A stretch of DNA of 62,736 bases, filler included, from Candidatus Zapsychrus exili (GTDB lineage Bacteria > Omnitrophota > Gorgyraeia > Zapsychrales > Zapsychraceae), in NCBI GenBank assembly GCA_030765585.1. It is 6 parts of 6 records of this genome, joined end to end, with 100 filler letters (N's around TTAATTAATTAA, not from the genome) between each part and the next. Parts side by side here need not be neighbours in the genome. Positions count along the whole stretch, not along the records: positions 28,001 to 39,416 come from JAVCCJ010000045.1; 5 more parts are not named here. One strand, written 5' to 3'. Shown in pieces: positions 1 through 62,736 of this stretch. The notes under the pieces were generated by a model. The model worked only from the letters and a program-made list of their open reading frames with translations, did not search any database and was not told the DNA's origin. Each line of letters starts with the position of its first letter. Within the stretch, counting starts at the first letter, position 1. The position numbers and the translations under genes are program-made.

Positions 1-3000
1 CTTTCTTTCTTCGTAAATAACTTTCCTTTTAAAGCTGGGTTTAAAGAAAGCTTTAGCTTTTTGTTTTGATCCAAAGAAAAAGGATTTTTACCAACGTTCA
101 TCAATAACCATATATGGACAAATTCAGCCGTACTTCCTGAAAGGCGAGCGACAAATCCTCTTCCGTGCAAATCACTATCATTGTGGGAACTGCTTACTAT
201 AAAAGAAGAATTTTCAAGAATGCTTCTTCCATAAACATAAGGATCTAAAAATGGAACTAAAACATTTTCCAAATTATCATAAAACTCGTCATAAAGCTCT
301 GACTTCAATAACTCTAAAATAAATTTATATTCCATGTGGAGCCATATTGACTCATTTTCTAACCATCCTGATGGAAATATCCTTGCCCTTCCTATCTCTT
401 CGGTTTCTTTTGAAAGACTAGTATTTACTTTATACATTTTTAGCTTCTTATCAAAAAGATCGCTCTTTCTTACTTTCTTGTAAAGTTGCTGTGCTTGTAA
501 TTTATTTTCTGCAACTCTAAACGCATGGACATTACCTTCTAAAAATGATGGCAAAGCATGTATCTTAAACTTTATAGGCTTAACAAAGGAGATTCCTTCA
601 GCATTTTCCCTATTAAGAGTCCTATAATTTTTTATTTCATGATAAAAATATGTTCTTAAATTTCCATCACTATCTTCTGCTAGCTTTTGAGATTTAACTG
701 TCTTTTTAACTATAGCTTTAAGAAATTTATTTACATTAGCTACTGTTATTTCTTTTTCTTCTCCCTTTATGCCATCTCTAGTCAACTTTCTAAAACGCTC
801 TTTAAGACTATTTGACTTATCCCAATAAGAGCAAGAAGCGCCGCCAACAACTAGAACATTAGTCAACCCTGATAAGAAATCAAACAATTCGCCAAAAATA
901 AGAATCTTGTAATTGTCTTCTAAACATAACTCTTTCATGCTTGTCAATAAAAATTCTGCAAGCCTTCTTATTTCTAAAGTTTCCGACAATGAAGAACCCA
1001 TAAGGCCGGGAAGCCCATTTAAAGCATCATACCAGTTTGGCTTATCAGCTTCCATCTCAACGCCTACTCCGCTAGGGTCAAGAGTTGCAATTTTGTTTGC
1101 GATAAGACAAAGTAGTTTACAAATCAATATTGTATTATAAACCGCACCTTCCCCATTTCTTTTTCTTAATTTATTTCCATTCTTTTTTGCCTTTAATTCA
1201 TTATTGCCTTTTGCTACTGAACTATACTGCCTTACGCCATTATCAGTAGAAATAAAGCGACTATCACGTTCCAGCATATAATTCTCGTAGGGATAAAAAC
1301 TAAAAATCTTTTTCTTTAACAATAAATCTTTTAAGTTCTCTGGATAAAGAGCAAGATAGCTTTCTATCATATCCATATTATAGGTCCAATGATCTATCCA
1401 AAACCCTTCACCATGATCTGCAGATTCATGTGCTTTGGAGATCTCTAATATTTTTGATAAGAAATCTTTCAAAGAAACCTTAAATTTTATATTATTTTTT
1501 ACAATAAATTTAAGCAATTCCCCTGGTTGAAACTCCTGACTTAGAAATTCTCTTAGCCTATTTTCGCTCTCTTTTGCTTTGCAAAGCTTCAATATTTCAT
1601 TTACTTTTTTATTACCTTCCAACAAAAATGCTGTTCCGCGAACTACTAAAGGATTATATCCATCAGCCTGAATTAAATTAAGAAAGCTTACAAGATGATT
1701 ATCGCCAACATCTTTATTGAACCAAGTATCATTTCTTCTATTTTGGTTAACATCCCTATAATTTCCATTTCCTTGCGAAAAGAATGTAGGAGATACTGTA
1801 AAATAGTTATAGTCTCTTTCAAGGTCGCCATGTTTACGACTAAAAACATTAAAAGCTATGCTTCCATCTTTTGTTTTTAAAGATACTGGCATACCTCCCC
1901 TTAAAACATTGTCCATGAAAGTATGAGAAGAATATAAATCAAATTCTTTAGAAGAACTTCTTGTCAAAGAAAAACTTCTTATTTTATTTATAATATTTTT
2001 ATTTCTGTCCGCTTTATTATCAATAAATCCCTTCTTAGTCGCAGACGATACTATTTTATTTAATTGCTCAATAGTATCAGCATATCCCATTAAAGATGTT
2101 ATTTCCTTACTATCTTTAGGCTTAAGATTAAATTTACCATGACTCATAGCAGATGGTGTTCTATTGTCTGTCTGTTGCGCTTTAGGAATCTTAAAACCAT
2201 CCTCTAAAAAGTTTACAGGAGCTGCAAAATCTTTAGCATCATCAAAAATAACAGCTGTTTCGACTATCATATCAAGAAGTTCATTTTTGCTTTTCTTTGA
2301 ACTTGAATCAAAACTAAAATAAAAGTTACCTTCTTTGATATGCTTTACCTGAGGCTTGTCGGAAACTTCAACATTAAGCTGATAATAAGGCGCTTTCTTA
2401 TCTGTATTTCTTACCTTTATCCACGCCTCAACAGTTCTTGACATATTCTTAATAACCCAGTCAGTCAAGCCATAAGGCACAATCATAGGAGCACCATCTA
2501 TAATCTCCAATTCGCATTGCTTGTTAGAAATATTCTCAACAGATACTCTTCTTGCCAGAGCTGCAAAAGGCTCATCTGGTATAGTAAAATAATTCACCTT
2601 AACAACTAATCCTAAATCATAATTTATCTCTTCTATGGTAAGATCATGAGCGGTTACTGACATCGTCTGTTTCTTTTTAAAATTAGTGCCTAATAAATTA
2701 TTTTGAAAAGGTTCATAATAACTCTTTTTATTCCCTGATTTTATCTTAATAAATGTTCTAAATCCCTGCAAAGGCGTAAATCTATACGACTTATTTGCTG
2801 GATGAAACTCCATAATAGCTTTATCTTTTGACTCAATCCCACAACTAGCAATTGCCTGGCCTCTATTAACGTAAAAAACCCACATAGGCGTACCCCAAAC
2901 CCCTGCTATACCGGGGAAAAAGTTACTAAAAGATTGACTTTGATTATAATTTTCTATAACAAAGCTATCATCTTCTTCTAAAATATATTTTGCTTTTTTT

Positions 3001-3020
3001 GTTTCTTTTGTTTTTATCAT
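1..3020 (-). CDS. GH161-like beta-1,3-glucan phosphorylase (often annotated cellobiose phosphorylase); >1000 aa, 3' end outside window
   Basis: Missing from ORF track (no stop in window). Manual translation of segments from ATG 3020: MIKTKETKKAKYILEEDDSFVIENYNQSQSFSNFFPGIAGVWGTPMWVFYVNRGQ..., later GEGFWIDHWTYNMD, WYDALNGLPG, GWLENESIWLHMEYK, GFVARLSGSTAEF; motifs recalled as typical of GH161. Confidence 0.8.
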   Translation of the reverse strand, partial: MIKTKETKKAKYILEEDDSFVIENYNQSQSFSNFFPGIAGVWGTPMWVFYVNRGQAIASCGIESKDKAIMEFHPANKSYRFTPLQGFRTFIKIKSGNKKSYYEPFQNNLLGTNFKKKQTMSVTAHDLTIEEINYDLGLVVKVNYFTIPDEPFAALARRVSVENISNKQCELEIIDGAPMIVPYGLTDWVIKNMSRTVEAWIKVRNTDKKAPYYQLNVEVSDKPQVKHIKEGNFYFSFDSSSKKSKNELLDMIVETAVIFDDAKDFAAPVNFLEDGFKIPKAQQTDNRTPSAMSHGKFNLKPKDSKEITSLMGYADTIEQLNKIVSSATKKGFIDNKADRNKNIINKIRSFSLTRSSSKEFDLYSSHTFMDNVLRGGMPVSLKTKDGSIAFNVFSRKHGDLERDYNYFTVSPTFFSQGNGNYRDVNQNRRNDTWFNKDVGDNHLVSFLNLIQADGYNPLVVRGTAFLLEGNKKVNEILKLCKAKESENRLREFLSQEFQPGELLKFIVKNNIKFKVSLKDFLSKILEISKAHESADHGEGFWIDHWTYNMDMIESYLALYPENLKDLLLKKKIFSFYPYENYMLERDSRFISTDNGVRQYSSVAKGNNELKAKKNGNKLRKRNGEGAVYNTILICKLLCLIANKIATLDPSGVGVEMEADKPNWYDALNGLPGLMGSSLSETLEIRRLAEFLLTSMKELCLEDNYKILIFGELFDFLSGLTNVLVVGGASCSYWDKSNSLKERFRKLTRDGIKGEEKEITVANVNKFLKAIVKKTVKSQKLAEDSDGNLRTYFYHEIKNYRTLNRENAEGISFVKPIKFKIHALPSFLEGNVHAFRVAENKLQAQQLYKKVRKSDLFDKKLKMYKVNTSLSKETEEIGRARIFPSGWLENESIWLHMEYKFILELLKSELYDEFYDNLENVLVPFLDPYVYGRSILENSSFIVSSSHNDSDLHGRGFVARLSGSTAEFVHIWLLMNVGKNPFSLDQNKKLKLSLNPALKGKLFTKKE

Positions 3021-3047
3021 ATCTTAAAGTTTCCTTTGTCTTTATTT

Positions 3048-3833
3048 TTAATATGAATTCTTTAATTTTCTGAATAAATTATAATATCCGGAAAATTTAA
3101 CCCACATAGCTATATTTGATATATCTCTATTGCTCATGCGAACTCTATTTAATTCAAACAAATCTTTATTAAAACGATCAAAACCCCTATTCGTTGCAAA
3201 TGCTGCTTTGTATCCAGCCTCTTTTACTATATCTTTAATTCCTTCGCTAAAACCCCCTATTGGATAGGCTATAAATTTTATATTCTTTCCAAGATTTCTT
3301 TCCAATATTATCTTGCTTGTTATTATCTCGTCTCTTTGACTCTCTATTGAAACATCAGGAAGATAAGCTTCTGTTCTTGTATGAGACCCTATTTTAGATC
3401 CATGCAAAAATATTTCACTTAAATCATTCCAGCTCATACGACCTTCCAGCCCTACCTTATCAGATGGAACAAAAAAAGTTGCAACTAATCCATATTTCGA
3501 CAAAACAGGCAATGCTTTTGTATAATTATTCTTACTTCCGTCATCAAAAGTTATCAATATCGTATTTCTAGGCAATATTTCATTATTTTCAATAAAACGT
3601 AAAAATTCATCTATATTTATAACATTGTAATTATGCTTCTTTAAATAGCGCATCTGTATATCAAAATGCTTTGGACTAACAAAATTTGGCTCATAATGAT
3701 CAAGGCTTTTTATCTCATGATACATTAAAATAGGGACAACATATTTATCAGCCAGCCAAACCTTAAATATCAAGGCAGAAATACAAACAAAAAAAACTGC
3801 AATAATGAATATTTTCTTTGTTTTATGCATCAA
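3048..3833 (-). CDS. Polysaccharide deacetylase (CE4/NodB domain) with N-terminal membrane anchor
   Basis: PILMYH, TFDDG, GSHT, AYPIG motifs. Confidence 0.9.
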   Translation of the reverse strand: MMHKTKKIFIIAVFFVCISALIFKVWLADKYVVPILMYHEIKSLDHYEPNFVSPKHFDIQMRYLKKHNYNVINIDEFLRFIENNEILPRNTILITFDDGSKNNYTKALPVLSKYGLVATFFVPSDKVGLEGRMSWNDLSEIFLHGSKIGSHTRTEAYLPDVSIESQRDEIITSKIILERNLGKNIKFIAYPIGGFSEGIKDIVKEAGYKAAFATNRGFDRFNKDLFELNRVRMSNRDISNIAMWVKFSGYYNLFRKLKNSY

Positions 3834-4282
3834 TTATTCCCCAATATACCTTTTTTTACCAACTCACTAACAAGTTTATTGTCTGCTCTTCCCTGAACCT
3901 TTTCCGCTATTATTTTCATTACGCGACCCATATCTTTCATTGATGAGGCCCCAACTTCTTCAATAGCCTCGGTAACCAAAGTCTTGATTTCTTCTTCAGG
4001 CAACTCTTCAGGTAGATAAGTTTTCAGAATATTTAACTCTTTAGTTTCTTTTTCAACCAAATCATCTCTATTAGCATCCTTAAACTGAGAGATAGAATCT
4101 TGTCTTTGCTTTATCTGTTTTTTAATAACAACTATAACATCGACATCCTCCAGCTTTTCAGCCTTTTTATCTATAAGAACATTCTTTATTTGAGCTCTTA
4201 AGAAATTTAATGTGGAAGACCGTAAAGAATCTCTCTGCTTCATAGCATCAACATAATCTTTGCTTATTCTTTCTTCTATCAT
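3830..4282 (-). CDS. yqeY: GatB/YqeY domain protein
   Basis: AMKQRD...KQRQDSI..F....RDDL..KE..E; KDMGRVMK. Confidence 0.92.
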   Translation of the reverse strand: MIEERISKDYVDAMKQRDSLRSSTLNFLRAQIKNVLIDKKAEKLEDVDVIVVIKKQIKQRQDSISQFKDANRDDLVEKETKELNILKTYLPEELPEEEIKTLVTEAIEEVGASSMKDMGRVMKIIAEKVQGRADNKLVSELVKKGILGNN

Positions 4283-4319
4283 TTTATACCTTTGTCTAGT
4301 ACTTATTCTTACTATTTAT

Positions 4320-4541
4320 TTAAATATTAATATTAACTGTTTTGTTGCGAGATTTCAATCCTTTTATTATATCTACCTTATTTTTCTTAACATTAAAATA
4401 CTTTGCCAAAAATAATAAAAGCGCCTTATTTGCTTTACCATCCACAGCAGGCGCCCTCAAATAAACCTTTAAATTGTTCTGTTCTTCTTTTACAAATTCC
4501 CTGCTTGAGCCAGGAACAACCCTTATTTCTATAGTTTTCAT
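4320..4541 (-). CDS. DUF167/UPF0235 (YggU-like) protein
   Basis: VVPGSSR...APAVDGKANKAL...IIKGLKSRNK. Confidence 0.9.
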   Translation of the reverse strand: MKTIEIRVVPGSSREFVKEEQNNLKVYLRAPAVDGKANKALLLFLAKYFNVKKNKVDIIKGLKSRNKTVNINI

Positions 4542-5308
4542 GGCAACATAATATCATAAGCATGCGTTTTAAGCCATTTTTTATGATCCTGAAAATTAGG
4601 CAGCACTTTCTCCACCTTATTCCAAAACCTCTTTGAATGATTTGGAACAAGCAAATGGCAAAGCTCATGAACAACGACATAATCTACAACATTTATGGGA
4701 GACAATATAATATGCCAATTAAGATTTATAGACTGTTTATTATAATCGCAATTCCCCCAAAGCCTTTTTTGGGTTCGTACTGATATCTTCTTTGGCTCTA
4801 TTCCAATAATTCTCGAATAATAAAATAATCTTCCTCCCAATATTTCATCGGCTTGAAGACGATACCACTTAATAAGCTTTTCTTTTATAAACTTATTTTT
4901 CTCGGCAAGTACCACTCCGATAGGTATAAATAACTTTAAATGTATGCCATCAAATTCCATTTTTGTTCTTTTGATCTCTTTTTCAATTACTTCCAACTTA
5001 AAACTTTTCCCTAGAAATAAAAACTTCTCTCCGTCTTCAAATTTTCTTGAATTTACAGATGCCTTATTCTTTAAAGCATCTTGTTGTTTATGTACTATCC
5101 ATGCTTGCTTTTGTCTTATAAAATCAAATATAGATTTATCCGACGAGTGTTTTGGAGCATACACTGTTACTTTTGAATTTTCATCTACAGAAATAGCAAT
5201 AGCTTTTCTAAAGGATTTCTTAAAAACAAATAAAATCTCTCCGTCTTTTGTAACAATGGAACGATTGGTTGTAGCAATGGATTTTGGAAATCTAGCGCCT
5301 CGTCTCAT
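4538..5308 (-). CDS. YgjP-like (DUF45) zinc metallohydrolase
   Basis: WGNC, DYVVVHELCH (HExxH), NHSKRFW. Confidence 0.9.
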   Translation of the reverse strand: MRRGARFPKSIATTNRSIVTKDGEILFVFKKSFRKAIAISVDENSKVTVYAPKHSSDKSIFDFIRQKQAWIVHKQQDALKNKASVNSRKFEDGEKFLFLGKSFKLEVIEKEIKRTKMEFDGIHLKLFIPIGVVLAEKNKFIKEKLIKWYRLQADEILGGRLFYYSRIIGIEPKKISVRTQKRLWGNCDYNKQSINLNWHIILSPINVVDYVVVHELCHLLVPNHSKRFWNKVEKVLPNFQDHKKWLKTHAYDIMLP

Positions 5309-5422
5309 AAGTTCATAACCATTTTATTATGATTGAAACTAAAGAATGTGCTTCTTTCTAAAGCAATAATGAAACTGAAAAACACATTACTAATCATTTT
5401 GGGAGGGCAAAAAGAGGGCAAA

Positions 5423-6562
5423 TTATTTCTTAAAGAAATCTACGTTGATATTAACTTTTCCTTTTGAATTCATACTCTTACCTGAATCTAGAGCATTATA
5501 CTTTTCAATATCAACTTCAACATTTTGTCCATTCTTAACAAAATATCCGTTATTACCTAAAAGAGATTTAATCATATCTCTTTCTTTAAAAGCAGCTGTC
5601 TTAGCGCGATTAGCTTCACGCTTAAAATTCTTTATCTTTCTTTTAACCAACTTCATTCTTTGCTTAAATATGCTGGTCAATTCCTTAGCCTCTTCTATAT
5701 TATCAACATCTCCAGAATAATACCTAAGCTGGTTTTGCAATATAATCATTTCATAATTAATTTGAGACTCTGTTTCCTCTAATGAAGCTATCTTTTTCGT
5801 AAACTCTGTTTTCATTTCGTCGCTTCTAATTTTAAAATTTTCAAAATCTTTACTAAGCTTAGAATTATTGTCCTGAGCGCTTAAAAGCAAGGTTTCTGTC
5901 TCTAATAACGCTTTTTTTGCTGCAGATAAATCCTGCGCAACTGAAGAAAGTACACCCTTCGTAGAGCTAAGTTCGCTGGTCATTCCTACGAGCTTCACTT
6001 GACTTTTTTGATATAACTCAGAATAATTCTGTGTAAGTGATGCCTGCTTTATAGTTACTCCAAGCATCTTGCTACTAGACTTAGAAACATTTTTATAAAT
6101 TTCACCGCCCAGCCATAAAATATATACAGTAAGAGAAACAATAGCTAAAAACAAAAGAGCACTAAATAACATACGCGCCATTTTTATTCTCTTTAAACGA
6201 TTCATTCCAGACTGAATTCTTTTAAATAATTTAGAAGAAACGTCCTCTTTGACATCAAAAAATTCTATGCCACAAATATTATTATTCTTTTTAAAACGTT
6301 TTGATTTGTGCCAGACTATTTTACCTCTATCAGGTATATAGTCACCTTTTTTTGAAAGCGGTTCAAAAGAAAAAACAGAATTATCAGCAGGTGTTAAATC
6401 TGAATCGGTCTCAATAAGCATACCAGATGAACTAATATTATGCACTCTAGCAGAACCATTCAAATCACTATCATGAAGGTACCATTTAATACGGCTTTTT
6501 TCTTGTATTCTTAAATTAGTTCGAGCGTCGTTTAAGACAACTCCAGAATGATTATTAATAAT
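5423..6562 (-). CDS. PilZ-domain membrane protein with C-terminal coiled coil; start probably upstream of the ORF-track TTG at 6463
   Basis: Frame open to 6571 and encodes RTNLR (RxxxR, 6509-6523) before NISSSG (NxSxxG); GIEF; one TM helix; long heptad region. ATT start at 6562/6559 is a guess. Confidence 0.75.
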   Translation of the reverse strand: MINNHSGVVLNDARTNLRIQEKSRIKWYLHDSDLNGSARVHNISSSGMLIETDSDLTPADNSVFSFEPLSKKGDYIPDRGKIVWHKSKRFKKNNNICGIEFFDVKEDVSSKLFKRIQSGMNRLKRIKMARMLFSALLFLAIVSLTVYILWLGGEIYKNVSKSSSKMLGVTIKQASLTQNYSELYQKSQVKLVGMTSELSSTKGVLSSVAQDLSAAKKALLETETLLLSAQDNNSKLSKDFENFKIRSDEMKTEFTKKIASLEETESQINYEMIILQNQLRYYSGDVDNIEEAKELTSIFKQRMKLVKRKIKNFKREANRAKTAAFKERDMIKSLLGNNGYFVKNGQNVEVDIEKYNALDSGKSMNSKGKVNINVDFFKK

Positions 6563-6757
6563 ATTACACCACTACATATAAGTTAATATTTAATAAATAT
6601 AATGAAAAAATCTTGGCTGGTATTATTAGTATATACGGAAATTTTTAAAAAAACAAGTGAAAATGCCCAGATTTCGTAATTTTTTATAAAAACATAAAGC
6701 CTTAAAGGCTAACAAGTTACAAACATTTAAACAATATAATACAAATAATATTAATTA

Positions 6758-8647
6758 CTATTTAAAAATTGCATCCAACACATTTTCAATAATAACTGCT
6801 TCTGGTCTTACCTCTCTCTTTTCTTGTGTTTGAGAGCCTCCTTCAGAACTTTCTGATTGAGATTCAACCTGAGCTTCCCCATCTGACAAATTACCCCCCA
6901 AATCAAGAGCTTTAAATATCGCTTTTTTTAATTCCTGCCTTGCTCCATCTTTTATAATTTTCTTGCCCAAATATTCTAAATTAGGAAATACCCTAAAATC
7001 TCTCAATTTTCCAGAATAATACTGAAATGGTATATGTATTTGTTTCTTTTCATTGAGCAAATAAGATAGCTCTTTAGAAGCAGCTATAAGATTAGCTGAC
7101 AATTCTTCCTCAATATAAAAATCAGTTGCTATCTTTAAATTTTGCTCAAAATCCATCTCCCCCTTTGCCTTAATTAGAAATCCCTCCATAACAACTAAAG
7201 CTTCTTTAAACGTAAAAATTCCATCCTTAATATCTAAGTCCAACTTTGCCTTCTTTATTGTTGTGTCTTTTAATTCAAGTATTTGTTTATATTTCTCATC
7301 TAGACTGTCAAATATTCTCTCCAACAAATTAGGAATAATAGAAATTTTGTTTAAAACTAACTTTAAAACATTTATATCGACTAACTTTCCATTATTTATA
7401 CGAACAACAGAGGTTGCATTTAAACCTCTTTTAACATCCTCTAAAACAATACCAGTCCCTTCTCCTTTTATTTCTCCAAAAACACTACCCTCTATCTTAA
7501 CTGGCGAAATTTTATCGCTAATCAATTCCTCCAATCTCAAATCCTCAAGCCTTGTATTAAAAGTAAAATCTTTTTCTTTCAAATATTCATGTACTTTCAA
7601 ATTTCCTACAATTCTTCCCGATGCGACATTCATAAACAAATCATTTATAGAAATATCAGATTCTGTAGCTTCAAATGCTACATCGACATTTTCTATTTCA
7701 TACTCTAAATATTTTATTTTAATTTTTCCATCATTTAAACTGCCGTCTGAAGACAAAACAAGCAAACCGCCTTTACCTAAAATCATTTGATTAACTTTCA
7801 CACTAATTTTCCCAACCAAATTTCTTTCTATTCCTAATTGACTTAAAAAACTTATGTCCGATATAGCTCTATCAACCGATATATCAGCTAAATCTGTTTT
7901 TATTTCTAAACCATCAATGCGTATTTGCGTGTTGTTATCGTCAAATTTAGCCCTACTCCTTAAGCTTATATTGCTTTTATCAGACCATAGAGCACACTCT
8001 GCCTTAACAGTAAAAGCATCCTCAAAAGAGAAGTTTAGCACCTCTATATCCAATTTATCTAAAGTAATATTTACATCAGATCTTCCTTTGTCTATAAAAA
8101 CAACTTTACCATTCTTTACTCTAATATTGTTTATGAGCAGCTGCGACGGTAAACTTTTCTCTTGAGACATAATACTAGCCGCGTTGTCGCTCTTGGAAGC
8201 TTCTTTCTTGTTTTGGACTTCTTTAGCTTTAGCATCTTTTAAAGAAGCTAATCTTTGTATATTCATTTCTCCGATTTCATTTCTTATTATATTTATCGTC
8301 GGAGACAAAAGCTCAACCTTTAATATTACAAGCTTTCGTTTTAAAATAAGCGCCAACGTATCTACGTCTAGCCTAGCTGAAGATACTTCTATAATCTTGT
8401 TCTTACTAAAATCTATGTCATCAGAGATAGCAAGATTATCAATTCCTAATACTATGCCGCTAGTAATTGATATATCAAGTGATATACTGTCCATATAAAC
8501 TTCTCTGTTCAATACCTTCACTATTTGCTCTGTAATCTTAGACTTGAATTTATTTATATCTACAGTCTTAACAAAAATAAATATTGCCAAGAATGAAACT
8601 AAAATTAAAACAATTATTACGATAAAAATAACTTTAAGCAGTTTCAT
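6758..8647 (-). CDS. AsmA family protein
   Basis: N-terminal TM followed by D.NKFK..I...I...L.REV; beta-rich body, AsmA-like C-terminal region. Confidence 0.8.
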   Translation of the reverse strand: MKLLKVIFIVIIVLILVSFLAIFIFVKTVDINKFKSKITEQIVKVLNREVYMDSISLDISITSGIVLGIDNLAISDDIDFSKNKIIEVSSARLDVDTLALILKRKLVILKVELLSPTINIIRNEIGEMNIQRLASLKDAKAKEVQNKKEASKSDNAASIMSQEKSLPSQLLINNIRVKNGKVVFIDKGRSDVNITLDKLDIEVLNFSFEDAFTVKAECALWSDKSNISLRSRAKFDDNNTQIRIDGLEIKTDLADISVDRAISDISFLSQLGIERNLVGKISVKVNQMILGKGGLLVLSSDGSLNDGKIKIKYLEYEIENVDVAFEATESDISINDLFMNVASGRIVGNLKVHEYLKEKDFTFNTRLEDLRLEELISDKISPVKIEGSVFGEIKGEGTGIVLEDVKRGLNATSVVRINNGKLVDINVLKLVLNKISIIPNLLERIFDSLDEKYKQILELKDTTIKKAKLDLDIKDGIFTFKEALVVMEGFLIKAKGEMDFEQNLKIATDFYIEEELSANLIAASKELSYLLNEKKQIHIPFQYYSGKLRDFRVFPNLEYLGKKIIKDGARQELKKAIFKALDLGGNLSDGEAQVESQSESSEGGSQTQEKREVRPEAVIIENVLDAIFK

Positions 8648-8910
8648 TTTTTCTCCTTATCAAACATATCAATTATAGAACTATTATTTCTTCTTCTTTA
8701 AAACCTGACTTGTTGCAAATTACTTTTAATTTATATCAAGAATTCGCTTTTGTCTCATATCATAATTTAAAGTTATTTGTAATAGAGAATGCGCCAAAAC
8801 AGCTACACTTTACAAAATAAATAAGAAAATTAATAATTTAACAATATTAAACATTTTCAGGAATTTATTAAATCGCGGTTAATTCTTGCGTGGACTGTAG
8901 AATAAAACTA

Positions 8911-11900
8911 CTAGTTAGCTACTTCTATATAGTCAAGAGATTCAGCAATAATTGCCTCTTTAGATCTATCCTTTTTTAAACTTTCTTCCTTTATTCTTTC
9001 TATTTCTATTTTTTTCTCTGTCTCTATTTCTTTTTCTATTATCTTAATATAGCTTCTTGTTCTCTTATAATTAGGGCTCATACTTTCTATTTCATTCAAA
9101 ACTTTCTGAGCGTGCTGAAATGCTTGAGACTTATAATACTTATTAGCTACTTCATATAAATTATCTATATGTTTCTTAAAATTCTTTCTAACTTCTTCTC
9201 TCTCCCTGATAAGTTCTGCTTGTCTCTGTTCTACAATTTTGTTTAATTCTTTACTATTATCAGTCTCAATATTTTTTCTTTTTTCTATACTTAAACTTTT
9301 TTCTTTTAGCTTGTTAAGCTTTTCTTCTTCAATAGCTTTTCGCTGATTCTTTATAGCCTCTAAATATTTTTGAGCAATTCTCTCTTCTCTTTTCTTATCA
9401 ATTAATTGCTCATCCTTAGGTTTTCTTTTCTTATTTTTTGCGGCTTCTTCTTTCAATTTGCGTTCTTTAGCCAAACGCTCTTCTTCTCGCCTAATATCAC
9501 GTTCCATTTTTCTCAATTCTCTATTTTCTTTCTCTTCTAATTTACTCTTTTTACGCTCATTAAACTCGACTCTCTTTTTAGCTAACTTCTCTTTCCTTAA
9601 ATCTTCTTTTATTGTTTTATTCTCTGCTCTCGTCTTTTCTTTCTCCAAGCTTCTATTTTTAGACAACATATACGCAAGAGAAAAATCATGATTCCTTAAA
9701 ATATTATCAAATTCTAATGTTTGCTTTTCCGCAAGACCCATCTTTCCTTTTCTATACGACAAAATAATTTTCTTATAAAGCTTTTCTGTTCTTATTTTAG
9801 TATTCTTAAACTTTTTATCTTTCTTTAAATCTTCCCTCTTTTTCTTTTCTTCCATTAACTTTTCTTGTTTATTTCTATATCCTTCTCTTGATAAACCTTT
9901 TCTTTTGATTATTCCTTCTCTTTCTTGCGTATATTGTTCTCCAATAGTATCTTCACACAACTTAATATACTTAGCAGAAAGTTTATATCCCCCAGAAATT
10001 CTTTCTATTTCATCAAATTTGTCCTTAGCATTTTTATAATCTTCCATATTGTAAAAATCCATTGCTTTTCTATATTCGCTCTCAAACGCATCGTCCATTC
10101 CATCATGCCTTGGTCTATCTACTTCTTGTTTCTTTTTATATTTTTCTCGTGCTTCTTTTTGTTTCTTTCGCTGTGCTATTTTTCTATCACACTTCTTAAT
10201 ATAAGATTTAACTAATTTATATCTTGGAGATTTCCTATCTATTTCTAAAAACTTATCTTTAGCTTTTAAATAATTACTTCTCTTGTAATCTTTTACTGCT
10301 AAATTATATAGATTTTTTATTTTATCCAATCTTTCAGATTCTTTCTTCTGTTCTATAAGCTTTGCGTTTCTTAACTCTTCTCGTTCTTTTTCAAGAATCT
10401 TTTGCTCACATCTCTTAAAATATGTTTTAGTTGATTTATAGTTAGGCTGGATATCGTCTACGACTATAAGTTTATCTCGTGCAGCCAAATAATCTTTATT
10501 TTTATAATTTATAATTGCTTCGTCATATAAAAACTTTGCCTCGCCTAAAAATCCAAGATCGTTAATCTCTTTTTCTTTTTTCTCATTCTCTAATTTTTTA
10601 GCAAGTTCTTGCTCTTGAGCTTCTAGTGAATCTGTCTGCTCTTGCTTTTTTTGCCTAAAATCTTCTTTTCTCTTATTTTCTTGAGCTTCAACAACTCTCC
10701 CTATATCAGTTTTACCTATTTTCTTGATATATCCAGCTGCTGATTTATACCCAGGACACATACCTTCAACAGAAATAAATTTTGCTCTTGATTCCTTATA
10801 TCTTTCTTGCCTGTAAAGCTCTACAGCATCTTTATATAAGGCAGCAACTTCTCGTCTTAGTCTTTTCTTATGATCCTTATCTTTTCTAGCTACAGCTCTT
10901 TTTATTTCTCTTCTTTGCTTCTCAAGATCTACTCTTTGCTGCTTTTCAAGCTCTCTTTGTCCTCTTTTAAAACTATGGAAATCCTTCTTTAATCTTTTAT
11001 CAGCTGCTTCTTTTTTATATTGTAAATACTCATAGTCTTCAATTGTCTTGCCGTCTGCTTGTTCAAATTTCATCTTGTGATGAGCTTTAACAACTCTTGG
11101 TATCTCTATTATTCCCTGAGATTTTATCTCTTCTGCTCTTCTTTTTTTATCTTCCCCTTCTCTTTTCTTTTCTTCTTTTAAAGCTAATTCTCTTTTTTCT
11201 TGTATCCTTGCTTGTAACTCAGCCTGTCTTTTCTTAAGATTCTTTTCTTGCTCTTCTAAGATTCTCTCCTCTTCTTCTAGTCTTTTTTGCCTCTCTTCAT
11301 CTTCTCTCATCTTTTGTTCTAATTTTCTCGCTAAAAGTTCTCTTTCTTCCTCTAATCTCGCCTCTTCCTTAAGTTGCAACCTTCTCTCTTCTACTCTTCT
11401 TTGCTCTTCAAGCTTTCTTTGTTTTTCTTCTTCCTTTTCTTTTTCTATAAGTGCTCGCTCTTCAGCCCTTAACTTATCTTTAAGCTCTTTTTGTTGTTTT
11501 CTTTCAAGACGAGCTTGTGCTTTTTCCTCCATTCTCCTCTGACGTTCTTCTTCTTTTAATCTACGTCTCAAATCTCTTTCTCTTTTTACCTGAACTTTAT
11601 GTCTTTTTTTCTTTAATTGCTTTATCTTAAGTCTTTGAACTTTCATGTCTCTTAAATAAGCTTCTCTTTCTAATCCTTTTACCCTATTTATCTCTTTTTT
11701 CTTAGCATTAAGTTTATAAATTACTTCGTCTAGTTCAATTTCCCAATCCTGCCTACTATCCTTTAATATTGCCTTAATCTTTTCTTCTTTTTCTGAATAT
11801 CCGCGACGCTTAGCCCTGTCTTGTTTTTCTTTCTGTTTTATAAAACGCCTATGTTGAATCTCTATTTTTTTATCAACAATCTTTAAATATTTATCTACAT

Positions 11901-14900
11901 TTTTATACCTTGAAACTAATAACCCAACTTCATTAAATTTAGCTTTAGCTTTTTCATAAGATTTCTTACCATACAACGCTATTGCTTGTTTATAAATATC
12001 CTCAGCTTCATCTGTTAAATCGTACCCTGAAGATGTTGTAAAAATCTTTGTTTTTCTATTAGCCTTCTTTTGAGAAAGAATATGAACTTTGCCATCTGCA
12101 AAACAACTACCCAAACAATAATCCGTACATCGCTCAAGACATTTTTCTTGTGCCTTAGCTTGACTTTTTATTTTTTTGTCAATATTTTTTAAATACTTTC
12201 TTGTCGTTTTATAACTATATGCAATAGAATCTATTTCTCTAAACTTTTCTTGTGCCTTTAAAAACTCTTTCTTTTTGTACAAATCAACAGCTCGATTATA
12301 CGCGCTCTTAACCGTCTCATCTAAAGACCTAGTAGTTTCTTTTTTGATATCTTTTTCTTTTCTTATCTCAAAATCAATATCTATTCTCTTTAAATAAGCT
12401 ATTGTATCTTTGTAGTCAGATTTAATATCTTCAATCTCAATAAATTTCTCTCTAGCCTGATCAAGATTTTTATTTTCATACAACTTAACTGCACTTTTAT
12501 ATTTATTTTCTGCTATTTTTACAATTACTTCTTGCCTTTGCCTTAACTCTTTTTCTTTACGCTCTTCTTCTTTTGCTTTTATTTCTTCAGCCTTCTTAAT
12601 TGCCAAAGCTTCTTCGTCAATTGTTTTGTCTTCAAGAATTCCTGCTTCAACTTTCACCTCTTTTTTAGATTCAGCTTTGATTTCTTTTTTCACCTCTAAC
12701 TTAATACTACGACTAATTTTCTTTAAATACTTTTCTACACTTTTTTCTTTATACCCAGGAATTATTGTATTTATTTCATTAAAGCTTTCTTTCGATTTTT
12801 CATATTTCTTTATTTTGTACAAATTAACTGCTTGTCTGTATTTTCTTTCGGCTGAATTATTAAGCCTTTCTTCTTCTTTCTTTTGTCGTATAGCTTCTGC
12901 ATCCTTTACTATATCTAAATCAACCTTGCCTAAATAATAAGCAACATCTTTATAGTTTGGATTTAAAACCTGCACTTCCCCAAACATATCTTTTGCTTCT
13001 AAATAATTCTTCTTTTTATAAAGACTAAGGGCTTTTTTATATTTCTTTTTTACCCCTGCTGTAATAACTTTTTTTACTTCTTCTTTTTGCTCTTTGATTA
13101 CAGTTTCAGAATCAATGAACACTTCTATTTCTTTAATGGAGAGCTGTTCTTTCTTTATATTAATGCCCTGATAAATCTTCTTTAAATATTTTTCTGTAGG
13201 TTTATAGCCTGGAGCTATATCTTCTGCTTCAAGAAACTTCTCTTGAGCCAAAATCAAATCTCCTTGATTATAGAGCAACACAGCGCCATCAAAAACGTTA
13301 CTAGCCAAATCCTTTTTATCATTCTCTTTGCGTTTTATTTCTTGCTGACGCTCTTTTTTAGATCTTTTCTCAGCCCTAATTCTTTCTCGATCAATCTTTT
13401 TCTCTACTCTAGATAAATACTTCTTTGTCGCTTTATACTCAGGAACAATAAAATTAACCTCAATAAACTTCTCTTTTGCCTCTAGATAGTCCTTGTTTTT
13501 ATAACAAGCTATTGCCTGATTGTATGTTTGTATTACATTTTCATCTATCTGTTGAGTTTTAGGTTTCACAACTCTTTTTTCTACATCTAATTCTTGTACA
13601 ATATTATCTTTAATCGTTTTTTCTTGCTTTTTACCTTTAGAAAGTTTTGTCTGGTAAAGAGTCTCATCAATAGTACTTAAATACTTAAGAGTATCTTTAT
13701 ATCCAGGATAAAAAGCTTCTAATTTAATAAACTTCTGTTTTGCCTCTAAATATTCCTTAGACTTATAAAGAGAAAGCGCCTTACCATACATTTCTTCAGC
13801 TTCACGAGTTAACATTCGCTCTCTTTCTTCAATTGCTTGCCTTATCACGCCATTATCTTCTGACACTTCTGCCTCAACAAATTTTTTAGACTTCCGACTT
13901 ATCTCGCTCTCTTTTTTCTTATCATAATTAAGCTTACGATTTATACGGTCTATATATTTACTGGAGGCTTTATAATTAAAATAAATACGTTGCAGTTCAT
14001 CAAACTTATCACGAGCTTGTACAAAAAGCTTATTTTTGTAAAACAAAACAGCTGTGTTATACAAAAGTTCTGCTTCATCTTTAAGGATTTGCTTCTTATC
14101 TTTTTCTATTAACTTTTGATTCTCAAGTTCGCGCCGCAAAACAAGATCTTCTTCTCTTAATTCATTGCTCATCTCTTCCTTAAGCGTTCGTTTATGATTC
14201 ACTTCTAGCCTAGAAAGTCTCGCTTTTTCTTTTATAATTTGTACTTCAATTTTCTTCAGGTAGGATTCTGTAGATTTATAACTTGGATATAATTCTTTAA
14301 GTTCTAAGAACTTATCCTTTGCTTGATCGTATAGTCTATTCTTATAAAGAGAAACTCCAATATTATAAACTAATTCTGATTCTGCTTTTAAACTCTCTAG
14401 CTCTTGCTTTGCTTCAAGCTCATACTGTTTTCTTTGTCTTTTCTCTGCTTCTCTTTGCGCTATTCTTTCTCTTTTTATCTCAAGTTCAAATTCTATTCTT
14501 TGCTTTTCTATTCTTTGTCTTTCTTCACTTGCTATGTCATCATCTATTCTTGAAAGATACCAATCAGTGCTTTTATAATTTGAAAATATATCTTTAACTT
14601 CAGCAAATTTTGCTTTTGATTCAATAAACTTTTTCTTTTTATAAAGAGATATGCCCATTTTATAAACAAATTCAGCTTCGTCCTTTAATCTCTTTATCTT
14701 GTCCTTTTCCTCTTGTTCTCGAAGCTTACGCTGTTTTTCTTCTCTCTGCTTTCTTGCCGATATCTCTTCTTCAATTTGATTCTCTAGCGAACGCTTTCTC
14801 TCTATTTCTCTTCGTCTTGACTCTTCTTCTATATCTTTATCTATTCCAGACAAATAATGAACGGTTGCCTTATAGTTAGGAAGTATCCACTCAATTTCTT

Positions 14901-15729
14901 TAAACTTTACCTTTGCTTTTTCAAACTCTCTTGCGCGATAAAGCTTTGTAGCATCTTGATACAAGCTTTCAGCCTGATCCTTTAAATACTGCTGACGCTC
15001 TTTTTCTCTTTTTTCAAGTTCTTTTTTCCATTCTTCTTTTTCTTTCCTTCTAACAAGCGCCTCTTCTTTCAATCTCGCATCTATAAGACGTTGCTGCTCG
15101 CTATTTATTTCTTGCTCTATAATCATTAAATAGCTTCTTGTTGCTTTATGATCAGGAAACATATCTTCAACTTTTTCAAAATCTTCCTGTGCTTCTATAT
15201 ATTTCTTCTGTTTAAATAAAACAACAGCAATATTGTATGCCTTTTCAACTTCTTCTGCGCTATATCCTCTTTCTATTTCTAATCTTCTAATTTTTCTTAT
15301 CTTCTCTTTATCAAATGCTACTTGTTGGCTCTTTGTCTTTCGTACACTTTCTGAAATATATCCCTTCATTTCAGGATGTTCAGTTATCTTAATAGATTTT
15401 CGCCAAAGCTCTTGAGCTAGCTCAAGTTTGCCTTCAGAAGAAAGTCTCACAGCTTTTTCATAATATTCGCGCGCTTTCTCTTCTCTTTGTTGATTTCTTC
15501 TTCTTTTTGCCTGATCTTTAAGCTTAACATTAACATGCTCTATTTTCTTCTTAGAACGCTTAATAAGATCTTTCAAATTTATAATATAACCTTCTTTGGC
15601 TTTTTGTTCTTTTAATGTTGGAATAGTTAATTCAGGCTCATCAGCGACTGACTGAGCAAAGGCAGGCCCATTGATAGAAATGGTAAATATAATACTAATT
15701 ATTAATAATTTTTTAATTTTATGTAACAT
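8911..15729 (-). CDS. Giant (2272 aa) secreted protein of ~19 isolated TPR-like units joined by E/K/R-rich helices
   Basis: Signal peptide (..GPAFA|QS); repeated Y..A..LY....Y..A...F..I....P.YK....YL motif. Confidence 0.85.
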   Translation of the reverse strand: MLHKIKKLLIISIIFTISINGPAFAQSVADEPELTIPTLKEQKAKEGYIINLKDLIKRSKKKIEHVNVKLKDQAKRRRNQQREEKAREYYEKAVRLSSEGKLELAQELWRKSIKITEHPEMKGYISESVRKTKSQQVAFDKEKIRKIRRLEIERGYSAEEVEKAYNIAVVLFKQKKYIEAQEDFEKVEDMFPDHKATRSYLMIIEQEINSEQQRLIDARLKEEALVRRKEKEEWKKELEKREKERQQYLKDQAESLYQDATKLYRAREFEKAKVKFKEIEWILPNYKATVHYLSGIDKDIEEESRRREIERKRSLENQIEEEISARKQREEKQRKLREQEEKDKIKRLKDEAEFVYKMGISLYKKKKFIESKAKFAEVKDIFSNYKSTDWYLSRIDDDIASEERQRIEKQRIEFELEIKRERIAQREAEKRQRKQYELEAKQELESLKAESELVYNIGVSLYKNRLYDQAKDKFLELKELYPSYKSTESYLKKIEVQIIKEKARLSRLEVNHKRTLKEEMSNELREEDLVLRRELENQKLIEKDKKQILKDEAELLYNTAVLFYKNKLFVQARDKFDELQRIYFNYKASSKYIDRINRKLNYDKKKESEISRKSKKFVEAEVSEDNGVIRQAIEERERMLTREAEEMYGKALSLYKSKEYLEAKQKFIKLEAFYPGYKDTLKYLSTIDETLYQTKLSKGKKQEKTIKDNIVQELDVEKRVVKPKTQQIDENVIQTYNQAIACYKNKDYLEAKEKFIEVNFIVPEYKATKKYLSRVEKKIDRERIRAEKRSKKERQQEIKRKENDKKDLASNVFDGAVLLYNQGDLILAQEKFLEAEDIAPGYKPTEKYLKKIYQGINIKKEQLSIKEIEVFIDSETVIKEQKEEVKKVITAGVKKKYKKALSLYKKKNYLEAKDMFGEVQVLNPNYKDVAYYLGKVDLDIVKDAEAIRQKKEEERLNNSAERKYRQAVNLYKIKKYEKSKESFNEINTIIPGYKEKSVEKYLKKISRSIKLEVKKEIKAESKKEVKVEAGILEDKTIDEEALAIKKAEEIKAKEEERKEKELRQRQEVIVKIAENKYKSAVKLYENKNLDQAREKFIEIEDIKSDYKDTIAYLKRIDIDFEIRKEKDIKKETTRSLDETVKSAYNRAVDLYKKKEFLKAQEKFREIDSIAYSYKTTRKYLKNIDKKIKSQAKAQEKCLERCTDYCLGSCFADGKVHILSQKKANRKTKIFTTSSGYDLTDEAEDIYKQAIALYGKKSYEKAKAKFNEVGLLVSRYKNVDKYLKIVDKKIEIQHRRFIKQKEKQDRAKRRGYSEKEEKIKAILKDSRQDWEIELDEVIYKLNAKKKEINRVKGLEREAYLRDMKVQRLKIKQLKKKRHKVQVKRERDLRRRLKEEERQRRMEEKAQARLERKQQKELKDKLRAEERALIEKEKEEEKQRKLEEQRRVEERRLQLKEEARLEEERELLARKLEQKMREDEERQKRLEEEERILEEQEKNLKKRQAELQARIQEKRELALKEEKKREGEDKKRRAEEIKSQGIIEIPRVVKAHHKMKFEQADGKTIEDYEYLQYKKEAADKRLKKDFHSFKRGQRELEKQQRVDLEKQRREIKRAVARKDKDHKKRLRREVAALYKDAVELYRQERYKESRAKFISVEGMCPGYKSAAGYIKKIGKTDIGRVVEAQENKRKEDFRQKKQEQTDSLEAQEQELAKKLENEKKEKEINDLGFLGEAKFLYDEAIINYKNKDYLAARDKLIVVDDIQPNYKSTKTYFKRCEQKILEKEREELRNAKLIEQKKESERLDKIKNLYNLAVKDYKRSNYLKAKDKFLEIDRKSPRYKLVKSYIKKCDRKIAQRKKQKEAREKYKKKQEVDRPRHDGMDDAFESEYRKAMDFYNMEDYKNAKDKFDEIERISGGYKLSAKYIKLCEDTIGEQYTQEREGIIKRKGLSREGYRNKQEKLMEEKKKREDLKKDKKFKNTKIRTEKLYKKIILSYRKGKMGLAEKQTLEFDNILRNHDFSLAYMLSKNRSLEKEKTRAENKTIKEDLRKEKLAKKRVEFNERKKSKLEEKENRELRKMERDIRREEERLAKERKLKEEAAKNKKRKPKDEQLIDKKREERIAQKYLEAIKNQRKAIEEEKLNKLKEKSLSIEKRKNIETDNSKELNKIVEQRQAELIREREEVRKNFKKHIDNLYEVANKYYKSQAFQHAQKVLNEIESMSPNYKRTRSYIKIIEKEIETEKKIEIERIKEESLKKDRSKEAIIAESLDYIEVAN

Positions 15730-15800
15730 AAAGAATGTAGAGAATTTAATTAATTATCTATTCTAATAGATAAAGATATATAGTTATAATATTATATAAT

Positions 15801-18800
15801 TCATTCTACCATACCGTACTCTGCTTCTTCCAGAATTTTCTCCAATATTTTCTTTGCTTTTTCATACTGCCCATTCTTGAAATATTGGTCCGCAAGAGTC
15901 TTCATTTCTTGTAACTTCTCTTCTCTTTCTACGCGACCTCTAATATACTCTGCAGCTTCCTCATACATCATCTGACCTGCCATAATAATATCTTTATATA
16001 TCTGACTTGATTCTTCTAAGTTGCCTACTTCACTAGCTTTTTGCGCAAGAATAAAATATTCATTTAACTCAGAAAGTATAGGACTGCTTTTACGCGATAG
16101 TTCCTGATGAACCATAACCCATGCCCACTTCTTTATTTTTTCTTCTAACCAACGCTGTTTTGCTCTCTCTATTTCTTCAGGTGTTCTGTCATACAACTTA
16201 CCTGTCAATCTGACAAATGGTCCTTGTGTTGTATAATCTAAATCGGTTAAGTCATCATTAAAATCAGTAAAATCATACCCAACACCTAACTGAGCATATT
16301 CTCCAACATTTCTTGCTACTTCAAATAAGAAGCCTCTCTTTTGATCAGATGCTTCTTCCTGAGTCAATGTCCTAAATTCACCACCTATTGTCCAGTCGCG
16401 ATCAACTCTATAATTCAGTCTATGTATCATCAACCATGTATGTGTCTTTGTAAAATCAAAACCTGTTACCTTTTCTTTTGACAGGCGATAAGCAAATTTC
16501 TCAGCAAGTTGCCATTTTTCAGTTAAATCGTAAATAGCTTCAGCCGCAATGACATGTGAACTTTCATATTCAATATCAGACATATCTTCCTGATCACCTG
16601 GAGATTTATCTTGTAAGTATGTGTAACGTCCCAACATATTAAGTCTGTCATGAGTAATAGGTCTATAAGCGCCACCAAGAACAAACTCTCTATGTGCTGC
16701 TTCCGTATACCCATCTGTAATATTTCTTGTTTTTGAAAGTTCAATCTTGCTAAACACACTTAAAGCACTATTAATCTTTCCTTCTGTTGCATGATAAAGC
16801 AAATACTGTTGTGAATCCTTTTCTCCATCATCTTTACGAAATTCGATCTTTGTTGAACTTTGAAGATCTTCTCCTGTTTCTTCATCTTTATTAACATACG
16901 CAGCTGCAAGAGCTATTGCATCTCTTTCCGTATTAGTTCCATCAAGATTTTTAACATCACCTTTTTCATACGTACCTGTTAACGCCCACTTATCATTAAC
17001 ATCTCCAGACAAGCCAAAAATATTAGATTCTGATACTTCTTCTGTGCCTTGTGAATAAGCGCGAGACAAAGACCCTTCCAATTTCTTACCATCTTTTTCA
17101 CGAACCAAACTATAAGTATCGTCAGCTGTATGCGTTCCGTCAGAGGAATCTCCAAAACTACGAGATGATACTGCTGACAATTCATCCGTCAGTTTTTGTT
17201 TTGTTCCAAAAGTATAAGTCGTGCTTTGGCTGCCCTCTGAAGTCTCAATCATATCAATCTTAGTTTCTGTTTGAACATCTTCGCTTACTTGCTTTGTTCC
17301 AGCAAACATTACTGTTGTTGTCTGAACTCCGGCCGAAGTACCCACGCCAACCTTTGCTTCTGTCTGAGTATCTTCATCTATTTTAGATGTTCCTCCAAAG
17401 GCCAAGGTTGTTGTATTGTCTCCTGTTGCAGAACTACTAATTGTTGCCTCACCTGCGATTGTTGTTTCTTCTCCAAATTTTACATCAGATTCTCCAGAAA
17501 CCTTTAAAGATGTTTCTCTGCTATTTCCTGCACCTGCTAAAGCAAGTTCACTTACTATCTTTGTTCCCTCACGAGGCTCAACTTCGCCCATTACAGCTAA
17601 AGTAGCTGCAGTATCTCCACCAGATGTTTTAGCAATCCCAATCGCTGTTGTTATCTTAGTTTTTTCATTAGGTGTTATTTCTGTACCAATAGCTGAAGAA
17701 ACCACACTCTCTCCAGCTGAGTCAACCGCAATTGCGTATTCTCCTGTTAAAGCAAATTTTTCACTCATATCTGCCTTAACGCCAAGAATTGTTGCCGTAC
17801 CTGAATCCGATATCTTTTGCTCTGCTGAAAGAGTAAGATTGTCATTAGGCGTTGCTACAACTCCAACTGTCGTTTGATCAGCAGCTCCTTCATCTTGCAG
17901 AGAAAATTGTTTTTCTACTGACACAGCTAAACCATCTGTTATTTGGTAATCAGCACGTGCAGCAACAATATCAGTCACAGCATCATCAATATCTGTTCGT
18001 TGGTACTCTCCTGTTAATTTCAATTTTCTTCCCTCATGAACAACTTGCATAAGAGTCGTTGCCGTCTTATGTCCTCCCACTTGCGTTTGAGTCTGAAGGT
18101 TTCCGTCGTCTAGCAATGTCTGAATATCATGACTTACAGTTACTCTTGATGTATCTGTTAAATCATAAACACCCTTAAACCCAACTGTTTCCTTGCCTTG
18201 TTGCGAAACCGAATCTGCAGATGAAAATCCATTATCAATCCATTTATAATAAGAAGTTAGTCCTAGTCGATTAAAGAGCTTTGCATCAGATGAAATTCCA
18301 TAAGCCTTTCCATGAGATACATCAGAGCTAGAAAGATCAGTAAAACTTATACCACCATCTGTTGAGACATATGTGCCCTTAGCGCCAGACTCTGATTCAG
18401 CGTACTCTGCCTTTATCGTCGCATTTGGTCCTAAATGTAATGTTAAATCTGTTCCCTTTAATTCATAATTAGAATCTTCCTGGCTTTCGCGAACATAAGT
18501 TGCACCAACAAGAACGCTATCAGTAATGGCTTGGCGAACTCTTACACCTTCACTTCCTTCGTCTGTTTTGTCTTTTGTATCATATTCATAGTCAGCTGTA
18601 ACATAAACAAGATTTCCTTCTAAGAGATCGTTTGATATTATCGAGTAAGATTGAATCATCATAGACACTGGCATCCAGAATATAATTCGGCCGCTATCGT
18701 AATCTAGTTCATAATCAGCGCCTTCTTTCATTTCAGTCTCAGATATCATAAGGCCTGTAATTCTATCTCTTACCTCAACCTTGACGCTGTCTGAACCTTC

Positions 18801-21800
18801 AATAACATCTCTATGCTTTAAGAAATATAACGATCCACCAGTTGCCAAAAATTCATTATGCGCTGCTTTTTGTTTTACTCTTGAATGGAAAGCAACTACC
18901 TTAGTTTTTGATTCGCCATACTCTGTTGTAGACAGGCTTTCAAAATTTATCTTTCCTCCAAAAAGTGTTCTTGAGAATTGAGCAAATTCTGTTTCATCAA
19001 ATGCAACTTCGTAATTACTCCATTGAACAGATGACTTGTCCCACTCAAGCATTAAATATAAACTACTCTGCGTATCTGTCGCCTCTGTGTCAAGCTCGGA
19101 TGAGTCTCCATAAATAGGATAATACTGGTCGGGATCAAGATCCTTAAATAACTCTTTTTGTTCTCTCTGTGAATCAAAGCTCGATGTAATCAAATACTTG
19201 CCTAAAACTTTTCCTTGCAAGAAATATGCCATCTTTCCTTCTGACCAAAAACCACCCTTATACTTTTCATCACTCTGCACTGGTTCAATATTGCCTTTAT
19301 TAAAGGTATATCCTATTTTTGCATCCCCCATACCTACAAAAAATAAATAATCTTCTCCAACCTTAATTTTCTTAGAATACATATTAACCGGACTACCTAT
19401 TATCTCTTTTGTATCTGTAAATCCTTCCGACAACATCAAATCTCCATTTGTTAATCTTGCACCATCTATTTCACTTGACCCAGCGCCTTCTCCTACAGAT
19501 ATTTCATAATCTCCTTTAGGAAGTATTATCTCAAGTTTATCGTCTTTCCTTTGATCTTTTATTTCTTCTCCTAAAAGTTCAGACGCTGTAAAACCTTGCT
19601 TTGCAAGAAGAGGAACCTCAGAAACTATTTGTCCGTCTTTTAATACTCTTACGCTTTGTATCTTTGCCGAAGAGAGTCTGTCTATTGTAACAGTCTCTCC
19701 CTCTACTAAAATAGACTGAACAAACATATTGCTCTTCTTTAATTCTTCACTTATCCATTGCCTATATTTCTTATTCCAATCAGTCAATCTATCTAATTTA
19801 TAAGTTTTAAGAGCCTCTTCATCCTCAATAAAATTAAATTTTATTGGAGTAAGCACAGTCTCATCGTAATCACCTTTTTCATCTTCAACATAAACAAGAT
19901 ACACATAATTTCTATCAGTTCTAACATGCTCTCCTGTCTTATCAAGTCCATCCCAATAAATAGGATCATGTATATTTAAATTGTTCCCCTCAAAAGATTT
20001 TATTGTCTTATAAACATCTTTATCTATAATCTCTAATTTCCACTTTTTAATAAATGGAGCATAGTTTGCAAATATTCTAAATTCAGCAGCTTCTGAGAAT
20101 ACATCATTATATATTGGTATCTCGTCAGTAAACATAGCAACATTTAAACGAGGTGTTGGCTTGCTTTTGTCTTGAGATACCTTCATATCTTTCATAAAGA
20201 AATGTTGGTCTTCACTTCTAAATCTATCATAATCAAGATTAACTCCAAAGTTTACCTTAACTAGTAAACCAGGAGTAACATCAACCACAACAACCTTATC
20301 TGTCGTCAAATAACTTCCGTCTGGAAGCGACCTTTCATCTAGCCTAAATAAATGCCTTCCTGGAGTAAGCGCCGGAACGCTAAAGCGACCCTCTTCATCC
20401 GTTGTAACAACGGTTCCATCTTCCATTGCTATTCTTACCTTTGGCACAGGATTTTCAATATACGTATCTCTATCTAAATAATTATATTCCGGCATATCTT
20501 GAACTCCATTTTCATTTTTATCTAAGAAAACCTTACCTATAACCGTACCTAAATCGAAAAGTGGGTCGAGCACAACCTTAACATGTTCTGTTGCGTAATT
20601 TGAAAGCAACTGCCAGTTCCAATATCTTGCCCAAGCTATGTTTTCATAATCACCTAAAGTCACACCAGAACCTACTACCAATTGATATTTAAATTCTCTT
20701 TTTTGATTACCTGTCATTTTATCAATATAAAAACTAAGCGGTCTTTGTCCTAGAGGATTATCTGCTTGATCTCCGTCTAGAGTTACTCTTCCTTCTAAGA
20801 ATTTAAATCCAGGAGGAATTCTATCTTCTAAATAAACATCAATAAAAGTTGCTGTAGTTAAATTTTCAATAGTTACTGTATAAGTGACAACATCACCAAC
20901 TTTTACTTCTTTTTTGTTTGCATCCTTTTCAACACGCATAACATTACCATTAGCATCTGCTGGTTGATCCATCTCAATAATAGCAGAGGCAACGTTAAAG
21001 ACCTCTCCTTTAGAACCTGTTACAATAACACGGTCAGATGGAAATGTTGTCTTAGCAGATGGATAATCATAACCAAGTGCATTTATCGTTATATAGTAGT
21101 CTCCGTCGGCACATATATAACTATAAAAACCATCTGAATCTACAATAACTGGATTGACGTCAGTTATATCTAAATCACCATCAGCAATAGTTGCAAGTTG
21201 ATTATCAGACGTCCTATATAATGACACTATCGCATCATTTATAGGATGATTTGTAAAAGAGTCAAACGCAATACCAAACGGATCTGTTAATTTTATCTCT
21301 AAAATATCAGAAGCAACACCGTTTATAACAACAGCTATATAATTAACTGCTTTAACAAGTGGTGATGGAGTAACTGAATATCTTGAGTCTGCGGTATCAA
21401 CTAGCCCAGTTCCTACCGTCTGATAAAGCAGTGCTCCTAGTTCATCCATTGCAACAACCTCAAGTGACTCTCCAGCAAGACCAAAGCCTGTAAATGTAGG
21501 CAACGCACCATGTACCCTGTCGCCATCAACATGCGAATCTATTATAGAAACCTGATCTGTTGTAGGTGTTGCAGTGACAGTTAAATTCTTAGTAGTAGGT
21601 CCCTGCAGTATACCGACAAACGGAATAAGCTCATTTGCGCCTATATCAAGAAATTCTGTCGGAACCTCAAAGAAAAAGTTTCCGTTTATATCAGCAATAA
21701 CTGTTCCAATCTGAGTTAATACTGTTCCAACATAACCTTTAACCGTGACAACATAATTCGACTCTGTTATACCCATAATGGTTGGCTGTTGATCAATAGT

Positions 21801-24716
21801 CCTATTTCCATCAGGAATAGTAATTGATAAAGCGATAAAGAACCAGTTTGTATTATTGTTTCCTCCATCAGTACAATTAAAACAAGTAATTGTATTTAAA
21901 AGTGCATCGGAATCCGACACATTTAAATAAAGCGCATCCTGCTCTCCATTAGGAAATGATACGCTCCATTTCTGACCAGAAGTCTGTGACCTTAAAACTA
22001 TCTTAATATTTGGATTATTTGCCCTTACGTCAAAATCGCCTTCAACAGTCTGTGTTGATCCTACTGCAAATGTAACTATTTTTGATGCATCTCTTATACG
22101 AAGATCATAAAATGTTGTGTCTCCTGTAACAATTGCCTCATCTACTGTATCAAACGTAACCTTGCCGTTTGAATGAGTAAATGTTCCACCTGAATTAGTC
22201 CAATCATCTGCTACTGTAAATAATAGTCCAGCTCCTGGCGCTATTATCTCTCCTGCGCTTAAAACAAAACTTGAGTTAACATCTATATTACTATTAAGCG
22301 CATTTATCGTACCTCCGTCAACAGTTAAAAGACCTGTATTAGTCATAGTGTTTGCATTTGTAGATATATCAAGCGTGCCACCTGTCACGTTTAAAGTACC
22401 TGCAATACTTAAATCACCTACAGTCTGAAATATATCAGGAGTTGCATTTTGATCATTAAACGCAAGATTATAATAGTCTGGATCACCAAAATCTTTTACA
22501 ATATGTGTATTTGCAATGCCATCATCATCTCCAAGATACGTAAATGTTCCTGAATCAATATCATAAGTTCCAAATGTCGCATTTGATTCATCACCATCTA
22601 ATTGAATATTTCCTTCATTAGAAAGTTCTCCGTCGACTATTAAATCATAACCATCTGCTGTTACAACCCCGCCTATCTCAACAATTAATTCTTCAATATT
22701 TACATTTGAATAAAGTATAGGATCACTACCTGCAACGTCAGGAATTGTTACGATATCGTCAGCGTTTGGAACCAAACCTAAATCCCAGTTACCAGGAGTA
22801 TCCCAGTTGTCAGTTAAGTCACCTTGCCAAGTAATTGTCGCAGCACCAAAAACCCAGTTAGTGTTATTTCCGCTATTAACTGAAGCACGAGCAACCAAAG
22901 TTAAACCAGACGCATTGTTGTCTGACACATCAGCATAATAAATAGACTGCAAAGCACCTGATGTTAAATTGATTGATGTTTGCGTTCCAGGATTACTACT
23001 TACTATAGATAATAATTCTCCAGAGGAACCTTGCAAATTAAGTAAACCACTTGATGCTATTGTTTGCTCTTCTCCTGCCTCAAAAGTTAGAGTCGCTGCA
23101 GTTGTTGTAACTTTGGTTAGATTATAGAAAGTTGAACTTCCAGATATGCTTTGATTTCCACCATCATTATCAAAATTAACAGTACTACTTGAATGAGTAA
23201 ATGTTCCTCCCTGATGGTCATAGTTGCCATATATTGCAAGTGTCTTTCCGCTTCCTGGTGCGGTTAATGTTCCGGATGAAATTGTTACATCACCGTTTGC
23301 ATCAATGTCTGAGCCTGTTGCAGTTAAAGTGCCACCATTAACCAAAATATCACCCTCAACTGCTAAGGTATTTCCATTTGTTGATATATCAAGCGTACCT
23401 TTTGTAACTGTTAAATCACCTAGAATAGTTAAGTCACCATTTGTTTGAATTACATCATCTGAATCTGTTAAATCAATAACTACATTGTAGAAATCGTTTG
23501 CGCCAATATCTGACATTACAAATGTATCTGGATTACCATCTCCATCACCTGTAAAGTAGAATGTACCTGAATCAGGATCGATATTATTTATATTAACCAC
23601 TTCACCGCCTTGTAAATAAACGATCCCTTCATTATCCAAAGTATCTGTTATGGTTAAATTATATCCATCTAAAGTAAAACTTGATCCAGTTACGCCACCA
23701 GCTTCTAGAGTTACATCAGTTAAAGAAATATTTGTTGTTAAAACTGGTTGATTCACAGGTCCTCCAGGAATAATGATAGAGTCCCCATCTATTGGAACCA
23801 AACCTAAACTCCAATTATATGGATTATCCCATACTGTTGACACATCGCCATCCCAAGTAACTGTAACAGAACCAAATGTCCAATTGGTATTATTTCCTGA
23901 ATCAACTGATGCTGGAGTTCTTCCAACAAGAGTTAATCCAGATGCCCAAGAATCCTGAACATCTAAATATGTCATTACCTGTAAACCATCAGTGTTAAGG
24001 TTAAGTTTTCCCTGCACACCATCAACATTACTTCTTATTTCTAATCTAGTCGTAGTGCCTGTTCCTTCTAAATTTAAAATTCCTTTTACATTTTGCTCAG
24101 CGCCAACAGAACTATCAAAAAGAATTGTCTCAGGACTTGCACCTGAAACTATCTTTGTTAAATTCCAAAATGTTGTTGAACCATTAACGTATTGACCAGA
24201 TGCTCCCTGGCCTGTTCCATTAAAAGTTACAGTTTTTGTACCATAAGCAAATGTTGCATTATTTGTCCAGTTTTTTGCAATAGTTATGTCATATCCATTT
24301 GAATCAAGTGTTCCTGCAGAATTTGTAAAACTACCATCAATATTAATATTACTATTTTGAGCGTATGCATATCCAGTGCCAGAATGAGTTAAATTATAAA
24401 ATAATTTATCTGCGCCAATACCTGACGAATAAATTAATTGTGTACCTGTTGCTTTTCTTAAATCAACTGTTCCAGTGTTTGAAGTATAAGTTCCATCTCT
24501 ATTGTCCCAATCACCAGTAACACCAACTGTACCAGTTGAAGTTTGAAGAGTACCATTTATATCAACAGTTCCAATAACTCTTAGAGTTCCTGTATTAACA
24601 TTTATGGTGGAGCCTAAAGGCAGGTTTAGTCCTTGAGAGAATGCATATTTTAAACTTACTGTAAATAAGAATAGTGATGCAAAAATAAAAATAATACTGA
24701 ATGCAAAAATAGACAT
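15801..24716 (-). CDS. Giant (~2970 aa) outer-membrane/adhesin-like protein: beta-rich repeats, Ig-like, DUF11, SdrD-B-like, FlgD-like domains, large beta-barrel region, TPR-like tail
   Basis: Signal peptide from ATG 24716 (MSIFAFSIIF...YAFS|Q); DUF11 (VKVGDVVTYTVTIEN...DRIPPGF); GKVFLDKNENGVQD; C-terminal GVGYDFTDFNDDLTDLDY...GPFVRLTGK. ORF track starts at 24821. Confidence 0.8.
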   Translation of the reverse strand: MSIFAFSIIFIFASLFLFTVSLKYAFSQGLNLPLGSTINVNTGTLRVIGTVDINGTLQTSTGTVGVTGDWDNRDGTYTSNTGTVDLRKATGTQLIYSSGIGADKLFYNLTHSGTGYAYAQNSNINIDGSFTNSAGTLDSNGYDITIAKNWTNNATFAYGTKTVTFNGTGQGASGQYVNGSTTFWNLTKIVSGASPETILFDSSVGAEQNVKGILNLEGTGTTTRLEIRSNVDGVQGKLNLNTDGLQVMTYLDVQDSWASGLTLVGRTPASVDSGNNTNWTFGSVTVTWDGDVSTVWDNPYNWSLGLVPIDGDSIIIPGGPVNQPVLTTNISLTDVTLEAGGVTGSSFTLDGYNLTITDTLDNEGIVYLQGGEVVNINNIDPDSGTFYFTGDGDGNPDTFVMSDIGANDFYNVVIDLTDSDDVIQTNGDLTILGDLTVTKGTLDISTNGNTLAVEGDILVNGGTLTATGSDIDANGDVTISSGTLTAPGSGKTLAIYGNYDHQGGTFTHSSSTVNFDNDGGNQSISGSSTFYNLTKVTTTAATLTFEAGEEQTIASSGLLNLQGSSGELLSIVSSNPGTQTSINLTSGALQSIYYADVSDNNASGLTLVARASVNSGNNTNWVFGAATITWQGDLTDNWDTPGNWDLGLVPNADDIVTIPDVAGSDPILYSNVNIEELIVEIGGVVTADGYDLIVDGELSNEGNIQLDGDESNATFGTYDIDSGTFTYLGDDDGIANTHIVKDFGDPDYYNLAFNDQNATPDIFQTVGDLSIAGTLNVTGGTLDISTNANTMTNTGLLTVDGGTINALNSNIDVNSSFVLSAGEIIAPGAGLLFTVADDWTNSGGTFTHSNGKVTFDTVDEAIVTGDTTFYDLRIRDASKIVTFAVGSTQTVEGDFDVRANNPNIKIVLRSQTSGQKWSVSFPNGEQDALYLNVSDSDALLNTITCFNCTDGGNNNTNWFFIALSITIPDGNRTIDQQPTIMGITESNYVVTVKGYVGTVLTQIGTVIADINGNFFFEVPTEFLDIGANELIPFVGILQGPTTKNLTVTATPTTDQVSIIDSHVDGDRVHGALPTFTGFGLAGESLEVVAMDELGALLYQTVGTGLVDTADSRYSVTPSPLVKAVNYIAVVINGVASDILEIKLTDPFGIAFDSFTNHPINDAIVSLYRTSDNQLATIADGDLDITDVNPVIVDSDGFYSYICADGDYYITINALGYDYPSAKTTFPSDRVIVTGSKGEVFNVASAIIEMDQPADANGNVMRVEKDANKKEVKVGDVVTYTVTIENLTTATFIDVYLEDRIPPGFKFLEGRVTLDGDQADNPLGQRPLSFYIDKMTGNQKREFKYQLVVGSGVTLGDYENIAWARYWNWQLLSNYATEHVKVVLDPLFDLGTVIGKVFLDKNENGVQDMPEYNYLDRDTYIENPVPKVRIAMEDGTVVTTDEEGRFSVPALTPGRHLFRLDERSLPDGSYLTTDKVVVVDVTPGLLVKVNFGVNLDYDRFRSEDQHFFMKDMKVSQDKSKPTPRLNVAMFTDEIPIYNDVFSEAAEFRIFANYAPFIKKWKLEIIDKDVYKTIKSFEGNNLNIHDPIYWDGLDKTGEHVRTDRNYVYLVYVEDEKGDYDETVLTPIKFNFIEDEEALKTYKLDRLTDWNKKYRQWISEELKKSNMFVQSILVEGETVTIDRLSSAKIQSVRVLKDGQIVSEVPLLAKQGFTASELLGEEIKDQRKDDKLEIILPKGDYEISVGEGAGSSEIDGARLTNGDLMLSEGFTDTKEIIGSPVNMYSKKIKVGEDYLFFVGMGDAKIGYTFNKGNIEPVQSDEKYKGGFWSEGKMAYFLQGKVLGKYLITSSFDSQREQKELFKDLDPDQYYPIYGDSSELDTEATDTQSSLYLMLEWDKSSVQWSNYEVAFDETEFAQFSRTLFGGKINFESLSTTEYGESKTKVVAFHSRVKQKAAHNEFLATGGSLYFLKHRDVIEGSDSVKVEVRDRITGLMISETEMKEGADYELDYDSGRIIFWMPVSMMIQSYSIISNDLLEGNLVYVTADYEYDTKDKTDEGSEGVRVRQAITDSVLVGATYVRESQEDSNYELKGTDLTLHLGPNATIKAEYAESESGAKGTYVSTDGGISFTDLSSSDVSHGKAYGISSDAKLFNRLGLTSYYKWIDNGFSSADSVSQQGKETVGFKGVYDLTDTSRVTVSHDIQTLLDDGNLQTQTQVGGHKTATTLMQVVHEGRKLKLTGEYQRTDIDDAVTDIVAARADYQITDGLAVSVEKQFSLQDEGAADQTTVGVVATPNDNLTLSAEQKISDSGTATILGVKADMSEKFALTGEYAIAVDSAGESVVSSAIGTEITPNEKTKITTAIGIAKTSGGDTAATLAVMGEVEPREGTKIVSELALAGAGNSRETSLKVSGESDVKFGEETTIAGEATISSSATGDNTTTLAFGGTSKIDEDTQTEAKVGVGTSAGVQTTTVMFAGTKQVSEDVQTETKIDMIETSEGSQSTTYTFGTKQKLTDELSAVSSRSFGDSSDGTHTADDTYSLVREKDGKKLEGSLSRAYSQGTEEVSESNIFGLSGDVNDKWALTGTYEKGDVKNLDGTNTERDAIALAAAYVNKDEETGEDLQSSTKIEFRKDDGEKDSQQYLLYHATEGKINSALSVFSKIELSKTRNITDGYTEAAHREFVLGGAYRPITHDRLNMLGRYTYLQDKSPGDQEDMSDIEYESSHVIAAEAIYDLTEKWQLAEKFAYRLSKEKVTGFDFTKTHTWLMIHRLNYRVDRDWTIGGEFRTLTQEEASDQKRGFLFEVARNVGEYAQLGVGYDFTDFNDDLTDLDYTTQGPFVRLTGKLYDRTPEEIERAKQRWLEEKIKKWAWVMVHQELSRKSSPILSELNEYFILAQKASEVGNLEESSQIYKDIIMAGQMMYEEAAEYIRGRVEREEKLQEMKTLADQYFKNGQYEKAKKILEKILEEAEYGMVE

Positions 24717-24938
24717 ACGTCCGCTATTACATTCGATTATTCGTCGAAAGATAAACTTACATTGAGACTGTCCCTTGAAGACTGTCCCTTTTTTATAAGA
24801 TTTTTTTAGATTAAAAAGCATTCATTTTATATTTAATATTCATATTAATAATAGTATAAATATATCTATTATATATTATATTATATATAAGACTTGATTC
24901 AATAGTTGTTTGATTTATTTTTAGGTAAGATCTTGACC

Positions 24939-25024
24939 GTAAGGGCGTCCTTTATAGGCGCCCGATTATCTTTTAATTTCATATTATTTTCGTAGAGGCT
25001 TGATTTATCAAGCCCAATTCCTAC
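24939..25024. repeat. Two GTAG/GTAA-led REP-like palindromes
   Basis: GTAAGGGCGTCCT-TTAT-AGGCGCCC and GTAGA-GGCTTGAT-TT-ATCAAGCC...CTAC. Confidence 0.55.
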
Positions 25025-25166
25025 TTTTTCCAAAAATGAATTACGCTTAAAAAGGCTGACGTGATATATCTAATTATTGATAATATATTCAAATCTTGCT
25101 CTCCGCAATTTTACATTCTTCATCAATCCTTACTTTAAAAAGAGCGTAAATGACTTTGGCTAACCC

Positions 25167-25200
25167 CGTTACTCTTGTTTTTTAAAAAACAAGAGTAACG
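25167..25200. repeat. Perfect 34-bp palindrome
   Basis: CGTTACTCTTGTTTTTT|AAAAAACAAGAGTAACG. Confidence 0.9.
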
Positions 25201-25482
25201 AGATAAAGAAGAAGCCCAATAACTTTTTATTGGGACTGTCCCGCTGTTTAGTAGACTGTCCCTATTTCATTATCATTAGGTCAACGTAAATTAAATGAAT
25301 ACATGATTTATGGTCTGTATCATAAATCATAGTGTGAATTTATCCCAACTTTACAATAGTAGATGTCAGGATCTCGACACCAAGCTTTCCTCCGTCCGCT
25401 GTAAAACAAAAAACTTACGTTTTACTACTATGTTGCATCATCTACGCTCATTTTAAAATACAAATCTCAAACAACAAACATT

Positions 25483-25615
25483 GTCATTGCGAGAAGCGAA
25501 GCGACGAAGCAATCTCAAAGCTAGATTGCCGCGCAAGCGGGAATCCATAATGAGATCCTTCGCTACCACTCGGGATAAATTTGGACTTATAACTTATGTT
25601 CGCTCGTCAAATGAC
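25483..25615. repeat. GTCATTGCGAG...GAAGCAATC-type miniature palindromic element
   Basis: Starts GTCATTGCGAG, contains CGACGAAGCAATCT..AGATTGC, ends CTCGTCAAATGAC; related partial copy at 51547. Confidence 0.7.
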
Positions 25616-25639
25616 TCGCTCCATAAATTATATCCTCAT

Positions 25640-27900
25640 TTAATTATCCGTCCTCGATATTTCATACCAAATATCTTCGGTCGCGTCATACATCAAATGT
25701 AATAAATCTCCAATTCCCATAGTAAAAGATATTCCACTATCTAAAGCTAATCCTGTTCCGTCGTCAAATTTCAATGTATTAGTATCGCTTACACCTTTTA
25801 TAATTACCATCTGTCCATCAGAACCATCTGTAATTTGTGGGTTAGCTGTAATATCAACCGCGCCACCATCACCTTGAACTTTCATAACATATTTACTAAC
25901 CGTAACACCAGTTCCAGCAACAATACTTGTATCTGCCGACGGCGTACCAGAGAATGTTCCATCAATATCTAATGTTGTTGATGGCAATGATGTACCAATA
26001 CCAACATTACCGCTACTTTTTATTACCATATTTATATCAGTTGAATCGCTATCTGATGTATAAAATCTTAAATCAGTTGGCACTTTTACACTCGCTGCGC
26101 CATTTTGTACTGCTTCTATTACTGCGCCAGTATCAAAAGTATTTCCACTATCGACACCTGTAAAACGGATATCTCCTAAAACGTCTCCATCACTAGTAGC
26201 TGAAGCAGTTCCTATTGTATCTGACCTTGAGCTTCTTAAGTATAATTGCGTCCTTGCTCCACTTGCTTCATAAGTATCAAAATAAATTGAAGTAGCTCCA
26301 CCTGTCTCTGCAACATGGAGAATTCCTTCTGGCGTTGCCGTGCCGATGCCAACTCTATCATTTGACGCGTCGATAGTAAATGTATCTGAATCAATATTTA
26401 AGGCATCAACTACATCAGCTAATGTTATTGTTGTTGCTTGAGTACTTAGATCTATTAGGGAAGTGTTGATGTCTAAAGTATCTGTCATTGAATCAAGAAC
26501 TAAAAGACCATTTGCGGTATCTATTGTTTGATCATCAGTAGAGGCTATTCTAATATTTCCAAATGTTCCGCCACCTTCTTGAATTAAAGTTCCTGTAATT
26601 GTAATATTATCAGCTGTAGCATCTCCCAGCCAAACGCTTCCGTCAACTTCTAAATTACCTGTAACATACAAATCATCCGACGAGCCTGCATTATCAAATG
26701 TTCCCATACCAATTTTAACATCTCCGCCAACAGTATGAAGAATTTCACTTGGAGCACTTGTACCAAGACCTAAATACCCTTCAGATGTAAGTCGCATAAC
26801 TTCTCTTGTTGAAGTACCTGATGGAGCTGTATGAAACGCTAAAGAACTATAAGTTCCGGCTATATCCTCTACAACACCTACTATTTTATTTTTTGTTCCT
26901 CCTGCACCTGCGCCACTTTCATCAAGATTTCCAAATAAAACCTCTGCATACACTTCTCCAATTTCCCAACCAGCAGAATCTTTCTTACCATATGCGTACA
27001 ATGTTGGCGCCATTATTGTTCCTTTAACATCAAGTTCTTCATATGGCGCCGCTGTGCCAATGCCCATATAGCCATCTGATGAAATACGCATTCTTTCTGC
27101 CGGGCTTGTGCCGCTACCAGTATAAAAAGCCAATGCATGATCATATCCAGTTGCTTGCTCCACTATAGCAGCTATTTTATTTTTTACTCCACCATTGCCT
27201 GTAGCTGAAATATCTGCGCTACCAAAAAGTATTTGTGCATAAATTGAACCAGCTATCCAGCTTTGTGAATTTTCTTTATCAAACAAGTATATAGATGGTG
27301 GACTTGACCCATCACGACCAGAATACCCTGCAATATGAAGCATCTCGATAGGAGCGCTTGTACCGATACCAACATTACCGCCATCTTCAAAAGTAATAGC
27401 AGTTGAGCCGCTGTCTGCAAAATTAAGATCTCCTTCTACATCCACTCCTAATTGCCAAGTTTCACCACCTGAATTTTCAACTATTTCAATTGCATCATGA
27501 GCTGCATCTGAAAGAATTGAAAGTGGTTCTGCTGGCGTTGCGATACCTATACCAACTCTATTATTTGACGCATCAATAGTAAGCGTATCTGAATCTATAT
27601 TTAATGCCTCGACGACATTAGCAAGTGTTATTGTTGTAGCTTGAGTGTCTAATCTTATTAGAGAAGTGTTGATGTCTAAAGTATCTGTCATCGAGTCTAT
27701 TACTAAAAGACCGTTTGCGGTATCTATTGTTTGATCATCAGTAGAGGCTATTCTAACATTTCCAAATGTTCCGCCACCTTCTTGAATTAAAGTTCCTGTA
27801 ATTGTAATATTATCAGCTGTTGCATCGCCTAACCAAACGCTACCATCTACTTCTAAATTACCAGTAACATACAAATCATCCGACGAGCCTGCATTATCAA
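25640..27900 (-). CDS. C-terminal part of a repetitive fibre/adhesin-like protein with (N/R)VGIGT..P repeats; 5' end lost at contig break
   Basis: Frame open to contig edge; about six VGIGTxxP/MGIGT/LGLGT motifs, ERMRI/EVMRL motifs; ~120-aa internal duplication. Confidence 0.8.
26335..27900. repeat. ~360-bp intragenic direct repeat (about 26335-26697 and 27538-27900; period 1203 bp)
   Basis: Long identical blocks, e.g. TTTCCAAATGTTCCGCCACCTTCTTGAATTAAAGTTCCTGTAATTGTAATATTATCAGCTGT in both copies. Confidence 0.9.
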
Positions 27901-28000
27901 NNNNNNNNNNNNNNNNNNNNNNNNNNNNNNNNNNNNNNNNNNNNTTAATTAATTAANNNNNNNNNNNNNNNNNNNNNNNNNNNNNNNNNNNNNNNNNNNN
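27901..28000. other. Artificial contig spacer
   Basis: N44-TTAATTAATTAA-N44 (stops in six frames). Confidence 0.98.
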
Positions 28001-28004
28001 ACTC

Positions 28005-29024
28005 TTAATAATTATTAATTCTGTCTTCAAACTCTTGTAAGTATTCCATTATTTCTTCAAAAGAAGGTGCTATTGAGAAAATCATTTGTTGCATAAGGCG
28101 ATAATCATGTTTTAGTGCATTAAGCCTAAACTTAAGGGGGACTAATTTTAATGTTCCTGGAACAGCAGTATTATAACTAGCCCAAGAACATTTAAAAAAA
28201 AGGCTGTTATGCTCTCGCACAGTATCAAGCAAATAAATATTAGATAATGCTTTGTCACCCAATCCAGCCTTTATCATAAGCGCTAAATCATAGTAATGAC
28301 GAGAAAATCTATCGGGAATAGCTAAATCTTTTGAGCGATGATACTGCGCATGCAAAATAGTTGCTTTTTCCCAAAATGTTCTTTCTATTTCTAAAGTTTT
28401 AATAGTACAAGACGGCCTGGAGAAATGCTCAGGAAATTCTTCTGCAGAATAAGGTTTAATTATATATTCTGAGGCTGGCCAATGATCTGACCTTGCGCCT
28501 AATTCTAGCCATATTGTAGGCTTCACATAATCTTGCGAGGGCTGCTTCATTTCTCGTGGATATACAAATAAAATTGTCTGTGGGTCTTTTTCATCAACGC
28601 TTAATTCCCAGAATACATCTTCCCCTAAAACTTTCATGAAAGATTCCTTCAATGCAGGCAAAAAAGAATCACTTATAAACGTTATGCATTTTGACTGAAT
28701 ATCATCGAGTCTTTTTCTTATTTGTTTTCCACTTAAATCTGCGGTTACATCTTTGTTTCCAGAAAAGCCTAAATCATCTCGCAATATTGATAAATCAATA
28801 TCTTCTGAGAAGCGATTGATGACATTAAAAACTTTCGAAAGAGTTGTCCCACCTTTAAAAATTATATTTAAAGGTGGATCTTTTATTGTAAATATCTTTT
28901 CAAGAGCCCAACATACCCAGAAATCTTTTTCAATAATGACAAAAGGCATATCCCCTCGCTTTGAAACCGTCTCATTAAATAATTCGTCTCGCTCTCTTTG
29001 TGCTAATCTTGCAACGCCATCCAT
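28005..29024 (-). CDS. abiEii: AbiEii-family nucleotidyltransferase toxin (type IV TA)
   Basis: IEKDFWV, FKGGTTLSK, RFSEDIDL, RTFWEK, SRHYYD; ATG 29024 overlaps upstream stop (TAATG). Confidence 0.92.
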   Translation of the reverse strand: MDGVARLAQRERDELFNETVSKRGDMPFVIIEKDFWVCWALEKIFTIKDPPLNIIFKGGTTLSKVFNVINRFSEDIDLSILRDDLGFSGNKDVTADLSGKQIRKRLDDIQSKCITFISDSFLPALKESFMKVLGEDVFWELSVDEKDPQTILFVYPREMKQPSQDYVKPTIWLELGARSDHWPASEYIIKPYSAEEFPEHFSRPSCTIKTLEIERTFWEKATILHAQYHRSKDLAIPDRFSRHYYDLALMIKAGLGDKALSNIYLLDTVREHNSLFFKCSWASYNTAVPGTLKLVPLKFRLNALKHDYRLMQQMIFSIAPSFEEIMEYLQEFEDRINNY

Positions 29025-29632
29025 TATTTGTTTTCTCCTATAATCTTGTTCACAACAGAACCTACCCACTCGGGAGCTTGTCGACTGTCTATTCTAAGAT
29101 GCTTTTTATCTTTATCTGTTAATATTTTATTTAATCTATAAATCACATCGCTATCAACTGACTGTTTGCCTAAATAACGTATAGCTTGTAAAATCAATTC
29201 AGACTTTTTTCCGCATATAGCCATATTCTTAGGAGATGCATGTCTAAAAATTAAAGACTGATTATATATTTTCAATTTACGATCTCTGCCATCAGTAAGA
29301 AAAACTATTTTGGCAGGAACCTGAGTTGATAACCCTAATTTATTAACTGCAAGTGCACCTGAAATAAGAATACGAATATTATTCTTTCTAGCAATTGCTT
29401 TGGCAACCTCCTCAATAACAGGTGATAACACTCCACCCAATTTATCATTAATTTTAGGATAATCATAAAGACCTGGCTTTAATCGACGAATTATCTCTTT
29501 TGCGGCAAGACGTGAAAGAGACTTATCTACAGATGCACGAGTCCCTAAGTCAAGGAAATCCTTGCTTGTGTATGCACGACCCCTCCCCTTGCCTCTGATT
29601 CTCTTAATTATAGTATTCTCAATGCTTTGCAT
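29024..29632 (-). CDS. abiEi: DUF6088/AbiEi-family antitoxin
   Basis: DFLDLG.RASVDKSLSRL...RRL..GLY; LGLSTQVP..FLTDG; translationally coupled to toxin. Confidence 0.88.
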   Translation of the reverse strand: MQSIENTIIKRIRGKGRGRAYTSKDFLDLGTRASVDKSLSRLAAKEIIRRLKPGLYDYPKINDKLGGVLSPVIEEVAKAIARKNNIRILISGALAVNKLGLSTQVPAKIVFLTDGRDRKLKIYNQSLIFRHASPKNMAICGKKSELILQAIRYLGKQSVDSDVIYRLNKILTDKDKKHLRIDSRQAPEWVGSVVNKIIGENK

Positions 29633-29651
29633 AATTTATCTCATTATCTTT

Positions 29652-29728
29652 TGTCAGAAAAGTATAGGTAGTTTTTCTGACATATTTACCTTTAAAAGAA
29701 GTATAATACCATTTTATAATTAATGCAA
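29652..29728 (-). promoter_or_regulatory. sigma70 promoter and inverted-repeat operator of abiE
   Basis: TTGCAT-17-TATACT (29728-29700, minus); IR TGTCAGAAAA-N11-TTTTCTGACA (29652-29682). Confidence 0.7.
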
Positions 29729-29840
29729 ATGTTTTTTAAAAGATTCTAATTTAATAGAACAGTCTCAAATTATTATAGTTAATTCAATAGATTTATGAAG
29801 TAATTAATATACAGTGCACCTAAATTAACAGACAATAAAA

Positions 29841-29884
29841 AAGCCCTCTGTAAGTCATTATACATAATGACTTACAGAGGGCTT
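29841..29884 (-). terminator. 20-bp-stem hairpin next to junction 1
   Basis: AAGCCCTCTGTAAGTCATTA-TACA-TAATGACTTACAGAGGGCTT, U-tract on the minus strand. Confidence 0.7.
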
Positions 29885-29890
29885 CAAAAA

Positions 29891-29992
29891 CTCCCCGAAC
29901 GAGAGGGAAATCCAAACTTTTCGATAATTGTTTATGTAGGGATGAATTATAAGAAAAATAGTGATCGACGGATAATTGCTTTCAACCAATAA
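29891..29992 (+). other. Junction 1 (CTCCCCG) and start-less 33-codon frame LPEREGNPNF...
   Basis: Same CTC CCC register and AAC TTT spacing as junction 3. Confidence 0.45.
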
Positions 29993-30003
29993 TAAATCTA
30001 CTC

Positions 30004-30549
30004 TTACTTTGAAAAATATTTTCTGATATCAAATCCTATTCCGCTTATATTCGGCTGCAAAATAACTCCATCCATTATTTTTCGTCCAACAGTTTTTTTC
30101 ATTTCTTTATTAATAGAAAAATCTTTCAAGATTTTCTTTTTTTTAATATCTTGAAATATCGTTTGTATCAATTTCACTACATCACTAGATGTCTCACAGC
30201 ACTTCTTCAAAGGAACTATCACTAGCTTATCATTTAATCCCTCACCATTATTACATTCTAATGATTTAAACAAATGAGGATTTAATGTTGTTATCAAAAT
30301 AGCTGGCAGCATGTCTTCACCTTCTTCTCCATTTATATGATGCCAAGACAAAATTTGACTATCAACATGAGAGCCTATCCCCTTAATAAAAATCGCATTA
30401 TTTCTAGATGCGTTATCTGCTATTAAAGAAAAATTATTCTTTATTGTTTCAGATAATGGCTCTGCCCACCCATAATCTAAAAGATATAGAAAATACTCTC
30501 TTTCTATATTTTCTGGTATTTGTTCAAGTGAATGTATCATTAACCCCAT
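30004..30549 (-). CDS. Hypothetical protein (single-gene cassette cargo)
   Basis: 181-aa ORF with GGAG SD; no motif recognised with confidence. Confidence 0.8.
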   Translation of the reverse strand: MGLMIHSLEQIPENIEREYFLYLLDYGWAEPLSETIKNNFSLIADNASRNNAIFIKGIGSHVDSQILSWHHINGEEGEDMLPAILITTLNPHLFKSLECNNGEGLNDKLVIVPLKKCCETSSDVVKLIQTIFQDIKKKKILKDFSINKEMKKTVGRKIMDGVILQPNISGIGFDIRKYFSK

Positions 30550-30642
30550 ACAAATCTCCTAACATTGGAAAAGCCCTCAACACTTTTCAGTATGAGGGCT
30601 TTAGTCCCCATCATCCGAAAAAATTCGGATACTATGGGTAAT

Positions 30643-31053
30643 TGGCTCCCCGGTCTGGACACAAAAAGAACAAATTCCCGTGTTGTAAGTGAAGTGTTGC
30701 CATACCATTACAGATATTGCAAAAAAACAAAAACGCTCGTTCGAGGCTTAAAACCCAATTTCATCCCAAAAGATGTAGTTGTTTCTAAAAAAGCAATGAA
30801 ACATTATCAACATGTTGAATCATACGAAAACCCAATAGAAAAAGCATTAGAATATAAAAGGATCATTCAAGAAGAAAATCTAAATCAAAATCAACTGGCA
30901 AGAAAACTTGGGATCTCCCGGGTAAGAGTAAATCAAATATTGAAACTTTTAAAATTACCAGAAGATCAACAAAAATATATACTGGAATATGGAAAAGAAA
31001 AAATGATTACAGAAAGACAATTGCGTAAAGTTTCAACTATTGACAATCGTTAA
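30643..31053 (+). pseudogene. Junction 2 plus gene fragment ending in ParB/Spo0J-type HTH
   Basis: WLPGLD...NPIEKALEY..IIQEENLNQNQLARKLGISRVRVNQILKLLKLP; ORF-track 5' part runs through hairpins; minus strand reads GTCCAGACCGGGGAGCCA. Confidence 0.6.
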
Positions 31054-31089
31054 ATGCTACATAAATAATAGGAGGCGTTTTACAAAATA

Positions 31090-33366
31090 TTATTTCGAAT
31101 CATTATTAAAACTCAGCATCAATCTCTCTATTCCTTTTAATCTGTTTTCTTTAAGTACACTATTAGCAAAATTCTGTGCTTCTTCCAAATTTAAATTCAT
31201 TATAATGTTCTGAATTCTGGGAATATAATCAGGGTTTAAACTCATAGTTCGAATGCCAATCCCTAATAAAAAGTTTAAATATTTTTCATTATGTACCATA
31301 TCTCCGCAAATCGACACTTCTTTATTGAATTTCTTCGCGGATTTAACAACTTTATTTAATGCTCTTAATATCGAAGGATGATGCGGCAAATAGAGTTCAG
31401 CAACTTTCTCATTAGTCCTGTCTACAGCAAGCATATATTGAATAAAATCATTTGTGCCAATACTAAAAAAATCTGCATGACACGCCAAATCATCTAAGAT
31501 TTCCAAAACAGAAGGAAGCTCAATCATTAGTCCGATTTGCAATTTCTCATTACAGGGAATTTTTTCTTTTTTTAAGAATTTGATACAATCCGATACTATT
31601 TTTTTGGCTTCAAGGAATTCATCCAATGACGCAATCATAGGAAACATTATTCTTATTTTGGAATTTGCTCCAGCACGTAATATGGCTCTGATTTGCTGTG
31701 AAAAAATATCTTTATGTCTCAATGAAAATCGTATTGAACGCATCCCTAGAAATGGATTTGCTTCTTTCGAATGAAGCTGAAAATAAGAAAGCACCTTATC
31801 TCCTCCAATATCTAGCGTTCGAAATGTAATTTCCTTACCTAGCATACCCGCCACTAACTTCTTGTAAATAATATATTGCTCTTCTTCACTTGGAAAATCA
31901 TTCCTGACAATAAAAGGAAATTCTGTGCGATAAAGTCCGATTCCTTCCGCCTTAAAATCATGCGCAGATTTAAGATCACCTAATAAATTTATATTCGCCA
32001 TTAAAACAACTCTAGATCCATCACAAGTATAAGTCTCAGAAGACACATTCTTTTTTAGTTTTGTACTTTTTAATGTTGTATCTTCTTTATTTTTGAAAGT
32101 AGCAATTATTTCTTTTGAAGGACGGACATAAATATTCCCTTGCTCCGCATCCATCAAAATTTTTATTCCCTGCGGCAAAGAAAGAAGCGCTGGTTCATCG
32201 GCAATAATAAGAGGTATCTTCAATGATTGAGATAAGATAGAAAGATGCGATGTCACTCCTCCGCTAAGAAGAATTACGCCCTTAACTTTCTGTGAAAATA
32301 GCTTCAAAATATCAGATGCAAAAAGTTCTTCAGCTATCACAATCCGTCCTTCGTAATTTAGGACATTCTGATCTTTCCCGATAAGATTCCCTAAAAGCCT
32401 TTTTCCAATGTCCCGAACATCCTGACTTCTTTCCTGTAAATATGGATTGGGTATGCTCTCAAATTTCTTAACGTAAGATTCAACGACGCTGATGATTGAT
32501 TCTATTGGATCAATTCCATTCTTTATTTTCAGGGTTATTAAATCAATAAAGTTTTTGTCTTTAAGCATCAAGATTTGCGCAGTAAAAATCAATGAAGCAA
32601 CATCTGAAAGCTTCTCCTCAACCTTTTTTTGAATATTATTTAATTGCTTTTCTGTTGCCCTAACTGCTTTAATGAAATCCTCAAGGACATACGCGCCTGA
32701 ATGCTTTTGGCAATAAGATCTCAAATTTATTTCATCACTAATGACCATCACCTCAGAGAAAGCTAATCCGGAAGATCCGACTTTCCCTTTAACAAATTTC
32801 AAATCCTTCTTTTTAGAGACTGCTTTCCTTGATTCATGTGTTTCTTCAAGGGACATAATAAACCGGGTCATTTCAATGGTATTAGCAAGCTGTGATGTAA
32901 TCGCTTGTAACGCCTTAATATCCTCATCAGAAAAGTAATCCTTTATTGTATTCTGAATTACGATAGCACCAATTCTATTCTTTCCACGTACAATAGGCAC
33001 AACTAAAAACGACTCGTATCGCTCTTCTCCTAAACCGGGGAAATAACGGAAATTAGAATTCTGACTAGCATTGCGCTCACAGATAGGCCGTAATTCTTTG
33101 AGAGCCAAGCCTGTTAACCCCTCATTCAACTTTAATTTTACATTTCCGATGAAATCCTGATTTAATCCTTTTGTAGCTTTTAAAATCAATTCTTGTGTAT
33201 CATCATAAAACAGATAAACCGAGCAAACATCAGATTTCATGTGATGGGCAATCATCTCAACAATTTTCTGCAAAAATTCCTCAAGACTTGTTGAATCACA
33301 AAAAGGCCCGCACAATTCTCCAACATCACAAATCAGTTTTATTTGATCTCTCTTATTTTTCTTCAT
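31090..33366 (-). CDS. ptsP: GAF-containing PEP-protein phosphotransferase (EI-Ntr)
   Basis: N-terminal GAF (DVCSVYL..LKATKGL); GGVTSH phospho-His; GIGLYRTEF, RTLDIGGDK, SIGTND. Confidence 0.93.
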   Translation of the reverse strand: MKKNKRDQIKLICDVGELCGPFCDSTSLEEFLQKIVEMIAHHMKSDVCSVYLFYDDTQELILKATKGLNQDFIGNVKLKLNEGLTGLALKELRPICERNASQNSNFRYFPGLGEERYESFLVVPIVRGKNRIGAIVIQNTIKDYFSDEDIKALQAITSQLANTIEMTRFIMSLEETHESRKAVSKKKDLKFVKGKVGSSGLAFSEVMVISDEINLRSYCQKHSGAYVLEDFIKAVRATEKQLNNIQKKVEEKLSDVASLIFTAQILMLKDKNFIDLITLKIKNGIDPIESIISVVESYVKKFESIPNPYLQERSQDVRDIGKRLLGNLIGKDQNVLNYEGRIVIAEELFASDILKLFSQKVKGVILLSGGVTSHLSILSQSLKIPLIIADEPALLSLPQGIKILMDAEQGNIYVRPSKEIIATFKNKEDTTLKSTKLKKNVSSETYTCDGSRVVLMANINLLGDLKSAHDFKAEGIGLYRTEFPFIVRNDFPSEEEQYIIYKKLVAGMLGKEITFRTLDIGGDKVLSYFQLHSKEANPFLGMRSIRFSLRHKDIFSQQIRAILRAGANSKIRIMFPMIASLDEFLEAKKIVSDCIKFLKKEKIPCNEKLQIGLMIELPSVLEILDDLACHADFFSIGTNDFIQYMLAVDRTNEKVAELYLPHHPSILRALNKVVKSAKKFNKEVSICGDMVHNEKYLNFLLGIGIRTMSLNPDYIPRIQNIIMNLNLEEAQNFANSVLKENRLKGIERLMLSFNNDSK

Positions 33367-33383
33367 GGTTTATGAATTCCACT

Positions 33384-33417
33384 AAAAAAGGGACGGAACT
33401 TAATTATTCCGTCCCTT
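33384..33417 (-). terminator. Intrinsic terminator between glnK and ptsP
   Basis: Minus strand AAGGGACGGAA-loop-TTCCGTCCCTTTTTT. Confidence 0.75.
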
Positions 33418-33439
33418 ATAGTTTTTCATTATACACAAT

Positions 33440-33781
33440 TTAGCCTATTGCGTCATGACCTTCTTCTCCAGTCCGGATACGGATACATCTTTGCAAATCA
33501 TTAACAAAAATTTTTCCGTCTCCGATCTCTCCTGTCTTAGCTCCCTTGATTATGGCCTTTATAGTCTGATCAACGAATTTTTCATTAACAGCTATCTCAA
33601 GCCTAACTTTCTTCAAGAGATTTACCTCATGGACAACACCTCTGTATGTCTCGTTAAATCCTTTTTGTTGTCCACATCCCAGTACATTGGTAACGGTCAT
33701 TTTATGAACTTCCGCATCAAAAAGCGCCTTTTTAACATCAGGCAATTTATGCGGTTGTATCATTGCGGTTATCAGTTTCAT
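33440..33781 (-). CDS. glnK: P-II nitrogen regulator
   Basis: [37 protein letters not shown]; adjacent to amt. Confidence 0.93.
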
Positions 33782-33805
33782 GATATATTTTCCTCCTTTA
33801 GATTA

Positions 33806-35194
33806 TTATTCTGTTGTAAAAATTTGGAATCCTGCATAAGCTTCCATTCCATGTTCTGTGATATCCAGGCCTCTCAATTCTTCTTCCGGTGTTACACGAA
33901 TGCCTACTGTCGCCTTGATAACTTTAAAAAGAATGAGTCCTGTAAAGAATGCCCAAATAAACGCAGTTCCCACACCTAAAAACTGAGAACCAAGCTGAGC
34001 AAATCCTCCACCATATAACAATCCGCCATTGGCCTCCCCAATACCTATAGCCAATTCAGCATTAAACAATCCACATGCAAGCGTACCCCAAGCCCCGCAT
34101 ACACCATGGACAGATACCGCACCCACAGGATCATCAACTTTAAGAACCTTGTCTATAAAAAGAACACTTAAAACAACCAAGATGCCCCCAACAAGGCCTA
34201 TCAAAATTGAACCAATAGGTGTAACGGTATAGCAACCTGCTGTAATAGATACTAACCCAGCAAGTGCCCCATTGAGAGTCATTGATACATCCGGTTTCTT
34301 AAACAATATCCAAGATATAATCATGGCTGAAACAGCTCCAGCAGCGGCTGCAAGATTTGTTGTCACAGCAACACGACCTATTTCTCCATTACCAACAGTC
34401 GTAGATCCTGGATTAAATCCAAACCATCCAAACCATAATATGAACACCCCTAACGCTGCTAAATTAATATTGTGTCCTGGAATTGCCTTTGACTCTCCAT
34501 TTTTATCATATTTGCCTAATCTAGGACCCAAAACAATAGCACCAGCTAATGCCAACCATCCACCTATAGAATGAACAACTGTGGAACCTGCAAAATCAAC
34601 AAATGGTGTATTTAAATTTTCTAACCATCCGCCTCCATCCAATAGGCCTCCCCACGCCCAAGATCCGAAAATGGGATAAATAAATGCACAGATAAAAACA
34701 CTATAAAAGATGTATGCTTTAAACTTAGTTCTACCTGCCATAGCTCCTGAAACGATCGTTGCTGCAGTTCCGGCAAATACAGTCTGAAAAAGCAAAAACG
34801 TGTAATTCCAGTGTGCCCCATCACTTCCTATACCACTGAGCATAAAGTTCGATGTTCCAAAAAAACCATTAGAAACTCCAAACATCAAACCAAAGCCAAT
34901 GAAGAAAAAGGCAAGTGTTCCTATGGAAAAATCCATAAGGTTTTTCATAATGATATTGATTGCATTCTTTGCACGTGTAAAACCGGTTTCAACCATTGCA
35001 AAACCTGCTTGCATAAAAAATACCAGAAAAGCAGCCAAACACGTCCAAACAATGTTAAGGTTCTCGTTTAATCCCTCTATCGCTTTTGCATTTGTAGCAA
35101 CATCCTCAGCATGCGCCGGAACTGCAGACAAAACTGCGAACACCGCCAACAGCGGGATCGTTACGCCCAAGATTATTTTTAATTTACGTAACAT
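33806..35194 (-). CDS. amtB: Ammonium transporter
   Basis: FMQAGF, DFAGSTVVH, LWFGWFGFNPGS, DDPVGAVSVHG, E..GLD..EHG. Confidence 0.96.
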   Translation of the reverse strand: MLRKLKIILGVTIPLLAVFAVLSAVPAHAEDVATNAKAIEGLNENLNIVWTCLAAFLVFFMQAGFAMVETGFTRAKNAINIIMKNLMDFSIGTLAFFFIGFGLMFGVSNGFFGTSNFMLSGIGSDGAHWNYTFLLFQTVFAGTAATIVSGAMAGRTKFKAYIFYSVFICAFIYPIFGSWAWGGLLDGGGWLENLNTPFVDFAGSTVVHSIGGWLALAGAIVLGPRLGKYDKNGESKAIPGHNINLAALGVFILWFGWFGFNPGSTTVGNGEIGRVAVTTNLAAAAGAVSAMIISWILFKKPDVSMTLNGALAGLVSITAGCYTVTPIGSILIGLVGGILVVLSVLFIDKVLKVDDPVGAVSVHGVCGAWGTLACGLFNAELAIGIGEANGGLLYGGGFAQLGSQFLGVGTAFIWAFFTGLILFKVIKATVGIRVTPEEELRGLDITEHGMEAYAGFQIFTTE

Positions 35195-35215
35195 TTCTAG
35201 ACCCTCCTTTCTTAA

Positions 35216-36007
35216 TTAAAAGTTAAAAGCTAAAGATACACCCGCAAAAAACTGTTCTTTTTGATCATTGCCACCGCCTGATTCTAGATCACCATGTGGT
35301 ATACTATAACCAATATTGGGTGCTATCGTAATTTTCTCTGTTAAAGGAACACTTAATCCTGCAGTAGATAAGACGTACCCGCCTTTTCCATCAATAAATG
35401 CATTATCATTATACCCATATTCTAAGCCAAGATCTAATGTAATGCCGTAATCTTCTGATAGATCAAAACTATGGCCGATACCTGCCATAAAATAATTTCC
35501 ATCAGCCCCGCCTTGCGCTTCATCTTCATAATCGTTGTAATACGTAATATATGGAGACAGGAAGGTATCCAACGTTACTCCAAAATAATACTCTTTAGAA
35601 TACAGGTCTGATTCGGAAAACCCATACCATGTGTGTCCAACTGACAGCCCGACTTTCTCAAATGATTCTCCAAGAAATCCGAGGTCAAAACCATAGCCAA
35701 TCCAACCATCTACTTCATCTGAGGACAGAGCGTCTTTATTTTGCAAATCCCAACTGCCCCAAAATCCTCCTTCAAAACCATTTGAGGAAAGGTTAACTCC
35801 TGGTTGCAAAACAGGATCATCGTCAAGGAGAAACCCTCTCCAAACATATTTATCATAAAAATCGAGGGATGCAGATACCTCTATTTCGATTCCTTTGTCT
35901 TTGAGATAATCTCCTAAAATTGTTTCGGCTTTTACTTGGTGCGTTGTATTAAATGTTCCTAAAAAAACAATTGCTGAAATAACTATTTTTGATAATATTT
36001 TATTCAT
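35216..36007 (-). CDS. Small outer-membrane beta-barrel (TorF/TIGR02001-like porin)
   Basis: Signal peptide; KYVWRG...PVLQPG; C-terminal F; typical amt-glnK neighbour. Confidence 0.75.
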   Translation of the reverse strand: MNKILSKIVISAIVFLGTFNTTHQVKAETILGDYLKDKGIEIEVSASLDFYDKYVWRGFLLDDDPVLQPGVNLSSNGFEGGFWGSWDLQNKDALSSDEVDGWIGYGFDLGFLGESFEKVGLSVGHTWYGFSESDLYSKEYYFGVTLDTFLSPYITYYNDYEDEAQGGADGNYFMAGIGHSFDLSEDYGITLDLGLEYGYNDNAFIDGKGGYVLSTAGLSVPLTEKITIAPNIGYSIPHGDLESGGGNDQKEQFFAGVSLAFNF

Positions 36008-36113
36008 TTTTTTTCCCTTTCATTTTTTTGATTTTCAAAATTTTTTTTCTATTAAGACATCATCGTCTTTTGCGAACGTCCAGCGTTCTTTTTTTTCATA
36101 CACTTTCAGTAGA

Positions 36114-36192
36114 AAATAAAAAATCCCCTTAGTTAAACGTCACCGTCTATAAGAGGACTTCCTTGTCTTGTTTTAGATTATCTTCAATGATA
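36114..36192 (-). promoter_or_regulatory. ANTAR-type dual-hexaloop RNA plus overlapping terminator before porin-amt-glnK
   Basis: TATC-ATTGAA-GATA and GAC-AAGGAA-GTC; second stem overlaps GTCCTCTTA...TAAGGGGATTTTTT. Confidence 0.8.
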
Positions 36193-36239
36193 CCTAAAAC
36201 ATTGATTCCAGATTCTGTTATCTAATTTTACTTCTCAAT

Positions 36240-37478
36240 CTAAAAATTCTTCTCCTTTTTAAGATCGATTACTAGAAGAATCGATTCTGCAACTTCTTTC
36301 ATTGAACGACGGGAATCCATGCTTTTTTTATGAATTAAATTATACGCTGTATTTTCATCTAAATTATTGGAACTCATCAAAACGCTTTTGGCGCGTTCAA
36401 TCAATTTTCTTGCTTCTAAAGCATCCTTCGCTTTAAGCGCATCATCTAATAATTTTGTATTCTCAATTGCAACAGCCGCTTGATTTGCAACCATTTGTAA
36501 TATGTCAACTTCTTCCTTGATAAATGAATGTGGTTCTTTTGTGTAAATAGTAATAAGGCCTACTGCTTTATCTTTGACAACCATCGGGACACAAAGCATA
36601 GAAGTAAGATTTTCTTTAATAGCCAAATCCCTAAACCTGTAGTTTTTTTCTTTCCTTACGTCATATATCATAACGGGTTTTTTAGTTGTAACTACTTTCC
36701 CGCTTAAACTATTATTTACTTTAAGATTAGGTTTTAATGTGTACTCTTCACTTAGACTCTGAGTAGCTTTTATTACTAACTCATTTCCTTTTTTATCTAA
36801 AAGCATGATAGAGCATATTCTAGAATTAAGCATTTCAGCTGTAACAACAACAATTAAATTTAGTATTTCATCAAGATAATTCTCAGAAGTTATCGATTGG
36901 CTCACCTTAACTAAACTGTCAAACTGCAAAGCCTTCTTTTTTGTTTCTTCATAAAGACGTGCATTTTCAATTGAGCAGCCTATCTGTCTGGAAACAAGTG
37001 AAATTAAATTAACCGTTCGTTCACTGTATTCATGTGACTTTTTGTGCTGAACATTGATAACACCTACAGCTTCTCTTTTATTAAGGATTGGGAAAGAAAG
37101 AAATGCTTCGTATTTATCTTCCGGCAAAACATCCAATCCTTTAAAACGTTCATCTTTATAGGCTTTATTACTAATAGCAACCGGTTTAATATTCCTAGCG
37201 ACCCATCCAGTAATGCCTTCCCCAACCTTCAAGCTTATTTTCCCAAGATCCTTCTTATGTGGTGTTTTTGAGGCCATAAGAATTAAATTTCGTTTTTTTT
37301 CATCAAACAAGTAAATAAATACAGAATCGCCCTTAGTCATATCACTAACGACTTTCACAACCTCTTTGAGAATCAAATTTAGGTCAAGTTCTGAGTTTGT
37401 AATTTCAACGACACTCCTTAAAACCTTGTTTTCTTGGCCCTGACTGACATTAAGTTTATTTATTATTTTTTCTTCCAT
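36240..37478 (-). CDS. GAF-GAF-ANTAR antiterminator
   Basis: Two GAF domains; C-terminal LEARKLIERAKSVLM...AYNLIHKKSMDSRRSMKEVA; ATG 37478 preferred since TTG 37517 lies in the terminator tail. Confidence 0.92.
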   Translation of the reverse strand: MEEKIINKLNVSQGQENKVLRSVVEITNSELDLNLILKEVVKVVSDMTKGDSVFIYLFDEKKRNLILMASKTPHKKDLGKISLKVGEGITGWVARNIKPVAISNKAYKDERFKGLDVLPEDKYEAFLSFPILNKREAVGVINVQHKKSHEYSERTVNLISLVSRQIGCSIENARLYEETKKKALQFDSLVKVSQSITSENYLDEILNLIVVVTAEMLNSRICSIMLLDKKGNELVIKATQSLSEEYTLKPNLKVNNSLSGKVVTTKKPVMIYDVRKEKNYRFRDLAIKENLTSMLCVPMVVKDKAVGLITIYTKEPHSFIKEEVDILQMVANQAAVAIENTKLLDDALKAKDALEARKLIERAKSVLMSSNNLDENTAYNLIHKKSMDSRRSMKEVAESILLVIDLKKEKNF

Positions 37479-37515
37479 GAGATTTTCCGATATATTATTT
37501 ATTTTTATAATTTGC

Positions 37516-37570
37516 AATAAAAAAGTCCTCTTCTAAACAATCAATGTTTTAAAAGAGGACTTCTGTGCCC
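37516..37570 (-). promoter_or_regulatory. ANTAR-type attenuator 2 in leader of the ANTAR gene
   Basis: GGGC-ACAGAA-GTCC hexaloop overlapping AAGTCCTCTT...AAGAGGACTTTTTT terminator. Confidence 0.7.
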
Positions 37571-37610
37571 TTCTCAATATTTACTAAATTTATCTATTTT
37601 AATTCTTCCA

Positions 37611-37686
37611 TAAAAAAACCGACCCCACCATTATTTGGTGACCGTCGGACATCTACGTCCTGCCTTTAAAAAACATCAATGATGTT
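37611..37686 (-). promoter_or_regulatory. ANTAR-type attenuator 1 in leader of the ANTAR gene
   Basis: C-ATTGAT-G hairpin, then GGAC-GTAGAT-GTCC overlapping CCGAC..CACCA..TGGTG..GTCGG-TTTTTTT. Confidence 0.7.
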
Positions 37687-37712
37687 CAAAAACAGTAATG
37701 CTTGATGTTTAA

Positions 37713-37741
37713 AATATACAATTAATTTTGAACCTTGTCAA
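37713..37741 (-). promoter_or_regulatory. sigma70 promoter of nitrogen module
   Basis: TTGACA-17-TATATT. Confidence 0.75.
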
Positions 37742-37843
37742 TACTTATTTTAGTTTTTTGTTATTTTTTTAATTTGACAATTTAAACCAATCCATATTTT
37801 AAAGGCGGTTGCAAGAAAAATTCTCACAACCGCACTGTAATAA

Positions 37844-38170
37844 CTCCCCGTGCAAGACAGCTGTAAGAACTTTTTGTATTCCTTTGAACTGCAACGAGAT
37901 AGAATCATTTCCAAGCGAAAACTTCAGCATCAAAATCACATTAATTCCTATGTAAACCCCATAAAACAAGCAAAGGCATATCAGGAAGTCATGCAGGAAG
38001 AAAATCTAAACCAAAATCAATTGGCAAAAAAACTAGGAATATCACGGGTAAGAGTAAATCAAGTATTAAACCTTTTAAAACTACCAGAAGATCAACAAAA
38101 ATATGTTTTAGAACATGGAAAGAAAGAAATGATCACAGAAAGACAATTACGGAAAGGTTTGTCAATTTAG
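37844..38170 (+). pseudogene. Junction 3 plus gene fragment ending in ParB/Spo0J-type HTH (paralog of 30643-31053)
   Basis: TAA|CTC CCC GTG CAA GAC; NPIKQAKAY..VMQEENLNQNQLAKKLGISRVRVNQVLNLLKLP; preceded by GCGGTTG..CAACCGC hairpin. Confidence 0.6.
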
Positions 38171-38830
38171 CTTCTCTGGATGATGTTTTACAACTTTCGC
38201 TTGAATCATATAAATTACGTCTTCAGCAATGTTGGTCGCATGATCACAAATTCTCTCTAAATGCCTAGCAATAAGAAGAAGCGGAACCGCTCGAGTAGCG
38301 GTTGAAGCATCTTTGCTCATATAATCGTTGATTAGTTCGTCCTGGATTAAATTTCTCAGATTGTCAGCTTCAGAATCAGAAAATATTACTTTTTTCGCCA
38401 AGTTTTCATCATTATTAACAAAAGCGTCTATAACATCTTTTACCATTTTTCTAGCAACATCAGTTAATTTAGGAATATCAATTAGAGGTTTCAATATTGG
38501 TTGATCTGAGAGCTCAAGAACTCGCTGAGCAATATTTACAGCCAAATCTGCTATTCGTTCCAATTCAGCATTAATTTTCATGCCAGTTGTAATGGATCTT
38601 AAATCTCGAGCTATTGGCTGTTTCAGGGCTAACAGATCAATAGCAGTCTCTTCTATTACCAATTCTAGCTCATCTATCTTCTGATCTTCGCTAACAACAG
38701 CTTTTGCTAATTCTAAATCTCTATTCTTTAAAGCCTCTATTGATTTGTAAATTGCTTCTTCAGCAAGAGTTGCCATTTTTAAAATATTTGTATTAAGATT
38801 TTTTAGTTCATAATCAAAATGTCTTTTCAT
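38162..38830 (-). CDS. phoU: Phosphate signalling protein PhoU
   Basis: QPIARDLR, ELERIADLA.NIA, LERICDHATNIAE. Confidence 0.96.
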   Translation of the reverse strand: MKRHFDYELKNLNTNILKMATLAEEAIYKSIEALKNRDLELAKAVVSEDQKIDELELVIEETAIDLLALKQPIARDLRSITTGMKINAELERIADLAVNIAQRVLELSDQPILKPLIDIPKLTDVARKMVKDVIDAFVNNDENLAKKVIFSDSEADNLRNLIQDELINDYMSKDASTATRAVPLLLIARHLERICDHATNIAEDVIYMIQAKVVKHHPEKLN

Positions 38831-38847
38831 TTCGTCTCCTTTTAGGA

Positions 38848-39416
38848 TTATCCAAATCTACCTGTAATATAATCTTCAGTAATTTTCTTTCTGGGTTTAG
38901 TGAAAATCTTGTTTGTAACATCATATTCTATTAACTCACCCATCATAAAAAAAGCTGTGTAATCGGATATCCGGGCAGCTTGCTGCATATTATGGGTAAC
39001 AATAATAATGGTGTATTTTTTCTTTAATTCATGGATTAACTCTTCGACCTTAGCTGTAGCGACTGGATCTAATGCTGAAGCCGGTTCATCCAATAATAAT
39101 ACTTCCGGCTCAACAGCCAATGCTCGAGCAATACACAATCTTTGCTGCTGTCCTCCTGACAGAGAAAATGCACTTGTATGAAGCCGGTCTTTTATTTCTG
39201 CCCAAAGGGCTGCATCACGTAAACTTTTTTCCACTTTATTAACAATAAAGTTCTTATCTTTAATCCCATTTATTTTTAATCCATAGGCGACATTCTCAAA
39301 AATTGATTTTGGGAACGGATTTGATTTCTGAAAAACCATCCCAACATTTCTCCTAAGATCCACAACGTCTAAATTCTTTTCAAAAATATTATTTCCTTCA
39401 ATGCAAATTTCACCCT
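38848..39416 (-). CDS. pstB: Phosphate ABC ATPase, 5'-truncated by contig end
   Basis: [45 protein letters not shown]. Confidence 0.95.
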
Positions 39417-39516
39417 NNNNNNNNNNNNNNNNNNNNNNNNNNNNNNNNNNNNNNNNNNNNTTAATTAATTAANNNNNNNNNNNNNNNNNNNNNNNNNNNN
39501 NNNNNNNNNNNNNNNN
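39417..39516. other. Artificial contig spacer
   Basis: N-TTAATTAATTAA-N. Confidence 0.98.
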
Positions 39517-39656
39517 ATAGCTTCCTTGGTTGCCTCACAAAATCTTACGTTTTTTAACCTTTTAGCACCATTTAAATCCGGCTTGTCTCTATAAAACTTT
39601 ACCTTAATCCATTGGCTTCTGAATCTTTCGGAAAGCTTACGATGAATGTTGGTCAT
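39517..39656 (-). CDS. 5' fragment, possibly DUF169 family
   Basis: VKFY....RFCEA; start overlaps mrp stop; cut by spacer. Confidence 0.5.
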
Positions 39657-40483
39657 TTTGCTATCTCCTTCTTTAGTATTTTTTCTGCAATTTCATCCAG
39701 AATTTTAGCACCACTTCTATCTTTATTAAACTGAATGAATGGTTTGCCAGAGTCTCCTGATTTAATCATCAAAGGCTCAAGTGGAATCCGTCCTAAAAAT
39801 GGAACTTTTAAATCTTTAGAAGCCTTTTCACCACCTCCTATCCCAAATAAATCTACTTCTTTTCCGCAGTGAGGACATACAAAACCACTCATATTCTCAA
39901 TTATTCCTGTAACCGGCACTTTTAACTGTTCAGCAAATAACACACTCTTCCTGGAATCTAAAATAGCTACATCTTGTGGGGTTGTAACCACTATAGCCCC
40001 AGCCATATCAGGTATAAGCTGACATATACTTAGAGGTTCATCTCCTGTACCAGGAGGCGAATCAATAATTAAATAATCCAGTTCTCCCCAATTAACATCA
40101 CTTAAAAACTGTTTTATAGCTATCATCTTGAGGGGGCCTCGCCAAATAACCGGCTGATCCGGGTTGTATCCAATTAAGGCTAGACTAATTGCCTTTAAAT
40201 TAGGCAACACTCTTGCAGGTTCTATCCCTAAATCAGAATTCATCAGTTTTACATCTTCAATGCCTAACATCTTAGCAATATTTGGGCCATGAAGATCTAT
40301 ATCCAATATACCGGTTTTATATCCTTTAATGGCTAACCCATATGCTAGATTAACAGAAACTGTAGTCTTACCAACTCCGCCTTTTCCACTTATGACAACC
40401 AACTTGTTTTTTATCTTAGAGAGGTTCTCTTTAAGACGTTTTTCTTGTTGCAACTGTTGTTCTTTTTCTTGCTGTGTCTGCAT
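39653..40483 (-). CDS. mrp: Mrp/NBP35 Fe-S carrier ATPase
   Basis: [29 protein letters not shown]. Confidence 0.95.
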
Positions 40484-40503
40484 AAATTAGCCTCCTTTTA
40501 TAT

Positions 40504-41139
40504 TTACTGTTGTATTTTCTTCTTACCCACTAAAATCCAATGATGCTTTTCTTTATACTCTTCTATTTCATAACCCGAACTATTAAAATAAGCATAAATA
40601 TAGTCCTTACTAACTCCGGCATTTTCATGCATGTGCCCTTCATTTCTGTGTACACTGCCTATGATCTTCATCCCTTGTTTATTAAAATCAGCTATTACGA
40701 GTTTGCCATTTGGACATAATACCCTGTCAATCTGAAAGAGAATATTGTCGACTTCTTCTGTGTGATGGAAGAAATTTACTATAACAATTGTATGAAAACT
40801 TTTATCTTTAAAAGATAACAATCGTGCATCCATATTATAAAATACTACGTTAGAAAGTAGTTTCTCATAAGCAAGATTTAAAAATGCTTTCTTTAAAGAT
40901 TCTTTGTTATTATCTATTGAGATAAATTTATAACCTCCCTTTGCCAAAGCCAATGCTGTATAACCATTGCCAGAGCCAATTTCTAAAATTTTATTTTTTA
41001 TGGGTTGTGCCTTTTGTAAAATAAAATCTCCGGTATTTACAAAATTAACCCCAAATTTTTTATATAGTTCAACTCGTCCTTTAAAATGTTTGTGATTCTC
41101 TGCTATCTCTCTCTGTGTGACATTTGGTATATACTTCAT
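40504..41139 (-). CDS. Class I SAM-dependent methyltransferase
   Basis: LEIGSGNG; RVLCPNGKLVIAD. Confidence 0.88.
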   Translation of the reverse strand: MKYIPNVTQREIAENHKHFKGRVELYKKFGVNFVNTGDFILQKAQPIKNKILEIGSGNGYTALALAKGGYKFISIDNNKESLKKAFLNLAYEKLLSNVVFYNMDARLLSFKDKSFHTIVIVNFFHHTEEVDNILFQIDRVLCPNGKLVIADFNKQGMKIIGSVHRNEGHMHENAGVSKDYIYAYFNSSGYEIEEYKEKHHWILVGKKKIQQ

Positions 41140-41996
41140 GATAATTTTTCCTTTAATCTATCCCAGATTTTACAAATCTCTTCTTTCGACCTTCCCTCCG
41201 GATATTCTATAATTGTCTTTCCCTTTACCATCGCATCTACAATGGACTTATCAAAACCTATCTTGCCTAACATCTCCACATTATTATCGTGACAATATTT
41301 TTCTATTTTTTCTGTCATTTCCTTATTCAAATCATATTTATTCACAACTAATTTGACCAAAATACCAAAATGTCTCATAACTTTGATAACCCTATCCGCA
41401 TCGTGTAATCCTGACAAGGTTGGCTCAGTTATAACTAAGGCACAATCTACTCCTGAAATAGAAGCAATAACAGGGCAGCCTATACCTGGAGCACCATCTA
41501 TAATTACAAGATCTGCTTTATTCTGTTCGGCAATTTCTTTTGCCTTTTTTCTCACTAATGTTACAAGCTTTCCTGAATTTTCTTCTGCTATTCCGAGCTT
41601 TGCATGAACCATTGGCCCAAATCTTGTCTCAGAAACAAACCACTCACCTGCTGTATTCTCTTCCATCTTTATTGAATCGGTCGGACAAATATGACTGCAA
41701 AAAGCACAGCCTTCACAGGAAACAGGGTCTACTACAAAATCGTCGCTTATAGCGGAAAATCTACATATAGATACACATTTTCCGCATTCAATACATAGCT
41801 TTCTATCTATAAAAGCAGTCTTGCCACTTTTAAATTCATACCTTTCTTTTACATCTGGTTTTAATAAAAGATGTAAATCTGCAGCATCGACATCACAATC
41901 TGCCATCACCTTATTTTCAGCTAATGCTGCAAAGGCACCCGTAATCACGGTTTTGCCCGTTCCGCCTTTTCCGCTTATAACAACAATTTGTTTCAT
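41136..41996 (-). CDS. MinD-superfamily ATPase with inserted 2x[4Fe-4S] domain
   Basis: SGKGGTGKT, DCDVD, CIECGKC/CEGCAFC, DGAPGIGCP; ATG 41996. Confidence 0.92.
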   Translation of the reverse strand: MKQIVVISGKGGTGKTVITGAFAALAENKVMADCDVDAADLHLLLKPDVKERYEFKSGKTAFIDRKLCIECGKCVSICRFSAISDDFVVDPVSCEGCAFCSHICPTDSIKMEENTAGEWFVSETRFGPMVHAKLGIAEENSGKLVTLVRKKAKEIAEQNKADLVIIDGAPGIGCPVIASISGVDCALVITEPTLSGLHDADRVIKVMRHFGILVKLVVNKYDLNKEMTEKIEKYCHDNNVEMLGKIGFDKSIVDAMVKGKTIIEYPEGRSKEEICKIWDRLKEKLS

Positions 41997-42021
41997 GCTA
42001 GCCCTTTCTTGAAATTTAATC

Positions 42022-43386
42022 CTATAAGCATAATCTACCCGAAACATCCTGAGCAGCTAATGCAAGAGGATATACTGTTGGTGCGCTAGTTAAATAAGGA
42101 TGAGTGGCCATTTGTAATGTTTCTAATTCCGTAAAAGACATTCTCTTTTGAATAGCAACTCCTATAATATTTACTATTTCACCGCAAGATATTCCTCCAG
42201 CAACTTGACCTCCCAGTAAAATGCCTGATTGTTTTGAAAAAATCAATTTGACCTTTATGTTACTTGCGCCAGGTAAAGTTGCAGGGTGTTTATCTTTTCC
42301 GCTAACCTCACCGATTCCAATTTCAAAACCTTCTTTCTTAGCAATATTCTCTGTAAGACCAGCTGAACCCAATACTAATCCATCAATATATGTAGAATAA
42401 ATAGCAATGGTCCCCTTGTTTTCACGTATTACTTTTAATTTATAAAGATTAGCTCCGGCAATTCTTGCCTCAGCAGTAGCTGTTGAAGCAAGCATAACAG
42501 ATGTATTTTTGCGTGTATAAAAATCTATTTTACAAACACAATCTCCTACTGCAAAAATATCAGGATCAACTGTTCTCATATACTCATCTGCCCATATGCC
42601 TTTACCTCTACCTATATCTAAACCAGCCTCCTGGGCTAATTTTGTATCAGGATAAGCTCCTATCCCTAAAATAACAGCTTCTATTGCAAGTTCTTTGTTA
42701 TTTGATAATTTAACTTTATTAATTTTTTCATTTCCACAAAATTCTTCAACACGGGTATTAGTTAATATCTTTACCCCTTTTGATTTTAATTTCTCTTCAG
42801 CCAGTTTTGAAAATTCTGAATCAAAAGAATTTGCCAATAAATTAGGGAGAAGCTCTACTAAAAATACATTTAATCCCTCTATCTCAGAAAGTTCATCAGC
42901 AAATTCAATGCCAATAAACCCGCCCCCTATTATTAAAACATTTTTTGCTTTTTTAATCTCTGCCATTGCATTTTTTAGATAATCCATATTTTTATATATA
43001 AGATAAATTCCTTTTTTATCGCTACCTGCAATGGAAGGTAAAATTGGAGCTGAGCCTACAGCAAGAATTAATTTTTCATAACAATATCTTTTGTTATTTT
43101 TTGTCTCAATTACCTTGTTATTGCGATCTATTTTTATTGCTTTGTCTACCACGACTTCAATACCTTTTTTTTCTAATGCCTCTGTACCTAATTTATTCTC
43201 ATCGGGCGCATTGAGGCTCTTGATCATATAAGGAATTCCACAGGGAATTACTCCGTTTTCTATATCCTTTATAAGTAAAATATTTTTATCTGTATAATAT
43301 TTTTTAGCAGTTGCGGCACTCACTATTCCTGCAGGGCCACCGCCTACTATTAGAATATCAGTTTTTTGCTCCACTAAATCCTCCAA
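42022..43386 (-). CDS. FAD-dependent pyridine nucleotide-disulfide oxidoreductase (CoA-disulfide reductase/NADH oxidase type)
   Basis: GGGPAG, PCGIPY, GGGFIG.E, FAVGDC; dimerisation domain. Confidence 0.9.
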   Translation of the reverse strand: MEDLVEQKTDILIVGGGPAGIVSAATAKKYYTDKNILLIKDIENGVIPCGIPYMIKSLNAPDENKLGTEALEKKGIEVVVDKAIKIDRNNKVIETKNNKRYCYEKLILAVGSAPILPSIAGSDKKGIYLIYKNMDYLKNAMAEIKKAKNVLIIGGGFIGIEFADELSEIEGLNVFLVELLPNLLANSFDSEFSKLAEEKLKSKGVKILTNTRVEEFCGNEKINKVKLSNNKELAIEAVILGIGAYPDTKLAQEAGLDIGRGKGIWADEYMRTVDPDIFAVGDCVCKIDFYTRKNTSVMLASTATAEARIAGANLYKLKVIRENKGTIAIYSTYIDGLVLGSAGLTENIAKKEGFEIGIGEVSGKDKHPATLPGASNIKVKLIFSKQSGILLGGQVAGGISCGEIVNIIGVAIQKRMSFTELETLQMATHPYLTSAPTVYPLALAAQDVSGRLCL

Positions 43387-44209
43387 TTTTTTTGATCATT
43401 TTAAACAACTCACTAAATTGATGACGGCATTCAGGAAATGCCTCGACAATTGTTTCACCTTTTGAATAAGCCATGGCTATTTCTTTCTTAAACGGAATCT
43501 CCATAAGTATCGGTATATTATTTTTTTTGCAATAATCATGTGTATCTTTATTGCCAAGATCTGAGCGATTAATAACAACGCCAAAAGGTATCTTAAGCTT
43601 TCTCAAGACTTCAACTGCTAATACTAAATCATTGAGTCCAAACGGTGTAGGCTCAGTAACAAGGACGCAAAAATCACTGTTTTTTATTGACGCAATAACA
43701 GGACAAGATGTCCCTGGAGGGGCATCAATTATAACTGTTCTGGTTAAATTCGAATGCTCCTTAACAGCCCTTATGAGAGGAGGAGACATGGCTTCTCCTA
43801 TATTTAATCTACCATGCCCAAACTGTAAATCATCCTTAGTGCCTATCTCCACAAAGCCTATTTCTCTGTTAACTTCTTTTATTGCATTTTGAGGACAAAG
43901 ATTGCTACACGCACCGCAACCATGGCAAAGTTCTGGAAAAACCAAGACATTATCATTTAATACAGCAATTGCATTGTATTCGCAAACCTCTGCGCACCTG
44001 CCGCAATAATTACACTTACTCTCATCAACCTTAGGAATAGGTATAGGTACAGAAAACTTAGCATCTATTTCTGGCTTTATAAAAATATGTGAATTAGGTT
44101 CTTCAACATCGCAATCTAAAAGTTGAACATTTGGAATAGACAGAGATAAGTTAACTGCAATTGTTGTTTTGCCTGTTCCGCCTTTACCGCTTGCAATTGA
44201 TATAATCAT
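43358..44209 (-). CDS. Second MinD-superfamily ATPase with 2x[4Fe-4S] domain
   Basis: SGKGGTGKT, DCDVEEPN, CNYCGRC/CHGCGAC, PPGTSCP. Confidence 0.92.
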   Translation of the reverse strand: MIISIASGKGGTGKTTIAVNLSLSIPNVQLLDCDVEEPNSHIFIKPEIDAKFSVPIPIPKVDESKCNYCGRCAEVCEYNAIAVLNDNVLVFPELCHGCGACSNLCPQNAIKEVNREIGFVEIGTKDDLQFGHGRLNIGEAMSPPLIRAVKEHSNLTRTVIIDAPPGTSCPVIASIKNSDFCVLVTEPTPFGLNDLVLAVEVLRKLKIPFGVVINRSDLGNKDTHDYCKKNNIPILMEIPFKKEIAMAYSKGETIVEAFPECRHQFSELFKMIKKIGGFSGAKN

Positions 44210-44210
44210 T

Positions 44211-44435
44211 TTATCCTCGCAGCATCTTTGTCCCGCATTTAGGGCAATTCATATTGTAACAAGGAACGCCCACTTTATGTGGTGTACTCAAATTGCAGTT
44301 TGGGCATACACACGCTCCACTAGGTCCTGCACCTGGACGATTACCACCCATTCTACCTCTTCCGCCACCTCTCCCCATACGACGACCTGTTCCTGGACCT
44401 TGTCCTAAAGGACCTGTTCCGTCTCCGAATGGCAT
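44211..44435 (-). CDS. Small Gly/Arg-rich DUF5320-like protein with CxCPxC...C....CPxC finger
   Basis: MPFGDGTGP.G.GP..GR; CVCPNC, CPKC. Confidence 0.8.
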   Translation of the reverse strand: MPFGDGTGPLGQGPGTGRRMGRGGGRGRMGGNRPGAGPSGACVCPNCNLSTPHKVGVPCYNMNCPKCGTKMLRG

Positions 44436-44450
44436 ATCAATCACCCCCCC

Positions 44451-44624
44451 CTACTTCTGTAAAGACAATGCCTCACTTGGGCATTCGCTTAGACAAGCGC
44501 CACATTCTACGCATTCATCATTTACAACTGCTTTATCTTTTTCAATCTTTATTGCCTGAGCTGGGCAAATATCTACACAACTTCCACAGCCAGTGCACTT
44601 TTTTAAATTAACCTTTACTGACAT
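44451..44624 (-). CDS. 2x[4Fe-4S] ferredoxin (57 aa; below ORF-track cutoff)
   Basis: MSVKVNLKKCTGCGSCVDICPAQAIKIEKDKAVVNDECVECGACLSECPSEALSLQK; GAGGTG SD. Confidence 0.92.
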   Translation of the reverse strand: MSVKVNLKKCTGCGSCVDICPAQAIKIEKDKAVVNDECVECGACLSECPSEALSLQK

Positions 44625-44639
44625 TTCTGCTCACCTCTA

Positions 44640-45014
44640 TTATTTATTTGGTGGCATACCAAACTTCGAGTTAACGCTAGGACCTTGCGTTGGGTTTAAT
44701 TCACCTTTTTTGTATTTCTCAATGGCTTCTTTTACCGAACCTGATACTCCTGTAACAACATCAACCTTTGCTGCCTGCAATGTCTGGAATGCATTAGGTC
44801 CTACATTTCCTGTTAGAACAGCTTTTGCACCTTTACTTGATACCAGTTGCCCTGATTGAATACCTGCTCCTCCTGAACTTTCAATATTAGGATTCTCTAT
44901 TGCCTCAAACTCTGAATTATCCGTATTAGCGATAAGAAAATACTGACATCTGCCAAATCTCGGATCAATCTTAGAATCCAATGTATTACCCTGTGACGTT
45001 ATGCATATTTTCAT
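44640..45014 (-). CDS. NifB/NifX-family cluster-binding protein
   Basis: IDPRFGRC.YF; GAGIQ; TGNVGPNAF; ATG 45014. Confidence 0.92.
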   Translation of the reverse strand: MKICITSQGNTLDSKIDPRFGRCQYFLIANTDNSEFEAIENPNIESSGGAGIQSGQLVSSKGAKAVLTGNVGPNAFQTLQAAKVDVVTGVSGSVKEAIEKYKKGELNPTQGPSVNSKFGMPPNK

Positions 45015-45015
45015 G

Positions 45016-45408
45016 TCAACACTCCTTCTCTTCTGGATGGTCACAAACAGTCTTGTCCAAGCCATAGCCTTTGCCTGCGCCAGGTTTACAAAGACTTTCG
45101 CCACCCTGAAGCGTATTGTTTTTAATCTTTCCTATCACCTCATCTATTTTACCGCTCACTCCAACTATTGCCTTTATGCCTATTTCATTAAAAATTCCTG
45201 TTGCCCTCATGCCCATTCCGCCAGCTACTATGCACTCAACTCCTTTTGAATGCAGAAATTGTGGTATAGCTCCTGGCTGATGACCTGGGTTCGGCACTAC
45301 TTCCTTGTTTTTTACATCTTTGCCATCAATATCAAGGATTGTAAATTCCGGGCATCTTCCAAAATGAGCTGAAACAAAACCTCCATCTGTAGATATTGCT
45401 ATTTTCAT
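45016..45408 (-). CDS. NifB/NifX-family cluster-binding protein
   Basis: VSAHFGRC.EF; GGMG.RA. Confidence 0.92.
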   Translation of the reverse strand: MKIAISTDGGFVSAHFGRCPEFTILDIDGKDVKNKEVVPNPGHQPGAIPQFLHSKGVECIVAGGMGMRATGIFNEIGIKAIVGVSGKIDEVIGKIKNNTLQGGESLCKPGAGKGYGLDKTVCDHPEEKEC

Positions 45409-45480
45409 AAGTTTTCCTCCTAAATGTCTGTTCTCGGTTCAGACTAATCAAAATAGTGCCCTGACCGAGCATCAAAAATG

Positions 45481-45843
45481 TTATTCCTGTTTTCCTGCTG
45501 ACTCAAGGGTCTTGATACGATCCTGGACATCCTGTAACTGCTGTTTCAACAACTTTGACTCTTCCTTTAATATACCCATCTCCTCTTTAGCTGTAGGTTC
45601 AGGATCACATGCTGGGCCATAATACGGTGTACCATAAACATAAGGATATGCTCCTCGCCAGCCACTGCCAAAGCCTCTGCCTCCACCATGCCCACGACCT
45701 CTACCCAATCTTCGGCCAAATCCAAACAGGCCTCCACCTCTTGGATTCATGTAGCCTGGAACAGAATGACCAGCACAGTACCCTTCACCTCTCCCTGTCC
45801 TTGGACCTAGACCCTGAGGACCAGTTCTATCTCCTGTTGGCAT
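45481..45843 (-). CDS. DUF5320 family protein
   Basis: MPTGDRTGPQGLGPRTGRG.GYC; C-terminal coiled coil. Confidence 0.88.
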   Translation of the reverse strand: MPTGDRTGPQGLGPRTGRGEGYCAGHSVPGYMNPRGGGLFGFGRRLGRGRGHGGGRGFGSGWRGAYPYVYGTPYYGPACDPEPTAKEEMGILKEESKLLKQQLQDVQDRIKTLESAGKQE

Positions 45844-45868
45844 AACTAACACCCCCTCTCTTATTACT

Positions 45869-45887
45869 ATTGAAACCCATTGTCATT
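45869..45887. promoter_or_regulatory. Possible Fur-family box
   Basis: ATTGAAACCCATTGTCATT, imperfect TGA(A/C)A..T(G/T)TCA palindrome between fur-like gene and DUF5320 gene. Confidence 0.4.
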
Positions 45888-45904
45888 AACAACGAAAAAA
45901 AATA

Positions 45905-46148
45905 TTATTTCTTTTTACATTCACTACATAATCCATAAAACTGGATAAGGTGATTTGTGATCTTAAAATCATACTTCTTGGAAAGACCCTTCTCTGTCTG
46001 ATTAAGCAACTCTACCTCTTCATCAATAAAATCTGTATAATCAACAACCCTACCACAGCTTGTGCAAACCAAATGATGGTGATGCCTAGCGCCTTTTGGG
46101 CCTTCTGATAACTCATATCGTGCTCTCCCATCACCAAAATCAAACTTA
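45905..46148 (-). CDS. Fur-family regulator, 5'-truncated; missing from ORF track
   Basis: FDFGDGRARYEL...HHHHLVCTSCGRV...FYGLCSEC. Confidence 0.9.
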
Positions 46149-46248
46149 NNNNNNNNNNNNNNNNNNNNNNNNNNNNNNNNNNNNNNNNNNNNTTAATTAA
46201 TTAANNNNNNNNNNNNNNNNNNNNNNNNNNNNNNNNNNNNNNNNNNNN
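46149..46248. other. Artificial contig spacer
   Basis: N-TTAATTAATTAA-N. Confidence 0.98.
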
Positions 46249-46949
46249 AAGCCCTCCACGATATAACCTTAGATGTTTTTGAAGGAGAATCGATCGGGAT
46301 TATCGGACCTAATGGTGCAGGTAAGTCGACTTTGTTACTTCATCTAAACGGGATTTTAAAAGGGAATAGTCATATCAGAATATTTGATATAGAGGTAAAT
46401 GATAAGAATTTAACTCATATTAGGAGTAAAGTAGGATTGGTTTTTCAGGATCCAGACAATCAACTTTTTATGCCGACGGTTTTTGATGATGTTGCTTTCG
46501 GTCCTATTAATATGTTATTGCCAAAAAATGAAGTGAAATTATCCGTGGAAGGGTCTTTAAAAGAAGTCGATATGCTTGGTTCTATTGGCCGGGCATCACA
46601 TCATTTAAGTTTTGGCGAGAAAAAAAGAGTTTCTATTGCGACTGTTTTATCAATGAAACCCGAGATAATGGCATTAGATGAGCCAACGAGTAATCTGGAT
46701 CCTAAGGCAAGATACGAGCTTATACGATTCTTAAAAAGTATTGATAAGACAAAAATTATTGTCTCGCATGATTTAGATATGATTTTAGATATATGTAACC
46801 GTGTCGTTATATTAGATAAAGGGGTAATCGTAGCAGACGGGAACACAAAGGCAATCCTATCTAATGCACCTTTATTAGAAAATCACAATTTATTTTTACC
46901 ACTTTGTCTCAAAAATTCTAAAAAAAAAGAGCTTATTATTAACAAATAA
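46249..46949 (+). CDS. cbiO: ECF transporter ATPase (CbiO/NikO-like), 5'-truncated
   Basis: GPNGAGKST upstream of ORF-track start; VFQDPDNQLF..V.DDVAFGP; LSFGEKKR. Confidence 0.85.
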
Positions 46950-47006
46950 AAGGATGGACTATTTTTACAAATTTAGTATAATATGTTTGAAGAAAGGGTA
47001 ATTTAG

Positions 47007-47300
47007 ATGCTTGTTTCGAAAAGTAATTATTTTAAAAGCATACTGCTTTTCATAGTCATTATTTTCATATTTCTGTCTATTGGGACAGAGTTTTTACATA
47101 ATCACAGCGATTCAGAATTTCATAATGATTGCCCTGCGTGTATTTGGCTGATTAATTTAGTATTTATCTTTTCTTTTTTCCTTGTTCTCCCTGGCGCATT
47201 TTTGCGTTTCGAACATTTTTCTTTAAATGTCCGGCAGATTTTCATAAGTAAATCCTACCAAGCTTTTCAACGTCTTCGTTCTCCACCAATTTTAATTTAA
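47007..47300 (+). CDS. DUF2946-like His/Cys leader protein with C-terminal RSPP
   Basis: TM-HNHSDSEFHNDCPAC-TM...RSPPILI*. Confidence 0.7.
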   Translation: MLVSKSNYFKSILLFIVIIFIFLSIGTEFLHNHSDSEFHNDCPACIWLINLVFIFSFFLVLPGAFLRFEHFSLNVRQIFISKSYQAFQRLRSPPILI

Positions 47301-47369
47301 CCAATAAATTACCAATCTCTTCCAAGTTTCACTTTTATTTATTTTAATTAAAAAAGAGGAGAAGAATCG

Positions 47370-48638
47370 ATGAGAAGAATTTTGATATTTCTATTTGTTA
47401 CTTTTACTTTTTGCCCTTATCTATATGCCCAAGAGGGATTAGAGAGAAATGAAGAAGTAAAGAAGTTAAAAGAAGAAATGAAACAATTCCAAGCTCAATT
47501 TGAGCAAAAGATTGACGAGATGAAAACACATTACGATGAAAAGATTAATAAGATGCAGGCAAAGATTGAACAGTTGGAAGAAGAAAAGGCAGCAGTAGAA
47601 ACAAAGCCATATGAAGTCGCCCAATTGCCACAGACCAGCTTAGGTAGGTATTTCCAAAGTTTCAATCCTGATGTTAGCTTGATAGGAGATTTTATCTATC
47701 ACGGGACAAATAAAAAGGACGATGAGGTCTATAACCAGTTTAAGATGCGTCAGGCAGAACTGGCTTTTTCAGCTCCAGTTGATCCTTATAGCCGGGCTGA
47801 TTTTTTTATGCATATTGAGCCTAGTGGGAACGAGTGGAAAATTGGGCTTTGCGAAGGATATCTTACCCTTTTGGATTTGCCGCTTGATTTACAAGCAAAA
47901 GTGGGAAAGTTTAAAGCCAATTTCGGCAAGGTAAATAGGTTACATTTGCATTCGCTTCCTTGGGTTGATTATCCTAATATGCTTACAAACTTTCTTGGTG
48001 AAGAGGGGATGAGTAATCCTGGTATATCAGTAAGCACTTTAATTCCCAATCCGTGGGATCAATATGTAGAGTTGACATTAGAAGCGTTTAATAATCATAA
48101 CTCTACAAGTTTTGCCGGAACCGAAGGACGAGATATGATTTATTTAACCCACCTTAAGAACTTCTTTGAGATAAATGATGAGTCAGGCTTAGAGCTGGGT
48201 GGAAGCTTTGCTACAGGACCTAATGACGATGGTCATGGTAAGAACAGAACTAATCTTGAAGGCATCGATCTTACCTATAAATGGAGGCCTTTGAAAGAAG
48301 GGTTATATAAGTCTCTGACTTTTCAAAATGAGGCGCTTTTTAACCAAAAAGACCAAAGTGATGGTAGCCAAATAGATTCCTGGGGAGCATATTCTTCTTT
48401 AGAGTATCAATTTGCAAAGCGCTGGTCAACTTTTGGCAGGTATGATTTCTCGGAATTTTCAGATTATTCTAGTAGGCACGATAATGCTATCTCTACAGGT
48501 TTAACCTTTGCCCAAAGCGAATATTGTTTCTGGAGATTACATGTTAAACATACGGACCGGGATTACAATAAGGATATTAATGAAGTTTGGTTACAGTGTA
48601 ATTTTGGATTAGGGCCGCACAGAGCACATGAATATTGA
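47370..48638 (+). CDS. Outer-membrane beta-barrel associated with Zn/Mn ABC uptake, N-terminal coiled coil
   Basis: Signal peptide; NPDVSLIGD, E..F.A.VDPY, FGKVN.LHLH, C-terminal G.H.AH.Y. Confidence 0.8.
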   Translation: MRRILIFLFVTFTFCPYLYAQEGLERNEEVKKLKEEMKQFQAQFEQKIDEMKTHYDEKINKMQAKIEQLEEEKAAVETKPYEVAQLPQTSLGRYFQSFNPDVSLIGDFIYHGTNKKDDEVYNQFKMRQAELAFSAPVDPYSRADFFMHIEPSGNEWKIGLCEGYLTLLDLPLDLQAKVGKFKANFGKVNRLHLHSLPWVDYPNMLTNFLGEEGMSNPGISVSTLIPNPWDQYVELTLEAFNNHNSTSFAGTEGRDMIYLTHLKNFFEINDESGLELGGSFATGPNDDGHGKNRTNLEGIDLTYKWRPLKEGLYKSLTFQNEALFNQKDQSDGSQIDSWGAYSSLEYQFAKRWSTFGRYDFSEFSDYSSRHDNAISTGLTFAQSEYCFWRLHVKHTDRDYNKDINEVWLQCNFGLGPHRAHEY

Positions 48639-48650
48639 TAATAGAAGGAG

Positions 48651-49577
48651 ATGAAGATGAAAAGGATAATGTTCTTTATGATTTTTATGTTGAGTAATTT
48701 TATTACTGCAGATAGTTATGCAAATGATAAAATTCAGATTCTTACCACAACGACCGATCTTAAATCTATCGTGGAATTCATTGGCGGAGATAAAGTTAAA
48801 GTAGATAGCATTTGCAAAGGGTATCAAGATCCTCACTTTGTAGAGGCAATGCCTTCTTTTATGATAAAGGCGAAAAAGGCAGACCTTTTCATCCGCGTTG
48901 GCTTGGAATTAGAAATCGGCTATGAAGAATTGATCATTAATGGCTCGAGAAATCAGAAAATAAGAATTGGTCAACTAGGCCATCTCGATGCCTCCGAAGG
49001 GGTGAGTTTATTAGAAGTTCCTACTACTACCAAGATAGACCGCTCAATGGGAGATGTACACCCTATGGGCAATCCTCATTACTGGCTTGATCCTTTAAAT
49101 GTTAAGGTTATAGCCTCTAATATCGCTAATCGCTTAAGTGAAATTTCGCCAGAAGATGCCCTCTATTTTAAAAAGAATCTTTCAGAGTTCAATAAAAAGA
49201 TGGATGAGAAGCTCATTGAATGGAGGAAGAGATTAGTGCCATTTAAAGGAGAAAATATTGCTGTCTACCATCGCAGTTGGCCTTACTTTGTAAATAGATT
49301 TGGTCTGGTTGCCTCTTGTGAGCTCGAGCCAAAGCCCGGTATTCCACCTTCGTCCGGTCATTTAAAGGAAGTCATTGATAAAATAACCAAGGAAGACATC
49401 AAGGTAATCCTAATGGAAGTTTTCTATGATGAGAAACCTGCTAAATTTGTAGCTGAACAGAGCGGCGCTAAGGTAGTGGTAGTTCCCAATTCCGTAGGTG
49501 GCACAAAAGAGGCAAAAGATTACTTTAGTCTTATGGATATAATTGTAAAGAGATTGACTGAGGCATTAGAGCAATGA
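48651..49577 (+). CDS. Metal ABC substrate-binding protein (ZnuA-like)
   Basis: QDPHF, GDVHP.GNPHYWLDP, YH.SW.YF. Confidence 0.92.
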   Translation: MKMKRIMFFMIFMLSNFITADSYANDKIQILTTTTDLKSIVEFIGGDKVKVDSICKGYQDPHFVEAMPSFMIKAKKADLFIRVGLELEIGYEELIINGSRNQKIRIGQLGHLDASEGVSLLEVPTTTKIDRSMGDVHPMGNPHYWLDPLNVKVIASNIANRLSEISPEDALYFKKNLSEFNKKMDEKLIEWRKRLVPFKGENIAVYHRSWPYFVNRFGLVASCELEPKPGIPPSSGHLKEVIDKITKEDIKVILMEVFYDEKPAKFVAEQSGAKVVVVPNSVGGTKEAKDYFSLMDIIVKRLTEALEQ

Positions 49578-50308
49578 GAAGAATAGTTGAGTTTAGAAAT
49601 GCTAAATTAGGTTATGCCAAAAGAAGGGTTTTTGATTTATTGAACCTTGATATGTTTGAAGGTGATTTTCTAGGTATAGTTGGCCCAAATGGCTCTGGCA
49701 AGACCACGCTTTTACGTAGCATAATGGGATTATTAAAGCCTCAAGCTGGAGAGATTATAAAAGACAAAAATCTGCGATTTGGTTACTGCATGCAGAGGCA
49801 GTTTATAGATACTATCTTTCCTTTTACGGTTTTTGAAATTGTGATGATGTCACGGACTAAAATCATCGGTGCTTTAAGGAGGCCTTCAAAAATTGACAGG
49901 GAAGAAGTTTCAAGAGCTATAAAGATAGCTGGCATCTCAAATTTAATATCAGAGCGTTTTTATAATCTCTCCGGCGGCCAAAAACAAAGGGTTCTTATTG
50001 CTAGGGCCTTAAGTCTTGAGCCTAATTTTTTAATCCTTGATGAACCAACTACAGATTTGGATATTAAGGCAGAAAGAGAAATCTTAGATCTAATAGGAAC
50101 CCTTCACGAGACCCAAAACCTAACCATAGCTTTAGTAACTCACGAATTAAATGAAGTTATTAATTGCGCTCAGAAATTTATATTTTTGAATAAAAAAGTC
50201 CCCTGCAAGATTTTTACGAAAGATCAGTTGGATGAGAATCTGCTGTCGAAGATTTTTGAAACTCAGATAAAGTTAAAAGAAATAGACGGGCAAAGAATGG
50301 TCTTTTAG
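49574..50308 (+). CDS. Metal ABC ATPase (ZnuC-like)
   Basis: GPNGSGKT, LSGGQKQRVLIAR, LDEP, VTH. Confidence 0.92.
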   Translation: MRRIVEFRNAKLGYAKRRVFDLLNLDMFEGDFLGIVGPNGSGKTTLLRSIMGLLKPQAGEIIKDKNLRFGYCMQRQFIDTIFPFTVFEIVMMSRTKIIGALRRPSKIDREEVSRAIKIAGISNLISERFYNLSGGQKQRVLIARALSLEPNFLILDEPTTDLDIKAEREILDLIGTLHETQNLTIALVTHELNEVINCAQKFIFLNKKVPCKIFTKDQLDENLLSKIFETQIKLKEIDGQRMVF

Positions 50309-50320
50309 GAGAATAAAAAG

Positions 50321-51130
50321 ATGTTAGAAATTTTTAAAGAACCTTTTATGCAAACAGCGCTTTTAGGTGGTTTAATAACTGCCTGTCTTTGTGCATACTT
50401 AGGGGTATTTGTCATATTAAAGAGGATTGTCTTTATGGGGATAGCACTATCTCAAGTAGCAGCATTAGGAGTTGCTTTGGGCTTGTTTGTAGGGGTTAAT
50501 CCTGTAATTAGCGCATTTATTCTGACCCTTCTTGGCGTAATTTTATTTTGGATTCCATTTGCGGAAAAGAATATTTCCCGGGAAGCCTTTTTAGGCTTTA
50601 TTTATGTTTTCTGCGCTGCTCTTGCAGTTATTTTAATTGCCAAAAATCCCCTTATTGAGGCAAGAGGGTTAAACCTTATTTCCGGGAATCTTCTTTATAC
50701 AACTTGGCTGGATATAAGAATTTTGGGAGTTGCTTTTCTTTTTATTTTAGCTTTACACATAGTTTTCTTTAAGGAATTCATCTTTATCTCTTTTGACAGA
50801 GAGACTGCTTTTACTACGGGGCTTAAAGCGAATTTCTTAGATTTCTTGCTCTATCTAACAATCGGAATTGTTATTAGTTTATCTATGAAGATTTGTGGAG
50901 TAATCTTTGTCTTTGCATCCCTCATTATCCCGGCAATGATTGGCTTGATTTCTGCCAGACGGATAGGGATGATTTTTTTTATTTCTTCCGTAGCTGCTGC
51001 TTTATGTGTTGTAATCGGACTTATATGTTCTTACATATGGGATTTACCTTCTGGCCCGACAATTGTAGGGTTATATAGCTTAATTTTTATATTAATAGGA
51101 GGAATAAAGGGTATATTAAACAGAGGATAA
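50321..51130 (+). CDS. Metal ABC permease (ZnuB-like)
   Basis: LGVFVILKR..F...ALSQ..ALG; SFD...A; DLPSGPTIV. Confidence 0.92.
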   Translation: MLEIFKEPFMQTALLGGLITACLCAYLGVFVILKRIVFMGIALSQVAALGVALGLFVGVNPVISAFILTLLGVILFWIPFAEKNISREAFLGFIYVFCAALAVILIAKNPLIEARGLNLISGNLLYTTWLDIRILGVAFLFILALHIVFFKEFIFISFDRETAFTTGLKANFLDFLLYLTIGIVISLSMKICGVIFVFASLIIPAMIGLISARRIGMIFFISSVAAALCVVIGLICSYIWDLPSGPTIVGLYSLIFILIGGIKGILNRG

Positions 51131-51348
51131 TTAATAGTTAGGCATATTGATTGGAGGATAAGAGAAGACGCTTAATAAGACTCATATACAACTAATGTCC
51201 AGGTTCTTATATAGGACATTGTTTATCTCTTTATATTTAATAGAGTTAGAGATATTTCAGCCAAAAAATACCGGACAAAATGGACACTTTGACAAGCTCA
51301 GTGCAGGCAATTTTGCCCTGAACTTTATCTCTGAATTGCCAATTGTGC

Positions 51349-51377
51349 TTGATATTTGAGGGTAGGTTCTATATAAT
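51349..51377 (+). promoter_or_regulatory. sigma70 promoter
   Basis: TTGATA-17-TATAAT. Confidence 0.65.
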
Positions 51378-51383
51378 AAGCTT

Positions 51384-51503
51384 GCTTGCGTTAAGAGATA
51401 GATTTATAGTTTACACAGCTTAGCGCAGCCACATAAATCTCTCTAATTCCAGAGGGAGAGATAAGATTGACCCTGATTAGCATAGCTAGTCAGGGTATTT
51501 TTT
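51384..51503 (+). ncRNA. Candidate ~120-nt structured RNA ending in an intrinsic terminator
   Basis: AGATTTAT...ATAAATCT stem; ACCCTGATTAGC-ATA-GCTAGTCAGGGT-ATTTTTT; no ATG-initiated ORF. Confidence 0.4.
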
Positions 51504-51546
51504 ATGTCTTTGAATGTCAAAGAGTTAGGGAAAATATTTTCGCACT

Positions 51547-51585
51547 GTCATTGCGAGGTGCGCCGGAGGCGCGACAAAGCAATCT
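51547..51585. repeat. Half copy of GTCATTGCGAG...AAGCAATCT element
   Basis: GTCATTGCGAGGTGCGCCGGAGGCGCGACAAAGCAATCT. Confidence 0.6.
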
Positions 51586-51712
51586 TTTTCGTCTAAAATA
51601 GCCGGATAAATCTCGCCAGCCTATCTCTTTATCTCCATATTGCGGTTTAGTAAAGGTGCTGTAGTAAATGGCTATTAAGGGAAGCTTAAGCTTAGAATGA
51701 ATTCTAATCGGC

Positions 51713-51859
51713 ATGTGGAAAACTTATTTCTTCCTTACGAAAAGATATCCAAAAATCACCTTATCCGAAGAAAGGCATCTGATTCTAAAGGCCCAAAAGG
51801 GTTCAAAGAAAAGCAAGGATCAACTCGTTCTTCGTCATATTGGCTTTTTGATTTTTCGA
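51713..51859 (+). CDS. 5' fragment of sigma70-like protein (region 1.2-2)
   Basis: RYPKITLSEERHLILKAQKG....KDQLVLRH resembles YPxLTxxEExxLxxxAQxGDxxAxxxLV. Confidence 0.55.
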
Positions 51860-51959
51860 NNNNNNNNNNNNNNNNNNNNNNNNNNNNNNNNNNNNNNNNN
51901 NNNTTAATTAATTAANNNNNNNNNNNNNNNNNNNNNNNNNNNNNNNNNNNNNNNNNNNN
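51860..51959. other. Artificial contig spacer
   Basis: N-TTAATTAATTAA-N. Confidence 0.98.
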
Positions 51960-53038
51960 ATATTATCCATTATCTCATCGTCTAACCTTAACCTGTGAGA
52001 AATGCTTAATGCAGCCATCCTTCTTTCCAATTCGTCACGGGGGTCTTCCATATTGTACAACCACACAGCACCTTGTTTTGTTATATCAAATCCTGAAAGC
52101 GGTTTTCCTGTTGCAATAGATACAGCATCTAACATTGCTAGAGTCGATTTACCTACTCCACCCGGAGCTATAATAAGAGATATAAATTCTCCTATATATC
52201 TATTCTGCATAATCCAATCTCTTTTGGGTATAGCTGCAAGATTTATACTCCTAGCAGTAAAAGCTTTTATCTCCGGTAGCTCTAAAAAATCTGATGCAGC
52301 AATAGCATCTTCAGGTTTATACTTAGCAATAGATCCGGCTATGATTTTTAGCTCTTCGTCTTCTACAGGTACTTCTAATTGATGTTCGTTAATGGCTTGA
52401 AGGGATAGATATATAGAATCATAATTTAATCCTCTACGTCGTAGAGTTCCGGCTAGACTTGTCAATACAGCGTTGCGTTCGCCTTCTTCAACTTTTTTAG
52501 TATCATTTAAAACAACTACTTCTTTTTTCTTCCCTATAAGCTCACTGTATGTTTTTGGTAAATCTGCTGCATCACCTTCAATTTCTATTTCGTACACTTT
52601 ATCATCTATTCTACTTCCGGGAGTTACAACAAAGCCACCGAACGATCTTGTATCTATTCCTTCACCTACAGATCCAGCAGTATTAGATCCCCTACCTTTA
52701 AAATATAAATGCTTTCCCCCTGTCGGTGTTAGTACAGTAAAGGTAACAGGGAGTTTTCCGTGTGTAGCTTCTAGTTTTTGTAAAGAGGCTTCCCCGTCTT
52801 TACCTTTCTTCTTATCAAGATCTATTACAATATCGTTTTCTTCTAAGCGAATACCCCAATTATAAGTAGGATTTGCTGTTCCAGTGTCTATTATAAGTTG
52901 TTCTGTTGCAGTATCAGCCCATTCTTGCCAGCCTATAAGAACAGGATCTTTCCGCCCTGGTTTTACAGGGAACACCTTATAACCCTTATAGAACATATAC
53001 AATGCGCCATCTACAGGGCGGTTAAATGATTTATTCAT
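51960..53038 (-). CDS. Bifunctional primase/polymerase-PriCT-AAA helicase, 3'-truncated
   Basis: VFPV..G.K.P; DLD; TPTGGKHLYF; GIDTR..GG.VV.PGS; GERN..L; APGGVGKST. Confidence 0.9.
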
Positions 53039-53255
53039 TTGCTCCCCCGTTGTCTTTTGATTTGAGTTTTGTTCGCTTCTCGAGAAACTGCAAAATATCT
53101 GAATACCTATACCTCACTAGACGACCAACCTTGATGTAGGGCAGGTCATAGCGATGAGTACATGCCCATACGGCTAGAGTTCCCTTTGTCACTCCTAGGA
53201 ACGTCGCAGCCTCTTTTCGTGTTAAGAGATTTAATCTTTCTTCATTAAGTTTCAT
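53031..53255 (-). CDS. Excisionase-like HTH protein
   Basis: LLTRKEAA.FLGV..GTL..W....LPYIKVGRLVRY. Confidence 0.88.
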   Translation of the reverse strand: MKLNEERLNLLTRKEAATFLGVTKGTLAVWACTHRYDLPYIKVGRLVRYRYSDILQFLEKRTKLKSKDNGGANE

Positions 53256-53346
53256 TTAATTGCTCCTCGTTTAATTTGATAAACAAAGAGTATAGAAATG
53301 GACTAAAAACGTATAAGTGCGTTCAAATTGTTTTTTGTGGTTTGAA

Positions 53347-54375
53347 TCATTTTTTTAGCCACTGCCTTGATTTTAGGGTATATGAACTAAGATCTGAATA
53401 AGAATAATTTTTCTTTTTTTCATCTTTTTCGCTTTCAAATTCAGCATCATCTTCTTCTTTTATATTCTGACATAATAATGTGACAATTGTTTCAAGCTCA
53501 CCAAGCATCGGTTTGTCGAATTTTTGCCCAATTTCTATTTCCAAATTCCGAAAAACAAATATGGTATCAGCATTTTCTACCTTGTTTTTTCTACTTTCTG
53601 GTGATTGCAAATATATATATTTTTTAAACTCGTCGCTATCTAAACATTTATCTACTTTATGGAGTTCTTTAATAAAAACGTCAGATAACTCTTCATATTT
53701 ATTATATATCTCTTCAGATACTTCAAATTCACTAGAGCGTTCACTAAATCTTCTACGATATTCTTCTGAAGTATTATCTACAAGAATTAGATAACTATCT
53801 TTTAATGTTTTGGTTAGTTCCTCCAAACGTTCTGTTAGTTTTTTAATCGTCTCCTGTCTTTGCTTTACATCCTCTACATAAAAATCTAGTCTTATTTCTC
53901 TTTTAAAATAATTGTAAAGAAAGTAATTAACAAGTTCGATCGTAGCTGTAGAATTAGTTTTAATAAAACTATTCCATACATCTAGCATTAAGCTATTTTC
54001 AAACAAAACCTTATGAATAATAAATCCTCTAACACTTACGTCATATATGTTTTTGAAGTTCCTTTTTACATATTTAGGATCGTTAAGTTTGGGATCATCA
54101 ATAAGACACCAAGATGATATATTGCTGAAATAATCTCCTTCGCGTTTATAGAGCTTTTTCAAATTAAATATATAGTTATCCAAGTACTCTCTCACAAGAG
54201 TAGGTAGTTTGGAATTAACTCTATATTTTGAAATATCGAAATTATTCTCTAGCATTGCTGGATCATATAAATATTTGATCGTTTTTAACTTAATCTTTTT
54301 TGACCCTTTATCATTATACAACCAACAGTTAGAACATATATCATCATGTTTTTTTTTATTTCTCTTCTTTTTCAT
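53347..54375 (-). CDS. Hypothetical protein between int and xis
   Basis: 342-aa ORF overlapping integrase stop; AT-rich; N-terminal CxxC. Confidence 0.65.
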   Translation of the reverse strand: MKKKRNKKKHDDICSNCWLYNDKGSKKIKLKTIKYLYDPAMLENNFDISKYRVNSKLPTLVREYLDNYIFNLKKLYKREGDYFSNISSWCLIDDPKLNDPKYVKRNFKNIYDVSVRGFIIHKVLFENSLMLDVWNSFIKTNSTATIELVNYFLYNYFKREIRLDFYVEDVKQRQETIKKLTERLEELTKTLKDSYLILVDNTSEEYRRRFSERSSEFEVSEEIYNKYEELSDVFIKELHKVDKCLDSDEFKKYIYLQSPESRKNKVENADTIFVFRNLEIEIGQKFDKPMLGELETIVTLLCQNIKEEDDAEFESEKDEKKKNYSYSDLSSYTLKSRQWLKK

Positions 54376-55531
54376 TTTCTTCCTTCATATTTAATATTAC
54401 TTTAATCGCCTTATCTAAAGACTGCCTTACAGGATCATCATTTAACCGTGCATAGATTTGTGTAGTTTGCTGTGATTTATGCCCCAATGATTTCCCTATT
54501 ATATGCAGGCTTGATCCAACGATGGCTTGATAACTTCCCAGTGTCCTTCTGATGTCATGAATCCTTAGATTACTAATCTTCGCTTTCTCTAAAACTCTTC
54601 TCCAGATTTTTTTAGGTTCTTCTAAGTGACCACTTTCACTTGTTAAACTTGGAAAAACCCATTCACTTTCTGATGATTTTGTCCTTGTTTTCAGTATTGC
54701 AACAGCTTCATCAACTAATGGAAGATCTAACGGCTCTCCGTTTTTAGTTTCAGGAATTGACCAAATTCTACGTTTAAAATTTATTTCATCCCAATTCATA
54801 GAAAGGACATTGGCCTTTCTTGCGCCTGTAAGAACAGATAGCCATATATAATCACGTACAGTTTCATTAGACTCTTCATTTAGGGCTTTAAAGAATCTTG
54901 GTAATTCTTCAGGTTGAATAAATCTATCGCGCGATTTTTCTTTATATTTGCGGATCCCTTTGGCAGGATTTTCACCGGTAAAGCCCCATTCTGTGGCTCT
55001 ATTAAATAGCGAGACGAGTAGGGTAAGCACTCTGTTCGCGGTACATTTACCGTTCTTATCTCCTACGTAATGGTGCAACTTCTCAACATCATATTTTTTT
55101 ATTGTGTCAAGACAGCGGTTTTCCCAATTCGATAAATATTTTTTATATAACCAGTGTCCGTTCTTCTCCCAACTTTTATTATGATTCTTGGCATATTTTT
55201 CACTATATTCTTCTACGAAAGCTCCTAGCGTTATATTTTGCTTTAACTTACGTTTTTCATCATTAGGATTTATACCTTGAACGACTTCTCCCTTAGCCTT
55301 TAAGGCACCTTTACGGGCTTGTTCAATGCTTGTCTCTGGGAATCTACCTAGAATGATTTTCTCATCTCTTTTATTTACTCTTCTTCTAATAAAAAAGGTT
55401 TTTACGCCGCCAATAGTAATATAAAGACAAAGTCCTTTTTCCCTTGCGTCATGGTAAATAAGTCTGTGGCTGCTTAGCGGCTTTAAGGAAAGTAATGCTT
55501 GCTTGGTAAAATTAAAACAATTCTGCTTCAT
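54356..55531 (-). CDS. int: Tyrosine integrase with arm-binding domain
   Basis: TGAR, TKNG, HDIRRT, LGH, IYAR catalytic residues. Confidence 0.95.
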   Translation of the reverse strand: MKQNCFNFTKQALLSLKPLSSHRLIYHDAREKGLCLYITIGGVKTFFIRRRVNKRDEKIILGRFPETSIEQARKGALKAKGEVVQGINPNDEKRKLKQNITLGAFVEEYSEKYAKNHNKSWEKNGHWLYKKYLSNWENRCLDTIKKYDVEKLHHYVGDKNGKCTANRVLTLLVSLFNRATEWGFTGENPAKGIRKYKEKSRDRFIQPEELPRFFKALNEESNETVRDYIWLSVLTGARKANVLSMNWDEINFKRRIWSIPETKNGEPLDLPLVDEAVAILKTRTKSSESEWVFPSLTSESGHLEEPKKIWRRVLEKAKISNLRIHDIRRTLGSYQAIVGSSLHIIGKSLGHKSQQTTQIYARLNDDPVRQSLDKAIKVILNMKEENEKEEK

Positions 55532-55545
55532 AATATTAAGCCTCG

Positions 55546-55567
55546 CTGGTTCCGCACTGGTTCCGCA
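55546..55567. repeat. 11-bp tandem repeat, candidate integrase arm sites
   Basis: CTGGTTCCGCA x2 just upstream of int. Confidence 0.6.
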
Positions 55568-55682
55568 ATTTGTATTAAAATAGAGGTATTTTGATAAAAT
55601 TGCATTAAACTGATATTAGACTATAACGCCTTGCTAGTAAAGCTTTATTAAGATTAGTTAAACTGGGTAAAAGATATGACTC

Positions 55683-55732
55683 TCTGCCTTGGGAGCAGAG
55701 GGTCGCTGGTTCGAATCCAGTCTCCCCGACCA
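55683..55732 (+). pseudogene. 3' fragment of tRNA-Pro(TGG) = att site
   Basis: TCTGC-CTTGGGA-GCAGA anticodon arm, GGTTCGAATCC T-arm, CTCCCCG-A-CCA; no 5' acceptor strand or D arm upstream. Confidence 0.88.
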
Positions 55733-55740
55733 AATTACCT

Positions 55741-55793
55741 AAAACTTTATAAAATTTTGTAATCTTGCAAAACTTTATAAAGTTTGCTATTAT
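55741..55793 (+). promoter_or_regulatory. Promoter with twin palindromic operators upstream of HTH-Fic
   Basis: AAAACTTTATAAAATTTT (55741-58), AAACTTTATAAAGTTT (55770-85); TTGCAA-17-TATTAT. Confidence 0.7.
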
Positions 55794-55799
55794 GGCACC

Positions 55800-56723
55800 A
55801 TGAACTTACAAGAAAAGTTAAAAATAATTCAAAAGTTGTCTGGTCTAACCCAAACAGAGCTAGCTTCTAAAATAGGTGTATCTTTTGTTGCATTCAATAA
55901 TTGGTGGACCGGAAAGTCTCAGCCACATAAAAACACGCTACTAGTTATTGATGACCTGTATAAAGAACTTACTGGGCAAAAAATAATTCCAGACGATGTT
56001 TTGGACGCTAAAAAAACATTAATTCTAAAAGAAGCTAAAAAGTATCGTAATATTTTAAAAACGATTGCCTCTAATCCAGATATATATGATCAGTTTTTGT
56101 TGTCGCTAACATATAACTCTAATAAAATAGAAGGCTCAACTCTGTCAGAACATGAAACAGCCGATATTATGTTTAAGAATAGGTCGCTGCCAAACAAAAG
56201 TTTGATTGAACAACTGGAAGTTAAAAACCATCAGACTGCATTGCAGTATTTGTTTAATTTCTTAAAAAACGATGACGTTATAGATAAAAATTTAATACTA
56301 AAACTACATGCAATATTGATGAACGGGATTAGAGATGACGCAGGGTGTTTACGTAATCATGCTGTTCGTATAGTTGGTGCTAACGTTCCTACGGCTAATT
56401 ATGTAAAATTACCAAAGCTGATGGACGAGTTAACTAAAGATATTAACAAAAAAGAAAAGGACATTGTTGCTCTAGTTTCACGTATTCATGCTCGTTTTGA
56501 ACAAATTCACCCTTTCGCCGACGGTAATGGGCGTATAGGTAGAATGATAATGACAGCGATGTTGCTAAAAGCGAATTTGGCTCCAGCAGTTATTAAACAA
56601 GAAATTAAACATTTATATTATAGTTATTTAAACAAGGCTCAGCTTAAAGAAGAATTTAGTCAGTTAGAGGATTTTATTTGTGAAGCTATCTTTAAGGGGT
56701 TTGATATAGTTAGTAGAAAGTAA
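55800..56723 (+). CDS. Xre-HTH-Fic protein
   Basis: LTQTELASKIGVS HTH; SNKIEG inhibitory motif; HPFADGNGRIGR. Confidence 0.93.
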   Translation: MNLQEKLKIIQKLSGLTQTELASKIGVSFVAFNNWWTGKSQPHKNTLLVIDDLYKELTGQKIIPDDVLDAKKTLILKEAKKYRNILKTIASNPDIYDQFLLSLTYNSNKIEGSTLSEHETADIMFKNRSLPNKSLIEQLEVKNHQTALQYLFNFLKNDDVIDKNLILKLHAILMNGIRDDAGCLRNHAVRIVGANVPTANYVKLPKLMDELTKDINKKEKDIVALVSRIHARFEQIHPFADGNGRIGRMIMTAMLLKANLAPAVIKQEIKHLYYSYLNKAQLKEEFSQLEDFICEAIFKGFDIVSRK

Positions 56724-56748
56724 ATTTTGCGGGAATTGCGGGAATGGA

Positions 56749-56848
56749 NNNNNNNNNNNNNNNNNNNNNNNNNNNNNNNNNNNNNNNNNNNNTTAATTAA
56801 TTAANNNNNNNNNNNNNNNNNNNNNNNNNNNNNNNNNNNNNNNNNNNN
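56749..56848. other. Artificial contig spacer
   Basis: N-TTAATTAATTAA-N. Confidence 0.98.
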
Positions 56849-56967
56849 CAGAAAAGAAATTAAAAGAGGTCCAAGAACTATTAAACGACAGGCCTCGAAA
56901 AGTACATGATTTTTATACACCTAATGAGGTATTCTTTAAACTGTTGCACTAGAAACTAGAATCTACA
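56849..56967 (+). mobile_element. Right end of IS30-family element
   Basis: Transposase C-terminus LLNDRPRKVHDFYTPNEVF (stop 56950-52); terminal IR TGTTGCACTAGAAACTAGAATCTACA (56942-56967). Confidence 0.88.
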
Positions 56968-57140
56968 ACGTTCTGGTTATAAGATAAAATCGAAACGTTC
57001 TGCATATACGCAAATTAACCCACAAAAAATATAAATATAGGTCTTTTGAAGATTATGTTGTATAGTCTATCCATTCAAACACCATAAGCCAGCAATCTCT
57101 GGATCGGTGATTATAAAATTATTAATTGGAGAAAAAACAT

Positions 57141-58562
57141 ATGCCATTTCAAAAACTAGGTCTTAAGCCAAAATTGCTTAGCGCTATAACAACTAGGGGT
57201 TATAAAGCTGCAACGCCTATACAAGCACAATCTATCCCCTCTATACTTGCGGGTCGTGATGTTATGGCAGGAGCACAAACAGGAACAGGCAAAACAGCAG
57301 CATTTGCTCTGCCTATCCTGCAAATATTAAATGATAAACAAAGAACAAGTCGAAACCCTAGAGCACTTATCTTAACGCCAACACGTGAACTTGCAGCCCA
57401 AGTAGTAGAGTTCATAGAACATTACGGTAAAGGCATACATTTAAAGTCAACTGCTGTCTTTGGAGGAGTGAGCATTAGGCCACAGATATCAAAATTAAGA
57501 AGCGGTGTAGATATTTTAGTTGCAACTCCTGGACGTCTGCTCGATCATATAAATCAAAAAACTCTAAGCCTTTCTAATATAGAAATATTAGTACTCGATG
57601 AAGCAGACCGAATGTTAGACATGGGATTTATTGGTGATATCCGAAAAGTTCTTAGATTGATTCCTAAAAAACGTCAAAGCCTATTGTTTTCTGCTACGTA
57701 TTCTAAAGAAATTAAAAAACTTGCTGATACAATTCTTAATAACCCTGAGCTGATAGAAGTATCCACTCGAAATACCACGGCTGAAAAAGTTGATCAGGTT
57801 ATTCATCCTGTCTCTATTGCTCGCAAACAAGAATTACTATCAAAGCTAATTAAAGAAGGCAAATGGTCTCAAGTTCTTGTCTTTACACGGACAAAGCATG
57901 GAGCAAATAGAGTAACAAAACAACTGATAATAAGCAATATAACAGCAGTAGCTATACACGGAAATAAGAGTCAGGCAGCTCGTACCAAGGCCCTAGCAGA
58001 CTTTAAAGGTAGAAAGGTAAGAGTATTGGTAGCGACCGATATTGCTGCAAGAGGGCTTGATATAAATCTACTTCCTCATGTAGTAAATTTTGAAATACCT
58101 AATATCGCAGAAAGCTATATACATCGTATAGGAAGAACTGGTCGCGCAGGTGCTGAAGGAAAAGCTGTTTCTTTAGTCTCTCAAGAAGAATACATACATC
58201 TTCATGAAATTCACAAGCTTCTTAAATATGAAATACCAATTGAAAAAATCGAAGGATTTAATTTTTCCCTAAATACAAAAGAAATTCCTCAAAAAAAGAA
58301 AACCTCTCCTTTTGAAGGCAAGAAGTCTAATTCAACAAAGAAATTTGCAAAACATAACACTGGAAAAAAAAGAAACAAGAAATTTAAGAATCAAGAAACT
58401 AGTAGCGATCGAAAAGTCTCATCTTCAGAAAACAATCCGCATAAGAAAGCTAATAAAAAGCCTAAAAAGCTAGGTAAGAAAGTTTGGAGAAAATCTAAAG
58501 GCCAAGGACAAGAGAATTCAACTGCAAGTAAGAACCAGCAAAGATCAAAAGCAAAGAAATAA
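57141..58562 (+). CDS. rhlE: DEAD-box RNA helicase (RhlE-like) with Lys-rich tail
   Basis: [37 protein letters not shown] before ATG 57141. Confidence 0.88.
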
Positions 58563-58615
58563 AAATAATGGATAATTCTTAAGTGGCGTAAAATTGTTCA
58601 CACGAATGATCCTGC

Positions 58616-60172
58616 CTACCAATCAATAGGTTGATAATCTTTAAGAAATTTTCCACACCAATGTTTTCCAGTTAAAATACCATCAAAAAACGGATCACAT
58701 ACGCGCGCTGCACCATCAACAATATCTAAAGGCGGCTGAAAATCATGCTTTTCCTGTTTATAAGCAGCGAGTGCCACAGGATCTTCATCTGTCACCCACC
58801 CTGTATCAACCGCATTCATATAAATACCATGTTTTGCTAATTCACTAGCTGATGTATGAGTCAGCATATTAAGCGCTGCTTTTGCCATATTAGTATGTGG
58901 ATGCCTGTCTGCTTTTTTAAACCGCAAGAACTTCCCTTCCATCGCAGAAACATTAACAATATGTTTTTGCCCCGTATTATCCCGCTTCATCATTATGCTT
59001 AATCGATTACACAAAACAAATGGCGCAATGGCGTTGACCAACTGAATCTCAAACATTTCTGATGTAGACACTTCTCCTAAACGCAATCGCCAGCTATTGG
59101 TTTTTCTTAAATCAACTTGCTGAAGATCAGCATCGAGCTTTCCCTTAGGAAACACTTTTTCAACAGGCAAATTATGATCATACCTATAAGGAATTTGAGA
59201 CAATTGTGCAGAAGCACACAATCCTACTCCCTGCAGATTTCCATTCCATGTAACTGGCAATGATTTTCCTTTTAAAGAACCTTGTTTAGTAGAAGATATT
59301 AATTTGTCTTTACACTCTTGATAATGCCCTAGCAGCTGTTGGACTTCTTTTGGAAATTCATTTATCGGACTTGTTTCTTTTTCCATTAAATGAGCATAGA
59401 ACCCTGGCGGCCTGCGAACTGTTTGAGCTGCATTATTGATAAGCAAATCAAGACGATTGTAAGTTTGCTCAATAAAATTACAAAAGATTTCAACGCTCGG
59501 CGTATGACGCAAGTCTAATCCATATATATGAAGACGATCACCCCACTGATTAAAATCAGATTCTTTTGAAAATCGCAATGCAGAATCAACTGGAAACCGA
59601 GTTGATGCGATAACAATTGCACCTGCACGTAACATCATAAGAGAAGCTTGATAACCTATTTTCAAACGTGACCCTGTAATAAGAGCTGTCTTGCCTTTTA
59701 AAGATGCAGTTTGAAATCGTTTTTTATAATTAAGATCGCCGCATTTTGAGCACATAGCGTCATAAAAAGAATGTAGCTTAGTATATTCTTCTTTGCAAAC
59801 ATAACAATTACGAGGACTGTTTAATTCCGGCGCTTGCTCTTGATGTTCAGACGACCCCTCAAGCATTTCTAACGGTGCGCTAAATACTTCCTCTTCTCTA
59901 GCACGTCGAATACCCGTTGCTTGACGCGCCTTTTTATCCTTATTTATAACACGCTGTTTTTTTATGTGTTTAATATCGCCAATTCGTTTTCGGGTCTCAA
60001 TCTTATCAGGACGTGAAAGTTTTCCTGCAGCTGTTAAAAGCTCAATCCGTTGTTCGTGCGAAAGTAATGCTAATTGTTCGCTATTATCAACAAAACTATT
60101 AAGAAGCAAAATTGCGTCCTCTACCTCTTTTTCAGAAGCGTACTTACCATTTTCTTGTCTGTTCTCATCCAT
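58616..60172 (-). CDS. SDR-family oxidoreductase with N-terminal extension and CxxC..CxxC motif
   Basis: [40 protein letters not shown]. Confidence 0.88.
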
Positions 60173-62087
60173 TCTCACGCCTAGTTTTTTTAAATGAATC
60201 TGACAAATCCTCTAAATATTCCCATCGCTGATAAATATTCAATAATTCCTCTTCAACAGACTCTAGCTCGACTTTAACGCGAGCGATCTCTTTTGAATCT
60301 TTATTAAAGAAATCAGGCTCAGCCATACTTTCTAATATTTCATCCTGACGTCCTTCCAATTTTTCAATCACTAACGGAAAATCTTCTAGTTCATGTTTTT
60401 CCTTACTGCTAAGCTGACGTGGTTTGTCTGATGATTTGTTCTCTGTCTTTTTAACTGTGCTCTTTTTAGATTCCTTATTATCTTCAGTCTCTTTCTGTTT
60501 TATATTCAACCAATCATCATACCCACCTACATATTCACCAACTTCTCCATCTCCATCTAAAACAATTGTGGATGTGACAACATTATTTAAAAAAGCTCTA
60601 TCATGACTAACCAACAAAAGTGTACCCTTATATTCCAGCAACAGTTCTTCTAATAGTTCTAAAGTTTCTACATCAAGATCATTAGTTGGCTCATCCATAA
60701 CCAACAAATTAGATGCCCGAGTAAACAAGCGTGCAAGTAAAAGTCGATTACGTTCTCCACCAGACAAAACCTTAACAGGTGTACGACATTGCTCAGGTGA
60801 AAATAAGAAATCTTGTAAGTAACCAATAACATGGCGAGGCTTTCCATCTACTACAACAGTATCACTACCATCCGAGACATTCTCCATGACTGTTTTGCTT
60901 TCATCTAATTGCTCGCGTAGTTGATCAAAATAAGTCACCTTTACATTGGTACCCATTTTTAGTTCACCTGCCTGAAGCGCAAGTTTCCCCAACATCAAAT
61001 TAATCAGCGTCGTTTTTCCAGAACCATTTGATCCCATCAGTCCAATTTTATCGCCACGTACAATATTAGTTGAGAAATCGCGAATCAAACATTGGTCACC
61101 ATAACTAAATCCCAAATGTTTTGCCTTGATCACTATTTGGCCAGAACGATTTGATTCTTGCGCTACCATTCGCACTTGACCAATCACCTGACGCTGAGCT
61201 CGTTTTTCGGCTCGCATGCGTTCTAGCGCTTTTACACGGCCTTCATTACGTGTTCTACGGGCTTTAATGCCTTTTCGAATCCATGCTTCCTCTTGCGATA
61301 GTTTTTTAGCAAATTCCACTCGCTGATTAGCTTCAACCTCTAAAGCTGCTTGTTTGCGCTCAAGAAAAATATCATAATCACATGACCAGCTAAAAAGCTT
61401 TCCGCGATCTAGTTCAACAATCTTTGTTGCCATGTGTCTCATAAACATACGATCATGCGTAACAAACAAAATAGTACCATGATAGGCTTTAAGAAATCCT
61501 TCTAGCCATTCTATAGACTCGATATCCAAATGATTCGTAGGCTCATCAAGTAATAAAACCTCTGGGCTTAAAACCAAAGCCTTGGCTAAAAGAACCCTGC
61601 GTTTTTGTCCGCCAGATAAGCTTTCAAATTCATCATCCCCATTTAATTTCATATGCGAAAGTACATTCTCGGCCTCAGCATCTAAATCCCATCCATCAGT
61701 GTGATTAAGCTCTTCTTGCAAACGATCAAGCTCTTGCATAAGCTTTGGTGCGTGGTCGGTTTGCAGCAGATGTGCCACATGATGATAATCCTTAATCAAC
61801 TGAGCTCGCTCTCCTAGCCCAGAAAATACAATATCAAAGACCGTGCCTGTAAGACCTTTAGGAACTTCTTGCGGAAGATGTGTTACATTAATATCTTTTT
61901 GATAAACAATCTTTCCCTGATCAAGCGAAACTTGCCCTGCCATTACCTTCATAAGCGTTGTTTTTCCCACGCCATTACGACCCAACAAAGCAACCCTCTC
62001 GCCGGACTCTAGCTGTAAGTTCATTTGATCAAACAGCAATGGCCCACCAAAGGCAAGCGAAACATCTTGTAAACTAATAAGTGCCAT
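60165..62087 (-). CDS. uup: ABC-F family ATPase Uup
   Basis: Two ABC domains; [20 protein letters not shown] linker; C-terminal coiled coil ending RWEYLE. Confidence 0.92.
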
Positions 62088-62124
62088 ATATATTTTTCCT
62101 TACTGGGTCTGACCCTAAGTATTC

Positions 62125-62150
62125 GGGCAAGGCACGCCTTTTGCCCCTAC
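62125..62150 (-). repeat. GTAG-family REP-like palindrome
   Basis: Minus strand GTAGGGGCAA-AAGGCGTGCC-TTGCCC. Confidence 0.55.
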
Positions 62151-62160
62151 TAATATTTTT

Positions 62161-62736
62161 TTATTTTACCATAGAATAAAGCTCTCTAATACCGTTGGCA
62201 TCTTGAATATAAACTTCTGGAATAAATTCAATCGAGGTAGAAATTTGTTTAGCCATAAGTAAAGAAAAGCGCTTTTGCTGCAACTCATCGCTAGCATTGT
62301 ATATAGGATTTTGACTTAAATCATTTATCATCAACAACCCAGGCTCATTAGAAAACTCAAGATTCTTAATCAATTTCTTAAGCATTAAATCAAAAAAACT
62401 GTCCTTGTCCTTATAGATCTCAACAGCTGTTTTAAGAGTTATCTTTCCCCAATCCACTGCATTTAATTTGTGCAGAATTCCATAAATAGATGAATACTTT
62501 ATCAACCGTTTTTCACCAACACCACATTTGCGAGCATGATTGGCTAATAAAGCTGTTATTTCGGCATGTCTAAAGAATTTGACTTCCTTATGAATACTTT
62601 TAGTCAACACATCAAAAACATAAACACCACTTACAGCAAACGATGCCTCAACAATACTACGTTTAATAAGATCTTCAAATGCGCCCCAAATAACATCTTC
62701 GTCTTTGCGAATAACATTGAGAACCAGTATATGACA
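62161..62736 (-). CDS. Hypothetical protein, 5' end outside window
   Basis: Frame of the 149-aa ORF stays open to window end (CHILVLNVIRKDEDVIWGAFED...). Confidence 0.7.
   Translation of the reverse strand, partial: CHILVLNVIRKDEDVIWGAFEDLIKRSIVEASFAVSGVYVFDVLTKSIHKEVKFFRHAEITALLANHARKCGVGEKRLIKYSSIYGILHKLNAVDWGKITLKTAVEIYKDKDSFFDLMLKKLIKNLEFSNEPGLLMINDLSQNPIYNASDELQQKRFSLLMAKQISTSIEFIPEVYIQDANGIRELYSMVK

Follow-up and report, generated by a model that had tools for sequence, protein, structure and literature searches.

Three similar junctions divide the contig

The DNA analysed here, which we refer to as the window, is a stretch of 62,736 nucleotides (filler included) from Candidatus Zapsychrus exili. 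Within it, a single contig (G000:C12, 28002-39416, between N45-TTAATTAATTAA-N45 spacers) carries defence, nitrogen and phosphate genes in units separated by repeated junctions, raising the question of what these junctions are and how the units came to stand side by side. An earlier note on this DNA described three junctions of common architecture, and this description holds: CTCCCCG is present at 29891, 30646 and 37844, always on the plus strand and always following an inverted repeat, and the frames reported after the cores (LPEREGNPNF, LPGLDTKRTN and LPVQDSCKNF) are unchanged on re-reading. We refer to the junctions as J1, J2 and J3.

At J1, hairpin 1 (29841-29884, minus strand) is a rho-independent terminator with 21-nt arms that are 100% complementary, for which a terminator scan gives 20 pairs plus a T tail; its 3' arm and the adjoining spacer resemble, by eye, the real tRNA-Asn 3' flank of a relative (G003). 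The core is followed by a truncated module of 33 codons (29891-29989, plus strand), full-length relatives of which carry a ParB helix-turn-helix (HTH), as at position 10883 of contig C11 in the same genome. J2 lies behind hairpin 2 (30570-30602, minus strand) and a small second hairpin (30614-30629), and consists of TGG and the core (30646-30652) leading into a type A copy of a module that we call X (30643-31053, plus strand). Hairpin 3 (37805-37833, minus strand; GCGGTTG...CAACCGC) belongs to a GTTGCAA...ACAAC hairpin family found at other junctions, and precedes the J3 core and a shorter subtype of X (37844-38170, plus strand); this core directly follows TAA TAA, and the frame is open from the core yet has no start there. 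Of the three, hairpin 1 is recognised by a strict terminator scan, and hairpins 2 and 3 are not.

Left of J1, the cargo is a defence pair, AbiEii (28005-29069; PADLOC AbiEii, 1.5e-99) and AbiEi/DUF6088 (29024-29632; PADLOC AbiEi, 1.2e-66), both also recognised by Pfam. The 755-bp unit between J1 and J2 has one gene only, a 181-aa ORF (30004-30549) with zero family matches in Pfam, PADLOC and NCBIfam. Between J2 and J3 there is a five-gene nitrogen unit (31090-37517; Pfam and NCBIfam) encoding GAF-EI(Ntr) ptsP (31090-33366), P-II (33440-33781), AmtB (33806-35194), a 263-aa ORF without a family (35216-36007) and a GAF-GAF-ANTAR protein (36240-37517). A promoter-like site, TTGACA-17-TATATT (37713-37741, minus strand), falls between hairpin 3 and the ANTAR gene and is a consensus match only, at 11/12 positions. 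To the right of J3, Pfam identifies PhoU (38162-38830) and PstB (38848-39363), the latter in a region that reaches 39416 and is cut by the contig end. Every cargo gene is on the minus strand, and Pfam finds zero recombinase domains in the ORFs of the contig, both as the earlier note had it. This DNA is present in two sequencing runs only, there as fragmentary low-depth contigs.

CTCCCCG occurs four times in the window against 1.18 expected, and since 6 of 100 shuffles also reach four, the window count alone is weak. The whole 2.04-Mb assembly has 28 copies, and the extended motif CTCCCCG-N5-GA, for which a scan had been proposed, is found five times, with a hairpin ahead of it in 5/5. At 11 of the 28 sites the 60 nt upstream of CTCCCCG reach a folding energy of -12 kcal or lower, versus 8.6% of 3000 random places, and these 11 are four tRNAs, six junctions and one other site. 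Among relatives, conservation starts precisely at (TGG)CTCCCCG, and one contig (G003:C71) contains two junctions with an identical left hairpin and differing right sides. Arrays of the same build as that in the window are present in other genomes, and the synteny of relatives is broken at J2 and J3, as insertion at the junctions would predict.

The core is the end of tRNA-Asn(GTT)

CTCCCCG corresponds to the discriminator and acceptor strand (the last 7 nt) of tRNA-Asn(GTT), read antisense, and the window hairpins are members of the family of terminators found behind tRNA-Asn. Past the 7-nt core the window junctions keep a weak T-arm likeness to the tRNA, and none of them is called as a tRNA by ARAGORN. 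Partial tRNA 3' copies between units, which are a mark of integration islands, are thus represented in the window by CTCCCCG; tandem-integration islands at tRNA genes are well known. In three relatives (G002:C30, G003:C17 and G020:C73) an array terminates in a tRNA-Asn that ARAGORN recognises, in the same orientation, and the tRNA-Asn of G002:C30 is itself a 'TAA CTCCCCG' junction. A fourth relative (G036) has an empty site, organised as hairpin-TGG-CTCCCCC-tRNA. The array-ending tRNA is seen in the first three relatives; the Z. exili tRNA-Asn is on contig C70, which stops 147 nt beyond the tRNA 3' end, and C12 in turn stops in pstB. This tRNA ends CTCCCCCG, with five C, and the window junctions have four.

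Large serine recombinases read through the core

Of 41 related Omnitrophota genomes, 10 have a large serine recombinase (LSR) gene that is convergent with tRNA-Asn and, by coordinates, within about 1 kb of it, and in 8/8 cases read out of these 10 the LSR ends inside the tRNA gene as WLPR(E/V)(D/G)SN.. followed by a stop. The statement in the earlier note that such genes often end in (W)LPxxD was therefore right: the genes enter tRNA-Asn in antisense, from its CCA/acceptor end, and the endings take the form WLP..DSN because antisense tRNA-Asn reads TGG CTC CCC ... GAC TCG AAC. The far end of the element, 3 kb away in G020 and 40 kb away in G016, is a hairpin with CTCCCCG and X in the same codon register.

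The same LSR clades also run in frame into X, and the register of the X frame at the core matches that of the LSR. One is a full protein of 676 aa (L020) with Resolvase, Recombinase, Zn_ribbon and HTH_ParB domains; the rest are partial proteins, among them a fusion of the J3 subtype of X to an LSR C-terminus (P0046), and were found through predicted proteins, a search to which out-of-frame cases are invisible. Homology between tRNA-tailed and X-tailed LSRs extends to the core, where the tails switch: the tRNA-tailed LSR of G023 is 66% identical to X-tailed P0012 over the last 100 aa, and that of G010 is 50% identical to L009. LSR-length proteins with X are rare: a search of 5.8 billion clusters returned one, namely L020 itself, and the best 150 representatives included none. 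The check proposed earlier, for a recombinase with a matching 3' end in the same assembly, came out negative, the only LSR pieces (on C38 and C110) ending ...VEIDYP and a stop; nor was a circular junction found in this assembly.

The X module has a ParB/Noc-type DNA-binding fold

The J2 and J3 frames are paralogues (65% aa and 76% nt identity over 263 nt), and both match the Pfam HTH_ParB profile, whose cut-off is 22.6 bits, with scores of 50.4 and 51.4 (2.6e-13 for J2). A structural model of the J2 module (pLDDT 88.8) predicts a beta-hairpin and a ParB/Noc-type HTH after a tRNA-like leader some 20 residues long; residues 1-20 are disordered, and the fold is confident from residue 21 onward. 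Foldseek matches the model to Noc/ParB (E 3.9e-4), and it superimposes on the Noc DNA-binding domain (6y93) with an rmsd of 2.0 over 68 columns at 37% identity. X therefore has the HTH_ParB profile and fold in common with ParB and Noc and differs in that no N-terminal CTPase domain was detected in it and that the start codon is often missing. Copies are 106-160 aa long; many have no start codon, and several have a stop immediately ahead of (W)LP and no start. X is patchy, being present in 6/41 genomes and multi-copy within arrays. Across 10 modules, nucleotides 1-135, which make up the leader, have a pN/pS of 0.42 in the LP frame versus 0.98 and 1.48 in the other frames, and a third-position variability of 0.40 versus 0.21 and 0.18.

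A probable tRNA-anchored island with recombinase tails

The contig is probably a fragment of a tRNA-Asn(GTT)-anchored island that grew by successive site-specific integrations, with the X frames as recombinase tails. The proposal in the earlier note of serial site-specific insertions at one att core is thus backed by the point at which conservation starts, by the arrays that end in a tRNA and by the broken synteny. Each junction would be an attL-type scar in three pieces: a terminator hairpin of the kind following tRNA-Asn, the 7-nt end of the tRNA in antisense, and an element-borne half-site that would also be the start of X. The recombinases would be LSRs whose gene reads through the att core, such that beside the tRNA the ORF would stop after 13 tRNA-antisense codons (WLPREDSNLGPSG and a stop), beside the scar of another element it would continue in frame into X, and on an excised circle it would presumably do the same. 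Because the LSR ORF continues into X across the core, the start-less X frames of the window may be detached recombinase tails. Each new element would bring a terminator for the tRNA and displace older units outward, and this would account for co-oriented units that lost or never had a recombinase. LSRs normally do not recombine attP with attL or attR, and tandem growth would therefore need relaxed specificity. We infer that the window array arose by such integrations, that X is translated within the LSR and that the units are still movable.

The LSR gene also appears to span its own attP, such that integration would exchange the HTH tail for 13 tRNA-antisense codons. A more tentative suggestion, which we hold to be somewhat short of an even chance, is that the state of the DNA decides between two isoforms of the enzyme, one with the X tail on the circle or beside a scar, and one with 13 tRNA-antisense residues once integrated. 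If so, a bacterial LSR would have a built-in switch of directionality or targeting, gaining or losing a DNA-binding domain with each integration, and a spare tail would be left per insertion, so that interchangeable recombinase C-termini would come to stand in arrays next to genes for defence and nutrient uptake. A difference in activity between the isoforms would amount to a new form of direction control for serine integrases, which are much-used genome-engineering tools. The scheme would also explain the exchange of defence systems (AbiE, restriction-modification, toxin-antitoxin) among uncultured small-genome Omnitrophota, and uptake modules (N, P, Zn, K) may be exchanged likewise. It would account for a repeated annotation artefact, in which proteins end in '(W)LPxxDSN' and start-less 'ParB-like' mini-ORFs are called, and may explain assembly breaks at the tRNA-Asn island locus.

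Alternative explanations

Other origins for the array were considered. X could be an independent family of small ParB/Noc-like regulators with a tRNA-derived leader, lying convergently behind operons, with the arrays formed by duplication together with homologous recombination among X copies, and the LSR read-through incidental, arising from elements that land at tRNA-like sites. Some copies do have a start shortly before LP (ATG GGT AAT TGG at J2, ATG CTC in L009, and MWLP or MLP forms), the X copies of the G001 array are 93% alike versus 70% for their cargo, which suggests conversion, and full LSR-X proteins are very rare. We regard this origin as unlikely, since stops directly before the core with no start are present in J3, C11, L005 and L021, the X frame is always in the LSR register at the core, the coding signal extends back to the core, and X is at the far end of the LSR elements of G016 and G020. 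Slightly less probable still is that the N and P units consist of normal chromosomal genes rather than mobile cargo, that only the small hairpin, core and X pieces are scars or miniature elements, and that rearrangements at these scars joined the units. The genome has a single copy each of amtB, glnB, ptsP and phoU, an odd status for dispensable cargo; the same five nitrogen genes are present in the same order in G003:C24 with neither a junction nor X, among glnA/nadE/gltB in a core nitrogen cluster; and islands of the tycheposon type are said, in the accessible part of one account (10.1101/2020.12.28.424599), to gather flanking host DNA and degenerated elements. Against this, the N unit is bounded by junctions at both ends, the ANTAR-phoU adjacency across J3 occurs in 0/40 relatives, and in relatives, too, the units between junctions include uptake genes of a housekeeping-like kind (znuABC+OprB, Trk/Kdp, Fur+rubrerythrin). 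The standing of the N and P units as mobile cargo is thus uncertain within the island reading that we prefer.

The earlier label 'integron-like' does not survive. Co-oriented units with hairpin-bearing junctions between them would suit an array in which folded hairpins act as attC-type sites for an integron integrase and single cassettes follow a common promoter; we consider this very improbable. The contig has no tyrosine recombinase and neither IntI nor attC, the recombinases that relatives have at this core are of the serine type, and the conserved core is a tRNA end rather than GTTRRRY. The hairpins resemble tRNA terminators, one of them (in G023) falling within LSR codons, and the units hold one to five genes over as much as 7.2 kb, with a promoter-like site of their own and an internal terminator. 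The features that define integrons, IntI/attI/Pc on the one hand and promoterless cassettes with attC on the other, are therefore lacking or contradicted. Nor does the array classify as an SCC-type cassette chromosome: CcrB is the best NCBIfam match of the L020 LSR (8e-49) at 166.7 bits against a cut-off of 900, and the target is tRNA-Asn, not rlmH.

Relationship to known systems

In the literature searched we did not find a bacterial LSR whose frame crosses its own attachment site, the only analogues being tyrosine integrases of archaea and, in a phage, a repressor gene with attP inside it. In integrases of the SSV1 type, from archaeal viruses and plasmids, attP is inside the integrase ORF and integration at a tRNA gene partitions the gene. 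These are archaeal tyrosine recombinases, whereas the enzyme here is a bacterial serine recombinase that would keep its catalytic and zinc-ribbon domains and lose or swap only the C-terminal HTH module. In mycobacteriophage BPs, as far as the available part of the report goes, attP is in the repressor gene, and the integrated and free forms differ in C-terminus and activity (PMC4557955); the integrase has its own gene there, whereas here it is the recombinase gene that appears to span attP.

Of the known systems, tRNA-anchored tandem islands (tycheposons) and SCC arrays come closest. In SCC/SCCmec, cassettes without a recombinase are excised by one encoded elsewhere in the array (Nat Commun 2024, PMC11470126), and the likeness extends, in the portion of that account available, to LSR-driven (CcrAB/CcrC) tandem cassettes between att sites and to enrichment in anti-phage defence. 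The SCC target is the rlmH 3' end and here it is tRNA-Asn, and a C-terminal module carried across the att site, as proposed for the present LSRs, is not mentioned in the same portion (PMC11470126).

Among Prochlorococcus tycheposons, 474/501 carry tRNA-associated tyrosine recombinases (bioRxiv 10.1101/2020.12.28.424599). Judged from the part of this preprint that was accessible, tycheposons and other tRNA islands share with the island proposed here the outward displacement of older elements by successive integrations, and tycheposons also share partial tRNA copies between units, degenerated elements, and nutrient-uptake and defence cargo. They differ in that the scar here would comprise about 7-20 nt of tRNA and the roughly 400-nt coding module X, and in that the reading frame of the recombinase runs across the att core. 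Here the enzymes whose genes were read next to the tRNA are large serine recombinases, whereas those of tycheposons are mostly tyrosine recombinases; one element adjoining tRNA-Asn, in G002, carries a tyrosine integrase and not an LSR.

Junctions of contig C12

The 62.7-kb window joins several contigs through N45-TTAATTAATTAA-N45 spacers, the linker word being present five times; spacers lie at 27901-28001 and 39417-39517, with linkers at 46193, 51904 and 56793, and adjacency across any of them is artificial. The finding is confined to the contig at 28002-39416 (G000:C12, hereafter C12), which comes from an assembly of 2.04 Mb in 129 contigs; the names borne by homologues assign it to Omnitrophota. 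A scan of the window places CTCCCCG on the plus strand at 29891, 30646 and 37844 (J1, J2 and J3), and at all three an inverted repeat lies ahead of the motif and an open frame starting LP lies behind it, confirming the arrangement of hairpin, CTCCCCG, LP frame and minus-strand cargo originally described. The fourth copy in the window, at 55722, is inside tRNA-Pro. Four copies compares with 1.18 expected and is only weakly unusual, as 6 of 100 shuffles reach this number. Genome-wide there are 28 copies, with a hairpin ahead of six, of which C12 has three, C66 two and C11 one, and the assembly scan proposed in the earlier note, with CTCCCCG-N5-GA, finds the motif above background, with five matches that are all preceded by a hairpin. 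A loose regular expression for the hairpin motif gave 48 matches in the genome, mostly noise, so the hairpin family is not a repeat that abounds across the genome. Searching the whole window against Rfam at the gathering threshold returned no matches, and the junction regions belong to no known RNA family.

The additional junctions in this genome are at G000:C66 4928 and 1351 (minus strand) and at G000:C11:10883. The C66 pair flanks an ArsP-type permease, thioredoxin-like genes and a DsbD-like protein, all on the opposite strand, and behind the C11 junction lies a ParB-HTH module that lacks a start. Two sequencing runs contain this DNA (shares 0.79 and 0.40), kept as short low-depth contigs. 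One 605-nt run contig spans J2 colinearly; the four joints listed have sides of only 21-32 nt, none is at a junction, and they are uninformative on circles.

The junction core corresponds to the end of tRNA-Asn

The basis for interpreting the core comes from related genomes (G001-G040). In G020 a large serine recombinase (LSR) gene terminates in ...E-WLPREDSNLGPSG*, and, read on the other strand, the DNA beneath this tail is a tRNA-Asn(GTT) gene; CTCCCCG therefore corresponds to the antisense discriminator and acceptor strand. The TGG frequently present ahead of CTCCCCG is the CCA end of tRNA-Asn. The tRNA-Asn flank in G003, which reads ...ACAGAGGGCTTTTAAAAA and then CTCCCCC, is very like the left side of J1, and the hairpins are thus interpreted as the terminator behind tRNA-Asn; in G023 the tRNA-Asn hairpin falls within the LSR codons RKPLSFIAEG. 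ARAGORN identifies a tRNA-Asn of matching orientation terminating the arrays in G002:C30, G003:C17 and G020:C73.

The resident tRNA-Asn has five C residues where the C12 junctions show four. Its contig, C70, stops 147 nt past the tRNA and C12 is a separate contig, so that linkage of this tRNA-Asn to C12 is presumptive. The gene itself (G000:C70:7458-7745; positions 1484-1698 of locus L054) carries a group I intron of approximately 210 nt in the anticodon loop (Rfam RF00028, 80.8 bits, E 1.8e-20), and at least nine relatives (G006, G009, G013, G018, G022, G025, G034, G035 and G040) show tRNA-Asn matches split by gaps of about 200-700 nt.

These comparisons support the view that C12 is a piece of a tRNA-Asn-anchored tandem island of serine-recombinase elements. 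Serial site-specific insertion at one att core, as first proposed, gains support from the junction arrays in relatives that end at tRNA-Asn, and we have replaced the label 'integron-like', since the core is a tRNA-Asn end and the recombinases at the core in relatives are LSRs.

Recombinase genes of relatives cross the core and occur with two tails

An LSR gene convergent with tRNA-Asn and within about 1 kb of it is present in 10 of 41 genomes of the same order, judged by coordinates, and in all eight of the ten that were read the gene terminates as WLPR(E/V)(D/G)SN...* inside tRNA-Asn. Both of the intact LSR genes scanned with Pfam (G016 and G023) have the full domain set, and the truncated G020 gene retains the zinc-ribbon domain alone; G036 represents an empty tRNA-Asn site. 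A recombinase with a matching 3' end, which the earlier note had anticipated, is thus found in relatives, and none is seen in the C12 source assembly. Domain annotation also bears out the absence of a recombinase gene from the contig, with no recombinase domain in any part of C12. Elsewhere, a tRNA-Asn-adjacent element in the Auribacterota genome G002 (locus L035, G002:C30, 3357-4512) has a tyrosine integrase together with an HTH_17 excisionase-like gene and no LSR, so that recombinases of more than one type use tRNA-Asn.

The frames behind J2 and J3 are paralogues with 65% amino acid identity, and both contain a ParB-type HTH; we refer to this module as X. The J1 frame comprises the initial 33 codons of a different X subtype, full copies of which (C11:10883 of the same assembly, and G002) have the HTH. 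Homologues occur in Omnitrophota and Auribacterota, with conservation starting at (W)LP and no conserved sequence 5' of it, just the presence of a hairpin. At J3, C11 and two further loci (L005 and L021) a stop codon immediately precedes (W)LP and the first start is far inside. Among 10 modules, pN/pS in the first 135 nt past the core is 0.42 in the LP frame compared with 0.98 and 1.48 in the two alternative frames, and third-position variability is 0.40 compared with 0.21 and 0.18; by these measures, this segment evolves like coding sequence in the LP frame, despite the missing start. The AlphaFold model of X (pLDDT 88.8) has low confidence for residues 1-20, then a confident beta-hairpin and helices, and matches Noc and ParB structures. 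We also considered a minus-strand structured RNA at the leaders and dropped it, as the aligned leaders lack compensatory pairs (by eye) and ARAGORN detects no tRNA at X leaders in the window or eight loci. X-type matches are confined to 6 of the 41 genomes, and viral contigs scanned with the X alignment yielded no relative.

In G020 and G016 the opposite end of the element is a hairpin, CTCCCCG and X in an identical codon register, so that element excision would be expected to join LSR and X in frame. Such a joined gene is represented in locus L020 by a 676-aa ORF with Resolvase, Recombinase, Zn_ribbon and HTH_ParB domains and WLP at the joint. LSR C-termini also run into X in locus L009 and in the partial proteins P0012, P0040, P0046, P0122 and P0140, the partial fusions coming from predicted proteins, in which out-of-frame cases are hidden. 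Both tails are found in the same LSR clades with the switch point at the core; the last 100 residues of G023 (tRNA tail) and P0012 (X tail) are 66% identical, and identity between G010 and L009 is 50%. Full LSR-X proteins are rare in databases: searching representatives with X gave 1596 matches at E<=1e-3, the best 150 all being 268 aa or shorter. No LSR fusion came up when longer proteins were sought with the window X, the one match being a 301-aa ParB-like protein. We infer a split, or tail-swapping, recombinase gene, which is the new part of this reading and the point worth experimental work. In P0108, three 'WLPELD..'-like leaders follow one another in tandem at intervals of about 20 residues, and in P0038 the leader of one subtype breaks off after about 40 residues with an 'LPEQDSKRT' leader directly behind; both patterns resemble recombination scars that are nested or repeated.

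Cargo and synteny in related genomes

The C12 cargo is all on the minus strand and comprises AbiEii/AbiEi, a 181-aa ORF of no family, a nitrogen unit (GAF-EI(Ntr), P-II, AmtB, a 263-aa ORF and a GAF-GAF-ANTAR regulator), and PhoU with a truncated PstB. Arrays in relatives include one in G001:C34 with three junctions at about 3-kb spacing, one in G002:C30 with four, the last being tRNA-Asn itself, and several junctions in G003. Among their cargo are AbiE sets, R-M systems, toxin-antitoxin pairs and a PIN protein, together with znuABC and OprB, Trk/KdpD, and Fur with rubrerythrin. A phoU/pst identity for 246-, 292- and 263-aa cargo in relatives was wrong; these are AbiE and a SWIM/DUF protein. 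One AbiE unit is common to G001 and G003 at 72-77% nucleotide identity, near junction-to-junction, with differing surroundings, and in G003:C71 two junctions have an identical hairpin and different modules on the right.

Synteny breakpoints, sought in relatives as the earlier note suggested, are present. The adjacency of the ANTAR regulator and PhoU across J3 occurs in 0 of 40 relatives, the two being on one contig in four, 20 to 336 kb apart, and in G003 the five-gene nitrogen unit (58-87% amino acid identity) lies in a large nitrogen cluster and has no junction near it. Because amtB, glnB, ptsP and phoU are single-copy in the C12 source genome, the nitrogen and phosphate units may be captured host DNA and not free-moving cargo.

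Within the nitrogen unit of C12, a perfect 11-12-bp hairpin at 33388-33417, between the P-II gene and ptsP, has a T tail on either strand and may be a bidirectional terminator. Locus L039 (G003:C61) has internal repeats of about 63-nt period at approximately 9410-10138, seen as staggered blastn self-matches, and elsewhere in the window a 3006-aa ORF (15801-24821, minus strand) has repetitive, beta-rich N-terminal parts.
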